Virus record (IMG/VR): IMGVR_UViG_3300002231_000068
Strand: one strand, 5' to 3'
Source: an uncultured virus (IMG/VR IMGVR_UViG_3300002231_000068)
Lineage: Duplodnaviria > Heunggongvirae > Uroviricota > Caudoviricetes
DNA length: 64,000 bases
Shown here: in pieces, positions 1 through 64,000 of the stretch
Layout of the letters: each line of letters begins with the position of its first letter
Position numbering within the stretch: position 1 is the first letter of the stretch
Translations under genes and position numbers: made by a program
The notes under the pieces: model-generated
Databases searched by the model: none
The model's input: the letters and a program-made list of their open reading frames with translations, nothing else
Told to the model about the DNA's origin: nothing

Positions 1-361
1 TGTCTGAGCTTGGTTTTTTGTCTCCAGATCTATCGTCATCTAATCCAGCTTGCACTGAGTTTGATTGATAGGTGTCTGGTACAGTAACTTTTGCTCCGAC
101 ATCATCACTTGCAGCTGTGCCTTTTGGGCTCAATGGCAAGTCAGTTGGTGTCTCCAAAGCTTTTAATCTGTTATCTAAACCACCTAAAGTTTCTTGCGTT
201 GCTTTTTGTGTTTCAGCAATAGATTGAACTACTTCGGTCAATGTATCAAAACCTGATTTTACAGTATCTTGGAAAGACTTTTCAACTTCGTTGTCTGATT
301 TTTCTACATTAGATGTAGAAACGTCTTCAACTTGTGTGTTAGAATTGTCTTCTTCGACCAT
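1..361 (-). CDS. Putative capsid scaffolding protein (runs off window edge)
   Basis: ATG at 361 opens a frame (MVEEDNSNTQVEDVSTSNVEKSDNEVEKSFQ...LDNRLKALE) that stays open to base 1; acidic, coiled-coil-like; directly downstream of the prohead protease. Confidence 0.65.
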   Translation of the reverse strand, partial: MVEEDNSNTQVEDVSTSNVEKSDNEVEKSFQDTVKSGFDTLTEVVQSIAETQKATQETLGGLDNRLKALETPTDLPLSPKGTAASDDVGAKVTVPDTYQSNSVQAGLDDDRSGDKKPSSD

Positions 362-423
362 GTTATTATTAAATCTTTATATATAGAGTATATAAATATT
401 TCGTACGTTTTTATATAAGATAA

Positions 424-1515
424 TTATTCCCTATTTACTTGATTTATAGCGTCTTCAGGCTCTGCTTGCCCACCTAGTTTTTCATTGTGGTCTTCTGTTT
501 GATAGCCAGATTTATCAAGTTCTTCTTTTTTTTGTAAAAGTTTTTCTTTTATTTCTAATAATTGTGAATAAGCTGCTTGATTTATAGGTGTTATTGTAGT
601 TGTATTTTGTGCTGTTTGTTTATCTGGGTCATCTTGATTAGATTGGTTTTCATCTGGTGCTGGTCTAAGACCTCCTCCAGTTGCAGCTGTAAATGGTGCA
701 TCTCCTTTAACTAAAGTAGGTTTATTGTCCTTTATACCTCCTTCTAACTCCGTAACTTCCTCTAATGTGTTAATAGAGTCTAATTCTGGCATTTTTACTG
801 GTTTTGCGTTTTTACCCATGCCTCCAGAATCTATTGTTTGTGTTGATTGTGCATTAGGACTATCTCCACCAGCATTAGAAAAGTCTACTGATGTGTGTTG
901 AACCTTTTCAACTTTGTCTGTTATTTCTTTATCTACATAACAACCAAATTTATCACATTTGATAATTTCTTTACCATCGCCTCTAGGTTCTGATGGTACT
1001 GTTGCTTTTGCTAATGGGTTATAATCTGTAATTAATGCTAATGGTACTGCTGGGTCTTTACATACTGCTACTTCATAATGTTCTAAATCTGTCAATGCAT
1101 ATACTACATCTCCATCTTTCATTACTGTAGGCTTTCTATCTGCTTTAGTTGCTCCACCAAATGATAAACCTCTGTATTCTCCACTTTTGATTTTATCCCA
1201 AATGTCTGCATCTAATTCATAATTTTTGTGAATTTTACCAGTTATTTTAATTGCTGGAAATGTTTCACCATCATGAGTAAATTCTGTTTTCATAAAATTG
1301 ATACCTTTTCCTACTACTCTATTAGAATGTGTATCTGTAATAGGTGCTCCTCTATCCATCCAAATTGGTAATACCTTGTATAATTCGTCAACTACGGTCA
1401 ATTCACCCTGTTTATCTTTCATTTCCACTGTTAAATAACCTTCAAAAAATCTGTTTTCGTCGGTAGCATCTAACACTGTCATGGATTTTGTTACTATTGT
1501 ACCTACTTTCTCCAT
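424..1515 (-). CDS. HK97-family prohead protease with long acidic low-complexity C-terminal extension
   Basis: Motifs FEGY..VEMKDKQGE, DTHS, IKSGEYRGLSFGG, LEHYEVAVCKDPAVPLA; lies between portal and scaffold. Confidence 0.85.
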   Translation of the reverse strand: MEKVGTIVTKSMTVLDATDENRFFEGYLTVEMKDKQGELTVVDELYKVLPIWMDRGAPITDTHSNRVVGKGINFMKTEFTHDGETFPAIKITGKIHKNYELDADIWDKIKSGEYRGLSFGGATKADRKPTVMKDGDVVYALTDLEHYEVAVCKDPAVPLALITDYNPLAKATVPSEPRGDGKEIIKCDKFGCYVDKEITDKVEKVQHTSVDFSNAGGDSPNAQSTQTIDSGGMGKNAKPVKMPELDSINTLEEVTELEGGIKDNKPTLVKGDAPFTAATGGGLRPAPDENQSNQDDPDKQTAQNTTTITPINQAAYSQLLEIKEKLLQKKEELDKSGYQTEDHNEKLGGQAEPEDAINQVNRE

Positions 1516-1591
1516 ATATATCTCTAGAGGTGCGTATATTTAAAGTTTTAAATAAAAAAAGGGTTGAGATATTATGTAATTTTGGTTACTT

Positions 1592-1852
1592 TTACTCTTT
1601 TTTTGCTTTAGAGACTGCAAAGTCAGATGCGAAACCTGTGGTCAAACCAATTAAGGCTAGTCCTACGGTTCCTACTCCCTCAACGGCTAAGGTTTGTCCT
1701 ATAGCCAAAGCTGCGAAAGTAGAGACGATTAAAGCACCAGCGAGTTTTCTTGCAGAGAAAGATTCATCTGTTCGATGTAAGTAACCTCGGAGTGTGTTTA
1801 ACCCTGCACCAATTACAGCTGCTCCAACTGTTATAAGTACTGGATCTACCAT
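1592..1852 (-). CDS. Small multi-pass membrane protein (holin-like candidate)
   Basis: 86 aa, about three hydrophobic segments, basic C-terminus (SKAKKE). Confidence 0.5.
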   Translation of the reverse strand: MVDPVLITVGAAVIGAGLNTLRGYLHRTDESFSARKLAGALIVSTFAALAIGQTLAVEGVGTVGLALIGLTTGFASDFAVSKAKKE

Positions 1853-1883
1853 GTTTGAACTTCAGATCTCAATTATATATAGT

Positions 1884-2126
1884 TTATTCCGAATCTTTTA
1901 TAACCTTATTCACAAGATCTTCTAAATCAGAGTCATGACCCTCATGAAAACGATTAGTTTGTCTATCTAAAGCAGTTGCTAAAATAATAAGGGCTTTTTG
2001 GAGGTCTATAACCTTATTACAAAGGTCTTTTTGGGTACTAGCCATTTTTCTAAAGAAAGCAAATAATACTCCACCTACTCCTAAAGCTATTGCCACTATT
2101 ATCTCTTCGAATATGCTTTCAATCAT
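1884..2126 (-). CDS. Membrane-anchored coiled-coil protein
   Basis: N-terminal TM segment (IIVAIALGVGGVLFAFF) followed by a heptad-like region. Confidence 0.55.
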   Translation of the reverse strand: MIESIFEEIIVAIALGVGGVLFAFFRKMASTQKDLCNKVIDLQKALIILATALDRQTNRFHEGHDSDLEDLVNKVIKDSE

Positions 2127-2163
2127 AATGTGAATTGTCTGTTATCTTATTTAAGGATTAAGA

Positions 2164-2379
2164 TCATTCTTGTATATCTGAAAGAGATTTAAACACACCG
2201 TCTTGTATAAGTTGTAATATAACGGCTGGTTCATCCTTAAAGAATTTCTCTACATCCTTAGAAAAACCCTCACATTTGAATCTACCACATTTAAAACATA
2301 CGAATATGAAGCCTGCATCTGCATAATAACCATAACGCTTAACACCACAATCACACATTTCTGTGCCCTCTTCATCCAT
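2164..2379 (-). CDS. Small Zn-ribbon protein
   Basis: CDCG...CFKCG motifs; TATA-like sequence upstream. Confidence 0.55.
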   Translation of the reverse strand: MDEEGTEMCDCGVKRYGYYADAGFIFVCFKCGRFKCEGFSKDVEKFFKDEPAVILQLIQDGVFKSLSDIQE

Positions 2380-2427
2380 AACAGAATACCGAAAGCTTTA
2401 TTAATAAAGTTATGGTTTCAGATATAT

Positions 2428-2895
2428 ATGGGAATTTCAGTTCATGTGTATGATACAATTTCAGAATATATTAAAAGAAATGGTGCTATGGTAGAACCAA
2501 AAAGAGAAATTAATGAAGCATCATTAGATTTATGTGATATTTATGTTAGAAACCCAGATAGTGATGACCATAAAATAATGTGTGTTGTAGATATTGAGAG
2601 ATTTTTCGATAGACCAGACACATCAAGGTCAATAACATGTTATCAAAAAAATAATATTGATAAATATCTAGATGGTACTGAAAGATTAGTAAAATATGAT
2701 GAAGTAAGATATGACCCAAAGACAGATAATATAATGTTCTTTAAAAAAAGAATGAGAAAACCAAAAGTGTTCTTTAAAGTAGGTAGATACTGGGGTAATA
2801 GACCTAAAAAAGACTCTAAAATTGATTGGTCTTTGAAATTCTTTAATGTAAAAATGAATAGAATAGAATTTATTCTTTTAACGCCTGTTTCCTAG
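2428..2895 (+). CDS. Hypothetical protein
   Basis: 155-aa ORF with upstream AAAGCTTTATTAA TATA-like box; basic C-terminal half. Confidence 0.6.
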   Translation: MGISVHVYDTISEYIKRNGAMVEPKREINEASLDLCDIYVRNPDSDDHKIMCVVDIERFFDRPDTSRSITCYQKNNIDKYLDGTERLVKYDEVRYDPKTDNIMFFKKRMRKPKVFFKVGRYWGNRPKKDSKIDWSLKFFNVKMNRIEFILLTPVS

Positions 2896-3318
2896 ATTTT
2901 GATTAAAGATATGTTTCCAATCTTTACCATTTTTCTTCTTCATTCTTGCCCAAAATGGATTTCCGTATAATCCACCCTTCTTATTGTATTCTTTTGTAAC
3001 ATCTGCTATTCTTCTATGGCATGGATGACAAAATCTACCGTTAATTTCTTCAATATGGAACTTATGTTCACTACAAAAGTAACAAAGACCATACATTTTA
3101 TCTGAAACTTTGGCTAAAAGTGGTTCTCTACCTCTTTTTCCAGCGCATTCACCACAAATTGTAACTATTGTAGCTGCAACAGCATCAACTTTAAGACAAT
3201 TTAAGCAAACACCTTCCTTGTAATTGTTTACACGTGTATATTCATTAGCTTGATGATTCTCCCAGAGCTTTTTACCGACATATTCCCCTCCAGTATCAAC
3301 ATTTAGTTTAGTAGCCAA
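2878..3318 (-). CDS. Cys-rich zinc-finger protein
   Basis: Four CxxC motifs (CLNC, CGEC, CYFC, CHPC); TTG start abuts the upstream stop codon. Confidence 0.65.
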   Translation of the reverse strand: MATKLNVDTGGEYVGKKLWENHQANEYTRVNNYKEGVCLNCLKVDAVAATIVTICGECAGKRGREPLLAKVSDKMYGLCYFCSEHKFHIEEINGRFCHPCHRRIADVTKEYNKKGGLYGNPFWARMKKKNGKDWKHIFNQNLGNRR

Positions 3319-3657
3319 TTATTTTTGTGCTAATTTTATCTTTCTAAGTGCTTCTGACAAAGCTGAGTATATATTCTCACATGCATATGCACTTACGCCT
3401 TCTGCACGTGAATGTTTTTTACAATCTTCAATAACATTATCTATTTCAGTAAAGTCGGCTGAATAAACGTTTGTTATTCTTGGTGATTGTTGTCTTTTCT
3501 TGAACTCTTCAAGTCTTTCTGCTTTATCTTGAGCTGCTTTATAAGCTCTATCTGCTGATTCTCTTGTTGATCTAACCTTTGAACCACTAGGTAATCTTTT
3601 TTTTCTTGCATCATCAGTGGTAGGTATGTCTTTTTTCTTTTTGCTAAATATTACCAT
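3319..3657 (-). CDS. Hypothetical basic protein (start revised to ATG 3657)
   Basis: TATA-like AAAACCTTATATA lies ~28 nt upstream of ATG 3657; the longer predicted start overlaps the portal gene. Confidence 0.55.
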   Translation of the reverse strand: MVIFSKKKKDIPTTDDARKKRLPSGSKVRSTRESADRAYKAAQDKAERLEEFKKRQQSPRITNVYSADFTEIDNVIEDCKKHSRAEGVSAYACENIYSALSEALRKIKLAQK

Positions 3658-3725
3658 TATATAGTTATCGTAACTGGGCATATATAAGGTTTTTGTATCA
3701 ACTATAACGTCAATTTTAGATGGGT

Positions 3726-5735
3726 CTAAAATTCTTCTTCTTCCCATCGTTTCGTGTCTGCTAATTCTTGTTTAACTATCTCACGTGCCTGTCTAACAGT
3801 CATTTGAGCTTTGTTTCTTAATTCATTAACAGTTTTCTTTTTAGTCCAATCAAAATCTATTGCACTCTGTAGTGTAGTTTTTACAATCTCAAAGTTTGCT
3901 GAGTTTATTCCATCTGGAAATTTCTTTGGTTCTAAGAATGCTTGCATATCTGATTTCTTTGATAATGATGTACCTTTACCACTTGATGGTGAGCCTTGAC
4001 CTATACCACCTTTATCAGATGGTCTTTGTTTTTTTGGTTTACCGTCTATTTCTTGCTGGTCTTCTTTTGGAGCTGCTGTACCTCTACCACGACCTTTTGA
4101 ACCACTTGTATTTGGTTTCTTATCGTCTTCGTTATTACTTTCTAACATCATCATTGTAGGGTTTATTATTGGGTTTTTAGATACTTTAAACTCACCAGTA
4201 TGTGTTCTTGTAACTTCGAATCCCATTCCTTGCATAGCTGCCATGTTTTGTATCTCTACTCCTTGTATCTGCAAGTCTCTTAATTTATCGTTTTCTTCAC
4301 CACCCTTTAGTCTTAATTCCCAATCATCCACATCTAGAAGTTTTGCGAATTTTCTTAAGAATGCTTGTTGTAATATATCTTGACCCCATTTAATTGCTCT
4401 ATTTGTAATTGTAACTTGTAGTCCTTCTTGAGACCAGCCTGATGGTAATTCACCGAAGTATAATGGTAGTACACCAAAGACTGCACCAATGATCATTCTA
4501 ATTTCTCTTCTTATTTCTGTAAATTCTAATTCTTTTAATGAACCTGTAAAGTCAATCCATTGTGCCATATTTTTACCACCTTTATCAGATTCTACTAATA
4601 ATGGGTGTATCATGTATGGGTCTTCGGTTGCTTTTTGTTCTAATACATCCCATGATTTTCTGAATGTTTCATAGTTACGAGATGCAATAACTAACATACC
4701 TCTAGGAGGTCTCATCTTATCAAAGTATTTTCTAATATATTCATCCATATGAGATAAGGACATAGCCTTTGACCATATAGAGTAAATTGGAGAATAACCA
4801 TAAAGTAAGGATGGTTTGTATTTGCCTGCTTTCCATATAACTTCACCTTCACCATAAACTACACGTTTTGGTTGAGGAATTCCTATAGAATATACAGAGT
4901 TAACTTCAATGACTGCTTTAAGTGCTTCTGCACCACACCTATCACATTTAGGTACATTTAATCTTCTATCTCGATGTTCAAATCTTGGGCATACAAACAC
5001 TTTATTTCTTTTATCATCATAACCTATTCTACCATCAGAGTCTGCAATGAGTGCGACTTGTGGGGGGTCTATTCTAAGTAACTCTTTTACTTCAGATGCT
5101 TGATGGTCAATCTTACCAGTTCTATCATCTATCTTATAATTTTTTAATATTAAACAGTATGCATTATCTGCAATTTCTAAGTCTCTCTCTAACTGTCGTG
5201 TCAAATCTTCTAATGTTTGTTCGTTTCCATTAATAGGATTTACTAATAAATTCTCTAGTTTCTTTCTATTTTCTGGTATAGGTCTTAACATTTTATCACT
5301 ACCACATGTATCACATTCCATTTCTTCACTCTCGTTTAACTCATGTGCGATAGCTTTCTTAGCATCATTTCTTGGTAGGGATTGTGATTCATTATCTGCA
5401 TTTTGTTCAAATGGTTGTTCGTCTTTGTGGTCACCTTTGATTGGTTTGTATTGAAATTCTTTACCACAATTCTCACATTTAAATTTCCATTTTTCTACAA
5501 CCTCGAAACCATTCTTAAACATCTCTCTGTTTAAAGTTTCAATAGGTATTCTTAATGCATCAATATTATCTGCTAACTCATAAATCATTATGAGAGGAAA
5601 TGGAAAAATTGGTAATTTAGCACCTGTATCGGTACTCATATAGGGTGTTGCTACAGAAGGTCTAGTGGTTCCTTCAGTATATGATTTATTACTAAACCTA
5701 GATGCAAATGCACTTAGAGTATCTTTAAATCCCAT
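3726..5735 (-). CDS. Portal protein with zinc-ribbon insertions
   Basis: Portal-like motifs (RDLEIADNAY, LYGYSPI, YFDKMRPPRGML, IGAVFGVLP); upstream of prohead protease; extra CENC/CDTC and CPRFEH/CDRC motifs. Confidence 0.85.
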   Translation of the reverse strand: MGFKDTLSAFASRFSNKSYTEGTTRPSVATPYMSTDTGAKLPIFPFPLIMIYELADNIDALRIPIETLNREMFKNGFEVVEKWKFKCENCGKEFQYKPIKGDHKDEQPFEQNADNESQSLPRNDAKKAIAHELNESEEMECDTCGSDKMLRPIPENRKKLENLLVNPINGNEQTLEDLTRQLERDLEIADNAYCLILKNYKIDDRTGKIDHQASEVKELLRIDPPQVALIADSDGRIGYDDKRNKVFVCPRFEHRDRRLNVPKCDRCGAEALKAVIEVNSVYSIGIPQPKRVVYGEGEVIWKAGKYKPSLLYGYSPIYSIWSKAMSLSHMDEYIRKYFDKMRPPRGMLVIASRNYETFRKSWDVLEQKATEDPYMIHPLLVESDKGGKNMAQWIDFTGSLKELEFTEIRREIRMIIGAVFGVLPLYFGELPSGWSQEGLQVTITNRAIKWGQDILQQAFLRKFAKLLDVDDWELRLKGGEENDKLRDLQIQGVEIQNMAAMQGMGFEVTRTHTGEFKVSKNPIINPTMMMLESNNEDDKKPNTSGSKGRGRGTAAPKEDQQEIDGKPKKQRPSDKGGIGQGSPSSGKGTSLSKKSDMQAFLEPKKFPDGINSANFEIVKTTLQSAIDFDWTKKKTVNELRNKAQMTVRQAREIVKQELADTKRWEEEEF

Positions 5736-5797
5736 ACTAATAAACACTTAATAACCCCAATATATAAACATTATGTAACGTTTTTGTAACTGATTTG

Positions 5798-5923
5798 TTA
5801 CTGTTTATCGCCATGGTCTGAACATTCAACGTTTCTGCTACCAGTACAAGAACAAGAAGACTTACTTACCTTCTTCTCTACTTTCTCAGAGGTTGACTCA
5901 GATTCTATAATTTTGTCTGCCAT
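5798..5923 (-). CDS. 41-aa Cys-containing small protein
   Basis: MADKIIESESTSEKVEKKVSKSSCSCTGSRNVECSDHGDKQ; TATA box ~28 nt upstream. Confidence 0.5.
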   Translation of the reverse strand: MADKIIESESTSEKVEKKVSKSSCSCTGSRNVECSDHGDKQ

Positions 5924-5961
5924 ATTAACAAATACATATAAACCTATAAAAAGATTGTTCT

Positions 5962-6080
5962 TTGTGTAGTAGTGTGAGCGAAAGCACGTCGAATTGGTAC
6001 ATCTCTATGTGTTCACACGGACATGAGATAAGAGCCACGAAGGTCTGGTGTTGCGAGCCAGCTGCACGATCTCCTCCATT
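5962..6080 (+). ncRNA. Candidate structured non-coding RNA
   Basis: GC-rich intergenic island; closing stem TTGTGTAGT/GCTGCACGA with G-U pairs, GAAA-tetraloop hairpin, ATCTC/GAGAT arm, CTGGT/GCCAG arm, 3' tail GATCTCCTCCA. Confidence 0.55.
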
Positions 6081-6123
6081 TATAAAGAGATATACTTATT
6101 AGTTAAGTCGACAATTTTTAATT

Positions 6124-6303
6124 ATGGTAGAATTAGAACCAGAAGACTATAATGTGATACTTACTTGGTTCGAACATACATTCGGAAAACGAGCGTTGAA
6201 TGAGATGCCGTTGGATGCTAAACGTACTTTCTGGAAACTTACGTTCCTTGCTGAGGACAAAATGAAAGAAATACAAGAAACCGTTACGAAAGAAGACGAC
6301 TAG
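6124..6303 (+). CDS. Hypothetical protein (59 aa)
   Basis: MVELEPEDYNVILTWFEH...; followed by a hairpin and T-tract. Confidence 0.55.
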   Translation: MVELEPEDYNVILTWFEHTFGKRALNEMPLDAKRTFWKLTFLAEDKMKEIQETVTKEDD

Positions 6304-6311
6304 TTCTATGA

Positions 6312-6332
6312 GCCCGAAGGGCGAATTTTTTT
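6312..6332 (+). terminator. Hairpin plus T-tract terminator
   Basis: GCCC-GAA-GGGC then TTTTTTT immediately after the stop at 6303. Confidence 0.55.
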
Positions 6333-6387
6333 AATGTTGGGATGTTCGCATAGTAAGTCTTATAAGTAAGTCGCACGGATTATACGT

Positions 6388-6525
6388 ATGGATAAGCCTA
6401 CTACTCCTACAGATATTAACGTACGTTTGGCTCAATTAAGCGATAGAATTCAACTCTGTCTCCGAGACTTTACGAGCGTTCAAAACGAACTCTGGAAAAT
6501 CAAGGAGGAAATGAATAAAAAATGA
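6388..6525 (+). CDS. Small coiled-coil protein under a motif-A promoter
   Basis: ATAGTAAGTCTTATAAG at 6350, ATG exactly 38 nt later (MDKPTTPTDINVRLAQL...). Confidence 0.55.
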   Translation: MDKPTTPTDINVRLAQLSDRIQLCLRDFTSVQNELWKIKEEMNKK

Positions 6526-6856
6526 GCCCTAATTGGATGCTATACCTAGGTATATTTTTCGCATGTACAGGCTTTTTACTACCACTCGGTGCTATTATGA
6601 TAGCCATTTGGTTTTATAATGATTACACATCTAAATACATTAAACGAGTAGATTATGACAAAAATGAATTTTCATATGAACTCAAGCAACAAGGTATATA
6701 AGTTGCTACCACGTAATTTTGAATGTATGCCATATGATGACATCAAACATTGTATATACTGTGAAGCGAAAAACTTCGAAACCTTCCAAGAAGTTTTACA
6801 ACATATCAGAGAAAAACATGCAAAACAAGATATGGAAGAGGGGTTTAGTCCAGTAG

Positions 6857-7192
6857 ATGGAGGAACGTATCATGACGATAGGAACTAATAGTATTAAAAA
6901 AGAGCGTTGTTACGCTTGTAATGAGTTATTTGGAGACCATTCACATAAAGACTTACTTAGATGCTTATTTAGAGTTCAAGGTACTTTAATTGTAAACGCT
7001 AAAGAGTTATGGGAATATAAAGAAATGGAGGCTGACCAAATGAAACAGTTAGATGAAAAACAACTTGCTCAACTTAAAGATGATAAAGGTAATGATATAA
7101 ACTGGGAGACAGTTGACGTTAGAGACCCACATAGAAAGAAAACATTGGATAATGCCAAACAACTAGATAAGGAAAATGGGGGATTTAACTGA
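6857..7192 (+). CDS. Hypothetical protein with CxxC...H...C Zn-binding motif
   Basis: CYACNELFGDHSHKDLLRC; part of a run of overlapping small ORFs (6655-7412). Confidence 0.55.
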   Translation: MEERIMTIGTNSIKKERCYACNELFGDHSHKDLLRCLFRVQGTLIVNAKELWEYKEMEADQMKQLDEKQLAQLKDDKGNDINWETVDVRDPHRKKTLDNAKQLDKENGGFN

Positions 7193-7870
7193 AGAACAAT
7201 TAAAAGAATTAGGTACTAAAGGTACCACAAAGAAGGTAGAAAAATTAGCAGACGGAGGCGAGAAAGTTATGGAGTTTATAGATCCTAACTCAGAAGAGGG
7301 TAAGAAAATTATGAAGTTACACGCAGAACAATTTAAAAATCAACGTAGACCTAAAAAAGGAATACAAGTTAATGAAGTTGATATGAAGAGGAATAGAGAT
7401 GGTAAAGATTAGCGATAAGATTAAAGATGGTCATGCGAACGTTCGAGGCGAACGTCGAAATCGTAGATTGACCATTGCTTTATCTGTAGGTATTCCTTTT
7501 GCTATAGCAGTGGTTCTATATGGCATCTTTTAGCAAATACTATGGTAAAGCCATGACCTCATATAATTACTGTCATAAATGCTTTATAAGATACATAAGA
7601 GATAATCATAGGGTTTGCCCTAAATGTGGAGAGAAAGGACATGACACCGTGTAAGCACCCCAATTTTTTCTTCATGGACTTTAAGTTCTATTGTAGGACT
7701 TGCTGTCAATCAGAAGACTCTATATTATTAGAAGAGAGGATGACTAAAGATGATGTATGACGATGATAAAACTTGGAAACAACATTATGATGATTGGACT
7801 CTTATATTAAAAGATATGAAATGGACAGACGATGATACAAAGCCTGAACAGTTCGATTATAGAAAAAAAC

Positions 7871-8158
7871 TTATAAAAAGTTTAATTTCTGAGTATGAGA
7901 CAAATCATAAATAAACTTTGAAAAAGCCTTTTTGTGATTTTCAAACCACCGTCTTACCACATATCTTCTTATAAGTGATACAGCTAAGTACCATAAAGAT
8001 ATACTTGCCATTCCCCAAAATTCACCGTTTTGTATTGGTGTTACATAGAATGGTAGTACAAAATAATTTACTGCTATCCCTATTATAAAGCCTAATACGC
8101 AATCTATTACGGTTTCTACTATTGATCTAAATCTTGTATCTTTTTTTGCTGTCATCAT
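7871..8158 (-). CDS. Small two-TM membrane protein of a type common in tailed phages
   Basis: SIVETVIDCVLGFII...SLIRRYVVRRWF pattern; motif-A promoter on the minus strand at 8194. Confidence 0.6.
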   Translation of the reverse strand: MMTAKKDTRFRSIVETVIDCVLGFIIGIAVNYFVLPFYVTPIQNGEFWGMASISLWYLAVSLIRRYVVRRWFENHKKAFSKFIYDLSHTQKLNFL

Positions 8159-8370
8159 AGATCCACTTTTTTCCGAGTTTATAAGAGTTACTATTCAACT
8201 TGTATCTAAGTTGTAGCCCACAAAGGTCAAAAAAACCACTTTTTCTCCATGTGCGCCTAGAACGTGGTTCTGGACATCTCTACACTGTGGAATTGTTTTG
8301 GTAGTATATAGGGGTTACTATTGTTAGTGTTATAGTGTTGTTTATATGTCATGTCTGTTGACTATACTTA

Positions 8371-8574
8371 ATGAAAGTTGACAACAGATACTGTAAAGCA
8401 TTCATATCTGACCTAAAGAGTTGCTCTTACTGGAATAACTCTATCGGTTACATGAGTGATGCAGACTACAGAACAACAGTCGAAGCATTGAAAGTGTTAG
8501 AAGAAGTCTATGAGAAGATGCCTGATGAAGTCAAATCATCTGACCATAGAGAAACACCTACATCAATGCCATAA
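8371..8574 (+). CDS. Cassette gene, hypothetical
   Basis: Degenerate motif A 39 nt upstream; CCCCTTTTTT after the stop. Confidence 0.7.
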   Translation: MKVDNRYCKAFISDLKSCSYWNNSIGYMSDADYRTTVEALKVLEEVYEKMPDEVKSSDHRETPTSMP

Positions 8575-8701
8575 CCCCTTTTTTATTGGTCGTTATAGCT
8601 ACGCTTAAGTAGCCCTATCCTTCTGCATCCTATTGGCTAAGTGGGGTATATTAACGTGTTGTCATAGTAGCTCTTATAACCTATAGCAGCTTACATTCTT
8701 T

Positions 8702-8934
8702 ATGGCATATTACAAAGACAATGGCGACCTATTGTCAGACGCTGATAACTGGAATGAAGCACTTGATAACTTCTACCAGATAGCAGACATGGCAGATAAA
8801 GACATCATTGTAATATCATTCAGAGTCTTCGAAGACTTGACAAAGGGGAGATATGCAACACGATGAGCTTATCTCATTTGATTGAGACTTTAGATGCTGT
8901 GATATCTAAATGGTGTGAATGGACTGAGGATTAA
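8702..8934 (+). CDS. Cassette gene, acidic hypothetical (reads to 8866 as given; probably extends to 8934 across indel errors)
   Basis: ATG 38 nt after motif A; MAYYKDNGDLLSDADNWNEALDNFYQ...; terminator follows the TAA at 8934. Confidence 0.55.
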
Positions 8935-9074
8935 CCTCAACCCTTTTTTTATTGGACACATTCGCAACGCTTTAATACCCCTGTTAGGGCTAATCCTAGG
9001 GATTTACTGCTATTGGGGTACTTAAACGTTTAGGCATAGTGCGACTTATTAAGGATGAGAACTCAATATACTTA

Positions 9075-9305
9075 ATGACTTACAAAGACACGCTAGAAGC
9101 AATGGAAAACGTTCCTTTTGGATTCTGTTCTAATTGTGGAAAGTCTCTTAATCTTGAGGCTGAAGCTGATGTAATTGAATGCATGTGCGCTTCATTATTG
9201 CACCCTAACCAAAATTCCAGTAACATGGATGATGTTGAAGCATCATTGGTTAAGGCTCTAGAAGCTCATAAGATGTTAGTTGATGGAATCAAATCAACTG
9301 ACTAA
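9075..9305 (+). CDS. Cassette gene, Cys-containing hypothetical (start revised)
   Basis: ATG 39 nt after motif A at 9036; CSNC and CMC motifs. Confidence 0.7.
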   Translation: MTYKDTLEAMENVPFGFCSNCGKSLNLEAEADVIECMCASLLHPNQNSSNMDDVEASLVKALEAHKMLVDGIKSTD

Positions 9306-9400
9306 TCCTTTTTTATTGGGGGTTTACAACACGCTTATATACCCCTATATTTCCACTGCCCAATAGTAGCCTTTAATAGCAACCTAAACCAAATAATGAT

Positions 9401-9703
9401 ATGTCAAATAAAGTTAGCACCCTAATGGCTCAAGCCTTTGAAAACGGCTATAAGCTATCTATGGGTAACACTTGCGCAACTGGTGACCGTGTTTTATATC
9501 TACATGGAAACGCCATCGCAAAATTTGATGATGGGCAGCTATTCATTAATTTGTGTGGCTGGAATACCCAAACAACCAAAGCCAGACTTAATGCACTTAG
9601 TGGCGTGAGTGTTCATAATGTCAAAGGTGAGGCTTGTTTAAATGGTGTTCCTATGCCTGTTAATGGATGGGTTAAGGTTCCAATGGAATCTCAATTCATC
9701 TAG
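9401..9703 (+). CDS. Cassette gene, conserved phage early-region hypothetical
   Basis: LHGNAIA...GWNTQTTKARLNAL pattern recalled from phage hypothetical proteins; motif A 38 nt upstream. Confidence 0.7.
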   Translation: MSNKVSTLMAQAFENGYKLSMGNTCATGDRVLYLHGNAIAKFDDGQLFINLCGWNTQTTKARLNALSGVSVHNVKGEACLNGVPMPVNGWVKVPMESQFI

Positions 9704-9730
9704 ACCCTTTTTTATTTTGAGTGTATGATA

Positions 9731-9942
9731 ACGCTTATTAACCCCAATTTGCGATACGCTTAATAACCCCTATAACTCATATATTAGATGCTGAATTTGA
9801 CTAAGTCCACAACGTAGCTACGCTTATTAACCCCTACTGTATATGAAGTCTATAGTAACGCTTATTAACCCCTAATATGGGTCAGAAAAAAAAATAAAAA
9901 AAAAATTGTAGTAATTTTTCAGACACAACGCTTATAAACCCC
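9731..9942 (+). repeat. Five direct copies of motif B plus a long A-tract
   Basis: ACGCTTAWWAACCCC at 9731, 9756, 9820, 9858, 9928; A-tract 9886-9905; no ORF. Confidence 0.9.
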
Positions 9943-10040
9943 ACATGGCGCCACGTATCTCAAGGGTTTCTACGAAACAAAATAATACATTATATGACAG
10001 TTATAGTAAGTNTTAATAGCATGTTATGTTTAGTNTACCT

Positions 10041-10343
10041 ATGGTTGATTTAATACTTGATATCAATGAGCCTGTTACTGAGGAAAATCTTGACTCACTA
10101 GTTGAGGCTGAGATTGAAGCTCAGGTTGAGGCAATTGATGAAGAGGAATATGACCAAATGCTCGATGACTGTTACCCTCCATGTGAGATAGGTAATATGA
10201 CTTTTGAGCCTTCTGAGGTTCTTAAGGAATGTGACCCTACTGCATATAGGTGTGGTATGGTTGACTATGCTGATAGCCGTCGAGAGGACTTTGAGGATGA
10301 TGTTAGAGACTCTATTGAGTCTATGATTGAATCCGATGATTAG
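10041..10343 (+). CDS. Cassette gene, extremely acidic protein (DNA-mimic candidate)
   Basis: About 34 Asp/Glu versus 5 Lys/Arg in 100 aa by hand count; ATG 38 nt after motif A. Confidence 0.7.
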   Translation: MVDLILDINEPVTEENLDSLVEAEIEAQVEAIDEEEYDQMLDDCYPPCEIGNMTFEPSEVLKECDPTAYRCGMVDYADSRREDFEDDVRDSIESMIESDD

Positions 10344-10479
10344 GATAAGACCCCTTTTTTTATTGTGCGTAAGCCTAACGTTTAATAACCCCTGTTTTCT
10401 CTCTTTGGGGTGTGGGGTATTTCTCTCTTTTAGTTAAGTTATAGTAAGCCTTAATAACATCTTAGAACCTACCTATTAT

Positions 10480-10752
10480 ATGGATGACAACGTTAGAAAC
10501 ACACTTGAAGAGTTGCAAAAATGCTTTGAAGATGGTATTGAGCAACTACAAGCAGTTTTAGACGATGACCCAGACGCTGAGACCAGTGCATACTATGTAT
10601 TGCATGACTTTAGCGTTAATCACTTTGAGTTCAATGATGCCTTACAAGGCATGTTTGACACATTGGGATTATATTATCATCACAATTTTGGTGATGGTGA
10701 CTATGCTGGACTAAATCGTCGAATCCAAGATTTACCTTATACAACAGGGTAA
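10480..10752 (+). CDS. Cassette gene, acidic hypothetical
   Basis: Motif A at 10441; T-tract after the stop. Confidence 0.7.
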   Translation: MDDNVRNTLEELQKCFEDGIEQLQAVLDDDPDAETSAYYVLHDFSVNHFEFNDALQGMFDTLGLYYHHNFGDGDYAGLNRRIQDLPYTTG

Positions 10753-10849
10753 ACTCTTCACTCCTTTTTTTATTAGCCTCCAAGTATACGCTTATTAACC
10801 CCTATTTCACATAGTAAGACTTAATAAGTCATATATGATATCTTATCTA

Positions 10850-11035
10850 ATGACTGACTGCACTAAATGTTCAAAACAGGCTGAAGATTTTGATGGTTGT
10901 GATGGCTTATGTTTTGATTGCTGGGATGCTGTACAAGCTAAAAAACCAGAATCAAAATGGGCACGTTATGACCGATTAATTATGAATGGTCTTGATTCTG
11001 ATGATGCATTAATTGATGCTGGAATTAAGTTCTAA
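10850..11035 (+). CDS. Cassette gene, Zn-finger hypothetical (start revised)
   Basis: CTKC...CFDC; ATG 39 nt after motif A at 10811. Confidence 0.7.
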   Translation: MTDCTKCSKQAEDFDGCDGLCFDCWDAVQAKKPESKWARYDRLIMNGLDSDDALIDAGIKF

Positions 11036-11122
11036 CCCTTTTTTATTTAGAGTCTGTAATAACGCTTAAGTACCCCTAATTCTCATAGTAAGACTTAATA
11101 ATAAATAAAAATTAATCTTAGT

Positions 11123-11389
11123 ATGGGATATAACATGAGTTACTGCCAGTTTCAAAACACTTCAGGCGCATTGTCTGAGGCAATGAGTAGACTGCAAGAA
11201 TCTGAGCATGGAGACTTTAACATTGGAAAGGAATGTTCTACCGATGAATTAAAGGCTATGAGACATCTATTCGTTGATATGCTCACCGAACACCTACCAA
11301 ATGTTTTCGGTATTGAAATCGATGATGTGGATGAAATTGTCCAAGACATAGATAGACAAATTGATATAGCTATCGAAGTCGAAGACTAA
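11123..11389 (+). CDS. Cassette gene, acidic hypothetical
   Basis: NMSYCQFQNT N-terminal motif recalled from phage hypothetical proteins; motif A at 11085. Confidence 0.7.
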   Translation: MGYNMSYCQFQNTSGALSEAMSRLQESEHGDFNIGKECSTDELKAMRHLFVDMLTEHLPNVFGIEIDDVDEIVQDIDRQIDIAIEVED

Positions 11390-11477
11390 TAACTCTCTTT
11401 TTTTGACCCCAAACAATACGCTTAAGTACCCCTATATCACATAGTAAGACTTAATAACATAAAAAATAATTAATAAT

Positions 11478-11636
11478 ATGTTCGAAGGACTAAAGGCTAT
11501 GTTAAATGCTATCGAAAAGCATCTACCAGATGACCACGTACCTTATACATATGCAGATTTGGAAAAATTTGTTGAAGAATGGGAGGGTAAACCAGAACTC
11601 CCACTCAAATATGTAAATGAGGAAGATTTAACATGA
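11478..11636 (+). CDS. Cassette gene, 52-aa hypothetical
   Basis: ATG 37 nt after motif A; ATGA overlap with the next ORF. Confidence 0.65.
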   Translation: MFEGLKAMLNAIEKHLPDDHVPYTYADLEKFVEEWEGKPELPLKYVNEEDLT

Positions 11637-11968
11637 CCGAAAAAACAGATTGGACAAATGACTTTGAGAACTATATTGAGTCTATGATGGCTGATTCATT
11701 CAATACAACCATTGACTTAGAACAAACAGTTAAAGTTGAATGTCAAGATATTGATGGTCAATATTTTGCAAGCGCTCACATAACTGGTAAAAAAGTTGAT
11801 TCAATGACTTCCAAATATGATGACAAATACAATGCATTAAGTATTGGAGGATATAGAATAATCAATGCCATTGATAGACTAAGTGAGGCTGGTTTTAGTC
11901 TCAATAGTTTAAGTACATTTGACCGTGAAACAGACCCTCTCACTGTGAGAGTATTGTTTGTTTCTTAA
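11633..11968 (+). CDS. Cassette gene, hypothetical
   Basis: Translationally coupled to the upstream ORF; T-tract follows. Confidence 0.7.
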   Translation: MTEKTDWTNDFENYIESMMADSFNTTIDLEQTVKVECQDIDGQYFASAHITGKKVDSMTSKYDDKYNALSIGGYRIINAIDRLSEAGFSLNSLSTFDRETDPLTVRVLFVS

Positions 11969-12064
11969 TCCCTTTTTTTTAACCCACACCAATACGCTTA
12001 AGTACCCCTATTGTCATTGGTGTTATATAGTAAGGTTTAATAAGTTATAAAATATCATCATAAT

Positions 12065-12670
12065 ATGTTAGTAGAAACATTTGAAAACGAAAAAACTTCT
12101 CAAGTAGTAGAAATTCATACAGACGATGATGCTGAGTCACCTAGACAGTGGGATAATCTAGGTACAATGATATGTGCACATAACAGATACACATTAGGTG
12201 ATGATATGGTAGAATCAGCTGAAGAATTGAAACAAATAATTAAAGAAGAAAAACCAGTAATTCAAATGCCATTGTATATGTTAGACCATTCTGGAATATC
12301 TATGTCCACGAATGATTATAATGATATGTGGGATTCTGGATGTGTAGGCGTTATTTATGCAACTAGAGAAAAGATTCTAGACATGATGACTGGCTGGAAT
12401 GGTGAAAAACGAATGCCAATGAAGAAAAGACTTACTAAAAAAATGCTTAAACGAGCAAAAGAAATTCTTAAGTCTGAAGTAAAAACATATTCTCAATATC
12501 TTGAGGGTAATGTGTATGGATATGTTCTATACAATAAATCAAAATGTGACCATGATGAAGAACATCTTGACCATGAAGATTCATGTTTTGGTTTTTACAT
12601 GGATGACAAAGATGATTCATTGGATGTATTCTTAAAAGGATATGGTGGAAATAGAAAAGACTGGGAATAA
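12065..12670 (+). CDS. Cassette gene, conserved phage/mobile-element hypothetical
   Basis: Motifs SPRQWDNLG, LYMLDHSGIS, WDSGCVGVIY, YLEGNVYGY, DSCFGFY. Confidence 0.75.
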   Translation: MLVETFENEKTSQVVEIHTDDDAESPRQWDNLGTMICAHNRYTLGDDMVESAEELKQIIKEEKPVIQMPLYMLDHSGISMSTNDYNDMWDSGCVGVIYATREKILDMMTGWNGEKRMPMKKRLTKKMLKRAKEILKSEVKTYSQYLEGNVYGYVLYNKSKCDHDEEHLDHEDSCFGFYMDDKDDSLDVFLKGYGGNRKDWE

Positions 12671-12765
12671 CCCCTTTTTTTGTTATCAATAATAACGCTT
12701 AAGTACCCCTGTTTTAATTGACATTATATAGTAAGGCTTAAGTGTATGTTAAACAAATAATTGTA

Positions 12766-12969
12766 ATGACTTACAAAATACCACACAAATTAATACAAGG
12801 ACTAGCTAGTAACTTTGGTATAATTGCTAATGTGGATGAAATGACTGGTGAAGTCTGCTGGAATGAAATAAAAAGAATTCATAAAGAATTAAAACCTCAT
12901 TTCAAGGCAGATAACCCTACATACAAAGCATTGACTAACTTAGTGGAGAAATATCCAAATGGCAACTAG
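12766..12969 (+). CDS. Cassette gene, hypothetical (start revised)
   Basis: ATG 38 nt after motif A at 12728. Confidence 0.65.
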   Translation: MTYKIPHKLIQGLASNFGIIANVDEMTGEVCWNEIKRIHKELKPHFKADNPTYKALTNLVEKYPNGN

Positions 12970-13444
12970 AAGTATTATTATCTTTAAAATGGATAATGAT
13001 ATGGTTCAGTTCTACAAACACTGGGATGGATATCCAGAAACTACAGTACCAGAATTAGTTGATTTTCTAGCATTCAATACTTCAAGAAATAGTGACTTTG
13101 AGTATGCATGTGCTAATTTTCCATTTTGGTACAAGTCTGAAAAATACAGAGAACATGCTGATGAAACAGCTGGACTGGGTATTTCACCTAGAGTATGTAG
13201 AACATGGAAAGAAGCCAGAAGTATCTACGGTATTGAATATGTGTATGTTCTTGACTTTGGTACAAATCAAATTCTTGAATTTAACACTCAAATGCAGTGG
13301 AATATAGAAGAATTGAATGGAATTGACTATGATAACACTATGTCAAAAGGTACAGAAATGTTGATTAAAACAGACATTCATGATTTACCTCCATTACCTA
13401 CAGCTGAGTCTATACAACAAATGCGTACAGATACGTGTTTGTAA
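12959..13444 (+). CDS. Cassette gene, HWDGYP-motif phage hypothetical
   Basis: MATRSII...YKHWDGYP...IEYVYV pattern. Confidence 0.75.
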   Translation: MATRSIIIFKMDNDMVQFYKHWDGYPETTVPELVDFLAFNTSRNSDFEYACANFPFWYKSEKYREHADETAGLGISPRVCRTWKEARSIYGIEYVYVLDFGTNQILEFNTQMQWNIEELNGIDYDNTMSKGTEMLIKTDIHDLPPLPTAESIQQMRTDTCL

Positions 13445-13541
13445 TTCTCTTTTTTTTACCTAAAACAATACGCTTAAGTACCCCTATTATTACTGTGGTT
13501 ATATAGTAAGACTTAATAAGAAATAAAATAATATAATATTA

Positions 13542-14075
13542 ATGAGTGGAAACTACTATGGCATTGCTAATGAAAAAGCATTGACTGCTATGATGCAACC
13601 TATGTATAGATATAAAATGGCAAAAAGAGTACCAAAAAAATACGGAGGCTTTGATGCAACAAAAGTTGAGAGTGAAATGCATGATTATTTATTTGAACAT
13701 GCATTAGACTTGATTGAATATGTGTCAAAGAATAAAATAGATAAAATAAAATCTGTTGATAAGAGGGTATCTAAGCTAATGGATTATAGAAAATACTGGG
13801 TAGACATGGCAATATGGTTTAAAAATAAATATAATGTACATGATGAAGACTTGAAAACCATGTGTAAATATTTATCTTTAATTGCTTGGTTCAAGAGTGA
13901 TGACTTTGAAAATAACGATACAACTAGAATTGGTGTTAAGATAGACTTAGATACAAAATTCGGTAGAGAATGTCAATTAAAAGGACAAACTGAATTTTCA
14001 GCAATGAGTTTAGCATTTCACTATATGGCTGGTAAAAAAGATGGTAGTGCTGTTTGGGGTGAAAACGATGAGTGA
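13542..14075 (+). CDS. Cassette gene, hypothetical
   Basis: Motif A at 13503; followed by an overlapping 48-aa Cys-rich ORF (14068-14214) and a T-tract. Confidence 0.7.
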   Translation: MSGNYYGIANEKALTAMMQPMYRYKMAKRVPKKYGGFDATKVESEMHDYLFEHALDLIEYVSKNKIDKIKSVDKRVSKLMDYRKYWVDMAIWFKNKYNVHDEDLKTMCKYLSLIAWFKSDDFENNDTTRIGVKIDLDTKFGRECQLKGQTEFSAMSLAFHYMAGKKDGSAVWGENDE

Positions 14076-14309
14076 CACACTAAGACACTACTGTAATTTT
14101 TGCAAGGTAAAACATTCTAAGTGTACCTGTAAGGAAGGGATAAACAAACGTGCTAATGATAGAGCCTTAAAGCAGGCTAATAGAGTAGCAAGTTTATTGG
14201 GAATCCCTCCTTAATCTCTTTTTTTAACCATACATTAAACGCTTAATAACCCCATTAGCCTCAAGGTTAAGATAGTAAGACTTAATAATAAATAAAATAA
14301 AGAAATATT

Positions 14310-14363
14310 GGAAAAGATGATATTTGAGGAGGCTAAGAGCCTAAAATATCTACTCTTTTCTTT
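14310..14363 (+). ncRNA. Candidate small hairpin RNA 1
   Basis: Begins 38 nt after motif A (14272); GAAAAGA/TCTTTTC, GATATTT/AAATATC and AGGCT/AGCCT stems. Confidence 0.55.
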
Positions 14364-14400
14364 ATAGTAAGACTTATTAGTTAACATAATAAATTAAAAT

Positions 14401-14450
14401 ATGCTATAGGAGACGAGGAAAGAACGTAGATACGTCATTCTCATTTCTTA
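14401..14450 (+). ncRNA. Candidate small hairpin RNA 2 / minigene transcript
   Basis: Begins 37 nt after motif A (14364) with ATG CTA TAG; AGGAG/TTTCT, GAGGA/TTCTC and ACGT/ACGT stems (with G-U pairs). Confidence 0.45.
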
Positions 14451-14487
14451 TAGTAAGACTTAATAATAAATAGAGATGAAATAAGAT

Positions 14488-14778
14488 ATGAAACCAAAAA
14501 TACCAATAGAAAACGATGATGATAAAATGTATGATAAGATTATAATGAGTAAAGAATTTACTAAAGAGGTTATGGAAGTATTCACTGACCCATTTATTGA
14601 GAACTCTAATGAAGAAATGTATAATGAATTATTAGAAGTACTTCAACACAAATGGAGAGATAGAGCTTCTGGTGAAATTGTTGACACATTAAAATTAATG
14701 ATTTTTTCAGTTGTTAGTCAAGTTATGAAAGAAAATGCTATCAAGAGTTTTGATGACCAAAGGGAGGATTTAAAATGA
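14488..14778 (+). CDS. Hypothetical protein, first gene of a long early operon
   Basis: Motif A at 14450, ATG at +38. Confidence 0.65.
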   Translation: MKPKIPIENDDDKMYDKIIMSKEFTKEVMEVFTDPFIENSNEEMYNELLEVLQHKWRDRASGEIVDTLKLMIFSVVSQVMKENAIKSFDDQREDLK

Positions 14779-14853
14779 AATGTATGCATAATAGTATAGA
14801 CTGGACTTCATACCCTCCAATGTGTAGGGATTGTTACGCTCAGTTTAAAGGAG

Positions 14854-15330
14854 ATGATGATAATGACTGATGACTTTATTTTTGATGTAGATGGTACACT
14901 AATGAACGTAGATTTACGTGTTGTACGTGCCAAAACTAAAAGAAAAGAAACTGATAAAGTTATGAATTGGGATGTATTTTTAGACCCTGAAGTCATGCTT
15001 GAGTGTGACCATCCAAATTATGATGTTTGTAAAATAGCTGAAGTGTTGTATGATGCTGGTGAAAAAGTAATTATTACTAGTGCTAGAAATGAAAGACATA
15101 GAAAAGTAACAATACAACAATTAGCTCACGCTAATGTAGGATATAATAAATTATATTTAAGAAAAGATGATGATTTTAGACATGATGATATTGTTAAAAA
15201 AGAATTATTTGAACAAATTAAAAAAGATGGTTTTAATCCAGTCACTGCATTTGATGACAGAAAACAAGTTGTTGATATGTGGCGTAAAATAGGATTGAAT
15301 TGTTATCAAGTTAGGGAGGGTAATTTCTAA
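14854..15330 (+). CDS. HAD-family phosphatase resembling the T4 polynucleotide kinase phosphatase domain
   Basis: FDVDGTL, ITSAR, LYLRKDDDFRHDDIVK, FDDR motifs. Confidence 0.85.
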   Translation: MMIMTDDFIFDVDGTLMNVDLRVVRAKTKRKETDKVMNWDVFLDPEVMLECDHPNYDVCKIAEVLYDAGEKVIITSARNERHRKVTIQQLAHANVGYNKLYLRKDDDFRHDDIVKKELFEQIKKDGFNPVTAFDDRKQVVDMWRKIGLNCYQVREGNF

Positions 15331-15685
15331 TGAAAACCAGTTGTGGACATAAATCAGAGAAAGAATGGTATACACATGAGGGTGTAATATGGAATTTATG
15401 TAAAAATTGTTATGCTAAACTTACGGAGTGTGCAGATTAATGCCGTTAGACCACGAAGACAAACATGAGACTGAAGTTATGGAAAGAAATAACGTAATTA
15501 AAGAAAAATGTAAATATTGTCTGCACGGATTCATTCGTGATGTAGAAATGGCTGATGGTAACACTGAAGATGTTGAGTGTTGGTATTGTGATGGTTCTGG
15601 TTTTATGTATTATCCAAAAGATTTAAAAAAATGGGTACCAGACGCTGATAGTAAGGCTTTTATAAAAGGAGATGATTATTAAGAT

Positions 15686-15904
15686 ATGACAGAAATAGAT
15701 TATACTGATGCTTTTGATGTTGTCGCTAATGACCCTGACCAAATGATTGAGTTAGTTTGTGAAAACTGGACTGAAGAGGTTGAGGCTTACATTGGTATGA
15801 ATAAACTACAAGAAGCATATAAAATAATGAATGAATACTTTGATTACATCCCAGAGGATGTTAAAGAAGAGGTTCATCTTAAATTATCGGAGTTGGGTTA
15901 TTAA
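15686..15904 (+). CDS. Acidic hypothetical protein
   Basis: Motif A at 15648 inside the upstream ORF; ATG at +38. Confidence 0.65.
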   Translation: MTEIDYTDAFDVVANDPDQMIELVCENWTEEVEAYIGMNKLQEAYKIMNEYFDYIPEDVKEEVHLKLSELGY

Positions 15905-15924
15905 TTGGATTTTTTTTACTTCTA

Positions 15925-16107
15925 TTGCAGACTTTTAATGATTCAATTACGAATCAATGGGATATTCAATCAAAAACAGACCCTGATGTATACCATAAAG
16001 TGGTTATGAAAGGTAATGGTGATATTGAATGTGATTGTAAAGGATTCAAATATGGTGGTAATTGTTGGCATATCAAATTTGTAAAGGAGACGAATGAATT
16101 TGAGTGA
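15925..16107 (+). CDS. SWIM-type zinc-finger protein
   Basis: CDCKGFKYGGNCWHI = CxC-x8-CxH. Confidence 0.7.
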   Translation: MQTFNDSITNQWDIQSKTDPDVYHKVVMKGNGDIECDCKGFKYGGNCWHIKFVKETNEFE

Positions 16108-17757
16108 AGAACCAGATATTGGTAATTATGAAGAGTATGTTCTAAGTGGTATTGAAGACCAAGCCTCTGAGGAAGTAGCCCAGAGGTATGAAGAGATTGA
16201 AAAATATCACACAGAGCAAATTGATAGAGATTGTTGTAATAAACAATTTAGAAAATGTGTAATGTATCAAGGTGTATGTATAAACTGTAAGAAGTGTAGA
16301 GACCCAAAAATGTTTAAACCTCATTACCCAAAAGATGATAATGAACAAGAAGACTTTGATACTGGAGACCACTGGGTTAGGATTAATGGTAAATATTATA
16401 CTTATTATGAGAAAGATATGATGGATATTAAAGATGAATTACAAGAACTACAATTAGAACTAGGTGCTATGGGTATAGCAAATCATGATAAAAGAGTTTT
16501 AGCAATATCTGACAGAATATTTGATATTATTAAAAAATATGAAAGACCTGACCCTGATGGAGAGATAGCATAATGGCTTGTTCACCTATCATGGATTGTC
16601 AACATAAGTTGATAAAAAAATATAGTAAGCTTGATTATTTTGATGACACTGAAGGACTACAAATGAGTACAATTCTTAGAATATTAATTGAGAATGTTAA
16701 TTCTCATGACAGAGTAGCTCAAGCTGGTGTAATAGATTACTGGGATGACCCTGAAATGTATTGGGCAAACAAAGTCACACCATCTATTAGATGTAAGTGT
16801 GATAATTGTGAGTGGGTTAGACAAGAAGTAGGAGTTGAAGAGTTTGGGTTGTGATTATTGTGACCCCCAAGGGGAGACAGAGCATTATTATGAAATGATT
16901 GATTGTCAAAATTCTTTAAAACGTGCAATGAATTTAATAAGTTTTTTATTATCTAATGAATCAATAGGTAAAGAGGAGATGAATTTGTTTAAGAAGACAA
17001 TAGCAAGTGATTATATGGGTGACCAACTTGGCAAATAATTTACATGAATGGGAGATGGAACAAATGTTTGGTAAAGACCCAGACGTTAAATTCAAATCAT
17101 TTAATTGTAGAGAGTGTGGTAAATTTAATAGGTATAAATCTACTCAGTATAATAATAGTAGAGTTTATTGTAATGATGAATGTAGAAAAGCATACTATAG
17201 GGTGAGTAAATGAATTTCTGGTTAATTATGGCTCTGAAATTTTGGAGAGAACCACGTATATGTTTACATATGTTGAAAGGTTTTTGGCAATTTGGTGTAA
17301 AACAAAATGATGTTACACGCCATTTGTATAAACCAGAGCCTTATCGTTCTAAAGAGGTTTATAAATGACTGAAACTATAATAGAAAAACCATGTCAAGGA
17401 TGTGGATGTGAGATATTTCCATTAACAACTGATTATTCACCAGCTAGGATTAAATGTGATAAATGTATTAAAAAAGGATATGCTGAAAGACAGGCAAAAG
17501 TTAGAGTTGCAAGAAGAAAAATATTGAATGAGTTAGGACTGACAGTATCTCTTGATAATTGTTTATACTGTAATAAACCACTGCCTTCACATAAACCTAA
17601 GTTTTGTGGTAAAATATGTAATAAATCTATGATGAGAATTAGAACTGTCACTGCTAATTTAGAGAATATGAAGATGAGAAAACGAAAACTAAGAAATGAA
17701 GAACTTAGAACAAAACGATTGTTGACCAAATTACAAGATTTAAGGGAAAAAATATAA
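16094..17757 (+). CDS. Run of small overlapping Cys-rich hypothetical ORFs (16094-16573, 16573-16854, 16835-17038, 17007-17213, 17365-17757)
   Basis: Tightly packed, translationally coupled ORFs, most with CxxC motifs. Confidence 0.55.
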
Positions 17758-17861
17758 AAAAATTTAAATGGGCAGCTACGCTTAAATACCCCAATAATAC
17801 TATCAATAGTATGCATAACTGACATAGTAAGGCTTAAGTGCAAGTAAAATAAAATAATACT

Positions 17862-18809
17862 ATGTCGCAAAATGATGTAAAATATCTTGAAAAAGTTTCT
17901 GAGAATAAAGAAGATGAAGTTATTGGTAGAGTTAATACCATAAACTTTGATGAATATTCTCCAGAAAATATTGATGACATGGGTAACTACATTGACCTAC
18001 ATGGTGAACGTAAAAGACTCGAACGTGTCATTGACCGTGCTGACAAACCATATCTTATCTATGGTGCTAAAGGACTTGGTAAAACTTCTTTAGTTCATGC
18101 CATATGTAGAGATAAAGGTATAGCCTTAGTTGAGTTTAACTGTGGCGTCGGTACAAATAGAAGCGATTTACAAGGTAGACTACAAGTTGACAAAAATGGC
18201 TCTTATTTTGAAAGAGGACTATTGCCTACTGCTTTTGAAGTGGCTAATCACTATGGACATGCATGTCTATATGTTGATGAGGTTGGTGCTCTGGAAGAGG
18301 ACATTCAGAAATGGGTTAACAGACCATTTGATAAGAGGGCTAGTTGTAGTGCTGGAGGTAAAACCTACAGACTAAAAGAAAATTGCAAATTAGCAATAGT
18401 TCTAACAACAAACCCAGTCGAATATGCTGGAGTAAATAACCTAACTGAAGACTTAAGAAGTCGTTTGATTGGTTCTGTATGGGATTACCCATCTGTTGAA
18501 GAGGTAACAAGAGTAGTTGATTGGACTAATATTCCAGAGGCTACAGTAAAGTCACCACTTTTAACACTTGGTCAAGATACATACAGTTTAAGAACAAAAG
18601 GAAATATAGAATATGTGTTGTCTCCTAGAGACTTAATACAATTCACTGAAGTGTATCGTGATTTATTAGAAGATATGCCAGAACTAGATGACGATGAACT
18701 CCTTGAAACAACAATCAAAGAGACAGTTCTTATCAAGTATACAGACCCAAACGAAAGAGAACTAGTCAAAGCAAGAGCTAATGAAACATTTGGGGTAAAT
18801 CTCAAATGA
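17862..18809 (+). CDS. MoxR/CbbQ/CobS-like AAA+ ATPase
   Basis: Walker A GAKGLGKT, Walker B LYVDE, TTNP..YAG..L.EDLRSR, LSPRDL. Confidence 0.85.
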   Translation: MSQNDVKYLEKVSENKEDEVIGRVNTINFDEYSPENIDDMGNYIDLHGERKRLERVIDRADKPYLIYGAKGLGKTSLVHAICRDKGIALVEFNCGVGTNRSDLQGRLQVDKNGSYFERGLLPTAFEVANHYGHACLYVDEVGALEEDIQKWVNRPFDKRASCSAGGKTYRLKENCKLAIVLTTNPVEYAGVNNLTEDLRSRLIGSVWDYPSVEEVTRVVDWTNIPEATVKSPLLTLGQDTYSLRTKGNIEYVLSPRDLIQFTEVYRDLLEDMPELDDDELLETTIKETVLIKYTDPNERELVKARANETFGVNLK

Positions 18810-18843
18810 CCCATAATTTTTTTAATAATAGGGGGTATATCTA

Positions 18844-19152
18844 ATGGTACGCTGTAAGATATGCTCTAGAACTAGATGTAGGGGTGGTGCAAAAGGTGCA
18901 TGTTGGAGAAAATATCAACTATGCCCTGTGTGTGCCGTAACTGAACATCCAGAAGATTACAAACCAAACTTTATTCTAATGACTATGAGTAAAGCTGGTT
19001 ATTATAAGTCTGCAAGAAAAAGAAATAAAAACCATGTTGGTGGTTCTGTTAATAATATGAAGAACTATGGTAAAACTAATGAGTTTGGTAAAAGAGTTAT
19101 CTCTACAGACTATCTAAACAAACAAAAGTTTGAGGAGCTTAACCATGAATAG
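18844..19152 (+). CDS. Basic Cys-rich hypothetical protein
   Basis: CKIC and CPVC motifs. Confidence 0.55.
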   Translation: MVRCKICSRTRCRGGAKGACWRKYQLCPVCAVTEHPEDYKPNFILMTMSKAGYYKSARKRNKNHVGGSVNNMKNYGKTNEFGKRVISTDYLNKQKFEELNHE

Positions 19153-19268
19153 TTATGAACAATTAGAATATACCATGTGTTCTAACTGTAGTTTAGAAGT
19201 ACCAAAATGGATGATAGAAGGTGGTAAATGTAAACAATGCCGTGATTGGTTAGAGGAGGAAGAGGAAA

Positions 19269-21017
19269 ATGGCTAGAAACCGTGATTTATTATCTGACAA
19301 AGAATTCTTTCGTAAGACAGCTGATATTGCTGAGCATGTGAGAGAATGTAAGATTGATATATCTTATTGGGATGATGATAATAAAGTCATAGATAAAGAC
19401 CTTAATACAAAAAAAGAAAAAAGTAAAAATTATATTTTAAATGTAGCAACACCAGCCGTTAAAGGCTTAGAGAAGTTTACTGCATTTAATCATGAAATAG
19501 GTCATATTATGATGCAAACACCTATGCCAGAAATGAGAATGTTATTAGATAAATGGACTGAAAAAGATTCAACACGTTTAGCTCATGCAAAATATGATAT
19601 GATGTGGGATATGATGAATGTTCTTGAAGACCAAAGAATAGAATCTATGATGGCTAAGCTTTGGTTAGCAAACTCTAAGAGATTTGAAAAAGCAAGAAGA
19701 AATCTTGGTAAAAAATTCACAAGAGGAATGATACATAATAATCCAACTGATATATTATTAATGCATAGATTTTATAGAAGTGCATTAGTAAATGGAAAAG
19801 AATATAAACATTCAAAAGAGCTTAAACAATCATTAGATGATGTTATAGGAACTGGTAGACTAGGTGTATTGGTTGTAATGAGACGATTAAAACATGTTGT
19901 AGATGATTATTTTAAAGATTTTCAAAAGAAAATGGATAAAAAGGCATTAGAAACTCTTAAACAAGGTCATGGACAATTAACTAAAGGTGAACAAACACAT
20001 GAAAGAACTGCTGGTGATGGTAGAGATACTAGAGAATGCTCAAATAAACCTGAAGATTCAAAAACAGCCGAAGAGGATATAGAAGAAATAGCAGATTCAA
20101 CTATTGAAGAAGCTGAAGAATTACTTAATGAGTGGAAAAATGCTGGTGAAGATGAGGTTGAAGAGATAAGAGATTCTATGTCTGAAGAATCAACAAGTAG
20201 TGAACAACCAGTACCATCTTATGTTTTAAGAGTTAAAAGAGTACCAAGTAATAAAATAGATTTAGACGATGATACAGTTAATGGTTTAAAGAAAGTGTTT
20301 AGAGCAATCACTGAAAAATCTAGACCTGTAATAGGTTATGATGGTGATGAAATAGATATGGAATCATATATTGAGAATAAAATACGTGGTTATGATATGG
20401 GTAGATGTTTTAAAGACTTGAAAAAACATCAAAAAGCATCTGTTCTTATTAGTATCGATGGTTCAGGCTCTATGGAGAATGGTAGAATAGAAATTGCAAG
20501 GCAAATAGTCGCATCATTATTTGCTAGTGTTAAGCATTATCCAAATGTAGAGTTAAAAGCTAATGTTTGGTCATCTAATACTAGGGGTGGATGTAGGCAT
20601 TACTGACATCAATAACCTAGAAGAACTGTAAAAATAATAGTAACACAGAACGATAGTCAATGTATGATGACACCTACACATTTAGCCTTAGATTATTCAG
20701 CAAGGCAACTTAAGAAAATGAAAGGTAAACAGAAACTTATGATATTAATAACTGATGGGCTTCCACAATATCAAAATAATTTCTATACTTTAAAAAGAAC
20801 TCAACTTGCATCGATGAATAAAAAGGCTCTAAATAAAGCAAGAAGGTCTACATCAAACGTCATAATTGTCTCTGTAGGTATGAGTCAATATGGAAGATAC
20901 TTCTTAGAAGAATGTTTTGGAAGAAAGAGAATAATGAATGTGAATTCTATGTATGAAGCTTCTGATGTAGTTGTAAGTAAATTTCAACATTTAGTTAAGT
21001 CAACACTGTCAAGATAG
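19269..21017 (+). CDS. VWA-domain partner of the AAA+ ATPase with N-terminal HExxH domain (split by an indel near 20585)
   Basis: HEIGH, NVLEDQRIE, MIDAS IDGSGS in the first ORF; TP and ITDG in the second ORF (20664-21017). Confidence 0.8.
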
Positions 21018-21097
21018 TATGCATAATTTGCATACTATCGATACTATGCATACTGTATATAGTAAGCCTTTTATACATGCTACGTTTAAATACCCCT

Positions 21098-21439
21098 ATG
21101 AACGCAATGCAAAAACAAAAAATAAAAGACATTATATGTCATACAGTTGCTAATACTGATAGAAGTCGTGATGAATTGACATTTTCTAGAACAAAAGCAA
21201 TAAAGCGTATAATGGAACTTGAGCGTGATTTATTCATGCCCATGCATATACCGAGAGGTACACCTGAAGACCCAGATTACCCAGAAGAAATGGGTTATCG
21301 AGAATTTACACAAGAAGAGAAAGATAATTGTTCTTGTTCTAACTGTAAATACCCTATAAAATATTGGGAGGAAAAAGAAGATGATCAGCTAAAGAGGGAT
21401 TTAGCGTCGTTAGAGCATCTTTTAGCAAACCCAGTATGA
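21098..21439 (+). CDS. Hypothetical protein (start revised)
   Basis: Motif A at 21059, ATG at +39, motif B at 21082-21096 between them. Confidence 0.65.
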   Translation: MNAMQKQKIKDIICHTVANTDRSRDELTFSRTKAIKRIMELERDLFMPMHIPRGTPEDPDYPEEMGYREFTQEEKDNCSCSNCKYPIKYWEEKEDDQLKRDLASLEHLLANPV

Positions 21440-21714
21440 CATTCACTGAACGTGAAAAATTCATTTACCATGCTACAACATTGATGACAATGGATGTGTG
21501 TCGTAAACGTGATAAAAGTGGAAAAATACTAGATGTCAAAAGACTACTAGAAATGATAAGAAATAATAGATGCCGTAAATTATCAGATGATAATATAGGT
21601 GAAATCTATAATGACCTAGAAGAAGAAGTTCTTTTATCAACAAGTGTCTATGATATGGCTGAGGAGACCAAAAAAAACAGCCTTGGGAGGTTTTTTCGAG
21701 TTGGTGGAGGATAA
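21436..21714 (+). CDS. Hypothetical protein
   Basis: ATGA overlap with the upstream ORF. Confidence 0.6.
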   Translation: MTFTEREKFIYHATTLMTMDVCRKRDKSGKILDVKRLLEMIRNNRCRKLSDDNIGEIYNDLEEEVLLSTSVYDMAEETKKNSLGRFFRVGGG

Positions 21715-22144
21715 ATCCATGTGCCTCATTTGCATGAAAGAGGGTAATGTTGAGAAGATAGATAAGATAACTCTCTGTGCAGATTGTTATGTAAATGTAA
21801 CAAAAGGTATAGAAGAATATGAGGAAAACATAAAGAAAGACCCTAATTATTACAAAAGAAGTGATGGTTTACCTAGGGGTTTTAACTAATGTGTAATGGT
21901 CTATGTTTAAGATTCACCAAAAAATACTACGGTGATAACTATTATTGCCAAGAATGTGCATTATTTATACATGGGTCATATCTTCATAGAGAAGATTCTT
22001 CAATGAAAAGATTGAGATGTGGTTGTTGTAATGGTCTGGTAAGAAACAAACCAAAGCAATTTAAAATACAAAACACTATGCAAATAGTGAGAAAGGTCAC
22101 TGCTGAAGAACAAGATGTTGAAGACTGGTTTAAAAAATGGAAAG

Positions 22145-22405
22145 CTAAAAAAGACAGTCTTGAGTAGCCCAAGCAGTAAAAAATATCAATCTTTCTTCTT
22201 GCTCTTCATCCATATCATCATTTATACCCATTTTTGATAAACAGAAATGTATGAGTTCGTGTTGAATGGTGCTGTATAAATCAGATAATGTCTCATGATT
22301 GGTCAAATATATTAGGCATCTATTAGTCTCATCATAGTATATACCCCTATTTTCACCAAATAATCTAAAATCCACACTACATGAATCAGTCATATTGTCA
22401 GCCAT
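22145..22405 (-). CDS. Small HExxH (zincin-like) protein
   Basis: TIQHELIH...EEQEE motif. Confidence 0.6.
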   Translation of the reverse strand: MADNMTDSCSVDFRLFGENRGIYYDETNRCLIYLTNHETLSDLYSTIQHELIHFCLSKMGINDDMDEEQEERLIFFTAWATQDCLF

Positions 22406-22439
22406 ATGAATAAATTAAGAAGAGTTATATATTAAAACT

Positions 22440-22703
22440 TTGTGTTATATTACAGGTATGATTAAACGATTCTTTGATTGGTATGAGAGGCATATGGCTA
22501 AAAGCCTTATTATATCTGCTATAATCTTATATATGCAAATCCCACATTCGTGGTGGGCTTTGGAGTGTATTTGGGGTGAAGGTATTCTACATGGTCATGG
22601 TGTTGTTATTGATTTTTTCCTTTATGGTATTGATACCCTTGAAATGATACCTATAGTTGGTGTAACTTTAGCTATTGTGAGTAAAATTCGCCACAAAGTT
22701 TAA
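22440..22703 (+). CDS. Small membrane protein
   Basis: Two hydrophobic segments. Confidence 0.5.
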   Translation: MCYITGMIKRFFDWYERHMAKSLIISAIILYMQIPHSWWALECIWGEGILHGHGVVIDFFLYGIDTLEMIPIVGVTLAIVSKIRHKV

Positions 22704-23117
22704 TAGTTATACTAAAGCTTTAAATAGTATGAGCTTTGAAACACAAGAACCTCGATGGGAGGTCATAAATAATTTCTATGATGACCTTGATAAGAGTATC
22801 ACTGACTATTTTAACAAAGAGAAAATTTCTTATGGAGAAATAGAAATTGGTATGATGATGATGAAAGAAAAGATATTACAACAAAAAATAGAACTTATGC
22901 ATGAGTTTCTAAAGTCCAAAGATGCAGAAACAACATCTGGAACCAAGACAGAGGAAGCAGTTGAAAGACCAGAACCGAAAGACCTCTACAAATAACCCTT
23001 GGTCAAACAATAAAGATATAAATATTTTACAGCCATGCATTTTATGTAGAAATGAATCTTTATCGTTGACAAATGAAAGATATTGTGATGAGTGTTATAA
23101 AGAACTGTTATCGAATA

Positions 23118-23510
23118 TTATATTAGACCGTGGAAAGCTTCAATAACTTCTCTTCTTGACTCATCATTTAGTTTTTCTTTGAACACTGTAGGACAATCAT
23201 AAAACCATACATCAATTACTATATTACCAGACCATTCTAACATCTTTTTTTGAACGGTATCTCTCTGTGATTTTAACACACCAGTGTGGTCACCTCCATT
23301 AACTCTTACACATACACAATACAAAAAAGAGTCCAAAATAACTATATCAACAGATTCTTTCTTCTGTCTTTCTGATAGTCCTTCTGCATAGAACTCTTCA
23401 GATAATAGGTCTTTAAACTGAATTTGCGTTTGGTAATATGCGTCTTCTCCGAACAACTCTTTTACGACGGAGAGAACAGTCTTTTCTCCTTTTCCTATTA
23501 TAGGACTCAT
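23118..23510 (-). CDS. PD-(D/E)xK-like nuclease
   Basis: GKGE...VDIVI...VRVNGGDH...RDTVQK pattern of Vsr/DUF559-like nucleases. Confidence 0.55.
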   Translation of the reverse strand: MSPIIGKGEKTVLSVVKELFGEDAYYQTQIQFKDLLSEEFYAEGLSERQKKESVDIVILDSFLYCVCVRVNGGDHTGVLKSQRDTVQKKMLEWSGNIVIDVWFYDCPTVFKEKLNDESRREVIEAFHGLI

Positions 23511-23844
23511 ATTCTCGTACCAAAACCTCCCACTTTCTACCTGACACCTTCACATTTATAACTAGTGCTTTAATGTTATTTTTGTTTGACAGAAAATCAG
23601 TTATTGGTTTTGCTTGAGCCCATGCATTTGTTTTTATTTGAATTAGTATTATATTACCATCTGGGTCAAAACATATTCCATCAAATAAATTCCATAGGTC
23701 TAATGCTCTATACCATTCACCTAAAGTATAAACTAAATCTTGTCTTCTACCATGTGGTTTTAACCAAATATCATCATATCCTTTTGATAATAAATAATTG
23801 ACAGCCCTTCTGTTAGACTGTCGCATTCTTTCTCTAGGATTCAT
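23413..23844 (-). CDS. hjc: Holliday junction resolvase (Hjc-like)
   Basis: AVNYLLSKGY...FDGICF...ILIQIKT; adjacent to radA. Confidence 0.65.
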   Translation of the reverse strand: MNPRERMRQSNRRAVNYLLSKGYDDIWLKPHGRRQDLVYTLGEWYRALDLWNLFDGICFDPDGNIILIQIKTNAWAQAKPITDFLSNKNNIKALVINVKVSGRKWEVLVREYESYNRKRRKDCSLRRKRVVRRRRILPNANSV

Positions 23845-23979
23845 TGTCTAACCTCGAATGAAATTATGAGTGGCATCAATGCAGGGAAACGATTAGTTAA
23901 ACCTTGACATGCTTTTACATGGTGTTTTATGTTTATAGTCATGCTCTAGCCACACAAATGTGTTACGAATACAAAGTAT

Positions 23980-25050
23980 TTAATCTTCTTTGTCTTCAAT
24001 GCCTTTCACCGTAAGAGTAAATTCTGCATCTGCTTGTGGATGTTCAGGTGAATCTACCATACGAGCTATCCTTTTTTTGCCTGATTTCTTGAAATAAATA
24101 CGATAAGTAGCTGCATGACCTACTACATTTCCTCCTATAGGTTTTACAGGGTCTCCAAACATAACCGATGGGTCTGTTTGTACTTGATTTGTGTAAATAA
24201 CTGTTGTTCTAAAATAATATGATATGTTTTTGATATGTGTCATAAGTCTAGCAATTTGATTTTGTCTGTCTGCTAAGGTACCTCTACCTAAGTATTCTTC
24301 TCTAAATTGACCAATAGCACCATCAATTATTACAAGTCTAGGTCTTCTTTCTTCCATCATTGCTGATAATGAATTAATAGTTCCAAGTAATTGCTCTGTG
24401 TTAGGTGTATAATAATATTTGATACGAGACAATGCTTTTTCCATATCCTCTCTGGTTTCTACCATTTCATTGGCTTTCATTATTTCTAATATTCTGGTAG
24501 GTCTGAATGTGTCTTCACAATCAACCCAAACTACATTTTCTCCATCGTTTATAGCTTGAGCTGTTAGTGTATTACAGAATTGTGTTTTACCAGAACCAAA
24601 CTCACCATATACTTCATATGTACATTCTGGTCTTACACCCCCTCCAAATAATTCATCTATTGCTGTACATTTAGTTTCTAAGGTAGGGTAATTTGCCTGA
24701 TATTCCATTAAATCTATTACATCCATATCTGATTTTCTTATTAGATTATTATCTTCTAGTATTTTTTGTGCATTAAAAACCCAGCCATCTGCTTTGGCTT
24801 TTGTGACACCAGTAATCTCAGAGATTTCTCTACCTCCCCTAATACAGATATCAATGATGGATGAAACACCAAAGTCAGTTAATTTTTTGGCTGTTACGGC
24901 TCCTACACCGTCTAGTTGTGATATGCCAAGGTCAAGTACTTGTTGTTCTTCAACTTCAGTTTCTATAACTTTTTCCTCGACCCCAGACATGTTATCTTTA
25001 TCATCCTCTACCTTATAAGGCTTACTACTAGGTTTTTTTGTACGTGCCAT
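23980..25050 (-). CDS. radA: Archaeal recombinase RadA
   Basis: HhH LDGVGAVTAKKL, Walker A GEFGSGKTQ, EDTFRP, YLGRGTLADRQ, PIGGNVVGH, RMVDSP. Confidence 0.95.
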   Translation of the reverse strand: MARTKKPSSKPYKVEDDKDNMSGVEEKVIETEVEEQQVLDLGISQLDGVGAVTAKKLTDFGVSSIIDICIRGGREISEITGVTKAKADGWVFNAQKILEDNNLIRKSDMDVIDLMEYQANYPTLETKCTAIDELFGGGVRPECTYEVYGEFGSGKTQFCNTLTAQAINDGENVVWVDCEDTFRPTRILEIMKANEMVETREDMEKALSRIKYYYTPNTEQLLGTINSLSAMMEERRPRLVIIDGAIGQFREEYLGRGTLADRQNQIARLMTHIKNISYYFRTTVIYTNQVQTDPSVMFGDPVKPIGGNVVGHAATYRIYFKKSGKKRIARMVDSPEHPQADAEFTLTVKGIEDKED

Positions 25051-26999
25051 CTGCCATCAACTTTATTGTGTTTGTGTTCTCCCATCTATGAAATAGTTTG
25101 GTTGCTTCAAGATTTGATAATCCATTTTCTTCTAACTTTTTCATAAACTCTGTCAATTTAACCTTTCCGTTCTTATCTGCGCACTCAGACCATATCTTAT
25201 GATATTTTTGTTCTTTTGACATATTACCAGTGGTAAACAATTTAGATTGATTACCTCCTTGTGATATATCTATGTCAAAATGTGCATACATTGATATTAA
25301 TAAATCACGAACTGCTTTAATATCTTCTACTTCTACCTTACTTTTCAATCTCATTTTTGCATGAGCCATACTAAGTCTTACTAAAGCCTCAAGCTGTCTT
25401 ATGCCAACTGTAAATTGATCGTTAGATGATTGTCTGAGTTTTTCATAGATTCTAACAATTTCATCTCTCACCTCACGTGTAAGTTCTGGTGTAGATTTTT
25501 TTGCTAGATTAACAAATGCAGTTAACTCTCTTGCTGTGAATCTACATGTTTTATCTGGCTCGTTTGATTCAAACCCATCTAAAATATGATTTGCTTTTGC
25601 ATTATCTTCTACTAAGCTTACTTTGTCTTTTATTAACCTAGATTAAATCAAACCTAGATAGTAAAGGACTTGGTATGTTTATGTTATCCATCAATGTTAA
25701 ATTACTATCGTAATTACCATATTTTGGATTTGCAGCTGCAAGAATTGATGCTTTTGCATCTAGTGTTAGTGTAACACCAGCTTTAGCAATAGATACAGTT
25801 TGTTGTTCCATAGCTTCATGCATCGAACTTCTATCATCTTTATTCATCTTATCAAATTCATCGATAAATGCATGTCCGTTATTACATAGTGGTAATACAC
25901 CAGCTTGTGCTATCATTCTACCATCATGTAATTTCACCATACCGATTGTCAAACCAGCACTGGTTGTTCCTTTACCAGAAGTGTATATTGATTTTTGTGT
26001 TACTTCATTACCATATTTTAATAGCTCAGATTTTGCCATTGATGGGTCTCCTACTAGCAGAATATTAATATCTGCACGTTTCTTTGATGGTACACCCCCC
26101 AGTAATTGGAGTAAACATGATAGTTTAATGTCATCATACCCATAAATATGAGGCGCAAAACTGTTAATCAGTTTCTTAATAAAGTCTGTGTCACCTACAT
26201 CTTTTCTTATTGCTATTTCTTCTGTTTCTGATGGTAGTATTTCTTCTACATCATCTACGTCTATAATAGATAAAATGTCTATCAATACCTCATTTTCATC
26301 TTTCTTTGGGTCAATAATACTTCTAAATATACCTATAATATTTTTTCTTTGACCTACAAATGAAGTTCCTACTTGGTCTGCTGTTACTTTACCATAGAAT
26401 GTTATTGGTGAATTTTTAGTTGCGTCTTCTAATGGTTGTTGTAAAATTAATGTTTGTATATCCTCAGTAACTAATCCAGTTTTCTGAACATCCATCACAT
26501 TTCCTTTACATGATGGATTCATACATCTCATAGTAGGGCAATACTCTATCAAAAACCAGATTTTACATGTTCTACAGTAAAACACTCACTACATAAAACA
26601 TCAGCTTCTTTGATAAATGTTTTTGGTTGCGTCGGTTCCTATAATATTACATGTAAAACTAACACTTTCACCCTCCTTTTTAGCGTTGATATCTTCCATA
26701 CGCATACTTTTTTCGGATGCCAGTCTAATTTTCAATCTACTGAAAACTTTTGCTAAGTCTATACCTACATGTTTTACTTGTAATAGTTCAAATATTGCTC
26801 TTCTTGCATATGTGGTAAAATTACCCTCATCATAGAGAAATATATCTACCCATTCTGGATTAGATACATCTATTGTTAAAGTATCACTAGGTCTCAACCT
26901 ATCGATTAAATCTATCCATTCTCTATGTGAAAGAATCTCTTTTATTCTATCAACTTGGGCTGATTCAGTATATTCAGTGGTTTTTGTGTAATCACTCAT
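25028..26999 (-). CDS. mcm: MCM replicative helicase (broken into several ORFs by indels)
   Basis: FAPHIYG, LLVGDPSMAKSE, IDEFDKM, HEAMEQQTVSIAKAG, AAANPKYG, LLSRFDLI, RQLEALVRLS. Confidence 0.92.
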
Positions 27000-27325
27000 C
27001 TTCTCTCACCATACATACGAATCATATTACCCAGTTGATCATGTCTGCTTTGTAACTTATTAAAGTCATTATGAGACATGGTTCTTACTTTTTCCTCCCA
27101 TTTTTTTATAGGTGCATAAAATAGAGGCAAACTGGCTTCTACGTCTTTTTCTGCAAAATCTAGAAGGTTAGAATTATTACCATGACCTTTGACATATTCA
27201 TCAGCAATACTTGCTATGAATAATGACATACTCATATGAGCTGGTCTGATTTTATCTAACTGTTCAAAAATCTTCTGAGCATTGGCACCTACAGATATTG
27301 TAACTGTGCTTCTTTTGAATTGCAT
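26996..27325 (-). CDS. Putative ribbon-helix-helix DNA-binding protein heading the mcm-radA-hjc operon
   Basis: Alternating beta strand STVTISV, then helix, then SMSLFIASIADEY; motif-A promoter 38 nt upstream. Confidence 0.55.
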   Translation of the reverse strand: MQFKRSTVTISVGANAQKIFEQLDKIRPAHMSMSLFIASIADEYVKGHGNNSNLLDFAEKDVEASLPLFYAPIKKWEEKVRTMSHNDFNKLQSRHDQLGNMIRMYGERR

Positions 27326-27404
27326 ATCATATTTATGATAAGCATAGATATAAGGCTTACTATGAGATAACTAACACTTAGCTAACTAACTTAACTACAT
27401 TAAC

Positions 27405-27611
27405 TTAGTTAAGAATTTCTTTTCCAAGTAAGACTTCTTTTTGTAAATCTATAGCAGTTTGTTCTGTTAAAGTTACTTCTTCTGGTAAATCTAAAGATGG
27501 TTGTACCTCTCTCTTTTCAAAACCATTTATAAAACCTTGTACTTTTGTGTGTTCTACTAGTGTCATCATCTCTTCTCCTTTTGAGTTTTTCCATGTAATT
27601 TTGATAAACAT
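27405..27611 (-). CDS. Hypothetical protein
   Basis: Motif-A variant at 27649; start 38 nt downstream. Confidence 0.6.
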   Translation of the reverse strand: MFIKITWKNSKGEEMMTLVEHTKVQGFINGFEKREVQPSLDLPEEVTLTEQTAIDLQKEVLLGKEILN

Positions 27612-27962
27612 AAAGCCTTTACAGAGAATGGGTATTTAAGATTTACTATGATTCATTTATAAAAAAAAGATTGGGTTCGCTTATAAGTCTTTTAGTGTGT
27701 AGACTGTAGCGCAACCACAACGACATTTCTCACCATCAATTTCTTCACGACCCTTAAGAGATTGAATTGCCTCTCTAACTCGTCGAGGGTCTATTTCTGT
27801 ACACGCTTTATATAAATCACCAGCAGTGCATCCATATTTACCTGATTTTTTGATGCTTGTATAAACTGCATTTTCTTTCTTTCTCGTAAGCTGGTATTTT
27901 CACGTTTGCATTGAAACTATCCTTTGTTTGCTGTCCTTGACCTTTACGGACTTGGCGTTGTC

Positions 27963-28811
27963 TCATATATGACCACTTACCTTGCCAGAATATGGGTCAA
28001 ATGACATAGTTATGGTTCCAGTTTGACCTCCTACGAGACCATTCTTTCTATCCATATAACCGTCTACTCCATCTGTAGTAGTTGCTTGGAATGAACCAGT
28101 ATTTGCTAAGTGTATAGAGCGTTCTTCACACTTACCAGCATCCCAGTTAAAATCATTCACTATTTCTGTATGATACCTCTTTTGATGTAGGTGCCCACAC
28201 AAAAACACATCAGCATACCAGTTTTTCTTCATATCTCTCAACATAGTCTCAGGCTGTCCTCCACCAGTACCGTGCATTACTGCAACAGTCCATTCGTTAA
28301 GAACTTTACCCTTATATTGTATCGATATACCCAGCATTGCCCTACTTCCTATGAAGTCGAGACCATTTGGTCTACACATTAGATTCTCAATATATGTTTT
28401 ATTGAGTTCTCTAATTTTATATTCATGATTTCCATGAAGTAAACCTAGGACTTTTTCATTTCGTGTTATAGGATAAACAAACTTGTTCCATTTCTGTCTA
28501 GCTTCTCTTTGAATTTCAAAAATTGGCTCATGAGCATCTTGCCAGTTTTGTCTCTGGTCATCAATCTCATGTGTTAGAACTGAATCTGGATTATATCTCT
28601 TATCATAAATATTAATCGCATCAAGTTGGTCACCCATAAACAAGGTGATTCTGTTTTTTGCTTTTGCTATTCTTTTGACTGCTTTATTAATGAGTGACAC
28701 ATCTGTACCGATGTGACCGAAGTGTTCATCTCCTAGAGGTTCTAGGTGTAATAATGAATCAATCTTTAACCCCATTTGATAAAGGTCTAGAATTATTTTT
28801 TTGCTATACAT
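27963..28811 (-). CDS. Calcineurin-like metallophosphoesterase
   Basis: GDEH, GDQLD, GNHE, HG and GHLH motifs. Confidence 0.88.
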   Translation of the reverse strand: MYSKKIILDLYQMGLKIDSLLHLEPLGDEHFGHIGTDVSLINKAVKRIAKAKNRITLFMGDQLDAINIYDKRYNPDSVLTHEIDDQRQNWQDAHEPIFEIQREARQKWNKFVYPITRNEKVLGLLHGNHEYKIRELNKTYIENLMCRPNGLDFIGSRAMLGISIQYKGKVLNEWTVAVMHGTGGGQPETMLRDMKKNWYADVFLCGHLHQKRYHTEIVNDFNWDAGKCEERSIHLANTGSFQATTTDGVDGYMDRKNGLVGGQTGTITMSFDPYSGKVSGHI

Positions 28812-28874
28812 TTTTCGTTATTAGTTGTACGAATCACATACTTATAAGCATTACTATACCTAGTTAAGGCGCTT

Positions 28875-29189
28875 TTAATCTAGTGTTGATTCTTTAGTTT
28901 CTGTTGCAATGACAGAATTTCTTTCAGCTTTTAATTTTTTGTAATATGCTTTACGTCTCATATCATTTTTATATCCATCAGGTAAATGATGTATGCATGG
29001 TTCTGCTAATGTATAAGTTCCACATGAATCACATTCTTTTTGTATCGACTCTAAAGCCTTCTGAACTTTTCTTTGATAAATTGGGTCATCCCAATTATAT
29101 TTTCTCTTACCCTCTTTATATACAGGCTTGTAATCTTTAATAGGTTTCCATTTTCCATTAGGTAGTTGTTCAAATTTAACCATTACCAA
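28875..29189 (-). CDS. Basic Zn-binding hypothetical protein
   Basis: CDSC...CIHH. Confidence 0.5.
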   Translation of the reverse strand: MVMVKFEQLPNGKWKPIKDYKPVYKEGKRKYNWDDPIYQRKVQKALESIQKECDSCGTYTLAEPCIHHLPDGYKNDMRRKAYYKKLKAERNSVIATETKESTLD

Positions 29190-29463
29190 ACACTCCCCTT
29201 ATCACTACAGTCCATTTCTGCTCCACAATTTGGACATCTTAAATGACATGCACTTAAACTACCCATTTCAAAATCACATTTAGGACACATATGTTTAGCC
29301 TCTTTCTTCTTCATCTAATTTCTCCACAAATGGTTCTAAAAATCTAACTAATCTCATAATAGTATTTGGATTTACACCACTGGCTACAGATAATTTTTTG
29401 TATGTTATGTACCCTTGATTTCCATATTTTCGAGTCATGATTATCATAATAAAAAAAGGAAAG

Positions 29464-29802
29464 TTAGGATGATTTTTTTGGTTGAAACATACTTAAACTT
29501 AACATAGGTCTGCCAGTTTTTTCTGCTTCCATTTCAACCACCCAACAATCTAAGCCATCCGATGCATCTTTTTTGACACACTCTTTTACGGCTTTAATCC
29601 AATAATCAGATTTTGCTTGACCGACTATTGCTTTACCGAAAGAATGTCTCATACCGTTAGTGGTTGTAATTTCAGCCACATCTGCATCTAAATCTTCAAC
29701 ATGTTTTATCTTGAAGTTTTGGACAACTATTTTCTCTCCCACGGTTAGTGGAGTAGAACTACCTGTATTTGAATCTATTTCTAGAACTTCTGATACGTGC
29801 AT
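29464..29802 (-). CDS. Hypothetical protein (start revised; possible OB-fold/ssDNA binding)
   Basis: Motif A at 29840, ATG 38 nt downstream; beta-rich pattern; function is a guess. Confidence 0.5.
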   Translation of the reverse strand: MHVSEVLEIDSNTGSSTPLTVGEKIVVQNFKIKHVEDLDADVAEITTTNGMRHSFGKAIVGQAKSDYWIKAVKECVKKDASDGLDCWVVEMEAEKTGRPMLSLSMFQPKKSS

Positions 29803-29836
29803 ATAGTATGTTATATCAACTAATATATAAGACTTA

Positions 29837-30250
29837 CTATTCAGATGTTCCGTTTGCTTTTGCAACCACAACACCAGCAAGATGAACTAATTGATTTAAA
29901 ACAGTCTGTCTAATCATTCCAAATCTGTCACTGTTTACATCCTCTTGAGGATAAACATTTTTGGTTAACTCATGTGCCTCTCTAAAATATTGTTTCCACA
30001 AACCACCAATAATTTTAGTGTCTTCTGATATTTGAACCTCTGGAACTTTTGTAATTATTATGTTCGCTGGGTTACCAAAACCAGTACCAGTTCTTGGTGT
30101 ACTAAGACTTCCACCTTGCTGTGAAAAGCATTCTAGGTCTATGCATATAGCTTTAGGTGTCTTTTGATAACAAATTTCATCACCGACAGCCCATTGATTT
30201 CCACATATCTTACAATTTCCATCAAATTTTGCCTTTATTTTCGTGCCCAT
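29837..30250 (-). CDS. Zn-binding hypothetical protein
   Basis: KAKFDGNCKICG...GDEI...CIDLEC; motif A at 30288. Confidence 0.6.
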   Translation of the reverse strand: MGTKIKAKFDGNCKICGNQWAVGDEICYQKTPKAICIDLECFSQQGGSLSTPRTGTGFGNPANIIITKVPEVQISEDTKIIGGLWKQYFREAHELTKNVYPQEDVNSDRFGMIRQTVLNQLVHLAGVVVAKANGTSE

Positions 30251-30300
30251 ATGATTCTAATATAAGTTAAATATATAAGGCTTACTATTGCCATTTTAAT

Positions 30301-31161
30301 ATGGATTTAATGGATGGTAGAATAGTATGGGCTATTTGTTTAATGATAGGTGTGGTGTTATTGATTGGATGGATTGATGACGTATATGGTGATAAATTAG
30401 AGGTCATGGGGATAGCTCATAAAGATAATCCTATGGTTTGTATAATGGAACCAGAACCAATAATGCAATTTAGATTTTATAATAATGACCTTGAACTTAC
30501 TAATCAAGCAATAGATGAATGGTCTAATGAAATGTTTAACTACACTAATGGTTTAAAATTTCATAGTGCTACTGGATGGGTTATAGAAAAACAAGTAGTT
30601 CTTTTTCCAGACCACTACAATAAACTTGTTACTGATTTTCCACAATGTAATATTTTTATAGAATTTGACACACATAATATGGGTCAACATATTCCCAATC
30701 AAAAAGCATTAGGTTATACTCAAATTGATTTCTCTAAATCAAAACATCAGTGGGCATTTATTATGATTTATCTTGAGTCTATAGAAGTAGGTCAAAAATT
30801 TAGTTTTTGTATAGGATGTGAAGACGAAACCCCAAAAACAATAGATATTGATATGACACCAAAACCTATAATGAATGATGCACTGTTAAATATTATTAAA
30901 CATGAGTTAGGTCATGCTCTTGGTGTGGGTCATTACATTCAAGATACTGTAGGAGGTAAACTTGAGTCATTAATGTACCCACAAATAGACCCCTTTAAAG
31001 AATACCCAGACATAGGTATTCCAATAGCAGATAGAGAGGCAATGAGAATCATTTATGGAGATGATGGATTTGGAGGAATTCAGGGTCTTACCAAAGATGA
31101 TTTAAGCGTATTTGAACTACTCGATGGTATTTTAAACCTAATTAACGAGAAATTATATTAG
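30301..31161 (+). CDS. Secreted or membrane-anchored matrixin (M10-like) zinc metallopeptidase
   Basis: HELGHALGVGH (HExxHxxGxxH), Met-turn SLMYP, N-terminal hydrophobic signal. Confidence 0.85.
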   Translation: MDLMDGRIVWAICLMIGVVLLIGWIDDVYGDKLEVMGIAHKDNPMVCIMEPEPIMQFRFYNNDLELTNQAIDEWSNEMFNYTNGLKFHSATGWVIEKQVVLFPDHYNKLVTDFPQCNIFIEFDTHNMGQHIPNQKALGYTQIDFSKSKHQWAFIMIYLESIEVGQKFSFCIGCEDETPKTIDIDMTPKPIMNDALLNIIKHELGHALGVGHYIQDTVGGKLESLMYPQIDPFKEYPDIGIPIADREAMRIIYGDDGFGGIQGLTKDDLSVFELLDGILNLINEKLY

Positions 31162-31198
31162 CAGAAAACCTTATATATTAAATAAAAAAACCATATAT

Positions 31199-31441
31199 AT
31201 GGCTAGACGCAAGATTGGAAACTCACACACTACAATATGTATAAAGTGGGAAGACAAAGAAACATTCAGAAAATTCGCTAAGTTTGTAAAAAAGACAAAG
31301 ACTGGTGATCTATATGAAAGTGACTCAGCTTTGTTTACTAGAATTCTAACCCATTATTCAGAAGCTGAATCACCTCAAGGAGATGCTCATTCGACTTATC
31401 CTTCACGACCTACTTCTCAAGAACATGACCAGCAAGGTTAA
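31199..31441 (+). CDS. Small basic putative DNA-binding regulator
   Basis: TTICIK strand followed by two helices (RHH-like); own TATA box. Confidence 0.45.
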   Translation: MARRKIGNSHTTICIKWEDKETFRKFAKFVKKTKTGDLYESDSALFTRILTHYSEAESPQGDAHSTYPSRPTSQEHDQQG

Positions 31442-31862
31442 AATCCCTGCTAATCCATTTTAATTTTATTCTATGATTCATTCTTCTTGCACATTTTAAA
31501 TATAATGGTCTTAATGTTTCTGTTGTTACTCTCCAGTCTCCATTTATCTGATTAACCACCAGTTTTGAATCACTATATATTATAACATCTTTTTTTGAAT
31601 ATCTATTTTCAATATATCTTAGAGCATATTCTAGAGCCAAATATTCTAATTCATTATTTGTTAAGCCAGCACCTCTGGTTTTAACTATAGTAAAATCTTG
31701 CTCTTTATCTACTAAACATATTCTAGAACCTCTAGTACCACCATCAATGTAGATCTTACTCAACACTTTCTGATTTCTTTTTCTCCGTATATAGTTTTCT
31801 ACACATTTGAGAGCAATATATACGCTGTCTACCCTTATACCTCCATGGTAAGGTAGTGCCAC
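31410..31862 (-). CDS. Ribonuclease HI-like protein (true start probably downstream of 31862)
   Basis: IYIDGG, TNNELEYLAL, YSDSKLVVNQINGDW, WISRDFNLA. Confidence 0.85.
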   Translation of the reverse strand: MALPYHGGIRVDSVYIALKCVENYIRRKRNQKVLSKIYIDGGTRGSRICLVDKEQDFTIVKTRGAGLTNNELEYLALEYALRYIENRYSKKDVIIYSDSKLVVNQINGDWRVTTETLRPLYLKCARRMNHRIKLKWISRDFNLAGHVLEK

Positions 31863-31927
31863 ATTCTATACAATAATGAGTATCATCACGTCTCATATGT
31901 TAGTTTTATAAATCTATTATAAAAGGG

Positions 31928-33232
31928 TTACTGTTTGGCTTCTGCGTTCTTTTTAGCTTTATCTTCTTTGACATCTGAGTAAACAAAATTTGCCATACCC
32001 TGTGAAGATGTAGTTGCAGCTGCGTCTTTATCTACGGTGTCTCTGTCTACGTGTGGGTGTACGTGTTCAGTTCCATCGTGATGTTTTTCTATATTTATTG
32101 ATTTAATTGTTTCATTTATTACTTCTATTGCTAAGTCTAATGATGATTTCTTTTGTTCTTTCTCCCATTTTTTATAGCCTGTTTCTATCTCTTTTTCTTT
32201 ACCGTCTGCACCTTCAATAGTTGTAGTTGATTCTCCACTATTATCTTGACCACCTTGTGGTAAGTCTCCTAGTTTTTCGTCTGGTATTTTAGCACCAGTT
32301 CTTGTTTTATTTGACTCTAGATATTCTTTAGCAGATGCGTCTGTTGATGTACTACCACCAGTCTTACCATCTTTAGAGAATTTTTGAGCACCCTCTTCTA
32401 TCTCTTTGAGATATCCAGCTGAATGTGCTTTGGCTATATCACTTTTTATTTTAAGTAATTTACATTTGTTAATTGCTAACTCTAATGATTTCTTTGAGGC
32501 AAGTATTTTCTTTTGTTCAGCTTCTGTTGTAGGTGTTATTTTTGGGATTTTGTTTTTTGGTGAACCCTTACCTTCTGGTACTGGGTTGTTATGTTCTGGG
32601 CTTCTTTTGTCAGTGTCTGGTTTACCACTCACTTCTGGTTTTTTATCTCTGTTTGGGTTTTTAACTCCACCACCAGAAGTTCCTACATATTTTGATGTCT
32701 TTGGTGAATCATCTGATACTGTTAATTTTTTTGTGTTACCAGCTTCTGATAAAACTTCTTTACCACTTTCATCTCTTACGGTGTTTGATTCATAACTAGA
32801 TGGTTTTGTTCTACTACCATGTCCTTTTGAACCACTTGTTGTAGGTTTACCTTCTGCTGTAAATGCTCCACTACCAGTACCAGTTCCACTGTCATGTGTT
32901 TGGTCTTGTGCTGGTACTCTTTTACTTGTTTTTGGATTAGTTATATTTGCACTTGGTTTACCTGATGGTGCTTTAGTACCACTGACTTTTCTACCAGCTG
33001 CTACACCTTGGTCACCTCTTGATGCATGTCTAGTTGCATGACCACCACCAAATGATGTGGTAGTATCAATTTTTGATTGATCAGTTGCACTTGAAGCATC
33101 TTCATGTTGTATATTAATACCAGTGCTACTTTCTGGTGTATTACCAGATGCTTGACGTGGTATTTCTTTTTCTTTACGAACGTATTTTAATCCCCATGTA
33201 TTGAGGCTGATTTCTGGTTCGCCAACTGCCAT
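31928..33232 (-). CDS. Low-complexity G/S/T/K-rich protein, candidate internal head protein
   Basis: Largely disordered composition with short KKSL/KKSSL helical motifs. Confidence 0.55.
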   Translation of the reverse strand: MAVGEPEISLNTWGLKYVRKEKEIPRQASGNTPESSTGINIQHEDASSATDQSKIDTTTSFGGGHATRHASRGDQGVAAGRKVSGTKAPSGKPSANITNPKTSKRVPAQDQTHDSGTGTGSGAFTAEGKPTTSGSKGHGSRTKPSSYESNTVRDESGKEVLSEAGNTKKLTVSDDSPKTSKYVGTSGGGVKNPNRDKKPEVSGKPDTDKRSPEHNNPVPEGKGSPKNKIPKITPTTEAEQKKILASKKSLELAINKCKLLKIKSDIAKAHSAGYLKEIEEGAQKFSKDGKTGGSTSTDASAKEYLESNKTRTGAKIPDEKLGDLPQGGQDNSGESTTTIEGADGKEKEIETGYKKWEKEQKKSSLDLAIEVINETIKSINIEKHHDGTEHVHPHVDRDTVDKDAAATTSSQGMANFVYSDVKEDKAKKNAEAKQ

Positions 33233-33301
33233 TTTTAAATCTTATCCTTTACTTGGTTTGTTGCTCTACCGTCAGTATCTTTATTTTCTGTATTAGTTTC
33301 A

Positions 33302-34531
33302 TTATTTATTTGTTTGACTGTTAACTCTATCTGCTGGTTTATCGTCTACNCTTATGTCTTTTTTCTTTTTTTCTTTACCTACTTTTGGTTTCTTTTCTTC
33401 ATGTTTAAATTGCTCTGGTCTTACACCTGAGTGTGAAAATCCTTCATAGTCTGCTGGTGCGTCAAAGTTTGTGTTAGTATTTACTCCAGCTGTAGGATTT
33501 CTAGCTGCNTTACCATGTACTGAGTTTTCTACGCTTGATTTTACTTCTGCTATTAATTCTTCTATTGATTTTTTTGTGTTACCAGCAGTCGGTTTCCAAT
33601 TAGCTGCAAAAGCAGCTTGTTCTTCTTCTTCTTTTTGACTCAATGGTTCATTATCTGCCAAATCAAATTCATCTTTATAAGCACCTTGTGTTTCTTCTAC
33701 GTTTTTACCTTTCAAAACTTGTTCTTGTCGTGTTTCTAGCCACTTACTCCATGATGCTTCTTTTGATTGTGATTCTTTAAAGTATTTCATCCATGTGTCT
33801 CCAGCCTCTTTACCACTGTCTCCTTTACCACCTCTAGCTTCTCCTTTTTGTTCTTCTGTTGATGGCTCTCTTTCTTCAGTTCCATGTTGCCTTGTTGTAA
33901 TATTTTTACCCTGTCCTATGTTTGGGTTTTCTTTTTGGTCTTTAATATGTTGAGTCTCTTTAAATCCACCAGAAATTCTTTTTGCAGTAATATCACCAGC
34001 AACTTCACCTTCTTCTAACTTTGGTTTTGAGTTTATATCTCCACTTGATGCTTTCTCTGTGTCTTCTGCTTTCAATGATTGTTTTCCAAAGTTGTTATCG
34101 ATTTCTTCTGGGTCTGTTTTTTGTTGATCAAAAGTTCTTGCTGTTACGTTTTCATCATTTGGTTCGTTTTTAAAACTTACTTGATTACTATTATTTTTTT
34201 GAAGAAGTTCTTTAATATCTTTTGGTAATTCCTCCCAAGTTTTTTGTAAGTATCTTGGTGAAGGTGCATGTATTTTTACTAGCATATCATATCTTTCTTG
34301 GTCTGAACAATCGTTCCATTGTTTGTTTACCATAATATCTTTTATGAAAAAGGTATCATTTATATGAATATCTTCATAATTTTGAGTTGATTCTTTGAAT
34401 ACTGTTACATATTCATTGCTCATTTTAACTACTATACCACGGTCTTCATTACCATTAATGTAAAAATGTATATCATCTCCGACTCTGGTATTTTTTATCT
34501 TATTCTGGGTCATTTTCCTTACTCTTTCCAT
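33302..34531 (-). CDS. Hypothetical protein with folded N-terminus and charged disordered C-terminus
   Basis: 409-aa ORF downstream of the terminase. Confidence 0.55.
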   Translation of the reverse strand: MERVRKMTQNKIKNTRVGDDIHFYINGNEDRGIVVKMSNEYVTVFKESTQNYEDIHINDTFFIKDIMVNKQWNDCSDQERYDMLVKIHAPSPRYLQKTWEELPKDIKELLQKNNSNQVSFKNEPNDENVTARTFDQQKTDPEEIDNNFGKQSLKAEDTEKASSGDINSKPKLEEGEVAGDITAKRISGGFKETQHIKDQKENPNIGQGKNITTRQHGTEEREPSTEEQKGEARGGKGDSGKEAGDTWMKYFKESQSKEASWSKWLETRQEQVLKGKNVEETQGAYKDEFDLADNEPLSQKEEEEQAAFAANWKPTAGNTKKSIEELIAEVKSSVENSVHGXAARNPTAGVNTNTNFDAPADYEGFSHSGVRPEQFKHEEKKPKVGKEKKKKDIXVDDKPADRVNSQTNK

Positions 34532-34784
34532 CGTTATTGTCTATATAAGTTTGACTATTTACAGGTTTATCCCAATCTTTTTCAGTTCCAGACTCATGAG
34601 GATTGCCTAAACTTGCATCTCCAGCACCTTGACCTACTGTTGTTTGACCAGTTTTACGTCTTTCTAGCCATGATTTCCATAAGTCGCTAGGCATAGATGC
34701 GTCTTTATATTCAGGTTCTTTTTTAATTTCATCCTTTATCTCAGGCACTTGGTCTTCTAATACTGAAGGTTTCTCTTCGGTCAT
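34500..34784 (-). CDS. Small charged protein
   Basis: Late-type TATA AAAACTTTAAATA upstream; WKSWLE motif resembles WSKWLE in the next ORF. Confidence 0.55.
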   Translation of the reverse strand: MTEEKPSVLEDQVPEIKDEIKKEPEYKDASMPSDLWKSWLERRKTGQTTVGQGAGDASLGNPHESGTEKDWDKPVNSQTYIDNNDGKSKENDPE

Positions 34785-34839
34785 ATAATTGTTAAACCGT
34801 TACAATATTTAAAGTTTTTAGTTAAAATTGATCAAAATC

Positions 34840-36228
34840 TCACCCAAACAGTGATTTTTGAAGGTTTTTACCTATATCAAGGACATGCCATTGATTTCCA
34901 CCAGCAACTGCTTTACATGCTAACACTAAACTATCTGGATAGTCATCGTGTTCTTCAGATTTTACTTTCATTATTCCACCCTCAGTATATTCTCTAGTAA
35001 GATATGATAATTGATATATTAATTTATCAACATTTTTTAATGATATCTTATGGTTTTCAAACAACAATCTAAGATTCTTATACATACTAGCCTTTTCTTG
35101 TAGAGAAAATATAACACCCCTTGCTGGTATATCTTGTTCACGTGCCAAGTCTATTAGACCACCACCTAACCCAGTTTCATCTATGAATACAGTTTCTAAT
35201 CTATAATCCCTAACCATCTCACCTATCTTACCACACACATCTACTACATTTGATTGTGATTCTGCTAGTGTTTCATGAACAAATACATGGTCATCCTCAT
35301 CAACAGATACTACAGTGAAAACAGTTTCATCTCTACCTGAACGTGCTACATCCACGCCCATGTAATATTGAACTCTACCTTTAGGATTTTTATCATTAAC
35401 AGCTTCTCTTAATAATGAGTGAGGTATTAATGCATTACCTATATCCAAGAACTCTCCCTCGACTTCTTGTACATATTCTTCACGTGTTAAACGTTTAATT
35501 TCATCTAAAAAGGTAGGGTCTTCTGCTACTAAAGGGTTATCTGTAGACCTTACATGAAACTCTGTCCATAAATTTTTTGGGTCTTTCAGTTTACTATTTT
35601 GACACGCCTCATAAAAATAACCAGATTTACTAAACGGTGTTGATGTTAACCATACCCTAGCCTGAGTAGCCATACCAGAAGGTAAGAATGCTTTAAGAAT
35701 ATCAGTCTTAATGAAAGAACATTCGTCTGCTATAATACAGTGAGGTGAATAACCCCTAAGTGTAGTACCGTGTTCACCAGTAGCCCTTGTTACTATCTTA
35801 CTCATACCAGTATTATCTAAGAAATTTACCCACATTTCTGTCTGTGTATTTCTTACAACATATTGCTTTAAGAATTCATTTCTTATTATTAATGATCTAA
35901 TTCTATCGAACATAATTCCAGCCTGATTTTGTGTAGGTGCAGCTATTACTATAGTACATTCATGTTTTACAGTCTTTAACATTAAAGGTGCAAAAAATGC
36001 AAAATGTATAGCCTTCACTGCTGTTGACATAGTTTTACCTACCTGTCTACCTGAACGATACACTATGAATCTATCTTGACAGTCAACATATTTCTTATTA
36101 TAATCAAACACATCATGGTCTAGGAAAATCTTACTGAACATTGATGGACTGTCAGCGCAGTCTGCTATAGTCTGCAATAGATTTTCTCTATCTTTTATGA
36201 CATCAGCTTCTGGTCTAGGCAAATTCAC
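34840..36228 (-). CDS. terL: Terminase large subunit
   Basis: Walker A SGRQVGKT, Walker B IIADE, STP, nuclease motifs GVDVARSGRDETV and HDDYPDSL. Confidence 0.95.
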   Translation of the reverse strand: MNLPRPEADVIKDRENLLQTIADCADSPSMFSKIFLDHDVFDYNKKYVDCQDRFIVYRSGRQVGKTMSTAVKAIHFAFFAPLMLKTVKHECTIVIAAPTQNQAGIMFDRIRSLIIRNEFLKQYVVRNTQTEMWVNFLDNTGMSKIVTRATGEHGTTLRGYSPHCIIADECSFIKTDILKAFLPSGMATQARVWLTSTPFSKSGYFYEACQNSKLKDPKNLWTEFHVRSTDNPLVAEDPTFLDEIKRLTREEYVQEVEGEFLDIGNALIPHSLLREAVNDKNPKGRVQYYMGVDVARSGRDETVFTVVSVDEDDHVFVHETLAESQSNVVDVCGKIGEMVRDYRLETVFIDETGLGGGLIDLAREQDIPARGVIFSLQEKASMYKNLRLLFENHKISLKNVDKLIYQLSYLTREYTEGGIMKVKSEEHDDYPDSLVLACKAVAGGNQWHVLDIGKNLQKSLFG

Positions 36229-36911
36229 CCCTACCCATAGTTTTATTTTGTGTTGCGTTTATATCTTGATTACCAAATTCCCATATCTCACCAGTAGCAT
36301 TAATTATAACTGTAAATATTTTTTCTATTTCAGATCCATAATCAGTGACTAACCAGATTCTACCTTTACCTTTAGGTGTCTCCACTTCTATTTCTTGCCT
36401 CGGTTCATATATAATCAAGATGTATTACCTCCCCTAGAATGACAATGACATTTACATTCGGTCATCATTTCTATAACCTCATCGTCACAATGTCCACAAT
36501 ATATACAACATCCATTATTCATACTTTCTCCCCTCATACTCTTCTTCAGGCACCCAAACCCATTTACCTTCTGCGTCTGGTCTATATTTTGCCTTCTTTT
36601 TATTATGAAGTACAAGCCTTAAAATCTGCATTTTGTTAGCCATTGTGTAGATAAGTCTAGTTTTCTCTCTCGATTTTTTTGGCATAGTTCTTATCTTTTT
36701 ATCTAGTTGTTCTATCTCTTTTGTTAGTTCATTTTCATCTGGTAATTCCCACTCAGGTTCCTCCCAAATTCCTTTAATAAGGTCTCCTAATCCCATCTAC
36801 CATCACCCTGTTTTTTTCTAGATTTTCTCCATAGTGGTATATAATAACCTATTGTTATACCACCAGCAAAATACAGCATACATACTACTGTAAAGAATAA
36901 ATCACCTATCA

Positions 36912-37430
36912 TTAGTCTCCACTCCTTTGTGCCTTTATCTGTTTAAATATAGACGTTATGTCTCCAGTCTTATCATTTGTTTCAGACTTTTCAGTAATAA
37001 CTATCTTAGTGTTTAGATCATTGATTGATTTAACTATGGCAAGTAAGGTATTTATCTCAGACTTTGTGTTTCTGTCTGGTATATTTCCATCCATTNTTGC
37101 TTGCGTTAATGCCATCAATACATTTTCAAACGATATTTTTGCTATCATATCTAACATTGATTTTATATCATCTGGGTTTCTGGTATCTATTTGATTTATT
37201 ATCTTAACAAAATCATCTCGAATAGAACATATAGCTCCCTTTTCATACTTAGGGCACTTACCATTTCCACCAGTATCTACAGACCTATAAATACACTGGT
37301 CACAATATGCTGGTATGTTAGCATCTTTGAAATGTTTGGTTGAGTTATATGGTGATATAATTTTTCTTTTATCTGTTGATACCACATTTTTACCATCTAT
37401 TGCTTTTATCTTAAACAAACCGTCAGCCAT
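36912..37430 (-). CDS. Hypothetical protein, possible terminase small subunit
   Basis: Upstream of terL; Cys-rich N-terminus plus helical hairpin; positional inference only. Confidence 0.35.
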   Translation of the reverse strand: MADGLFKIKAIDGKNVVSTDKRKIISPYNSTKHFKDANIPAYCDQCIYRSVDTGGNGKCPKYEKGAICSIRDDFVKIINQIDTRNPDDIKSMLDMIAKISFENVLMALTQAXMDGNIPDRNTKSEINTLLAIVKSINDLNTKIVITEKSETNDKTGDITSIFKQIKAQRSGD

Positions 37431-37574
37431 TATTTACCACCTTTCTTTTTTAATTTAGATAGTTCATCTCTTAATATGTCATTTTCTTGACGTAGTTGCC
37501 TTACAATATTCTCTAAGCCACTGACATACTCTTCTATCTTTCCTAATAGACTCATATTATATATAACAATTATC

Positions 37575-38333
37575 CTAGTTTATAAAGTTATCTGAGTAAC
37601 ACTTTAAATGCTTTAAAAGAGGCATGTAGTATAATGCTATAGGTAATTTTAGCATTGTGTAGTAGTGTCTAACCTTTACTCCATGTAGATTGATACCTAT
37701 TTTCTCCATATTATCCTTATACTCTTCACAATAATGTTCTAACACTGGTTCAAACGAACTGTTTTCACCAAACGTCATGGGTATTTTTGTTGAATTATAC
37801 CATATGTCACACTTCTTTGACATAGCTGCTGATATCCATAAGCTTGTGTCAACACTATCAAATATTCCTTTATCAATATATTTTCCTTTACCCATACCAT
37901 GATATTTATTATTGGTAGGAATTTTTTTCAGTGAATCTTCAGTGTCAAATCTACCTTTCATTTTACCGACTGCTATGTGTGAACCTACTGGTAAATTCAA
38001 TAAACTAAGGTGTTTTACATAGTCTTCTTGTAAAATAGGTAGGGTATCTAGACCCAATTCATTAGCTTTATTCCAATAAACCATTGTTTCATTCATATTA
38101 TTAGGCACCGAGTATTGTGTAGCATATTTATAATTACCTTTTTCTGTCTTCAAGAACTCATAATATTTTTCTGGGTCATCATTAGTTCCAGCAGTTAAAA
38201 ATATATTATCAAAACACTTTGTAAATGTTGATATGTTATGAGAGTATTTGTGAGAAACAAGAACATTTCTTACACCACATTTTTGTAATGCATCTAATGT
38301 TGCTTTATTATTAGCGTGAAAATATATTTTCAA
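37575..38333 (-). CDS. tRNA-guanine transglycosylase (TGT/DpdA)-like TIM-barrel protein
   Basis: KIYF, NVLVSH, LPIL, IAVG, YHGMG and FDSVDTSLW motifs in the order seen in phage TGT-like proteins. Confidence 0.55.
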   Translation of the reverse strand: MKIYFHANNKATLDALQKCGVRNVLVSHKYSHNISTFTKCFDNIFLTAGTNDDPEKYYEFLKTEKGNYKYATQYSVPNNMNETMVYWNKANELGLDTLPILQEDYVKHLSLLNLPVGSHIAVGKMKGRFDTEDSLKKIPTNNKYHGMGKGKYIDKGIFDSVDTSLWISAAMSKKCDIWYNSTKIPMTFGENSSFEPVLEHYCEEYKDNMEKIGINLHGVKVRHYYTMLKLPIALYYMPLLKHLKCYSDNFIN

Positions 38334-38638
38334 AATTTAGCCTGACATCCTTTACATGTACTATAACCCTTACTGTGTCCGTCATTCTTACCCCAAGTCC
38401 ACACGAACCCTGCTTTCTTTTTACATTTTAGGACAGGCTTCTATAGGATAATTTCCACTACCCCAATCAGCCATTATTTTTTCCTCTTAATCCAATCCCA
38501 CTCAGGTCTTTCCTCTTCATCATCGCCATTCATTCTCCCACCAACTTGTGACATAAACATTCACATCTAATAGGAGAGTTTTTTTGATTAGGTCTACAAT
38601 CAACGTGGTCATGCCTTATGCATTCTGGTGAAATATAC

Positions 38639-39412
38639 TTAATCCGATTCTCCATCCCAATGGCTCCTATTGTCAACAAAACATTTCGTTGCATAAGGGC
38701 ACATACCATCACATAAGAAACATTTTGTTCTTTCAGGTAATGTTTTTTCTATTAGAGACTCTTTAATTTTCTTAGATTTTTCAATCATATCCATTAAAGT
38801 CTCTTCAGGGTTTGCTAGTTTGAATGATAATATTGCTGGTTTATCTCTAGAATCTTTTTCAATTCTGTTTGATATGTAAACAACACACCCAAATTCTGCG
38901 TCTATATCATAGCATTTTTTCAATAGAACTCTATATCTATTTATTTGATCTTTGTGAGAATCACTTGCTGTAGAACGTGCTTTACTGAAATAGTCTATAC
39001 TACCAGTTGTTTTTTTATCACAAATAACCCACTTATCACCCACTTTTATTAGGTCATCTATGCTACCATAAATAATATCTAATTGTCTAGGGTCGTCTTC
39101 TGGGATTGCTTTAGCCTCTTTATACGTTAGTCCTTCGTCTCTTACATAATCATATGCAAGAAATTTCTCATGGTGTTCTGGCGTTGCCAGTTGAGAATTA
39201 CTATGTACAATTTGACCAAAGTATAGTGATTTAACATCCTCTGTAGAGAGACCAGTATCTGGTTCAGTTTTTTTATAGATCACATTTCTCATACATGGTT
39301 TAATTATATCTGAAACATGTATGTGACCTAGTCTTTCAGTTCCTAATGCTTCTACTTGAGCACGTCTCCAGTGAAAATAAATCTCGTTATTTACGTCTTC
39401 TAACTTTATCAT
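38639..39412 (-). CDS. Cas4-like PD-(D/E)xK exonuclease with Fe-S cysteines (start revised)
   Basis: IHVSDIIKPC, GQIVH, GSIDD, DKKT, QINRY, CFLCDGMCPYATKC; motif A at 39450. Confidence 0.85.
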   Translation of the reverse strand: MIKLEDVNNEIYFHWRRAQVEALGTERLGHIHVSDIIKPCMRNVIYKKTEPDTGLSTEDVKSLYFGQIVHSNSQLATPEHHEKFLAYDYVRDEGLTYKEAKAIPEDDPRQLDIIYGSIDDLIKVGDKWVICDKKTTGSIDYFSKARSTASDSHKDQINRYRVLLKKCYDIDAEFGCVVYISNRIEKDSRDKPAILSFKLANPEETLMDMIEKSKKIKESLIEKTLPERTKCFLCDGMCPYATKCFVDNRSHWDGESD

Positions 39413-39479
39413 ATTTTTGTTATAATAATCTAATATATAAGACTTACTATGGAACATAAAAAAAAGAAAAAGAGATGGA

Positions 39480-40148
39480 TTATAGTAATCCAAGGACTTC
39501 AGCCATTATTCTAAGTTGTTCTAAGCAAATTGCTTTCCAACTTTCGGCTTGAGTCTTGTAGTCATTTACTTCAGATTGAAGTATGACTTTCTCTGCTTTT
39601 AATGAATCAATTTCTGCTTGTAAAGGAGCAATTTGTTCATTAATTTTGTTTTGTATAGCTGTTGCATATTGCTGTGTTTCTGCTAATACACCCTCTGGTG
39701 TGTCATCTGATGTATATTCTACTGTGGTTGTAGTGGTTTCTACTGGGGTTTCAGTCTCAGTAGTCTCTACAGTTGTTTCAACAGTAGTTGTAGTTACTGT
39801 GGTATCTTCAAGAACCCAAAATTTACCGTAAGTATCGGTAGTTCTATCAAACCATTCATGTTGACCCAGTTCAAAATTACTGAAGTCTAGTATACATCCA
39901 GAAAATACTTCATCTGCATTCCATCCAGCCTGACAGTTATAATAATAACCACCAGAAACTACTGGTTCAATACCCCTCACTCCGTCTACATGACCTGTAA
40001 ATTGTAGAGTATCGGTATTTTTAACATCAATCATTAATGGAAAATCATCACCACTAACAATATGAGTTTCTGCATATGCAGCTCCGTATAATACTGAGCC
40101 CAGAACAAATAGTGCTAAAGCAACTAATGCTATGTTTGTTTTCTGCAT
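39480..40148 (-). CDS. Secreted protein: signal peptide, beta-sandwich, Thr-rich linker, coiled coil
   Basis: Signal ending AAYA; TTVTTTTVETTVETT linker; heptad C-terminus; motif A at 40186. Confidence 0.65.
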   Translation of the reverse strand: MQKTNIALVALALFVLGSVLYGAAYAETHIVSGDDFPLMIDVKNTDTLQFTGHVDGVRGIEPVVSGGYYYNCQAGWNADEVFSGCILDFSNFELGQHEWFDRTTDTYGKFWVLEDTTVTTTTVETTVETTETETPVETTTTTVEYTSDDTPEGVLAETQQYATAIQNKINEQIAPLQAEIDSLKAEKVILQSEVNDYKTQAESWKAICLEQLRIMAEVLGLL

Positions 40149-40298
40149 AAAGTAACTAGCGTAGTCTTATATAAAAGGCTTACTATGAACGTGAGCCACA
40201 TTCACACTTTATACAACCAGTGACCTTATCATGGTCTTTCTGGTGATGTCCACATCCATCGCTATTTTCCACCTACTGTGTTTGTTAAATCAGTCATT

Positions 40299-40664
40299 CT
40301 AATATGAATCCTCTATTACAAAAGCAAATGATTTGGTTTGTTCAACCATGACATTTGATGAATTTTTAATCTCAACTTCACCCTCCCAAATACCAGCGTT
40401 AGCTATTGCTGTGTCTGTGGCACTAAGTTGATATGTGACAATTCCATTTGGTCTATCTGAAAATGTTAATGAGCCATTTATTACTAATGTACCATCTGGT
40501 TTCCAAACTTTCCATGAGCCTTGGTTATATGTAGTTGCATCATTAAGTACCTTAGCACTGCCTGATGAATCTTTAATTGTTAATTGTAAGACAGCTCTTG
40601 AGCCAGATTTGACTCTATATTCCACCGAATTTCCTACCATGTTTGCGCTTGCTGGACTACTCAT
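40299..40664 (-). CDS. BppU-like baseplate/Ig-like virion protein
   Basis: KPDGT, NGIVTYQLSATDTAIANAGIWEGEVEI pattern. Confidence 0.65.
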   Translation of the reverse strand: MSSPASANMVGNSVEYRVKSGSRAVLQLTIKDSSGSAKVLNDATTYNQGSWKVWKPDGTLVINGSLTFSDRPNGIVTYQLSATDTAIANAGIWEGEVEIKNSSNVMVEQTKSFAFVIEDSY

Positions 40665-43600
40665 TATCTTCATCTTTTATATTATTATCTCGTTTATAAA
40701 GATTTCCAGACTTGCTTCTATCATACAATTTTTGTGCTTTCTCTTTAGCCTCGGTTGAAATTGATTTAGCTTTCTCAGCCACTCTTTCAGCTTTACTCTT
40801 AACTTCATCTTTCAATTCCTTACTATTCATATATATCTTAATAGATTTATCTCTCAATGCTGTTACAACATCAGCTGTCTTCTTGTGTGTTCTTAGTGTG
40901 TTTTGTACAACTGATGAACCTATTGAACCAGTAACTAATCCAAATCCAAATCTTACTAATAATAAGAATGATTCTGTTACGTGTACGGTTTCATTTATTA
41001 TTAGTATTAAGTTATTGAATACGTTTCTAAACTCAGTGATGTTTACACCTTCAGTTATTACCTTAGATAATCCTAGTTGTTTTGGTATTCCTTCTATGAT
41101 ATGTACAATAGCAGTGTCTACTCTTACCAAGTCTCTTAGTCTTTGTCTGAACTGTGTTACCGACACACTGTCTGTGACGTGTCTCAATAACTCTCTTACT
41201 CTTACAATAGTTTCTGAGATGTTAACAGTTTCATCTATTACTCTTATTATATCTACTAGTTTACCTTGGAATTGAGATACGTTAACAATCTCATTGATAA
41301 TTCTACTCAACTCTCTGGTTCTTATTACAGACTCAGTGATGTTAACTGCATCTAATGCAACCGTTCTTGCTATGCCTTGAACCTTGGCAAATCCTTCTGT
41401 TATTGTTACGATGTCTGCTATTGATCTAAACTTTCCTATTGCGAACTTTGTGGTTTCAGTTATACCTACAGTCTCATTAACTATAATTCTGATTAACTCT
41501 CTTACTCTACCTCTGAAGTCATCTATTATTACAGAGTCTGTGATATGTCTGATTATATCTCTTACTCTATTAACTATATCAGATACGTTTACATTATCAG
41601 ATAATATTCTACTTAACTCTCTGGTTCTTAAGACAGATTCAGTTATTGATACAACCTCACCTAATATCTTGGATATTGCATTATGTCTAACTAATCCTTC
41701 AGATATTGCAACAGATTCATTAACTATTATTCTGATTAAGTCTCTTAATCTACCTTGGAATTGAGATATTGTTACAGACTCTGATATGCTTCTTATGACA
41801 TCCCTTGCTCTGTATATACCCTCCCACATGATTACAGATTCTGTTATTATTCCAAATCTGTTTCTGATAGTATCTAAAGTATCGTTAGTATTGATAGTAT
41901 CTGATAGTATGCGTGATATCTCTCTGAATCTGTTAAATGATTCTGTGATACTTATTGTTGCATCTGTTATTGTTCTTGAAATTATTCTTGCCTTTGTTGC
42001 ACTCTCTAATACATTAACAGTTTCAGTTACAACTATTCTAATTAAGTCTCTTACTCTACCTCTAAAGTCTTCTACAGTAACCGTATCAGATATGATTCTC
42101 ATTAAGTCTCTAACTCTATCTACAACTTCAGATGTACTTACAGTGTCAGTTATCACTCTAGACATCTCTCTTATTCTTACCAGTGATTCTGTAACACCTA
42201 ATGATTCAGTTACAGTTCTTACCCTACCGAATATTCTTACCAGTGATTCAGATATATCTATAGTTTCAGTTATTATCTTAACAAGTTCTGCTACCTTACC
42301 TTGGAACTGTGTTACATTAACAACCTCATTGATAATTCTGTTAATTATTCTTGTTCTTAATACACTCTCAGTTATTATGACAGACTCACCGATAGTTCTT
42401 TGTAAGAAGTGTAGAATCTTTGTAACCTCATTAATATTAACTGTCTCGTTAATTATTCTCATTAAGTCTCTAACTCTTACTATTGCTTCTGTTATACCTA
42501 CAGATTCACTTATAATCTTGACCAGTTCAGCTACCTTGCCTTGGAATTGAGATACGTTAACAATCTCATTTATGATTCTGTTAAGTACTCTGGTTCTTAA
42601 TACATTCTCAGATATTGCAACAGACTCGTTAATCATTCTCATGATTACATATTGTTTAACGGCTGTTTCGGTTATCTCAACAATGTCTGCTACTGCTTTA
42701 CTTATTGTCTTAAAGTGTGGAACTATGTCAGAGACGTTGACAATTTCATTAATTATTCTCATTAATGTTCTTGTTCTTACTAATGATTCAGTAACTCCTA
42801 CAGTTTCAGTTACAACCATTCTGATTAATTCTCTGGCTCTACCTCTGAAGTCTTCTATTGTGATTGATTCTGATATTGCTTGGAACCTATCTCTGAATAA
42901 TACCATTACATCTGTTAGTCCTATTGATTCACTAATCATTCTGATTAATTCTCTTGATCTACCTACAATCTCTGTTGTATTGACATTATCAGATATTGTT
43001 CTCATTAATGTTCTTACTCTTACTAATGATTCAGTTACTCCTACATTATCAGCAACACTTCTGAATTTCTCAGTTAATCTTGTTATTGATTCAGAGATTA
43101 ATGTACTCTCAGATATCATTCTTATTAATCCTCTAACCCTTACTAGTGATTCAGATACATTAACAGAGTCTGCTATTGTTCTTGCAATTACTCTGAACCT
43201 ACCTTGGAATATATTAATTGTTACAGAGTCACTGATAGCCCTTGCTAATTCTCTACTTCTGTTATTAATTTCTGATGTACTTACACTATCTGCAATTACT
43301 CTTGAGATTACTCTTACTTTATTAACTGCTTCAGTGATGTTTGTAGCATCTACAACAGTTCTCATTAATGTTCTAACTCTAACTATTGGTTCACTTACAG
43401 AGATGTTTTCAGTAACACTTCTGAACTTTTCTGTGAATCTTGTTATTACATCACTTACACTTATAGGTTCACTTAACATTCTAATTAAGTCTCTTACTCT
43501 GTCATTTGTTTCTGTAATACCCACCGTTTCTGTTACAACTATTCTTATTAGATCTCTTACCCTACCTCTGAAGTCTTCTATAGATAAGGAGTCACTTAAT

Positions 43601-46600
43601 ACTCTTATGATTTCTCTTATTCTTATTAGTGATTCATTAATTCCTACAGAGTCTTCTACTATTCTCATTAATGTTCTGATTCTTACAATAGTATCACTGA
43701 TGTTTGTAGACTCTGATATTATTCTAATTAATGTTCTTACTCTACTTACTGTTTCAGATATACTTACATTTTCTGCTATCGTTCTAATTATTTCAATCTT
43801 CTTGAATAGTGATTCAGATACAGATACACTATCACTAATTGTTCTTATAACTTCCCTTGATCTCTTATTGAGCTGCCATATACTTACAGATAGTGATTCA
43901 GTAAATACTCTGATTAATTCTCTTGATTTTATTACAGCTTCATTAACTGATACACTTTCTGCTACATGTCTAATTAATGTTCTTATCCTATCAGTTCCTT
44001 CAGATATATTGATTGTTTCTGTTATTGGTCTAGCTACCTCTCTGAATCTATTGAATACTTCAGTTATTCCTATTGATTCTGATACCCATCTGATTAATCC
44101 TATAGCGTATTGGTTTGTCTCGCTAACAGATACATTGTCTGATACAGTTCTTGAGATTACCCTTGTCTTTTTCTTGTACTCCTTGGAATATAGATACTGC
44201 AACTGATTCTGCAACATTCTTGAATTTGTTTAATAGTCTACCAGTTGTTTCTACTATAGATACATTGTCATCAACAATTCTACTCATCTCTCTTGATTTA
44301 TCTACAGTCTCATTGATGATTACTGCTGGCTCTGTAATTGTTTTGTTGAATGTTCTTACTGGCTGTGAAGATTCTCCAATAGATACATTCTCTATTACAG
44401 ATACGAATGTGTCCTTCTTAACAGATATTGATTCTGTAATTCCTACTTCATCTATTACATAGTGGTTTAGTTCCTCTATGTGTAGAGGTGTTCTTGTTGC
44501 AAACACGTTATGCTGGAATATGTTTTCTTGATATATCTTGGTCTCTTTCTCTTCAATGTCAGATTTGTAATATGTTCTCTGGAATATTGCCTTTGGATAA
44601 CCAAATGAAGGTTGCTGGAATACATCTGTTTGGAATATTCTGTATACTAAGTTTCTATCAAATATGTCACCTTGGAATATATCGCTTTGGTAAATACTAC
44701 TGAATACTTTCTCTGTCTTTTCTCTACGTCTACCACTTGGGAATATTGTGTATCTGTCTTGGAATACATTACTTTGGAATATGTCTGCTTGGAACGGATT
44801 GTATACAAATGAAACAGTTCTCCATCTGAATGGTACTGTAGTATCTATAGACTTTACAGTATCTAATATTACCTGTACCTTTTGAATAACCTTCTTTGTT
44901 GTTTCTATTAGTGTTACATTCTCAGCCACTGATACTGTCTTACCCTTACCAGAGAATGTTGTCTCTGTAATACCGACACTATCGCTTGCAGTCTTAACAA
45001 ATCCAAATCTATGTGCTTCACTGTCTGTAACTCCGACTGTATCATATATCGATTGTTTGATAACAGTAGGTGCTTGGAATACATCTGCTTGGAATACTTT
45101 CTGTTGGAATATCTTTGTCTGTACCTGTCTAGTATCTCTAACTTTCTGGAATACATCTTGCTGGAATACATCTGTTTGGAAAGTGTTAGGTATTGTGGTT
45201 GTAACAAACTGTTTCTGGAATACATTACTCTGGAATACATTAGATTGATATACTTTCTTAACAGTTGTACTAGATGGATCCCATAGTTTCTGGAATACAT
45301 CACCATCAAATATATCAGTCTGGAATATTGCTGGGATAGTAAATATTACTTGTTCTTTAAACTCTTTAGTGTAAGTCTAATATTTCTACACTATCATTGA
45401 CTGTAACTGATTTTGGTGTTGCCCTTGCTAGTGTTTCAGATATTGCAATATTTTCTGTTACTGTTGCTTTAACTGTCTTCTTTACAATAGAGTTAACTTG
45501 TTCTGATATTCCTACACTGTCAACCTCTGTCTTAACATCTCCCTTTACTATTGTTATTACATCTGTAATTCCTACAGTGTCATATACTGCCTTTGATCTA
45601 CCTATTGCAGTTTGGAATACATTGCTCTGGAATATGTATGGCTGGAATACAACAGTTGATTGTTTTAATTTGTTGAATGCTTCTGTTGCAAATATACTTG
45701 ATTGGAATACTCCACTTTGGAATAGTGCTGGTATAATATCTGTAGTAAATGATGCAGTTTGGAATACATCTCCATCGAATATGTTAGACTGGAATACTTT
45801 TGTAACAGTTGTACTAGATGGATCCCATAACTTTTGGAATATATCTTGGTCAAATATATTTGTCTGGAATACTCTTGGAATTGTAAATATTGTTTGTTTC
45901 TTAAATGTATCTGAGTAAATATCTTTTACTATAACATTTTCTGTTAATGTAACTGCCTTTGGTGTTGCCCTTGCTAGTGATTCTGTTAATGAAATAGTAT
46001 CTGTTACTGATTTACTAATTGTCTTTCTTACAACACTGTTAACTGCTTCATTTATTCCTACACTATCTACTACAGATTTTACAAATCCTTCAATCTTTAA
46101 TGTTGCTTCACTTATTCCTACATTTTCTATTATAGTCTTTGGTCTAGGTATTGCAGATTGGAATACATTAGATTGGAATACGAATGGCTGGAATACAACA
46201 GTTGATTTCTTTAATATGTTAAATACATTTCTTGTAAACACTTTACTTTGGAATATATCTGCTTGGAATATTGCTGGTTTTAGATGTGTACTGTATGCTT
46301 TCTGGAATACATCTTGGTCAAATATATTTGTCTGGAATAGTTTAGTAATTGAAGTACTAGATGGATCCCATAGCTGCTGGAATACATCATTATCGAATAT
46401 GTTTGTCTGGAATATTCTTGGAATTGTGAATATTACTTGTTTCTTAAAGTGATCTAAGTAAGTGTCTATTATACTTACAGTGTCATCAACAGTTACAAAC
46501 TTTGGTACAGATCTGTTATTTAGTTCTGTAATTCCTACAATGTCAGTTACACTCTTTGTTATTGTTCTTTGTTTTAATACACTAACAGTTTCAACTATTC

Positions 46601-49600
46601 CTACAGTGTCAGATTCTTTCTTTACAAATCCTTCTACCTTGTTTGTTGTTTCTATTATTCCTATTGTATCATATACAACGTGTGATTTACTGATTGGTGC
46701 TTGGAATACATCAGAGTCAAATATGTATGGCTGGAATACAAATGTAGATACCTTTCTTGTATCATATTCTTTTTGCCAGAACAAGCCAGCAAATACATTA
46801 GATTGGAACGGTGATTGTATGATGAATTTATTAAATCCAGTACCAAACACATCTGAATCAAATACATTACTTTGGAATATTCTTGTAATAAGCCTATGCT
46901 GGTCGTATCTCTTCTGGAATATATCTTGGTCAAATAGATTAGTCTGGAATACATTGTTAACAAAGAATTGAACTTGTTTATCTTTTATTGCAGTTGTTTC
47001 ATCTATTCCTATTGATTCACCTATTGCTAGTTTCCATGTTCTTTGTTTGAATATTGGTGTTGTATCTACAACAGACACACTGTCGTTAACACTTCTTGCA
47101 AGTGTTCTTGCTCTAGATAATGTTTCTACAATATTGATAGTATCTGCTGGTCTCTTAGATGAACCAAATACAACTCTTAATGTTTCAACTATATTCTCTA
47201 TTTCTTCAAGATCTTTCTTTATTGGTGCTGGTGATTGGAATAGTGGGTATTGATAAATACCTGAGAATACTGGTCTTAATGCTGTGACAGCAGTATCAAA
47301 TGCTTTGGTCTGGAATAATTTGTCTTGGAATACATTGCTCTGGAATAGTTTCTTAACAGCACTTGATGTTTGGAACCTTGCTTGGAATATATCAGATTGG
47401 AATATATTTCTCTGGAATAATCTGTTAAGTGGTGCTGTCTTATCAAATGTTTTCTGGAATATATTACTTGCAAACACATTAGTTTGGAATATAGAACCTA
47501 CAGTTCTTTCTAATGGTTGTAGTTTTTGCTGGAATATATCTGACTGGAATACATTGCTCTGGAATATTATTGGTTTAATTGCATTCTTATCATATGTTTT
47601 CTGGAATACTTTATTATCGAATACGTTAGACTGGAATATTTTATTTACATAACTTGGTGTTATTGCATAGTGTTTTGGTGTACCAGATTCATTTATGTTA
47701 ACACTATCTGTTAATGTTCTTAGTATTGTTCTTGCTCTTACCACTAATTCATTTATGTTTTCTAACTCTGATATGTTCTTATACCATGGGAATACAACAC
47801 TTTCTGTAACACTAATATTTTCATTAACTACTCTTATTCTTTCTATTGGTTTTAATCTAAACTCAGTTGTATTAACAACTTCATCAACTACTCTTACAAT
47901 ACTTCTTATTCTTTCTGTTGTTTCAGATACATTGATTGTTTCATCTATCTGTTTATGTTTCTTGTAAGCAACTGTTTCACTAACATTAATATTGTCTGAT
48001 GATAATCTAACAATACCAAATACTTTTGTAAATAGTTCTGTAATACCTATTGTATCACTAGATGTTTTTACGAAACCTTCACGTGGAACTGCTACATCTG
48101 TAACTCCTACAGTGTCTGTCACTGATTTAAATACATCTGTAATTATTCTTTTTGCAGTTGTTTCTGTAATTCCTATAGAATCTAATGGTGATGTCTTAAC
48201 AACTGGTACACTTGTTTGGAATACTAAGTTTTGGAATACACCTATCTGGAATATGTTTTGTAGTGAACCAAGTATTGATTTTAGATATCCTTTACTTTGG
48301 AATACAGTACTTTGATAAATACTACTAAATACTTTTGATACTGTTTGTGGGTTAAATGCTTTCTGGAATATGTTTTGCTGGAATACATTTGTTTGGAATA
48401 CTTTAGTAATTTCAGGTCTACTAATTAAGTATCTCTTTTGGAATATATCTTGGTCAAAGATGTTTGTTTGGAATAATTTAGCTACAACNTTTGGATCTCT
48501 TACAGATTCACCCACTGTATTTTCTGTTACAATTAATGTATCTGCTAATACTTTATTCTTACCTATTGCAATGTTTACACTTTTCAGTTACACTCAAACT
48601 ATCTGTTGATGGTGTATCTGATAAGTCTCTACCAGTTGCATTCTCAATGTAATTGTTTTGTTCTGTAATACCTACACTGTCAGATATTGTCTGTGGTCTA
48701 CCTTTAGCGAACGAAATAGATTCTGTAATACCTACGTTATCTAATGATAATTTTTCTTTCTCTATTGTTTGATGGAATAAACCTTGCTGGAATACGCCAG
48801 ATTGGAATACACTTCTATTAACTGTTGTTTTATTATAAGCAGTTTGGAATACATCACTATCAAATATACTACTGAATACATTTGGTACACTCTGTACGTT
48901 AGATGCTTTCTGGAATATGTCTTGCTGGAAAACATTAGTCTGGAAAACTTTTGGTGCTGATTCTCTAACTCTCTTATACTTAAACTGGAATATGTTACTT
49001 TGAAATATGTTATTTTGAAATACCTTAAACACATACGTTGTGTCTGTTTTAATATTATAAACTGTAAATTCGACTATGCTTTCTACATTTTGCAGTGGCT
49101 TACTCCGAGCCCTTGTATGATAAAATGCCTCAGTTATTCTTTCTAAATCTTGCCTTGATTTTGTTTTACCCATGACCTTGTATACTTGCATAACAAGTTG
49201 TACTGCGTCATATGTTATTCTTGGGAACCCTATTGCTTTTGGTTGAGTTTCTTGTACTCCTATTATTTCTTGTATTACTTTAATTAGTGAGTTTGGTACA
49301 TCAAATATATCACCTTGGAATAAACCAGATTGGAATACATATTTACCAGCGTTAGCTACTTGATATGTTTGGAATAATACATCTTGGAATATGTTTCTTT
49401 GGAATAATTGTCTTGGATAAACATTTATTATGTGAGGTTGCTGGAATATATCTGTGTCAAATATGTTAGACTGGAATATTTTAGCGATAGTTCCATATGA
49501 TATTTGTGTATATTGTTTTTGGAATAATAACTTACTGTTGTATGTTTTTTGAAATATGTTTGTTTGAAATGGGTTTCTTATATATGTTATAGATGTAGGT

Positions 49601-49719
49601 GCTTGTTGAAATAAATCTGAATCAAAAATAGACCCCTGAAATGTTTTACCAAGTGTCTGATTTATAGAGAAAAGATCATTATCGAATAGGTTAGTTTGAA
49701 AAACCTTTAGGAAAGCCAT
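40657..49719 (-). CDS. Giant (~3000 aa) repetitive virion/fibre protein, split by three apparent indels (~48585, ~45372, ~44170)
   Basis: Continuous FQxNIFQ pentapeptide blocks and ~19-aa (I/V)xE(S/T)VxIxE repeats across all consecutive ORFs. Confidence 0.7.
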
Positions 49720-49737
49720 TTGAGGCTACTCCTTTAT

Positions 49738-52680
49738 CTATGCTTCACCGTTTAATTGTAGGCTAGCATCTGTTGCTGTCATTGGCTGGTGTCCATGGTT
49801 GAATGATATATCGTTTGAATTGTGATATTTCACTCTGATGGAACTGAATGCTATTCTCTTATTTCCAGAGTCTTTACATCTAATTCTATAGGATGTAGTG
49901 TCTGCGATTGGAACTCTAATATAGTTTGATTCGCCATCTGTTAATGCTGATACGTTAATTGTTCTTACTGTGGTGTAAGTTGGTTCTACACTATCTGATG
50001 TCTGGTCATCGTTACGTTTCTGTATTTCTAATTGTGTTGCTGTCATGATGTCAGTTGTTGCATTAGATGATGCTCCGTTATGTGTATAGTTTTTCTTTAG
50101 TGGAACTATATCTATATGTGATACATACTTTCTTGGTGTATCTGCATAGTAGTAATATCTGAACTGTGCTTGTTGTTCTTGTGATCTGGAGTGATGATAC
50201 ATTCTTAAGTATCTCCAGTAACCACTGATTACAATTACTCTCTCATCATATGAACCGTAATAGTTTTCATCAAAACATATTTCCTCCCAGTCATCTGAAC
50301 TATCTCTAACGAATGGAGTAGAACTAGAGTCTGTAGGTGAGAATGTTGAACTTGATTGTGGTTGTGCGAAGAACATAAATGAACCATATCTGTAATAAAC
50401 TCTCATTATGATTGTTCTGTGTGCATAAGTACTAAAGTCTGCTTGTCTGTAAGCATCGAACTCATCATCCTCAAAGTTTTGTCTTCTAACATTGTAATAG
50501 GTTTGTGTGTAAGAGTCTAATGAATCTGAATCGTTATCCCAGAAGTTTGTATGAGTTGAACCGTCTGTTGTTTCCCATGTACCACTTGTATTCCAAGTGT
50601 ATGTGTAAGGGTCTGAACTTGAAATATCTTTCTTCCAATCAGATTGATGACTTCTACTTCTACCATATTGGTTATTTTTCCATTGTGCTTCTCCGACATA
50701 ACAATCTATGTATGGGTTTGCTTCGTTTGGAGAGACATAACAGTCTGCACCCCATTTCCATTCAACGTATGGTGTCCAATTATCATCACTTGATACTGAA
50801 CCTTCATTATACCAATAATGTGCTGTGCTTGTTGCTCCAGTTCTATTCATTGTTGGAACTCCACCTGATTGTGAACTTGATTGTCTTTGATATAAATTAC
50901 AGAATCTCATGTATTGACCAGACCAGTTATCATCTATATCGTTGTTAGGGTCATTTCTCATAGCGATGTGAACTCTAGCTGTTGAAGAGTTTGATTGACC
51001 ACGATAAAATGGTGCTGGAATAGTATAACCGTCAGCTGCATCTGTTTTTGTAGGTGCTTCTAACTCTACTAAGAATAAATCTTCTGTTCTTGGTGTATAA
51101 CCATCAAAGAAAAATTCACATTTAGTTGCACCAGCTTTACCAGCTGTTGTACCTAATGTTGAAACATCTATCCAGTTTTGTGAACGTGCTCTAAAGTGTG
51201 ATGTTGAGTTTTCTCCATAGATAACTCCTCTAAGTCTACCAGTTGGACTACCTTCTTTCCATAGCCAGAATGATACACTTCTTAATGGATAACCGAAATA
51301 TTTAACCCAATTAAATTCTGAATCTCTTTCTCCGTTGAATCTATTTGTAACTGCTGGATGTTCTTGTGAATCTATTCTGCATCCTACTGCATCCCAGAAG
51401 TTTGATGATTCGTTACCAATACATTTATGGTCACTGTTTGTGTTTTCAGTTCCAGTGACTGGGAAGTTTCTAAAGATTGTTGCTCCATGCATTTCTCTTC
51501 CACCAATTTCTACGCCTGATGGTTTAGTTCCAGTTGCATCTCTTTCCCATGCTCTTCTTGTTAAGTAATAAGGTGCTGACATTGTTCCGTTAGAACCGTT
51601 CCAGAATTGAACATAGTCTACTCTTGCATCCATCATACCTTGACCACTTGTGGTTCCGTTAGTACCTGACATTTTAATATATCTTAGTCTTTGGTCGTTT
51701 TGGGTTGTAGAGTTTCCATCTTCTGATTCGTCTGGGTCAGTAAAGTAATTCTTTGCATCTTGATCTTGATAATATTCATCTACACATTCTCTAAAGTCTT
51801 GGTCTGCATATCTTCTAAAGAAGAATCTGTTTCCATGTCTTATAATTTCAAGGAATACTCTTGTTTTGTGTGCCCATGCATTGTTTGTCTGTGAATAGTT
51901 AATTGAACCACCCATTGAATCATCTCTAGCATTATCTCTTGGATTTTGTGAACCATAACATGAACCCCAAGTCCAGTCGCCTGTTGATGTAGATGCTCTA
52001 TAAACAAATCCTACAAAGTTTTGTGAGTCATTACAATCTTTGGTTTCATCTTTTGATGATAGTCCAAAACAAATATCTCCCTGTGTTCTTGATGATTGGT
52101 TTGGTCTAAATGTAAATCTTAATGTCCAGTTTCTTACGTCTACTTTGTTATCTCCTAATAATGCGTATAAATCATAAACTGATGTTGAGTCATCTGCTTG
52201 ACCATGTAGTGAACCACCTGAAACATATGCTCCATCTCCAGAATGTGTCCATCCAGAAGTGTGTCCAGTTGAAAAGTCAGAACGATATGTTGCAAACTGA
52301 TCTCTCTTTCTGTTTTGTACATTAACTCCTAATACTGGTTCATAACTTGAATATTTTCCTACTGTATCATAAGCCATTACTGCTGATTTAGCTCCTACAC
52401 CAGAACTTGATGCTAATTCAGCTGCTACTCCACTTGCGTTGAAACCGATTGTTTTGTTTGCTGAACCGTTTGCTAGTGCTGATAATGGTATAGTACCACT
52501 TGTAATTTCAGAACCTTCAATAGTTGCACCGACACCAGCTGCTACCCAAGCAGAACCGTTCCAGATAAAATCTTTTTTGGTATCTGTTTCTGTAAAAACT
52601 GAGTTAACTGCTACTGTAGTTGGTTTTGTATCAGCTGCTACACCAGTTATTCTGTTGCCTGCTAAATATTTAATTGCCAT
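49738..52680 (-). CDS. Tail fibre / receptor-binding protein
   Basis: 980 aa; MAIKYLAGNRITG N-terminus; beta-rich aromatic lectin-like segments; in the tail module. Confidence 0.65.
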   Translation of the reverse strand: MAIKYLAGNRITGVAADTKPTTVAVNSVFTETDTKKDFIWNGSAWVAAGVGATIEGSEITSGTIPLSALANGSANKTIGFNASGVAAELASSSGVGAKSAVMAYDTVGKYSSYEPVLGVNVQNRKRDQFATYRSDFSTGHTSGWTHSGDGAYVSGGSLHGQADDSTSVYDLYALLGDNKVDVRNWTLRFTFRPNQSSRTQGDICFGLSSKDETKDCNDSQNFVGFVYRASTSTGDWTWGSCYGSQNPRDNARDDSMGGSINYSQTNNAWAHKTRVFLEIIRHGNRFFFRRYADQDFRECVDEYYQDQDAKNYFTDPDESEDGNSTTQNDQRLRYIKMSGTNGTTSGQGMMDARVDYVQFWNGSNGTMSAPYYLTRRAWERDATGTKPSGVEIGGREMHGATIFRNFPVTGTENTNSDHKCIGNESSNFWDAVGCRIDSQEHPAVTNRFNGERDSEFNWVKYFGYPLRSVSFWLWKEGSPTGRLRGVIYGENSTSHFRARSQNWIDVSTLGTTAGKAGATKCEFFFDGYTPRTEDLFLVELEAPTKTDAADGYTIPAPFYRGQSNSSTARVHIAMRNDPNNDIDDNWSGQYMRFCNLYQRQSSSQSGGVPTMNRTGATSTAHYWYNEGSVSSDDNWTPYVEWKWGADCYVSPNEANPYIDCYVGEAQWKNNQYGRSRSHQSDWKKDISSSDPYTYTWNTSGTWETTDGSTHTNFWDNDSDSLDSYTQTYYNVRRQNFEDDEFDAYRQADFSTYAHRTIIMRVYYRYGSFMFFAQPQSSSTFSPTDSSSTPFVRDSSDDWEEICFDENYYGSYDERVIVISGYWRYLRMYHHSRSQEQQAQFRYYYYADTPRKYVSHIDIVPLKKNYTHNGASSNATTDIMTATQLEIQKRNDDQTSDSVEPTYTTVRTINVSALTDGESNYIRVPIADTTSYRIRCKDSGNKRIAFSSIRVKYHNSNDISFNHGHQPMTATDASLQLNGEA

Positions 52681-52682
52681 GT

Positions 52683-53534
52683 TTATGCCACCTGTACCTC
52701 GTTATATGAGCCTGCTTTCTTAATCTTAATAAATATTCCGTCATTGTTTGAATCTATACTCTTAACATATACAAGGCATTTGTTAGCACTTGGGTCTGCT
52801 GGTGCTGAACCTACTCTGTCTAAGTCTATTGGACTGAATACATCATTTCCGTTAATTTTAAATTTCTTACCACTTGCAATATCTACGTTTTGTGATATGT
52901 CAAAGTCACCAGTTGCGTTTGTATATGTGATGGTTTTATCTGTACTACCTTTGATTGTAATACCAGCTCCATCTGCTAGTGCATCTGTAGGACTTGCTGT
53001 TGCAGCTAATTCTATGTTTTTATCATCTACTGATACTGTTGTAGAATTAATAGTTGTAGTTGCTCCGTTAACTGTTAAGTTTCCAGATAGTGTCATGCTT
53101 GCACCTGAGATTGTACCTGTAAATGCTGGGCTTGCTGTAGGTGCTCCACCATATTGATACCAGTTTGTTGATTTTCTAATGAAAATTGCTGGTTCAGTAG
53201 TACTTAAGTCTAAGTCTCCACCTGATTTTGTATAAATATTACCAGTTCCATGTTTTATTGTTGCTGTACCAGTTGTAGTTACCCATAAAAGATCGTTTTC
53301 GTTTGTATCTGCTGTTGCAAAAGTTGCAACATCTGTTGAACCTGTTAATGATATTACAGAGTTTGTTACTGCTACACTTGTTGCTGATGCTACTGTTTGT
53401 GCTGTAAATCCTAACATTCCAGCTGCATCTGGGTCTGCGTTCCATTCATTAGTACCGATTGGTGCTGATGGATCGTCAGGGTATGCTGATGCATCTACTT
53501 GTGTTGCGTGTTTGAATATTGCTTTACGTGCCAT
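52683..53534 (-). CDS. Tail fibre-like structural protein
   Basis: GNLTVNGATTTINSTTVSVDDKNIEL...ADGAGITI motif typical of phage fibre proteins. Confidence 0.7.
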   Translation of the reverse strand: MARKAIFKHATQVDASAYPDDPSAPIGTNEWNADPDAAGMLGFTAQTVASATSVAVTNSVISLTGSTDVATFATADTNENDLLWVTTTGTATIKHGTGNIYTKSGGDLDLSTTEPAIFIRKSTNWYQYGGAPTASPAFTGTISGASMTLSGNLTVNGATTTINSTTVSVDDKNIELAATASPTDALADGAGITIKGSTDKTITYTNATGDFDISQNVDIASGKKFKINGNDVFSPIDLDRVGSAPADPSANKCLVYVKSIDSNNDGIFIKIKKAGSYNEVQVA

Positions 53535-53639
53535 TTTAATCTATTTTAACTCCTTTTTTTACGATAACATTTTCAGCAGTGTGTATTTTACTGTCAGGGT
53601 TATCTTTTTGTTGTTTTAGAAATTTAAATCCCATTTTTA

Positions 53640-54374
53640 TTATGCTCCTTCGAATGTGTGGTTGACAAATACTTTAAGTGTATCGTTTCCAGTCTTTTCG
53701 AAGGCAGATGCAAAGTTAAAGTGACATAATAATTTAGCTGCGTTTGCTGGTGTTGTATTTCCAGCACCGTCAACAATTACTCCACCTTTAAGGTCTGTTG
53801 CGCCTGTAGTATCAAAGTCTCCAGTAGCCCAGTTATATGACCAAGTTACCTGATCGTTTGCACCACCAGTGTTATCTGCATCTCCGTCATTGAAACGAGG
53901 ATAGTTAGTTCTTATGTTTTTAGTAGTATCAATAGAAGCGTGAGAATCATCATATGCACCAGATTGGAAAGTTGTTCCAGATGAACCAGATACTCCATAA
54001 GTATCTCCTTGGTTTGGTGTGACAGTTGCACTGCCTAAAATCATACAACCTCTGGTTGGTTTTGAACCACTTAATGCAGAAACGTGAAATGCTATTCCGT
54101 CTGTTTGAAAGTTAGAATCAGCATATGCAGTTCCATCAGAGCCCTTTAGGGTGATTTTCTTTGCATAATAAATATCTCCGTCTGATGTGACTAAGTTATG
54201 TGTAAACATTGTTTGTTTGTGGTATGTACCGTCACTTTCATATGTGCCTTTTACGATTGTAATATTATCATTTTTGTTAAATTCTACGCCTCTACTTGAG
54301 TAGTTTGGTAGTTTGTCTTTCCATGAGTTGAATTTCTCAATACGCTCATCAGCTGTATTTTCTGTAATTCTCAT
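53640..54374 (-). CDS. Virion structural protein (tail tip region)
   Basis: HNLVT..G, C-terminal FEKTGNDTLKV; own late-type TATA box. Confidence 0.6.
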   Translation of the reverse strand: MRITENTADERIEKFNSWKDKLPNYSSRGVEFNKNDNITIVKGTYESDGTYHKQTMFTHNLVTSDGDIYYAKKITLKGSDGTAYADSNFQTDGIAFHVSALSGSKPTRGCMILGSATVTPNQGDTYGVSGSSGTTFQSGAYDDSHASIDTTKNIRTNYPRFNDGDADNTGGANDQVTWSYNWATGDFDTTGATDLKGGVIVDGAGNTTPANAAKLLCHFNFASAFEKTGNDTLKVFVNHTFEGA

Positions 54375-54426
54375 ACTAATCTAACATAGTTTGGAGTATT
54401 TAAAGATTTTGTGTATACGCCTATGT

Positions 54427-56542
54427 CTAAGCCATATTGGTCACAATATGTGCTTTTTGGGTAGAAATAGCCTCACCAAAGCTTTTATCTAAGTCAAATG
54501 AGTCAAATTGATGTTCTCCTAGGTTAATTATTGTTCTTCCCTGTGGATAAAAATACTCTATACTCATAACTGATAAGGTTAAGGGTGATGTTATTCCATG
54601 TTGAGGTGCTTCTACCTTCACTTGATAGTTTTCTCTTACATGGTTTGCTAGATGTGGAACCGTAATACTTATACGTCTGTCAATTTTACCGAATTTATTA
54701 AAAATTCTTGTTGCTACAGTTGCTAAACCCTCTGTACCTACAAATTGTGGTACTTGAAGTGTTTTTGAATAAAGTCCTAGATTTGCATAATCTCCATCTC
54801 TGGTAGTATAAAACTTGCTTTGGTCATTAACATCCTCATACGTGTAAATTATATCATATCCATCAGATGATGTGTCAAGTGAACCAGCCAAAGTTATACT
54901 CTTATCATTTGCATTAACTCTAAAATTTAGATGTTGAATAAGAGTTTCACCCTGATCAATTTGTGTAAACATGCTACCATTACTATTTCTTTTTACTGAT
55001 GTGGTTATTGGTTTACCTATGAGTTTATTTGATGTTAACGTATAATGACTACCATCAGTTGAAAAATCATTACTTGTTACTTTTCTTGTATGTGACCTTA
55101 ACAAATTACTTGAAATAAGAGTTAATTGTGTAATAACATTACTGTCATCAGTGCCTAAATCTTTTACTCTTGCTTTAGCACCCTGTCTAAATAGTATTTG
55201 ACTTGCATCAATATCATCTGTTTCTAGTAATAAAACACCTCTACCAGTTATCTTAAATGATGTGTTAGATGCTTCATTTAAAGATAATAATAAAATATTG
55301 GCGTATAAAGTTCCAGTCGCAATATAATGATTATAGTTTTCATCCCATTTACTTTCTTCAGCAGTATAAACTATTATGTTATCTAAAGATTGACTATATA
55401 CTTTAACCAAATCTTCTATTATTTCCCATCCTTCTTTTGATTTGTACTCATTTTTAATGATATTTGCGTCACCAGTAGTCCATTTCATTATTCCACCATC
55501 ATTTGTTTCTAATGGATATGTTCCACCAGTTTTTATTTCTATATTATGTAATTTATCAGAAAAACCTTTACAGTGAACAACCTTGTGTGTTACTCTTTCA
55601 TCTATTTTCCATACATTTCCTCCAAACTTACATATTTCTGTAGAAATTCTTGCTCCAGCTAATTCATCATATTCTCCAGATGTTAAATGATATCCACAAT
55701 ACATTCTTACCTGTGCAAGTCTAAATGTCTGTGAACTATTACCAGACCTATCAGCTGCTAAATAAATTGGTGATGTTGAGTTTTGGATTTCCAGTTATTG
55801 TTGCACTGCCTTCAAGATTACCATTTACTGTTAATTTTACTAAGTTATTTTCATCCCTATATACCCTAATCCAATAGTATTTACTTCTTTCAGCACCTTC
55901 ACCAAGTGCACCTCCAGTTCCATATTGTTTTAATTCTGTATGTGTACCAGATGCATTTGATGTACCAAAACCTAAACTTACCATGGTTCCACCTATTGTT
56001 ATATCAGCTCTTGCATAAATAGGGTCACTGTTAGATGCACCAGATTTCCAATATAATTCTATATTATTGGTTGCATCTCCTTTAGCAAATATCCCACTTT
56101 TTCTATCATTTGGATATGTTTTTGCAGAAACAAGTCCTAGAATATCAAACTGTTGACTAAAATCTACTGTGTAATCTGTTGATGTGGTTGCTCTTGGGTC
56201 TGGTATTTGTGGAGCTACTCTTGCAGAATTATTACCATTTAACACTACACCATCACATCCGTGAATATACGTCATTGTTGTTTTAGCTGCATCTGTTTCT
56301 AAAGCATCTAGATTATGACCAGATTCATCTCTTGTACTATATTCAAAATTCCATACACCAGTAAGATATTTTATATTTGTTACATCTTGAATATATAATA
56401 CCTCATCGTGTTTTGCAACTGCTGATTTTCTTGTGAATGTAAATGTACCAGAATCTATTGCCCTTGTACCATTTTTTTCTACATGTGCATTTACTAGTTC
56501 AATAGGTTTGTTATTAACAACACACCTTACTCTATCTTTCAT
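54427..56542 (-). CDS. Baseplate hub/tail-tip protein with LamG-like insertion (split by an indel near 55750)
   Basis: Two consecutive ORFs; GVWNFE..RDESGHN and LTVNG LamG-like motifs; located after Dit-like and TMP genes. Confidence 0.55.
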
Positions 56543-57577
56543 TATGGCATCGTTATGGCTACTTCGTTACTTTTCAAGCCATATCCTCCACCGATATTTT
56601 TAGCTGCTACTTTTATGAAATATTCTTTTCCAGATGCCAAAGATTTTCCTTTTACTTTACTCCATTCAGCATCTGTATATGAACCTGAATCAACATTCAA
56701 AAATGCAGTATTATCAGCATTAGGGTCACCCCATGATACTTCATAGTTTGAACCACCAGTTACGTGCCCTGCAAGTTCTGCATCTCTAGCTGCTGTGTTT
56801 GTATTTGTAGGACTTGCAGCTGCTTGATAAACTGATACTGTAAAGTCTGGTTCACCACCATATGATGATTCTCCATCTTTTATCCATATGCCATACCCTG
56901 TAACTGTGCTCGAAGAATCGCTTGGTACAGACCATGAAACCATCATTCTAGTTTTAGTTCCACTTGCACCACCAGTTGCGTTTACAGTTGCTGTTGCAAC
57001 ATTTCTTGGTTCACTTGGTGCGTCTGATTCATAAATTGAAATTACATTACCCATGACAAATGTTATACTCAGATCCCATACTACTGGTGAATTACCAGAT
57101 ATATTGGCATTAATTCTTGTAATGAAACCCTCCATTACATCTACATCTTCACCTAATTTTATAAAATATCTATCTGAAATATCTTTACCTTGAAACTGAC
57201 CTAATAACCAACTTACTACTCTACCAGCACTGTCTGATGAAACAGCATCACTCCAAGATGCAGTAGATGAGCTACCAGCATAATACTCTTCTATATCTGT
57301 ACTTATTCCACTTGTTAATAATAAACTGTTACATTGTTGAGGTTTTGGAAATGAATCTGCTACTTTCCAGTTTACTGTTACTGTTTGTGTGTTACCCTCC
57401 ATTTTTACCAGTACATTCTCACTAGCGTCTTCTTGAGGCAATGCCATAGGTGATACTGGTTGATCTAATGAAACCATAATACTTTCTAAGTTATTTATTT
57501 CGTATCTCCAAGTTTTTGCTTACACCAGATGCCTCATGCATTGATGAATTTTTATAAAATAACAATGATTTGACCAT
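56542..57577 (-). CDS. Distal tail (Dit-like) protein with fibronectin type III domain (5' end disrupted by indels)
   Basis: APSEPRNV...VSWSVPSD...TGYGI...YFIKVAAKNIGGGYG; immediately after the TMP gene. Confidence 0.6.
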
Positions 57578-59289
57578 TATACTCTACCTCTCCTTGTATT
57601 TGATTCTTGTATCACATTAAGTATTGTTTGTCTCAGATTATTTAAGTCTTGCGATGAACCACTCATATTTTGTATGTTAACTGTAATACTTGTACCACCA
57701 CCAATACTACCTAATTTTTTATCTGGTACAACAGTTTCATTTCCAGCTTCACCCATTAAATATTGTTGACCACTTTTACCTATACCCATTATAGGCTCTG
57801 TGATATGACCACCTTCAGCCCATGACCATGGATTCCAACTATTATTATTATTACTACTACTATTGGTATCAGTACTTTTACCACCCCATTTATTTTCTGA
57901 TAGTGGGTTTAACCAATCTAATACATTATCCCAAATTTGACCCCAATCAGCTGCTATGCCATCAATTCCATTCCAGAACCAATCATAAATAGTTTGCCAT
58001 ATACCTGTGAAATTATCTTGCATGTTTTTTATTCCACCCCAGAACCATCCATAAACAGTACCCCATAAATTATTCCAGTATGCAGCTACACCTTCTATAC
58101 CATCACTAAACCATGTCCATATCTCACCCCAGAATTTATTCCAGTTTGAATATGTTCTTGATAATCCATCACTAAACCATGTTTCTACATCTTTAGCCCA
58201 GTTTGAAAAGTCAACAGCAGCTGCACTTAATCCATTTCTAAACCAAGTTCCTACTGCTCTACCCCATTCATTAAACCATTTGTTATTACCTATACCAAAC
58301 AAACCAGCTATAAAGTCTGAAACTGCAAATAAAGGTACTACTGCTTTAAGTGTATCAAATATTGCTTTACCCCAATCAACTTCACCCCATAAAGCTGCGA
58401 ATGCTCCACCCACATCTCCATTAGCTAATGCTGTTAATGCTCCAGCTAGTTTTGTACCAATCTCATTACCCCATTTCATCATTTGTGGGTACATCTTTGT
58501 ATACCATGGTATAATGAATTTTCTAAGTAACATAATCATAATAGGTCTCATTAAGAAACCAAAGAAGTCACCTATTGGTCTTAATATCATCATGATACCA
58601 AAATTAAGTAATTTGTAAATTTGTTGAAACATTGGTGATGCATCTAATGCTTTCTTTAATATTCCTATGATAACTCCAGCTGAACCAGCACCTATCATCA
58701 TACCCATTTTATGTTTTCCAAAAAATTGTTTTGCACCAGATAATTGTTCTACTAATTTACCAGAACTATCAACTTTTCCCTGTGCACTATCTCTTCTACC
58801 TTCTAACCCTTCTTTTGCTCTTTCTAAAGTAGATCTTTCTTTTGGATCTAAAGCAGTATCATTTAATCTCTCATTTAGATTTTTTAATGATGATTCTAAA
58901 CTTGCTAATTCTTGTTGATTATTTTCATATTGTTGAGCTAATTTTTCAGCTTTACCAGTTAACATCCCAAAAGCTGCACCTATTGGTAATCCTTTTGTTA
59001 ACATACCAGTGAATAATTTCATTTGATTACCACCATCAGATAATGCTTTAGCGTGGTCTTTATTCATTCTAACCTGTCTACCACGTTCTTTCTCTAATTC
59101 AATTTTCAAAAGAGCCTGAGTTTTATGCCAATCCTTGTTTCCAGCAGATGCTTGACCAGTTGTATTGCCAAAATCATCTAGTTTTGAGTTTAATTTTTCG
59201 ATTGTCTTAGTAAGCATCTCGAATAGCTTATCTAAGTCTTTTACCTCAGTAAAATCTGAATTATCTCCTTCTGGACTACTCATATTCAT
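57577..59289 (-). CDS. Tape measure protein
   Basis: Helical, with periodic Trp repeats; C-terminal AEGGHITEP...GEAGNETVVP; follows the tail chaperones. Confidence 0.85.
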   Translation of the reverse strand: MNMSSPEGDNSDFTEVKDLDKLFEMLTKTIEKLNSKLDDFGNTTGQASAGNKDWHKTQALLKIELEKERGRQVRMNKDHAKALSDGGNQMKLFTGMLTKGLPIGAAFGMLTGKAEKLAQQYENNQQELASLESSLKNLNERLNDTALDPKERSTLERAKEGLEGRRDSAQGKVDSSGKLVEQLSGAKQFFGKHKMGMMIGAGSAGVIIGILKKALDASPMFQQIYKLLNFGIMMILRPIGDFFGFLMRPIMIMLLRKFIIPWYTKMYPQMMKWGNEIGTKLAGALTALANGDVGGAFAALWGEVDWGKAIFDTLKAVVPLFAVSDFIAGLFGIGNNKWFNEWGRAVGTWFRNGLSAAAVDFSNWAKDVETWFSDGLSRTYSNWNKFWGEIWTWFSDGIEGVAAYWNNLWGTVYGWFWGGIKNMQDNFTGIWQTIYDWFWNGIDGIAADWGQIWDNVLDWLNPLSENKWGGKSTDTNSSSNNNNSWNPWSWAEGGHITEPIMGIGKSGQQYLMGEAGNETVVPDKKLGSIGGGTSITVNIQNMSGSSQDLNNLRQTILNVIQESNTRRGRV

Positions 59290-59317
59290 TTATAAGGGTC
59301 ACAATATAAAAAGATAT

Positions 59318-59832
59318 CTACATGAATTTCTTTACTTGTTTAGACTGTCGTGCACTCATAGCTCTATTTTCCTTATCTCTTTCCTCTTTAAGCACGGCTA
59401 ATAATTTCTTTATATACTTAGAATCTTGAGCATCTACTGTTCTTTGATCCCAGCCAAATTCTATGGCGCAGACATAGTAAATTCCGAATCTTGCTCGTTC
59501 GGATCCAGTGAGCCTGTAAAACTCTCCACCCACTCCCCTAAGTATTTCGCTAAAGGGTAGTCTTTCATGACCTCCTTCATGATTTGGTTTGCCTGTTTCG
59601 ATTTAAGATTTCTTATTGAAACTGCATCCCCTGTAGGAAATGGTGCTTTTGTCAAGACTTTCATAAGTATTGAGAATCTGTATTTTGGGATATTAACTTT
59701 AGGTTTTGAAACATCTGATAAATCTATTGCACTTTGAAGTATTGCTTCCAATTCTCCATATGTAATATCGTCATCATATTCTATAGTTTCTTTACCATTA
59801 ATCCAATCTATCTCGAAACTTTTGGTTGTCAT
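59318..59832 (-). CDS. Tail assembly chaperone pair (G/GT type) with probable -1 frameshift
   Basis: 123-aa ORF overlapped by an open -1 frame (FGWDQRTVD) between the tail tube and TMP genes. Confidence 0.75.
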
Positions 59833-59872
59833 AACTTTATAAAATTACTTTTAACTTATAAACCTATTGGTT

Positions 59873-60847
59873 TTAAGTGTTGTCTACGTCTACTTTAGCT
59901 GCTTTGATTTGCCAGTTAATCTCTTCGAATACTGGTTCTACTGGCTCTAATCCAGTTACTGTGTGGTCTGCTATTCCTAAACCATATCCAGTTATTTTAA
60001 GTGTTTTTGGATTTGATGCACCGTTTGTAAAGAACAATTCTAATTGTGGTGAACCACCGATTTCTTCTTTATAACCTGAACCTTTTAATTGTAAGATTAC
60101 TTCTCTTAATAATGTATCGTTAAGTAATGATGCTTTGAATCTACCAGTAATATCTAATGTTCTTTTAATACCAGTTACTGCTTGGTTACTACCTAATTGG
60201 TATAATAAATCACCATTGTTGTTAAATGTAATATCTACTTCTTGAACTTCTGCTATTGTTGAACCACCAATCTTTAATGAACCATGTGCAAATGTAAATG
60301 GCTGTGAGGCTTCTGTAGGTGCTCCACTAAATTCACCAGATGCGTTACTTGGTGCGTCTTCTTTTCCGTATTGAATATCTGCTGTACAGTTTACAACATC
60401 ATTAACTGCTGTTGTTATGTTCAAACTATTCAAAATACATCCTTTTAGAGTTCTTATGATATATTCACCCTCTCCATTAAAACCTATTTCTGTAGAAAGT
60501 GATTTTCCTACAAATGTTTTATTTGCTTGACCTTGACCACTGTTAGTTGCTGAACCATAAACATATGCGCCAGCTGAACCAGTTCTTGGATAAAATGCCT
60601 GAAATAGTTCATGTGATGTTGAATCACCAAATACAAATCCTAATGAAAGAGTACCAGTTTGAGTACCATATGCGTATTTATGTGGTTCTACTTGACCAAG
60701 AGCGCCTAATTGCTGTCTATTGGTTGATAAAGTCCATCCAGATACAGCAGTCTTTAAACCGAATGATTTATCGATTGTGGCTGAACCACCAAATGTTGAG
60801 GTTTCTAAACCAAAAGCTGCGTATGCATATGCACCTGTTCGTACCAT
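59873..60847 (-). CDS. Major tail tube protein
   Basis: FGLETSTFG, PFTFAHGSL, ITFNNN, RTLDITGRF; canonical position. Confidence 0.8.
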   Translation of the reverse strand: MVRTGAYAYAAFGLETSTFGGSATIDKSFGLKTAVSGWTLSTNRQQLGALGQVEPHKYAYGTQTGTLSLGFVFGDSTSHELFQAFYPRTGSAGAYVYGSATNSGQGQANKTFVGKSLSTEIGFNGEGEYIIRTLKGCILNSLNITTAVNDVVNCTADIQYGKEDAPSNASGEFSGAPTEASQPFTFAHGSLKIGGSTIAEVQEVDITFNNNGDLLYQLGSNQAVTGIKRTLDITGRFKASLLNDTLLREVILQLKGSGYKEEIGGSPQLELFFTNGASNPKTLKITGYGLGIADHTVTGLEPVEPVFEEINWQIKAAKVDVDNT

Positions 60848-60883
60848 ATATACTGAAAGTTAGTTACTGTATTTAAAGATTTC

Positions 60884-61303
60884 TTATACAGGGTTCATTT
60901 TACGCATTGAAACCGTGACTATATGATTAAACATATTACGCATGTATTGATTTCTTGTGTATGATGCTATGATTCTAAGGTCTACATAGTCATTTCCACC
61001 CCTTATTTTATCCTTTAAAATCTTCATAGTCTCTTTTACCACATTATTATGTCTATCATCATTTTGATAGGTTCTAATGTCAAAATCTACAGTTACATCA
61101 TGAAAATGGTCTGTACCAAAAAGACTGAAATACTTAACATCCTCTGCTTTTGGGGTTATTATTATCTGGTCTCTCCTATCATCAATAAATCCTACAGTTC
61201 TTTTTTCCCATGCTTTTTGGATATTTGGTGCTTGACCAGCAGTCCAATTATCTGTAAGTATTGTGATTATAGTATTAACTACATCATAATTTGCTGTACC
61301 CAT
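60884..61303 (-). CDS. Tail terminator-like protein
   Basis: 139 aa, directly before the tail tube gene. Confidence 0.6.
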   Translation of the reverse strand: MGTANYDVVNTIITILTDNWTAGQAPNIQKAWEKRTVGFIDDRRDQIIITPKAEDVKYFSLFGTDHFHDVTVDFDIRTYQNDDRHNNVVKETMKILKDKIRGGNDYVDLRIIASYTRNQYMRNMFNHIVTVSMRKMNPV

Positions 61304-61972
61304 TATGAACCACTCCTATAAGGATAAGACTCAGTATATGGAAAATTAGTCCATTTATCATTTAAACCATAACTACCCTCTCTAGGTCTCATGGCTTTTG
61401 TCATAACATCCCATTGTTTATCTGTCATATCTGATGGTCTTCTACCTACATACCATACTTTTCTTTGATATTTTATACGCTGTTGAATCTACTAATTCTT
61501 CTTTTTGTTTCGGTGTAAGAAGTGTTTCTATAGTTCTACCAAAATTGTTATTATATTCATTTACTAAATCGTTGTTTGTCATACCAGCAAATTTTTTTGA
61601 TTTAACCCATTTTTTAACATTTGATATATTTGGTTTATAGGTTGCTGGTAAAATGTATCTAGCATATCCTTCTGGTAATTTTTCTTCTGGAAATTGACCA
61701 CTTTTATTCATAGCAACTACATCTGGAGGTTCTTCATAAAGACTTTCTTTTGGTTGAAATAAAGCAGTAAATCTTTTTACAATATCCAGCATTGATTCTG
61801 GATCTGTTAATTTTATATCTTTTACTCCTACAGGTGTATTAACCATTACTTTTTTACCATTTAAACTTGAATTAAAACCAGCTTCGTTAAACAATCTTAC
61901 GGCTTGTTTTCTAAAGTATCTTTCTATTTTCATTATGGTATCACGAATAGCTCCCTTCTGTTTTCGATACAC
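61303..61972 (-). CDS. Neck/head-tail joining protein (indel near 61445)
   Basis: Lies between adaptor and terminator; coding-like sequence continues to 61303. Confidence 0.45.
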
Positions 61973-62568
61973 TTTTCAATATCTTCCTCCCATTTTCTTT
62001 TGGATTCCGATACGTTTGTCATACCACCAGTAGGGAGTTCATCCATTCTGAAACTTGTATTGAGTAACTCTATACATGTCATTTTAATTACAGCATCTTG
62101 AATATCTGCTGGTATATTTGTATCACCAGCAAATTCTTGTCCACCATATCTGTAAGTAACTCTAACTCTATTCTTTCTTAAGATTGAAAATATAAAACCT
62201 CTTAAATATAATCTACCATATTCATATTCAATATCATACCATGATGAGCTTCCTAAAATATCACTCCATGATGCACTTGCACCCTCCCATATTTCTATCT
62301 TATCTCCTTGATCTGCATCTAACTCATAAATATTTCTATGTTGTAAGAATAATGGTGTACCCCATCCATAAGTGTAAAGTAGTGGTAAATCATGAACTTC
62401 TCTTGTTACTTTTTTTGATCTCCATGCATGACCTATTCGACGTTCTAACTCTTCTTCTTTTCTGTTAATGAGTTTTGTAACCTGTTTTTTATTTGGAGTA
62501 GTAGTAGAGGTAATAGGTACCCTGAGGTAATCAGCGACATCTCCAACTGAACAATAAGTCGTAGCCAT
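61933..62568 (-). CDS. Head-tail adaptor protein
   Basis: TYCSVGDVADYL, VRVTYRYG...IPADIQDAVIKM. Confidence 0.8.
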   Translation of the reverse strand: MATTYCSVGDVADYLRVPITSTTTPNKKQVTKLINRKEEELERRIGHAWRSKKVTREVHDLPLLYTYGWGTPLFLQHRNIYELDADQGDKIEIWEGASASWSDILGSSSWYDIEYEYGRLYLRGFIFSILRKNRVRVTYRYGGQEFAGDTNIPADIQDAVIKMTCIELLNTSFRMDELPTGGMTNVSESKRKWEEDIEKCIENRRELFVIP

Positions 62569-62611
62569 ATAAGTCTTAATGAGCCACTATATTTAAAGAT
62601 ATTCACCACGA

Positions 62612-62881
62612 CTACTTGAAAACAACTGTATATTCAGCTGTACCTGTGATATCTGCAAATATACCATCTTCAAATCGTCTGTTGATTCCTACATATGTTC
62701 CTTGGTTCTCAGAGAATATTGTGAATTCTGCTGTACCACTGGCTGATGTGCCATTTTTAAATATGCATTTTGAACCTGAACTACCAGTCTTTGAAACATA
62801 GACTGATACTATAACTCCATGTGCACCTTTGATTGTTGTATCTGAATTAAAAGATACTACATTGTGGTTATATTCTACCAT
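62612..62881 (-). CDS. Small beta-rich virion protein
   Basis: 89 aa, FEDGIFADITG; own TATA box. Confidence 0.55.
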   Translation of the reverse strand: MVEYNHNVVSFNSDTTIKGAHGVIVSVYVSKTGSSGSKCIFKNGTSASGTAEFTIFSENQGTYVGINRRFEDGIFADITGTAEYTVVFK

Positions 62882-62953
62882 GAATTATATGATAATTACG
62901 AATATATAAGGATTATGCCTCATAAAGAAAAAAAAAGTCGGCTATTTTGGACT

Positions 62954-63310
62954 CTAGTAGCCTATGACTAGAAACTCGAATACTTTGTTTGCGATTGAGG
63001 TGCTATTTGCTACTTCTGCAAATGTTGCGCCTGCTGAACCACCTACGGAGTATAGTTTGATTTTACTATTGGCTTTGTCATATTCTACTTTGTATAGTGA
63101 ATCTGTAAATTCAGGTATCACTGCAACGAGTGTAGAAATTCTGCTCTCTGTGAGATCAGCTGCCACTCCGTTGGTTGCATAAGCGTCAGAACCACCAGCA
63201 GTGACTTTGACCTTATAAATTCGCAGTTTTGAAGTTAAAGCTGCTTGCCATGAGAGTGTTTTTCTCACGTTAGCTGCTGTCCAGTCGGATGTACTTACTG
63301 TAACTGCCAT
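62954..63310 (-). CDS. Putative head decoration protein
   Basis: 118 aa directly after the capsid gene; YATNG, YDKANSKIKLY, EVAN, C-terminal IGY. Confidence 0.55.
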   Translation of the reverse strand: MAVTVSTSDWTAANVRKTLSWQAALTSKLRIYKVKVTAGGSDAYATNGVAADLTESRISTLVAVIPEFTDSLYKVEYDKANSKIKLYSVGGSAGATFAEVANSTSIANKVFEFLVIGY

Positions 63311-63373
63311 ATAAAAGTGTAGTATCTACCTATATATAAAGATTAAAAAAAGAAAAAAGGGGATGGTATGTGA

Positions 63374-64000
63374 CTAAAGTTTAATATCTCTAATCTTACC
63401 TTGTGATTTGAAGTGTCTACAGACTGTTTCACCCATAGTTCTGAATACACCTTTCTCAACAAATGCATTGTTGACAAATGGATATGCAGGGGTTCTTCGA
63501 GTTGCTTCGTAATATTCGGTTGGAATTGCTACTTGAATTCCGATTCTTGGATATCCGTAACCTTCAGCATCGGATGTGTCCAATGCGAATAGTCTACCGA
63601 TTTCTGCTGAGTCGGATGAGTTGCTTGGTGCATCCTTTGAAGGGATGAATGGGATTCCATAGATTGAATCTACGTGAATACCTACACCTGTTCCTTTGAA
63701 ACTTTGAATTCCATTTACGTCGACTTGTACGAGTGCTTCACCGTATGGATTTGGAATACGGACTGAAGGCATGTATAAGCCTTGGATTTCAGAGTATACT
63801 TCGTGGGAACCGAGGAATACGTTTGGATCTTTACCAGCTGCAATACGGATCTTTCTTAGGAAAGTTCGTAGTGTGTCGTCGGTAAGGACTCCGTTGGTGC
63901 CTATTGTACCAGAAGCTGACTCTACTGTTGAATCAAAGTCACTTGCGTTATCACGGTTGATGTCTGCGTTAGCTGCCCAAGGATTATAGAATTTTCCATT
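63374..64000 (-). CDS. Major capsid protein, C-terminal part (enters from window edge)
   Basis: Frame is open to 64000; IYGIPFIPSKD and GETVCRHFKSQGKIRDI fit HK97-fold C-termini; T-tract terminator follows. Confidence 0.8.
   Translation of the reverse strand, partial: NGKFYNPWAANADINRDNASDFDSTVESASGTIGTNGVLTDDTLRTFLRKIRIAAGKDPNVFLGSHEVYSEIQGLYMPSVRIPNPYGEALVQVDVNGIQSFKGTGVGIHVDSIYGIPFIPSKDAPSNSSDSAEIGRLFALDTSDAEGYGYPRIGIQVAIPTEYYEATRRTPAYPFVNNAFVEKGVFRTMGETVCRHFKSQGKIRDIKL

Follow-up and report, generated by a model that had tools for sequence, protein, structure and literature searches.

A structured non-coding RNA with tRNA-like architecture in archaeal viruses, bacteriophages and Nitrososphaeria

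What does a GC-rich island beside the portal gene of an uncultured head-tail virus encode, and what might its product do? The window, meaning the whole 64,000-nucleotide stretch analysed here, encodes a portal-like protein, a large terminase and a recombinase of the archaeal RadA type, and we take Marthavirus to be a candidate name for the virus. Its host is presumably a marine ammonia-oxidising archaeon, because the viral genes, the leaderless TATA promoters, the host range of the RNA and a portal 70% identical to that of the window virus in a Nitrosopelagicus bin (L241) all point that way. The island (GC 49%, compared with about 30-38% in its flanks) sits in a 200-nt gap at the genome strand switch, flanked on one side by the divergent gene for a Cys/His peptide and on the other by a 59-aa gene. 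A preliminary description, whose sequence and coordinates were correct, had read it as a multi-stem RNA of the plus strand. The features of the locus are the following:

3726..5747, minus strand: portal-like protein gene (PF04860, E 3.3e-6, under the curated cut-off)
5798..5923, minus strand: divergent leaderless gene for a 41-aa Cys/His peptide, without Pfam match
5930..5942, plus strand: putative archaeal promoter of the RNA (A-rich BRE, TATAA at 5937-5941; consensus match only)
5963..6068, plus strand: tRNA-shaped non-coding RNA, whole conserved element (106 nt in the window, about 62-66 nt in most relatives)
6068..6078, plus strand: 16S-like tail GATCTCCTCCA, lineage-specific and outside the conserved RNA
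6124..6303, plus strand: conserved viral gene of 59 aa (MVELEP...), leaderless; a TATA box of its own separates it from the RNA
34840-36228: large terminase (Terminase_6N + 6C, RNase H domain)

The 59-aa gene could be assigned to no family, and an atlas search returned only unnamed clusters below 0.9. In many viruses the gene divergent from the RNA encodes a tiny Cys/His peptide (CxC...CxxHG, often with His-rich repeats), and some host copies (e.g. L201, L204, L239) have an unrelated 32-aa Cys-rich peptide at the divergent position and a 35-aa basic peptide downstream; all of these are below the usual annotation length. Directly past the stop of the 59-aa gene lies a hairpin with a CCGAAGG core (6308-6326, plus strand), the only such site in the window. 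It recurs in 31 of 75 distinct viral loci, with stems that vary freely yet stay paired. GAA or GNA triloops with a C-G closing pair are a usual feature of very stable DNA hairpins, and this one may serve as a signal in DNA or as a terminator close to the strand switch. In L076 and L080, from a clade without the RNA, a hairpin GAGGTGC-GTA/GAA-GCACCT lies just upstream of the portal start, with the portal promoter region on one side and the next gene on the other. Elsewhere in the window, several very long repetitive proteins (40657-49719, minus strand; 268-1186 aa; repeats such as FQxNxF and V/I-x-E/D-x-V/I) are probably virion surface proteins or tail fibres, and at 17862-21017 (plus strand) a MoxR-like AAA ATPase is followed by a vWA-domain protein, identified by eye and apparently split into two ORFs (19269-20606 and 20664-21017).

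Folded as a single sequence, the element is no more stable than chance (MFE -31.6 kcal/mol, z 0.14, equalled by 106 of 200 shuffles); the structural evidence comes from homologues. Covariance models built without the window copy find the element as their sole match in the window, with 44.3 bits (E 1.7e-11) and, in a second search, 46.2 bits. Homologues were gathered in several ways. Eighty loci were fetched via the portal protein, of which 12 were left out for too short upstream DNA and 68 were counted. A pattern derived from the portal-locus elements gave at least 120 viral matches and 94 matches in species genomes, 91 of the latter titled Nitrososphaerota or Thaumarchaeota. Two matches in bacteria-titled genomes look misbinned (the core of L254 equals that of the thaumarchaeal copy L211, and L284 resembles viral copies). 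With a relaxed pattern, the covariance model confirmed 31 of 38 matches in viral contigs (7 dropped) and 63 of 119 in metagenomes (56 dropped), and at least 264 distinct copies were parsed in all. Weak model matches in L498 (inside coding sequence), L337, L349, L410, L439 and L521 were judged false. The Rfam scan suggested in the preliminary description returned no family over the element, either with Rfam 15 at the gathering score over the window or at E up to 10 on four stretches; one overlapping lncRNA fragment model (E 1.1) is a chance overlap. Blastn of INPHARED cultured phages with three queries likewise gave no real match.

By comparison among these copies, the RNA is a four-way junction with the architecture of a tRNA, composed in the window of the following parts:

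5963..5969, plus strand: 5' strand of the closing stem P1, at acceptor-stem positions 1-7 (an extra pair 5962:6069 is possible)
5970..5971, plus strand: U8-A9 linker (U invariant, purine at 9)
5972..5988, plus strand: D-like arm, 5972-5975 paired with 5984-5987 (G10-C25, U11-A24, G12-C23, U13-G22)
5976-5983, plus strand: D-like loop GAGCGAAA (6 nt in most relatives); unpaired G26 follows the arm's stem at 5988
5978..5980, plus strand: kissing triplet G-C-G of the D-like loop, paired with 6052-6054 (mutual information z 8.8 and 8.4)
5989..6040, plus strand: arm P3 at the anticodon position (basal 3 bp covary; 52 nt here, 7 to over 50 nt family-wide; loop unconserved)
6041..6044, plus strand: 4-nt variable loop A44-G45-G46-U48 (45 covaries with 25; G46 invariant)
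6045..6061, plus strand: T-like arm (CTGG/CCAG stem; 9-nt loop N-N-U-N-R-C-K-A-N with a U-turn-type UNR)
6052..6054, plus strand: kissing triplet U-G-C of the T-like loop, partner of 5978-5980
6062..6068, plus strand: 3' strand of P1, with CCA absent after the stem

In a MAFFT alignment of 60 copies made without reference to the structure, pairing holds in 97.9% of 1260 cells, and the covariation of 0.627 compares with 0.201 after shuffling and at most 0.141 with slid partners. RNAalifold recovered the cloverleaf unaided from the same alignment. In a structure-fitted alignment of 82 diverse copies, 97.4% of 1715 cells are paired. The top 13 column pairs by mutual information in 92 viral copies are all stem or loop-loop pairs, in a parse that required pairing in the last arm only. 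All seven pairs of the closing stem show both-sided changes, its sequence being free and its pairing kept, and so do three of the four pairs of the T-like stem, whose arm measures 17 nt. The closing stem has a mode of 7 bp in archaeal viruses (28 of 98) and of 6 bp in hosts, and reaches at least 12 bp in 15 of the 63 other copies. The D-like stem, in the register given by RNAalifold, is 100% paired in 82 copies and has no both-sided change. An earlier register (U11-R26), slipped by two bases relative to that of RNAalifold, was rejected; three variant types (L324; L335/L427; L453) break it and keep the RNAalifold register. The covariance models R1 and R2 were built on the dropped register, and imposing the nested stems of the family on the copy in the window, also in that first register, cost 3.1 kcal/mol before any kissing energy.

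Paired columns outside the D-like stem hold 211 G-U and 24 A-C cells (407 and 24 with the two D-stem rows included). Together with the covariation in homologues, this strongly supports a structured non-coding RNA read from the plus strand, as had been proposed, and we consider it almost certain that the element is a real structured RNA. Most of the helices first drawn by eye hold as well: the long arm stands as a helix position (5989-6040), and covariation confirms the CTGG/CCAG arm (6045-6048 with 6058-6061) and the closing stem from 5962-5969 with 6062-6069. The ninth pair originally given to that stem, 5970-6061, is wrong, as 5970 is the U that never varies and stays unpaired, and 6061 belongs to the pair closing the last arm. 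The GAAA tetraloop hairpin drawn at first is confined to the window and its close relatives L001 and L002; the family pairs its G5978-C5979 with the last loop.

The two variable pairs of this loop-loop contact form in 90 of 90 and 88 of 90 copies, and on a portal tree of 110 proteins they share at least 10 and at least 13 changes, compared with 4-6 for three control pairs. At the elbow, GYN of the D-like loop meets NRC of the T-like loop in 3 bp. The rest of the core follows tRNA closely. The cloverleaf spacing matches that of tRNA (7 bp, 2 nt, 4 bp, 1 nt, arm, 4-5 nt, 17-nt arm), and the kept core positions comprise U8, R9, G10-Y25, U11-A24, R26 facing A44, and the invariant G22 and G46. Among 34 real tRNAs in the fetched loci, U8 is found in 30, G10 in 27 and Y11 in 27. 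Positions 25 and 45 covary (mutual information z 4.7); of 157 copies, 77 have U25/G45, 54 have C25/A45, 24 have C25/G45 and 2 have other combinations. In tRNA, base triples are formed by 10-25-45 and 13-22-46; the 25/45 covariation and the unvarying G22 and G46 are what such triples would require. By analogy with tRNA, the RNA probably folds into an L held by base triples of this kind, and it may descend from a tRNA.

It is not itself a tRNA. With the tRNA family (RF00005) it shares the four-way junction, the order of parts, nearly equal lengths, U8, R9, G10-Y25, Y11-R24, R26, G46, U55, R57 and a D-loop/T-loop contact, as well as a place inside phage tRNA arrays. It differs in having neither the 7-nt anticodon loop on a 5-bp stem nor G18-G19, TψC, A58 or an encoded CCA, and in its 4-bp T-like stem with a 9-nt loop, its three Watson-Crick loop-loop pairs and its variable closing stem. 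The consensus loops are NNUNRCKAN (T-like) and GAGYNU (D-like), whereas 33 of the 34 real tRNAs of these loci have TTCRA. The RF00005 model misses the RNA, and so does ARAGORN, which made no tRNA call on any copy.

The 3' tail had first suggested another function, an anti-Shine-Dalgarno mimic that masks host mRNAs led by a Shine-Dalgarno sequence. The tail GATCTCCTCC (6068-6077) does match the 16S-end 10-mer at 9 of 10 positions, at a frequency that chance explains: the window holds three such matches with 1.76 expected, and 27 of 100 shuffles reach three. Among the copies, a match of at least 8/10 follows 3 of 98 from archaeal viruses, 0 of 103 from hosts and 0 of 62 others; the three (3 of 263) are those of the window, of L001 and, in differing form, of L002. 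The closing stem ties up the first two bases of the tail, the remainder of which lies beyond the conserved element, and a conserved single-stranded CCUCC at the 3' end of the RNA was not found among the copies. Anti-Shine-Dalgarno mimicry is therefore refuted as the function of the family, and we leave it next to no probability.

The putative promoter places the expected RNA start at about 5963-5964, at the first paired base, and overlaps the promoter of the divergent gene. A TATA-like box at -29 to -22 precedes 87 of 103 copies from hosts and 86 of 98 from viruses, where the background is 9-11%. In viruses the divergent promoter occupies the same DNA, which makes the host figure the cleaner of the two. 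Counted from the first paired base, the host upstream profile reads A at -33/-32, T at -27, A/T at -26, T at -25, A at -24, A at -23 and T at -1, and the register is the same as that before the ATG of the leaderless neighbour gene. Comparison of the copies establishes that this register is conserved, which suggests that the RNA is transcribed. Three RNA runs yielded no contig over the element; they are no evidence either way, because the virus was barely present in them, with less than 1/10 of the sampled words occurring there.

The same runs, and the position of the element at the strand switch, could be cited for a hairpin signal in DNA or a coding constraint in place of an RNA. The preliminary description had named a 24-codon minus-strand ORF as something that could, if conserved, account for the conservation. 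In L001, the closest relative, this ORF is cut short after its fifth codon; minus-strand ORFs of any kind occur in 14 of 98 copies, with unrelated peptides, and the element lengths are spread over the three frames (28/35/35 of 98). With no conserved ORF, the excess of G-U over A-C, a covarying pseudoknot, a promoter in fixed register and copies embedded in tRNA arrays, a DNA-level or coding explanation is very improbable.

The neighbourhood of the portal gene could suggest a further role, in packaging. A related element lies beside the portal gene in 58 of the 68 portal loci, and in 76 of 80 long-flank pattern matches among the matches listed. A pRNA-like RNA for packaging or capsid assembly, whose loops would pair between molecules into a ring on the portal, would account for this position and for copies near head genes in two unrelated phage groups. 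Like phi29 pRNA, the RNA is a viral non-coding RNA with two mutually complementary loops, the hallmark of pRNA according to PMC5066667, and pairing within and between molecules is indistinguishable in these data. The pRNA described in that source is a three-way junction, essential and limited to phi29-like motors, whereas the present RNA is four-way and dispensable and occurs in cells and in a virus with a large terminase, whose RNase H domain replaces pRNA (PMC5066667). Of 68 relatives, 10 lack it at the locus, with four presence/absence changes on the portal tree, and a 100% complete 61-kb related virus has no match to it. Where present in the viral carriers checked, it is single-copy (9 of 9). 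Host chromosomes carry copies with an intact promoter, and a portal lies within 3 kb in only 1 of 94 host loci. Because of the losses, the host copies and the large terminase, an essential packaging role is excluded, and the packaging RNA offered as an alternative in the preliminary description is unlikely; we consider any pRNA-like role distinctly improbable.

Within Nitrososphaeria, at least 31 of 151 genomes carry the RNA, including at least 9 of 41 in one family; a phylum-wide search (9/151) added no copies beyond those of the class search, except for one false match. The host copies keep the pairing, and their neighbours differ in identity and orientation. In L300, L329, L330 and L331, second host copies are decayed, with broken stems or the kissing loop lost, which is the birth and death of an RNA gene. 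Within 3 kb of the RNA in 107 host loci we find a TFB-paralogue-like family (by eye) 24 times, KTSC 18 times and a Trm112-methyltransferase fusion 15 times, as raw counts in related loci without a background rate.

In bacteriophages, the copies lie behind tmRNA, between tRNAs or between co-oriented genes, some of them near head genes. Of the 63 copies from the relaxed search, 17 are at most 30 nt from a tRNA or tmRNA, as in L344 with the order tRNA-Leu, 5 nt, RNA, 11 nt, tRNA-Glu; these tRNA-adjacent copies all belong to a single group of related large phages and do not count as independent. No archaeal copy (0 of 201) lies within 30 nt after a tRNA end. In the large aquatic phages L340, L341, L351 and L372, the tmRNA upstream of the RNA is about 430 nt, longer than usual, with tags such as AEADEILAKFGYVEEEALQPVA. 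The carriers span two domains: besides archaeal viruses they include tmRNA-bearing phages and a phage of 46 kb that has head genes. Comparison of the genomes establishes both this distribution and the dispensability of the RNA.

Such positions recall self-cleaving RNAs, and the element could represent a new ribozyme class, with a four-way junction, an invariant core and a VS-type kissing loop, that processes phage tRNA arrays and late transcripts. Its core has 17 invariant columns in 66 diverse copies, an invariance partly imposed by the search patterns, and three scans that allowed other bases at positions 11 or 13 gave one match, which was false, and no genuine copies. A ribozyme needs no partner, which would account for the spread across domains. 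The last loop is laid out like stem-loop V of the VS ribozyme, whose I/V kissing loop, as described in PMC4138328, also has a U-turn loop and three kissing pairs followed by one loosely constrained (extruded) base; some copies even use the VS-type triplets GUC/GAC. The likeness ends with this module, and the RNA has neither the VS cleavage loop nor the A730 loop. Theta (HDV-like) ribozymes, according to PMC10879173, are likewise small structured RNAs directly 3' of phage tRNA ends. The present RNA follows tmRNA and tRNA ends by a few nt, yet its spacers to the upstream CCA are 8-13 nt, compared with +/-5 nt for theta ribozymes; it lacks the nested HDV double pseudoknot, and most copies are not linked to a tRNA. 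Moreover, the archaeal copies begin at the first paired base and would leave no leader to cut, and the invariant bases fall on tRNA core positions. We therefore regard a new ribozyme class as rather unlikely.

Purine riboswitches are also built from a junction plus kissing loops, and this likeness brings in a riboswitch-like aptamer that would act in trans, soaking up a metabolite, a metal or a defence signal nucleotide. The tiny Cys/His-rich peptide genes divergent from the RNA in many viral and some host copies, and its carriage by viruses of both domains, fit such a sponge. On the other hand, the RNA has no expression platform and no constant downstream gene, the viral downstream gene having its own promoter; it holds no constant leader position before functionally related genes, and no Rfam riboswitch matches it at E up to 10. 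An aptamer of this kind seems slightly less probable to us than a ribozyme.

We tentatively favour a trans-acting tRNA mimic over the other readings, on account of the match to the tRNA core and the position within tRNA arrays: the RNA would be a decoy for a host protein that handles tRNA. This reading ranks above the new ribozyme, the free aptamer and the pRNA-like role, in that order, and the remaining probability goes to other protein-binding roles. A cis role is excluded because the neighbours are variable and the promoters separate. The tRNA mimic would have a free-standing small RNA gene. Archaea and their viruses would transcribe this gene from a TATA/BRE promoter of its own, with the start at the first base of the closing stem. 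In the large bacteriophages the RNA would share a transcript with tRNA/tmRNA arrays or late operons and presumably be excised along with its neighbours. The mimic would take a tRNA-like L fold that keeps the D-domain core, replaces the GG/TψC elbow by a 3-bp U-turn kissing pair and turns the anticodon arm into a spacer. In trans, it would occupy a host protein or machine that reads the tRNA body and elbow, not the anticodon; candidate targets are a tRNA-attacking toxin or nuclease, a tRNA sensor and a processing enzyme. Translation would thereby be spared in infected or stressed cells.

As carriers occur in both domains, the partner should be universal or absent. We looked for it among neighbouring and co-occurring genes. 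Of 32 genomes with the RNA, 5 carry KTSC, as do 6 of 32 without it, and KTSC was rejected as a partner; no protein family is common to viral and host neighbourhoods, save two weak cases. TROVE, rejected as well, is above cut-off in 0 of 39 RNA carriers, with the control positive in 2 of 14. The latter result bears on the Y RNA YrlA (Chen et al. 2014, PMC4201824), described there as a non-decoding tRNA mimic also found in phages, with a circularly permuted order (T-AS-D), tRNA-type T and D loops, the Ro60-binding motif GNCGAAN0-1G and a place near Ro60. The present RNA would share the mimicry and has none of the permuted order, the tRNA-type loops and the Ro60 motif. On the archaeal side, NCCA after the stem was found in none of the 104 viral and none of the 107 host copies, and the phage copies do not encode CCA even where the phage's own tRNAs carry it. 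With no CCA, a variable closing stem and a T-like loop without TTCGA, standard aminoacylation and the action of some tRNA enzymes are unlikely. Thus the absence of CCA, the variable closing stem and the lack of a partner gene all count against the mimic, as does the lack of a transcript in RNA runs where the virus was barely present; an invariant core, moreover, suits a ligand pocket or a catalytic site equally.

Several RNAs that are tRNA-like or lie in tRNA arrays have no decoding function, among them mascRNA/menRNA, the tRNA-like domain of tmRNA and the stable RNAs species I/II of T4. MascRNA/menRNA and the tmRNA domain keep the TψC arm and gain CCA; neither was matched in Rfam by the element. 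The RNA would work like a tRNA mimic yet belongs to none of tRNA, Y RNA, pRNA and theta ribozymes. We found no description of it in the literature open to search, subscription journals lying outside it, and the accessible part of a 2025 preprint on Nitrososphaeria viruses does not mention non-coding RNA. Fremin et al. 2023 (PMC10690425) report 8495 unnamed IMG/VR candidates, three of them with thaumarchaeal hosts, and the motif may be among these, uncharacterised.

Few structured RNA families come to light in archaea, and the present family spans archaeal viruses, bacteriophages and about one fifth of the Nitrososphaeria genomes searched, whose bearers are central to the marine and soil nitrogen cycle. 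A wider proposal, and a more doubtful one than the mimic itself, is that of a tRNA-derived class common to archaeal and bacterial viruses and ammonia-oxidising archaea, which discarded the anticodon, remade the elbow as a kissing pair resembling codon and anticodon, and serves in both domains as a decoy against antiviral or stress systems that target tRNA. With about 65 nt and cultured carriers according to record titles (Nitrosotalea bavarica, Nitrosopumilus salarius), the RNA is directly testable. Self-cleavage, if true, would make it a new ribozyme class. As a molecule that keeps the tRNA core and solves the elbow differently, it offers a natural test of what makes the shape of tRNA, and the decoy role, if true, would add an RNA weapon to the conflict between viruses and hosts over tRNA.

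Follow-up and report, generated by a model that had tools for sequence, protein, structure and literature searches.

A probable hyperplastic early region of small, shuffled transcription units in the genome of a Marthavirus-like archaeal virus

A run of twelve small, similarly built gene units in the DNA of an uncultured tailed virus raises the question of whether these units are exchangeable between viruses, by which mechanism, and what role is played by a short element (motif B) that recurs at their ends. The window, i.e. the whole stretch of 64 kb analysed here, is on the basis of its genes a nearly complete genome of a Marthavirus-like tailed virus of Nitrosopumilaceae, which are marine ammonia-oxidising archaea. 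The window virus has radA, a CobS-like ATPase gene (named for an AAA_5 match adjoining a vWA gene), thaumarchaeal affinity and a marine origin, and the cellular matches of its RadA are thaumarchaeal, mostly Nitrosopumilaceae. Marthaviruses (10.1101/2020.04.02.019802) are likewise marine and tailed, with radA, a CobS-like AAA ATPase and a RadA nearest to that of Nitrosopumilaceae; the accessible part of these accounts mentions no such array, and the likeness rests on gene content and described traits. No tRNA genes were found in the window, and Rfam gave no match in the window and no credible match in the arrays of seven relatives.

23980..25050 (-): viral radA (Rad51, E=2e-54); candidate catalyst and host marker

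The predicted common grammar of promoter, one or two small ORFs, T-tract and motif B was recovered in all twelve consecutive units:

8243..8300 (no strand): non-coding element bordering the array on the left, conserved in relatives with and without the array
8332..8615 (+): unit 1; degenerate A promoter, c1 8371-8574, T-tract 8579, B 8601
8643..8981 (+): unit 2; reverse B 8643-8657, promoter, c2 8702-8866, 24-codon ORF 8863-8937, T-tract 8944, B 8967
9015..9345 (+): unit 3; reverse B 9015-9029, promoter, c3 9075-9305 (CxxC), T-tract 9309, B 9331
9362..9745 (+): unit 4; promoter, c4 9401-9703 (Kyano_Gp96 family, phrog_554), T-tract 9708, B 9731
9731..9942 (+): five direct B copies (9731, 9756, 9820, 9858, 9928) with an A-tract at ~9886-9905
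10003..10392 (+): unit 5; A 10003, c5 10041-10343 (very acidic, phrog_9294), T-tract 10355, B 10378
10441..10802 (+): unit 6; A 10441, c6 10480-10752, T-tract 10765, B 10788
10811..11076 (+): unit 7; A 10811, c7 10850-11035 (two CxxC), T-tract 11039, B 11062
11085..11432 (+): unit 8; A 11085, c8 11123-11389, T-tract 11398, B 11418
11441..12008 (+): unit 9; A 11441, c9a 11478-11636, c9b 11633-11968, T-tract 11973, B 11994
12027..12709 (+): unit 10; A 12027, c10 12065-12670 (phrog_6186), T-tract 12675, B 12695
12728..13484 (+): unit 11; A 12728, c11a 12766-12969, c11b 12959-13444 (phrog_1987), T-tract 13450, B 13470
13503..14253 (+): unit 12; A 13503, c12a 13542-14075, c12b 14068-14214, T-tract 14219, B 14239
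14272..14465 (+): right border; three A promoters (14272, 14364, 14450), then a collinear operon from 14488

The T-tracts begin 3-12 nt after the stop, in line with a terminator directly past it, and B lies 10-13 nt from the tract end (20-23 nt from its start) in all twelve units, which is tighter than the 12-20 nt first proposed; the position of motif A at 37-39 nt before the ATG holds for units 5-12 but not for units 1-4, where A is degenerate. Further features that the original prediction did not contain are the reverse-strand B copies at 8643 and 9015, the five-copy B cluster, B copies outside the array, A-type promoters across early and replication genes, and the 24-codon ORF closing unit 2. 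The twelve spacers fold at z -2.3 to +1.9, and there is no common hairpin ahead of their T-tracts. The left-border element 8243..8300 is spanned by the 119-bp end overlap of the complete relative G002; as a candidate host origin-type box it was rejected, there being no clear cluster in five host genomes.

Motif A (12 copies in the window vs. 0.06 in shuffles) is, by sequence, a genome-wide early/middle BRE-TATA promoter and not specific to the array. The TATA box lies 29-30 nt ahead of the ATG in 103 of the 114 genes for which one could be placed (170 tried), hence transcripts are predicted to be leaderless, and each unit is, by sequence, an independent transcription unit with its own early/middle BRE-TATA promoter and U-tract terminator. 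The contigs from RNA runs over the array were each confined to the ORFs of one unit (6/6 among those listed); one RNA contig (10055-10418) extends 26 nt beyond B, which counts against this picture.

The prediction that units are gained, lost and reordered by recombination between spacers was borne out among relatives, with inversion in addition; the rest of the genome is collinear, and many junctions lie at spacers. The relatives comprised only loci with both clustered B copies and protein homology, with three duplicates left out, and most single matches of the pattern scans were unrelated loci; the exact B-plus-A pattern gave no match in viral contigs, since the bases upstream of A vary by lineage. 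The nearest record (G001) does not span the array region. Compared with G002, 5 of 14 adjacencies touching the array are broken vs. 0 of 62 elsewhere (p=1e-4), and across 26 contigs units were found gained, lost, reordered and inverted, with 5 of 31 shared families in both orientations. Reciprocal matches were obtained for 2 of 16 array ORFs in G003 and 0 of 16 in G005, vs. 49 and 42, respectively, of 86 ORFs outside the array. Unit 1 is replaced in G002 by an unrelated 103-aa ORF, c2 is absent from L141 where a new 122-aa unit is present, and units 7 and 8 as well as units 10 and 11 are swapped in G002. Unit 8 precedes c4 in L006 and is inverted in L004; c9b comes after c10 in G002, and in L004, L005, L009, L010 and L031 it forms a first unit of its own. 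Near-identical strains keep the order, and one sampled strain retains that of the window from c8 onward.

The flanks of B are linked to the adjoining genes. Where two spacers have only the upstream gene in common (n=52), identity is 0.65 to the left of B and 0.39 to the right; where only the downstream gene is common to both (n=50), the values are 0.46 and 0.57, and for background pairs (n=1932) they are 0.36 and 0.37. Junctions for which both parents were seen lie in B (G003 f23, L103 f9-f24, L144 c4) or in the T-tract (L135 c4, L135 f18), and the G002 junctions of units 6 and 11 map at B; among close pairs, which are not independent, 13 of 26 and 3 of 20 breakpoints are in B and many are elsewhere. 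In L154, family f24 lies flipped between two B copies in inverted orientation, whereas c9b moved via a gene overlap and not a spacer; the permuted order of c9b and c10 is compatible with a circle or with a tandem duplication.

We therefore regard homologous recombination between short shared spacer sequences (T-tract, B, A) as probably the driver. Direct copies would give rise to deletion and insertion, and inverted B copies to inversion. Among the proposed catalysts, RadA is a plausible candidate and a Cas4-like gene is also present, but the Hjc call was without a family match. No integrase or recombinase was detected among the 93 ORFs scanned (long repeat proteins, some other ORFs and <1 kb of G002 absent from the window lay outside the scan), both attC core motifs occur together in only 1 of 12 spacers, and no significant DNA hairpin was found; this argues for microhomology recombination at shared regulatory spacers, as in T4-type PeSL, and against an integron. 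Single-unit circles or spacer-to-spacer back-joints were not seen in four runs over units 5-12 (three of these runs as contigs only, with the raw-read run nearly empty), and such circles amount to ~1 per 10^5 virions in the accessible accounts of T4-type PeSL. A joint skipping units 6-7 was not counted, as a 30-nt side plus 28 foreign bases is too weak, and a long terminal repeat of the SPO1/T5 type over units 5-12 was rejected because depth did not double relative to the right flank (contig depths, a weak test).

The cargo is mostly acidic, as predicted (pI below 5.1 in 11 of 15 vs. 14 of 47 other small ORFs, p=0.005), but the label 'Zn-finger' fits a minority, as CxxC motifs occur in only 3 of 15. 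The most widespread cargo protein is c4. For c10 (model pLDDT 94), the significant matches were only to phage proteins without a functional name, and the best hit of the fold search (Z 6.0, rmsd 3.4 over 61 residues) pointed to no function. No function was obtained for any cargo protein from Pfam, PHROGs, NCBIfam, PDB and Atlas searches, and none matched a known anti-defence family. About 60 cargo clusters come from the array region, and hardly any belongs to a family; we give an even chance to their being host-takeover or counter-defence accessories.

Motif B (at most one mismatch) has 18 copies in the 64 kb vs. 0.00 on average over 100 shuffles. It is present in both orientations and carries a TATA core. 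Clusters like that at 9731..9942 were found in G002, G003, G004, L103, L041, L010, L154 and G005, and further copies in the window, together with a weak candidate binder, are as follows:

5744..5758 (+): B-like copy, head-to-head within the promoter region of the portal gene
17778..17792 (+): B copy ahead of the A promoter of the AAA (CobS-like) ATPase gene; after a T-tract in G002
21082..21096 (+): B copy between the TATA box of an A promoter and its ATG; in the G002 counterpart the promoter's own TATA is a B-like copy
26996..27325 (-): possible ribbon-helix-helix (RHH) protein, encoded upstream of MCM and a weak candidate for binding B or A (Atlas lead 0.86; CopG E=0.63; low-confidence model, no fold match)

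The distance from the T-tract end to B is 12.0 +/- 1.8 nt for forward (n=141) and 13.8 +/- 1.7 nt for reverse copies (n=29), and the intervening 12 nt are unrelated in sequence; one B is common to two convergent terminators. Copying of one ancestral module could in part account for a fixed distance. The distances from B to the next TATA cluster at 27-31, 36-40, 47-50, 56-62 and 69-70 nt (n=38, R=0.64, period 10; the phasing tests draw on related sequences). B is in helical phase with the next promoter, but only weakly so in its reverse copies.

In yeast, Pol II halts 12 bp before Reb1, its leading edge being 12 bp from the active site, and the TBP-containing TFIIIB acts as a roadblock (PMC5052057, accessible part); in the window, B lies ~12 bp past the presumed stop, when the T-tract end is taken as the stop position. 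From the sequence features, it is about as probable as its opposite that B is a protein-bound site with a primarily transcriptional job, bound most simply by TBP/TFB or a viral factor, one polymerase leading-edge length past the U-tract. On this view RNA polymerase, arriving from either side, would stall on the T-tract and leave neighbours insulated, with B in phase with the next promoter; such insulation would make any order or orientation viable, so that the array would tolerate shuffling. Only tentatively do we propose B to be a roadblock insulator, at which host TBP/TFB or a general regulatory factor of the virus occupies a TATA site that starts no productive transcription. It might stall archaeal polymerase on the U-tract from both sides and prime the next promoter, and as a crossover handle it would let units move and flip with their neighbours undisturbed.

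Other readings of the spacers have to be weighed against this proposal. An unlikely one, but to be taken seriously, is that B is a second promoter right past each terminator, in which case the spacer would consist of a terminator and tandem promoters of two time classes, as a direct archaeal PeSL equivalent, and inverted copies would be by-products or antisense promoters. B shares the TATA cores of the ORF promoters with an invariant A three bases upstream, resembles structural-gene promoters, and has a common B-to-A spacing of 29 that equals the TATA-to-start distance; TATA with a C-run stands 29-30 nt ahead of the ATG in the gene at 27611 (both in the window and in G003), in the G002 homologue of 21098 and in a distant portal gene. 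Yet there is no initiator signal at +29/+30 (pyrimidine-purine 0.15-0.17) and the melting region is less AT-rich (0.61 vs. 0.79); in G005 every B copy points back at the terminator, and some copies stand face to face at 18-31 nt or are directed into the ends of convergent genes. The B core is, moreover, not enriched in five host genomes (19 vs. 53 control matches), by which B as a general host promoter was rejected. A primary role as a replication or packaging iteron is improbable: most lineages have a cluster of 3-6 direct copies with a ~29-nt period, usually with a long A-tract, which could be an origin or pac site from which single copies were spread by recombination, and the virus encodes MCM with no initiator detected, but the fixed distance to terminators in both orientations is left unexplained, long A-tracts beside B are elsewhere simply reverse-strand terminators, and the element 8243-8300, which is conserved more widely, is just as good a candidate for an origin or pac site.

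It is more improbable still that B is the target of a site-specific recombinase, in an integron- or shufflon-like manner, for which B at every unit border, several junctions in B and the inverted pairs flanking inversions might speak; no recombinase family appeared among the 93 ORFs scanned, crossovers are found to either side of the B core as well as in T-tracts and at a gene overlap, the cores of partners are not alike, the spacing of inverted pairs is free (18-64 nt), and spacers fold no better than shuffles. That the region is only a fixed set of co-regulated early genes is hardly credible: the genome-wide use of motif A and the stable order in near-identical strains agree with it, but order, content and orientation vary among relatives, and relative to G002 only in the array, by which this reading is refuted unless the contigs compared are chimeric. 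The region is likely to be a hyperplastic early region with independent units that are shuffled among relatives at shared spacers, and the role of B may be transcriptional.

Ammonia-oxidising archaea rank with the most abundant microbes of the sea, and nearly all that is known of their tailed viruses comes from metagenomes; the array region reveals the site and the manner of accessory-gene turnover in these viruses, and its cargo clusters are a shortlist for host-takeover or counter-defence screens. Archaeal termination is, according to a review, among the least understood processes of archaeal gene expression, and the array offers an inexpensive way to learn whether archaeal U-tract termination is aided by a DNA-bound protein; the insulator, if true, would be roadblock termination in an archaeal system, of which no description was found in a literature search. 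Nor did literature searches find such an array described for thaumarchaeal viruses; the original Marthavirus and HGTV-1 papers and supplements, outside these searches, may bear on novelty.

Integron arrays have a tyrosine integrase, attC hairpins with paired core sites, and mostly promoterless cassettes in one orientation. The array shares with them tandem exchangeable small genes with a repeated border, but each unit has its own promoter and both orientations occur; of the two likenesses proposed, integron cassettes and T4-type PeSL modules, only the latter stands, as there is no attC-like hairpin and no integrase, and breakpoints are not at one base. The yeast Reb1/TFIIIB roadblock is alike in a DNA-bound protein ~12 bp downstream of the polymerase stop, and a TBP complex can block there; that system is eukaryotic and measured, whereas the window's is deduced from spacing alone (PMC5052057, accessible part).

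T4-type PeSL, in the accessible parts of PMC2839356 and PMC4122927, also have small orphan genes, composite terminator/promoter spacers, a conserved core outside, and indels and exchanges by recombination between spacers. Correspondingly, hyperplastic small orphan genes were found in a collinear genome, crossovers lie inside the elements with one gene-overlap exception, and T-tract, B and BRE-TATA form, by sequence, a composite terminator and early promoter in 12/12 units. The differences are a sigma70-like promoter there vs. an archaeal BRE-TATA leaderless promoter and thaumarchaeal RadA here, a stem-loop terminator there vs. a hairpin-free U-tract with the extra element B here, mixed orientation with inversions here (the word 'inversion' is absent from the accessible text of both papers), and mini-circles that are proven there and were not seen here. 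A published archaeal precedent is the halovirus HGTV-1 (PMC3950731, accessible part), a tailed virus in which a TATA-containing motif recurs ahead of many ORFs and has been proposed to regulate genes and to shuffle them. In the window, too, a TATA-like box precedes many ORFs of one genome region; the HGTV-1 motif includes an inverted repeat, whereas an inverted B pair is present in only 2 of 12 window spacers and has variable spacing in relatives. Shuffling, a suggestion in the accessible account of HGTV-1, is documented here by comparison, which brings comparative evidence to archaeal viruses and adds inversions.

All twelve units of the array conform to the shared grammar that had been proposed for them, i.e. 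a promoter, one or two small ORFs, a T-tract and motif B. At one mismatch, motif B occurs 18 times and motif A 12 times in the window (about zero by chance for each), and B begins 10-13 nt past the end of the T-tract in 12 of 12 units; a looser B pattern gave 21 copies in the window, of which 18 lie inside the array (two on the reverse strand, five clustered). Motif A was identified as a BRE-TATA promoter. The TATA box could be placed for 114 of the 170 array genes tried, and the TATA-to-ATG distance is 29-30 nt for 103 of these. Two promoter classes were found window-wide: early and replication genes have a TAG-BRE-TATA class, the replication genes being driven by the same class as motif A, and structural genes have one that lacks the TAG element. 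The bases 5' of the BRE vary by lineage, genome-wide, which suggests that some factor may co-evolve with this element. A B-like element that faces the other way overlaps the portal promoter (window 5735-5770), possibly forming an early/late switch; in the relative G002 this element is an A/B hybrid. An extra short motif resembling a decayed A element lies by some B copies (window 9785-9800; contigs L004, L006, L009 and L010).

Variable unit content and order among relatives had been predicted, and both were found. The window carries c1 c2 c3 c4 c5 c6 c7 c8 c9a-c9b c10 c11 c12; the complete 65.5-kb relative G002, which aligns with the window end to end at ~75-90% nucleotide identity, carries X, the c2 tail, c3 c4 c5 c6 c8 c7 c9a-Y c11 c10-c9b c12. 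Adjacency is broken between the two at 5 of 14 array-touching positions versus 0 of 62 elsewhere, which argues against a fixed gene order unless the compared contigs are chimeric. In the related contig G003, reciprocal matches were obtained for 2 of 16 ORFs of the array and for 49 of 86 beyond it; in G005 the figures are 0 of 16 and 42 of 86, with adjacency breaks outside the array at 2 of 41. Gene-content turnover, too, is centred on the array. Across 26 contigs (the window and 25 picked for clustered B copies; three duplicates removed), whole units are inserted, deleted and replaced; cargo clusters number ~60, although a few probably represent false ORFs. Among the 31 shared families, 5 are found in both orientations. 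A portal tree was built from the window plus the 28 portal loci, out of 80, that extend ~2.4 kb or more upstream. The array is present in 13 of 15 members of the portal clade with at least 81% identity, the contigs of the last two stopping ~1 kb inside it, and also in L041 (74%) and L064 (66%); several distant contigs of the tree have no array at this position.

The 12 nt left of B track the upstream gene (0.65 left and 0.39 right identity for pairs sharing that gene) and the right flank tracks the downstream gene (0.46 and 0.57), against a background of 0.36 left and 0.37 right. Among close pairs, which are non-independent, the 26 breaks for a shared upstream gene comprise 13 inside B, 9 within or close to the T-tract, 1 to the right and 3 ambiguous ones, and the 20 for a shared downstream gene comprise 3 inside B, 6 within the T-tract, 7 to the right and 4 ambiguous ones. 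Where both parents were seen, the crossover lies on either side of the B core or inside the T-tract. The predicted spacer breakpoints were seen in many cases, at B or the T-tract; c9b, however, relocated through a stop/start overlap. Because junctions are spread in this way and the window spacers are similar (mean 63% identity over 45 nt; longest exact runs 25 nt), the pattern points to microhomology recombination rather than one cut site. No integrase family was found among the 93 ORFs scanned, in agreement with the first reading, and four runs covering units 5-12 yielded no single-unit circles, a weak test since PeSL circles are rare.

In reading motif B, the position rule for the BRE was applied. 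The BRE is described as adjacent and A-rich (PMC7289017). The B cores are the same TATA cores as in the ORF promoters; an invariant A precedes them by three bases and a C-run follows. At 170 of 176 gene ends, no more than 20 nt separate B from the end of the T-tract, the distance being 12.0 +/- 1.8 nt in forward and 13.8 +/- 1.7 nt in reversed orientation; convergent genes have a single B or an inverted pair located 12-16 nt from both T-tracts, and every copy in G005 is reversed. Forward copies keep a ~10-nt phase relative to the promoter that follows and to tandem copies (the significance being inflated by related sequences), and inverted pairs show no phasing. In yeast, Pol II halts 12 bp before Reb1 and TFIIIB acts as a roadblock, as reported in PMC5052057, and the archaeal polymerase is described as Pol II-like, with U-tract termination without hairpins. 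On this geometry and analogy we favour B as a protein-bound roadblock or insulator with a putative binder.

B could instead be a promoter, since TATA plus C-run looks like the promoter of a few ORFs; against this, the initiator signal is absent, the melting region is less AT-rich, orientation is free and B is without enrichment in hosts. Also speaking against a roadblock, one RNA contig runs past B, and the fixed T-tract-to-B distance could stem from module copying. The roadblock or insulator remains the favoured reading.

Two further features were located in the window:
9731-9942, tandem cluster of B copies at a period of ~29 nt, with a long A-tract; recurs in most lineages
8243-8300, non-coding element; kept even in array-less relatives

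Several contigs terminate at the tandem cluster. The non-coding element lies within the end overlap of G002, and contig L002 ends at the same place; it is a candidate packaging, terminus or origin site.

The cargo had been described as mostly acidic, Zn-finger or widespread phage hypotheticals, and the small array proteins do exceed other small viral proteins in acidity. The most widespread cargo is c4 (Kyano_Gp96); c5, c7, c8, c10 and c11b match unnamed PHROGs, and the confident model of c10 has matches to phage proteins only, none with a functional name. Contigs from six units are present in one RNA run, whose library may include DNA. An anti-defence role of the cargo is hypothesized. A ~200-aa cargo family of lineages other than that of the window (L004:1988-2608) carries an HExxH motif and is possibly a zinc peptidase; it had no Pfam, NCBIfam or PHROG match. 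Some units in the arrays of L010, L015, L031 and L154 have 100-400 nt from promoter to T-tract lacking a convincing ORF and no credible Rfam match; these are possible RNA cassettes.

The window covers nearly an entire tailed-virus genome and encodes portal, protease, terminase, tail tube, tape measure, MCM, RadA, RNase H and a Cas4-like nuclease, as well as an AAA ATPase adjoining a vWA gene. Of 80 RadA loci kept, the top two (72% and 68%) are on ~44-kb contigs within marine genome bins and the remaining 78 are thaumarchaeal, mostly Nitrosopumilaceae; the sequencing runs best covering the array are marine. With this gene set, RadA affinity and marine origin of the runs, the virus fits the Marthaviruses as described in 10.1101/2020.04.02.019802. 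The MCM (25028-26999) and vWA (19269-21017) genes are in pieces within the window, probably through assembly indels, and the long structural genes at 40657-49719 are rich in repeats with 20-residue and 5-residue periods. Short palindrome-like repeats, kept in relatives, lie 5' of an RHH-like gene (27340-27410) and of the 21098 gene (20980-21060) and are candidate operators.

Of the two systems to which the original prediction had likened the array, the integron does not apply; no integrase family was found among the 93 ORFs scanned, and each unit has its own promoter. The array works like the PeSL shuffling of T4-type phages as described in PMC2839356 and PMC4122927, though it differs from the PeSLs presented there in promoter type and in having no stem-loop. 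A published archaeal precedent is halovirus HGTV-1, for which shuffling is given as a suggestion (PMC3950731), whereas reordering and inversion are demonstrated here by comparison. New are this demonstration, the host group, spacers without hairpins, and the roadblock-like geometry of motif B.
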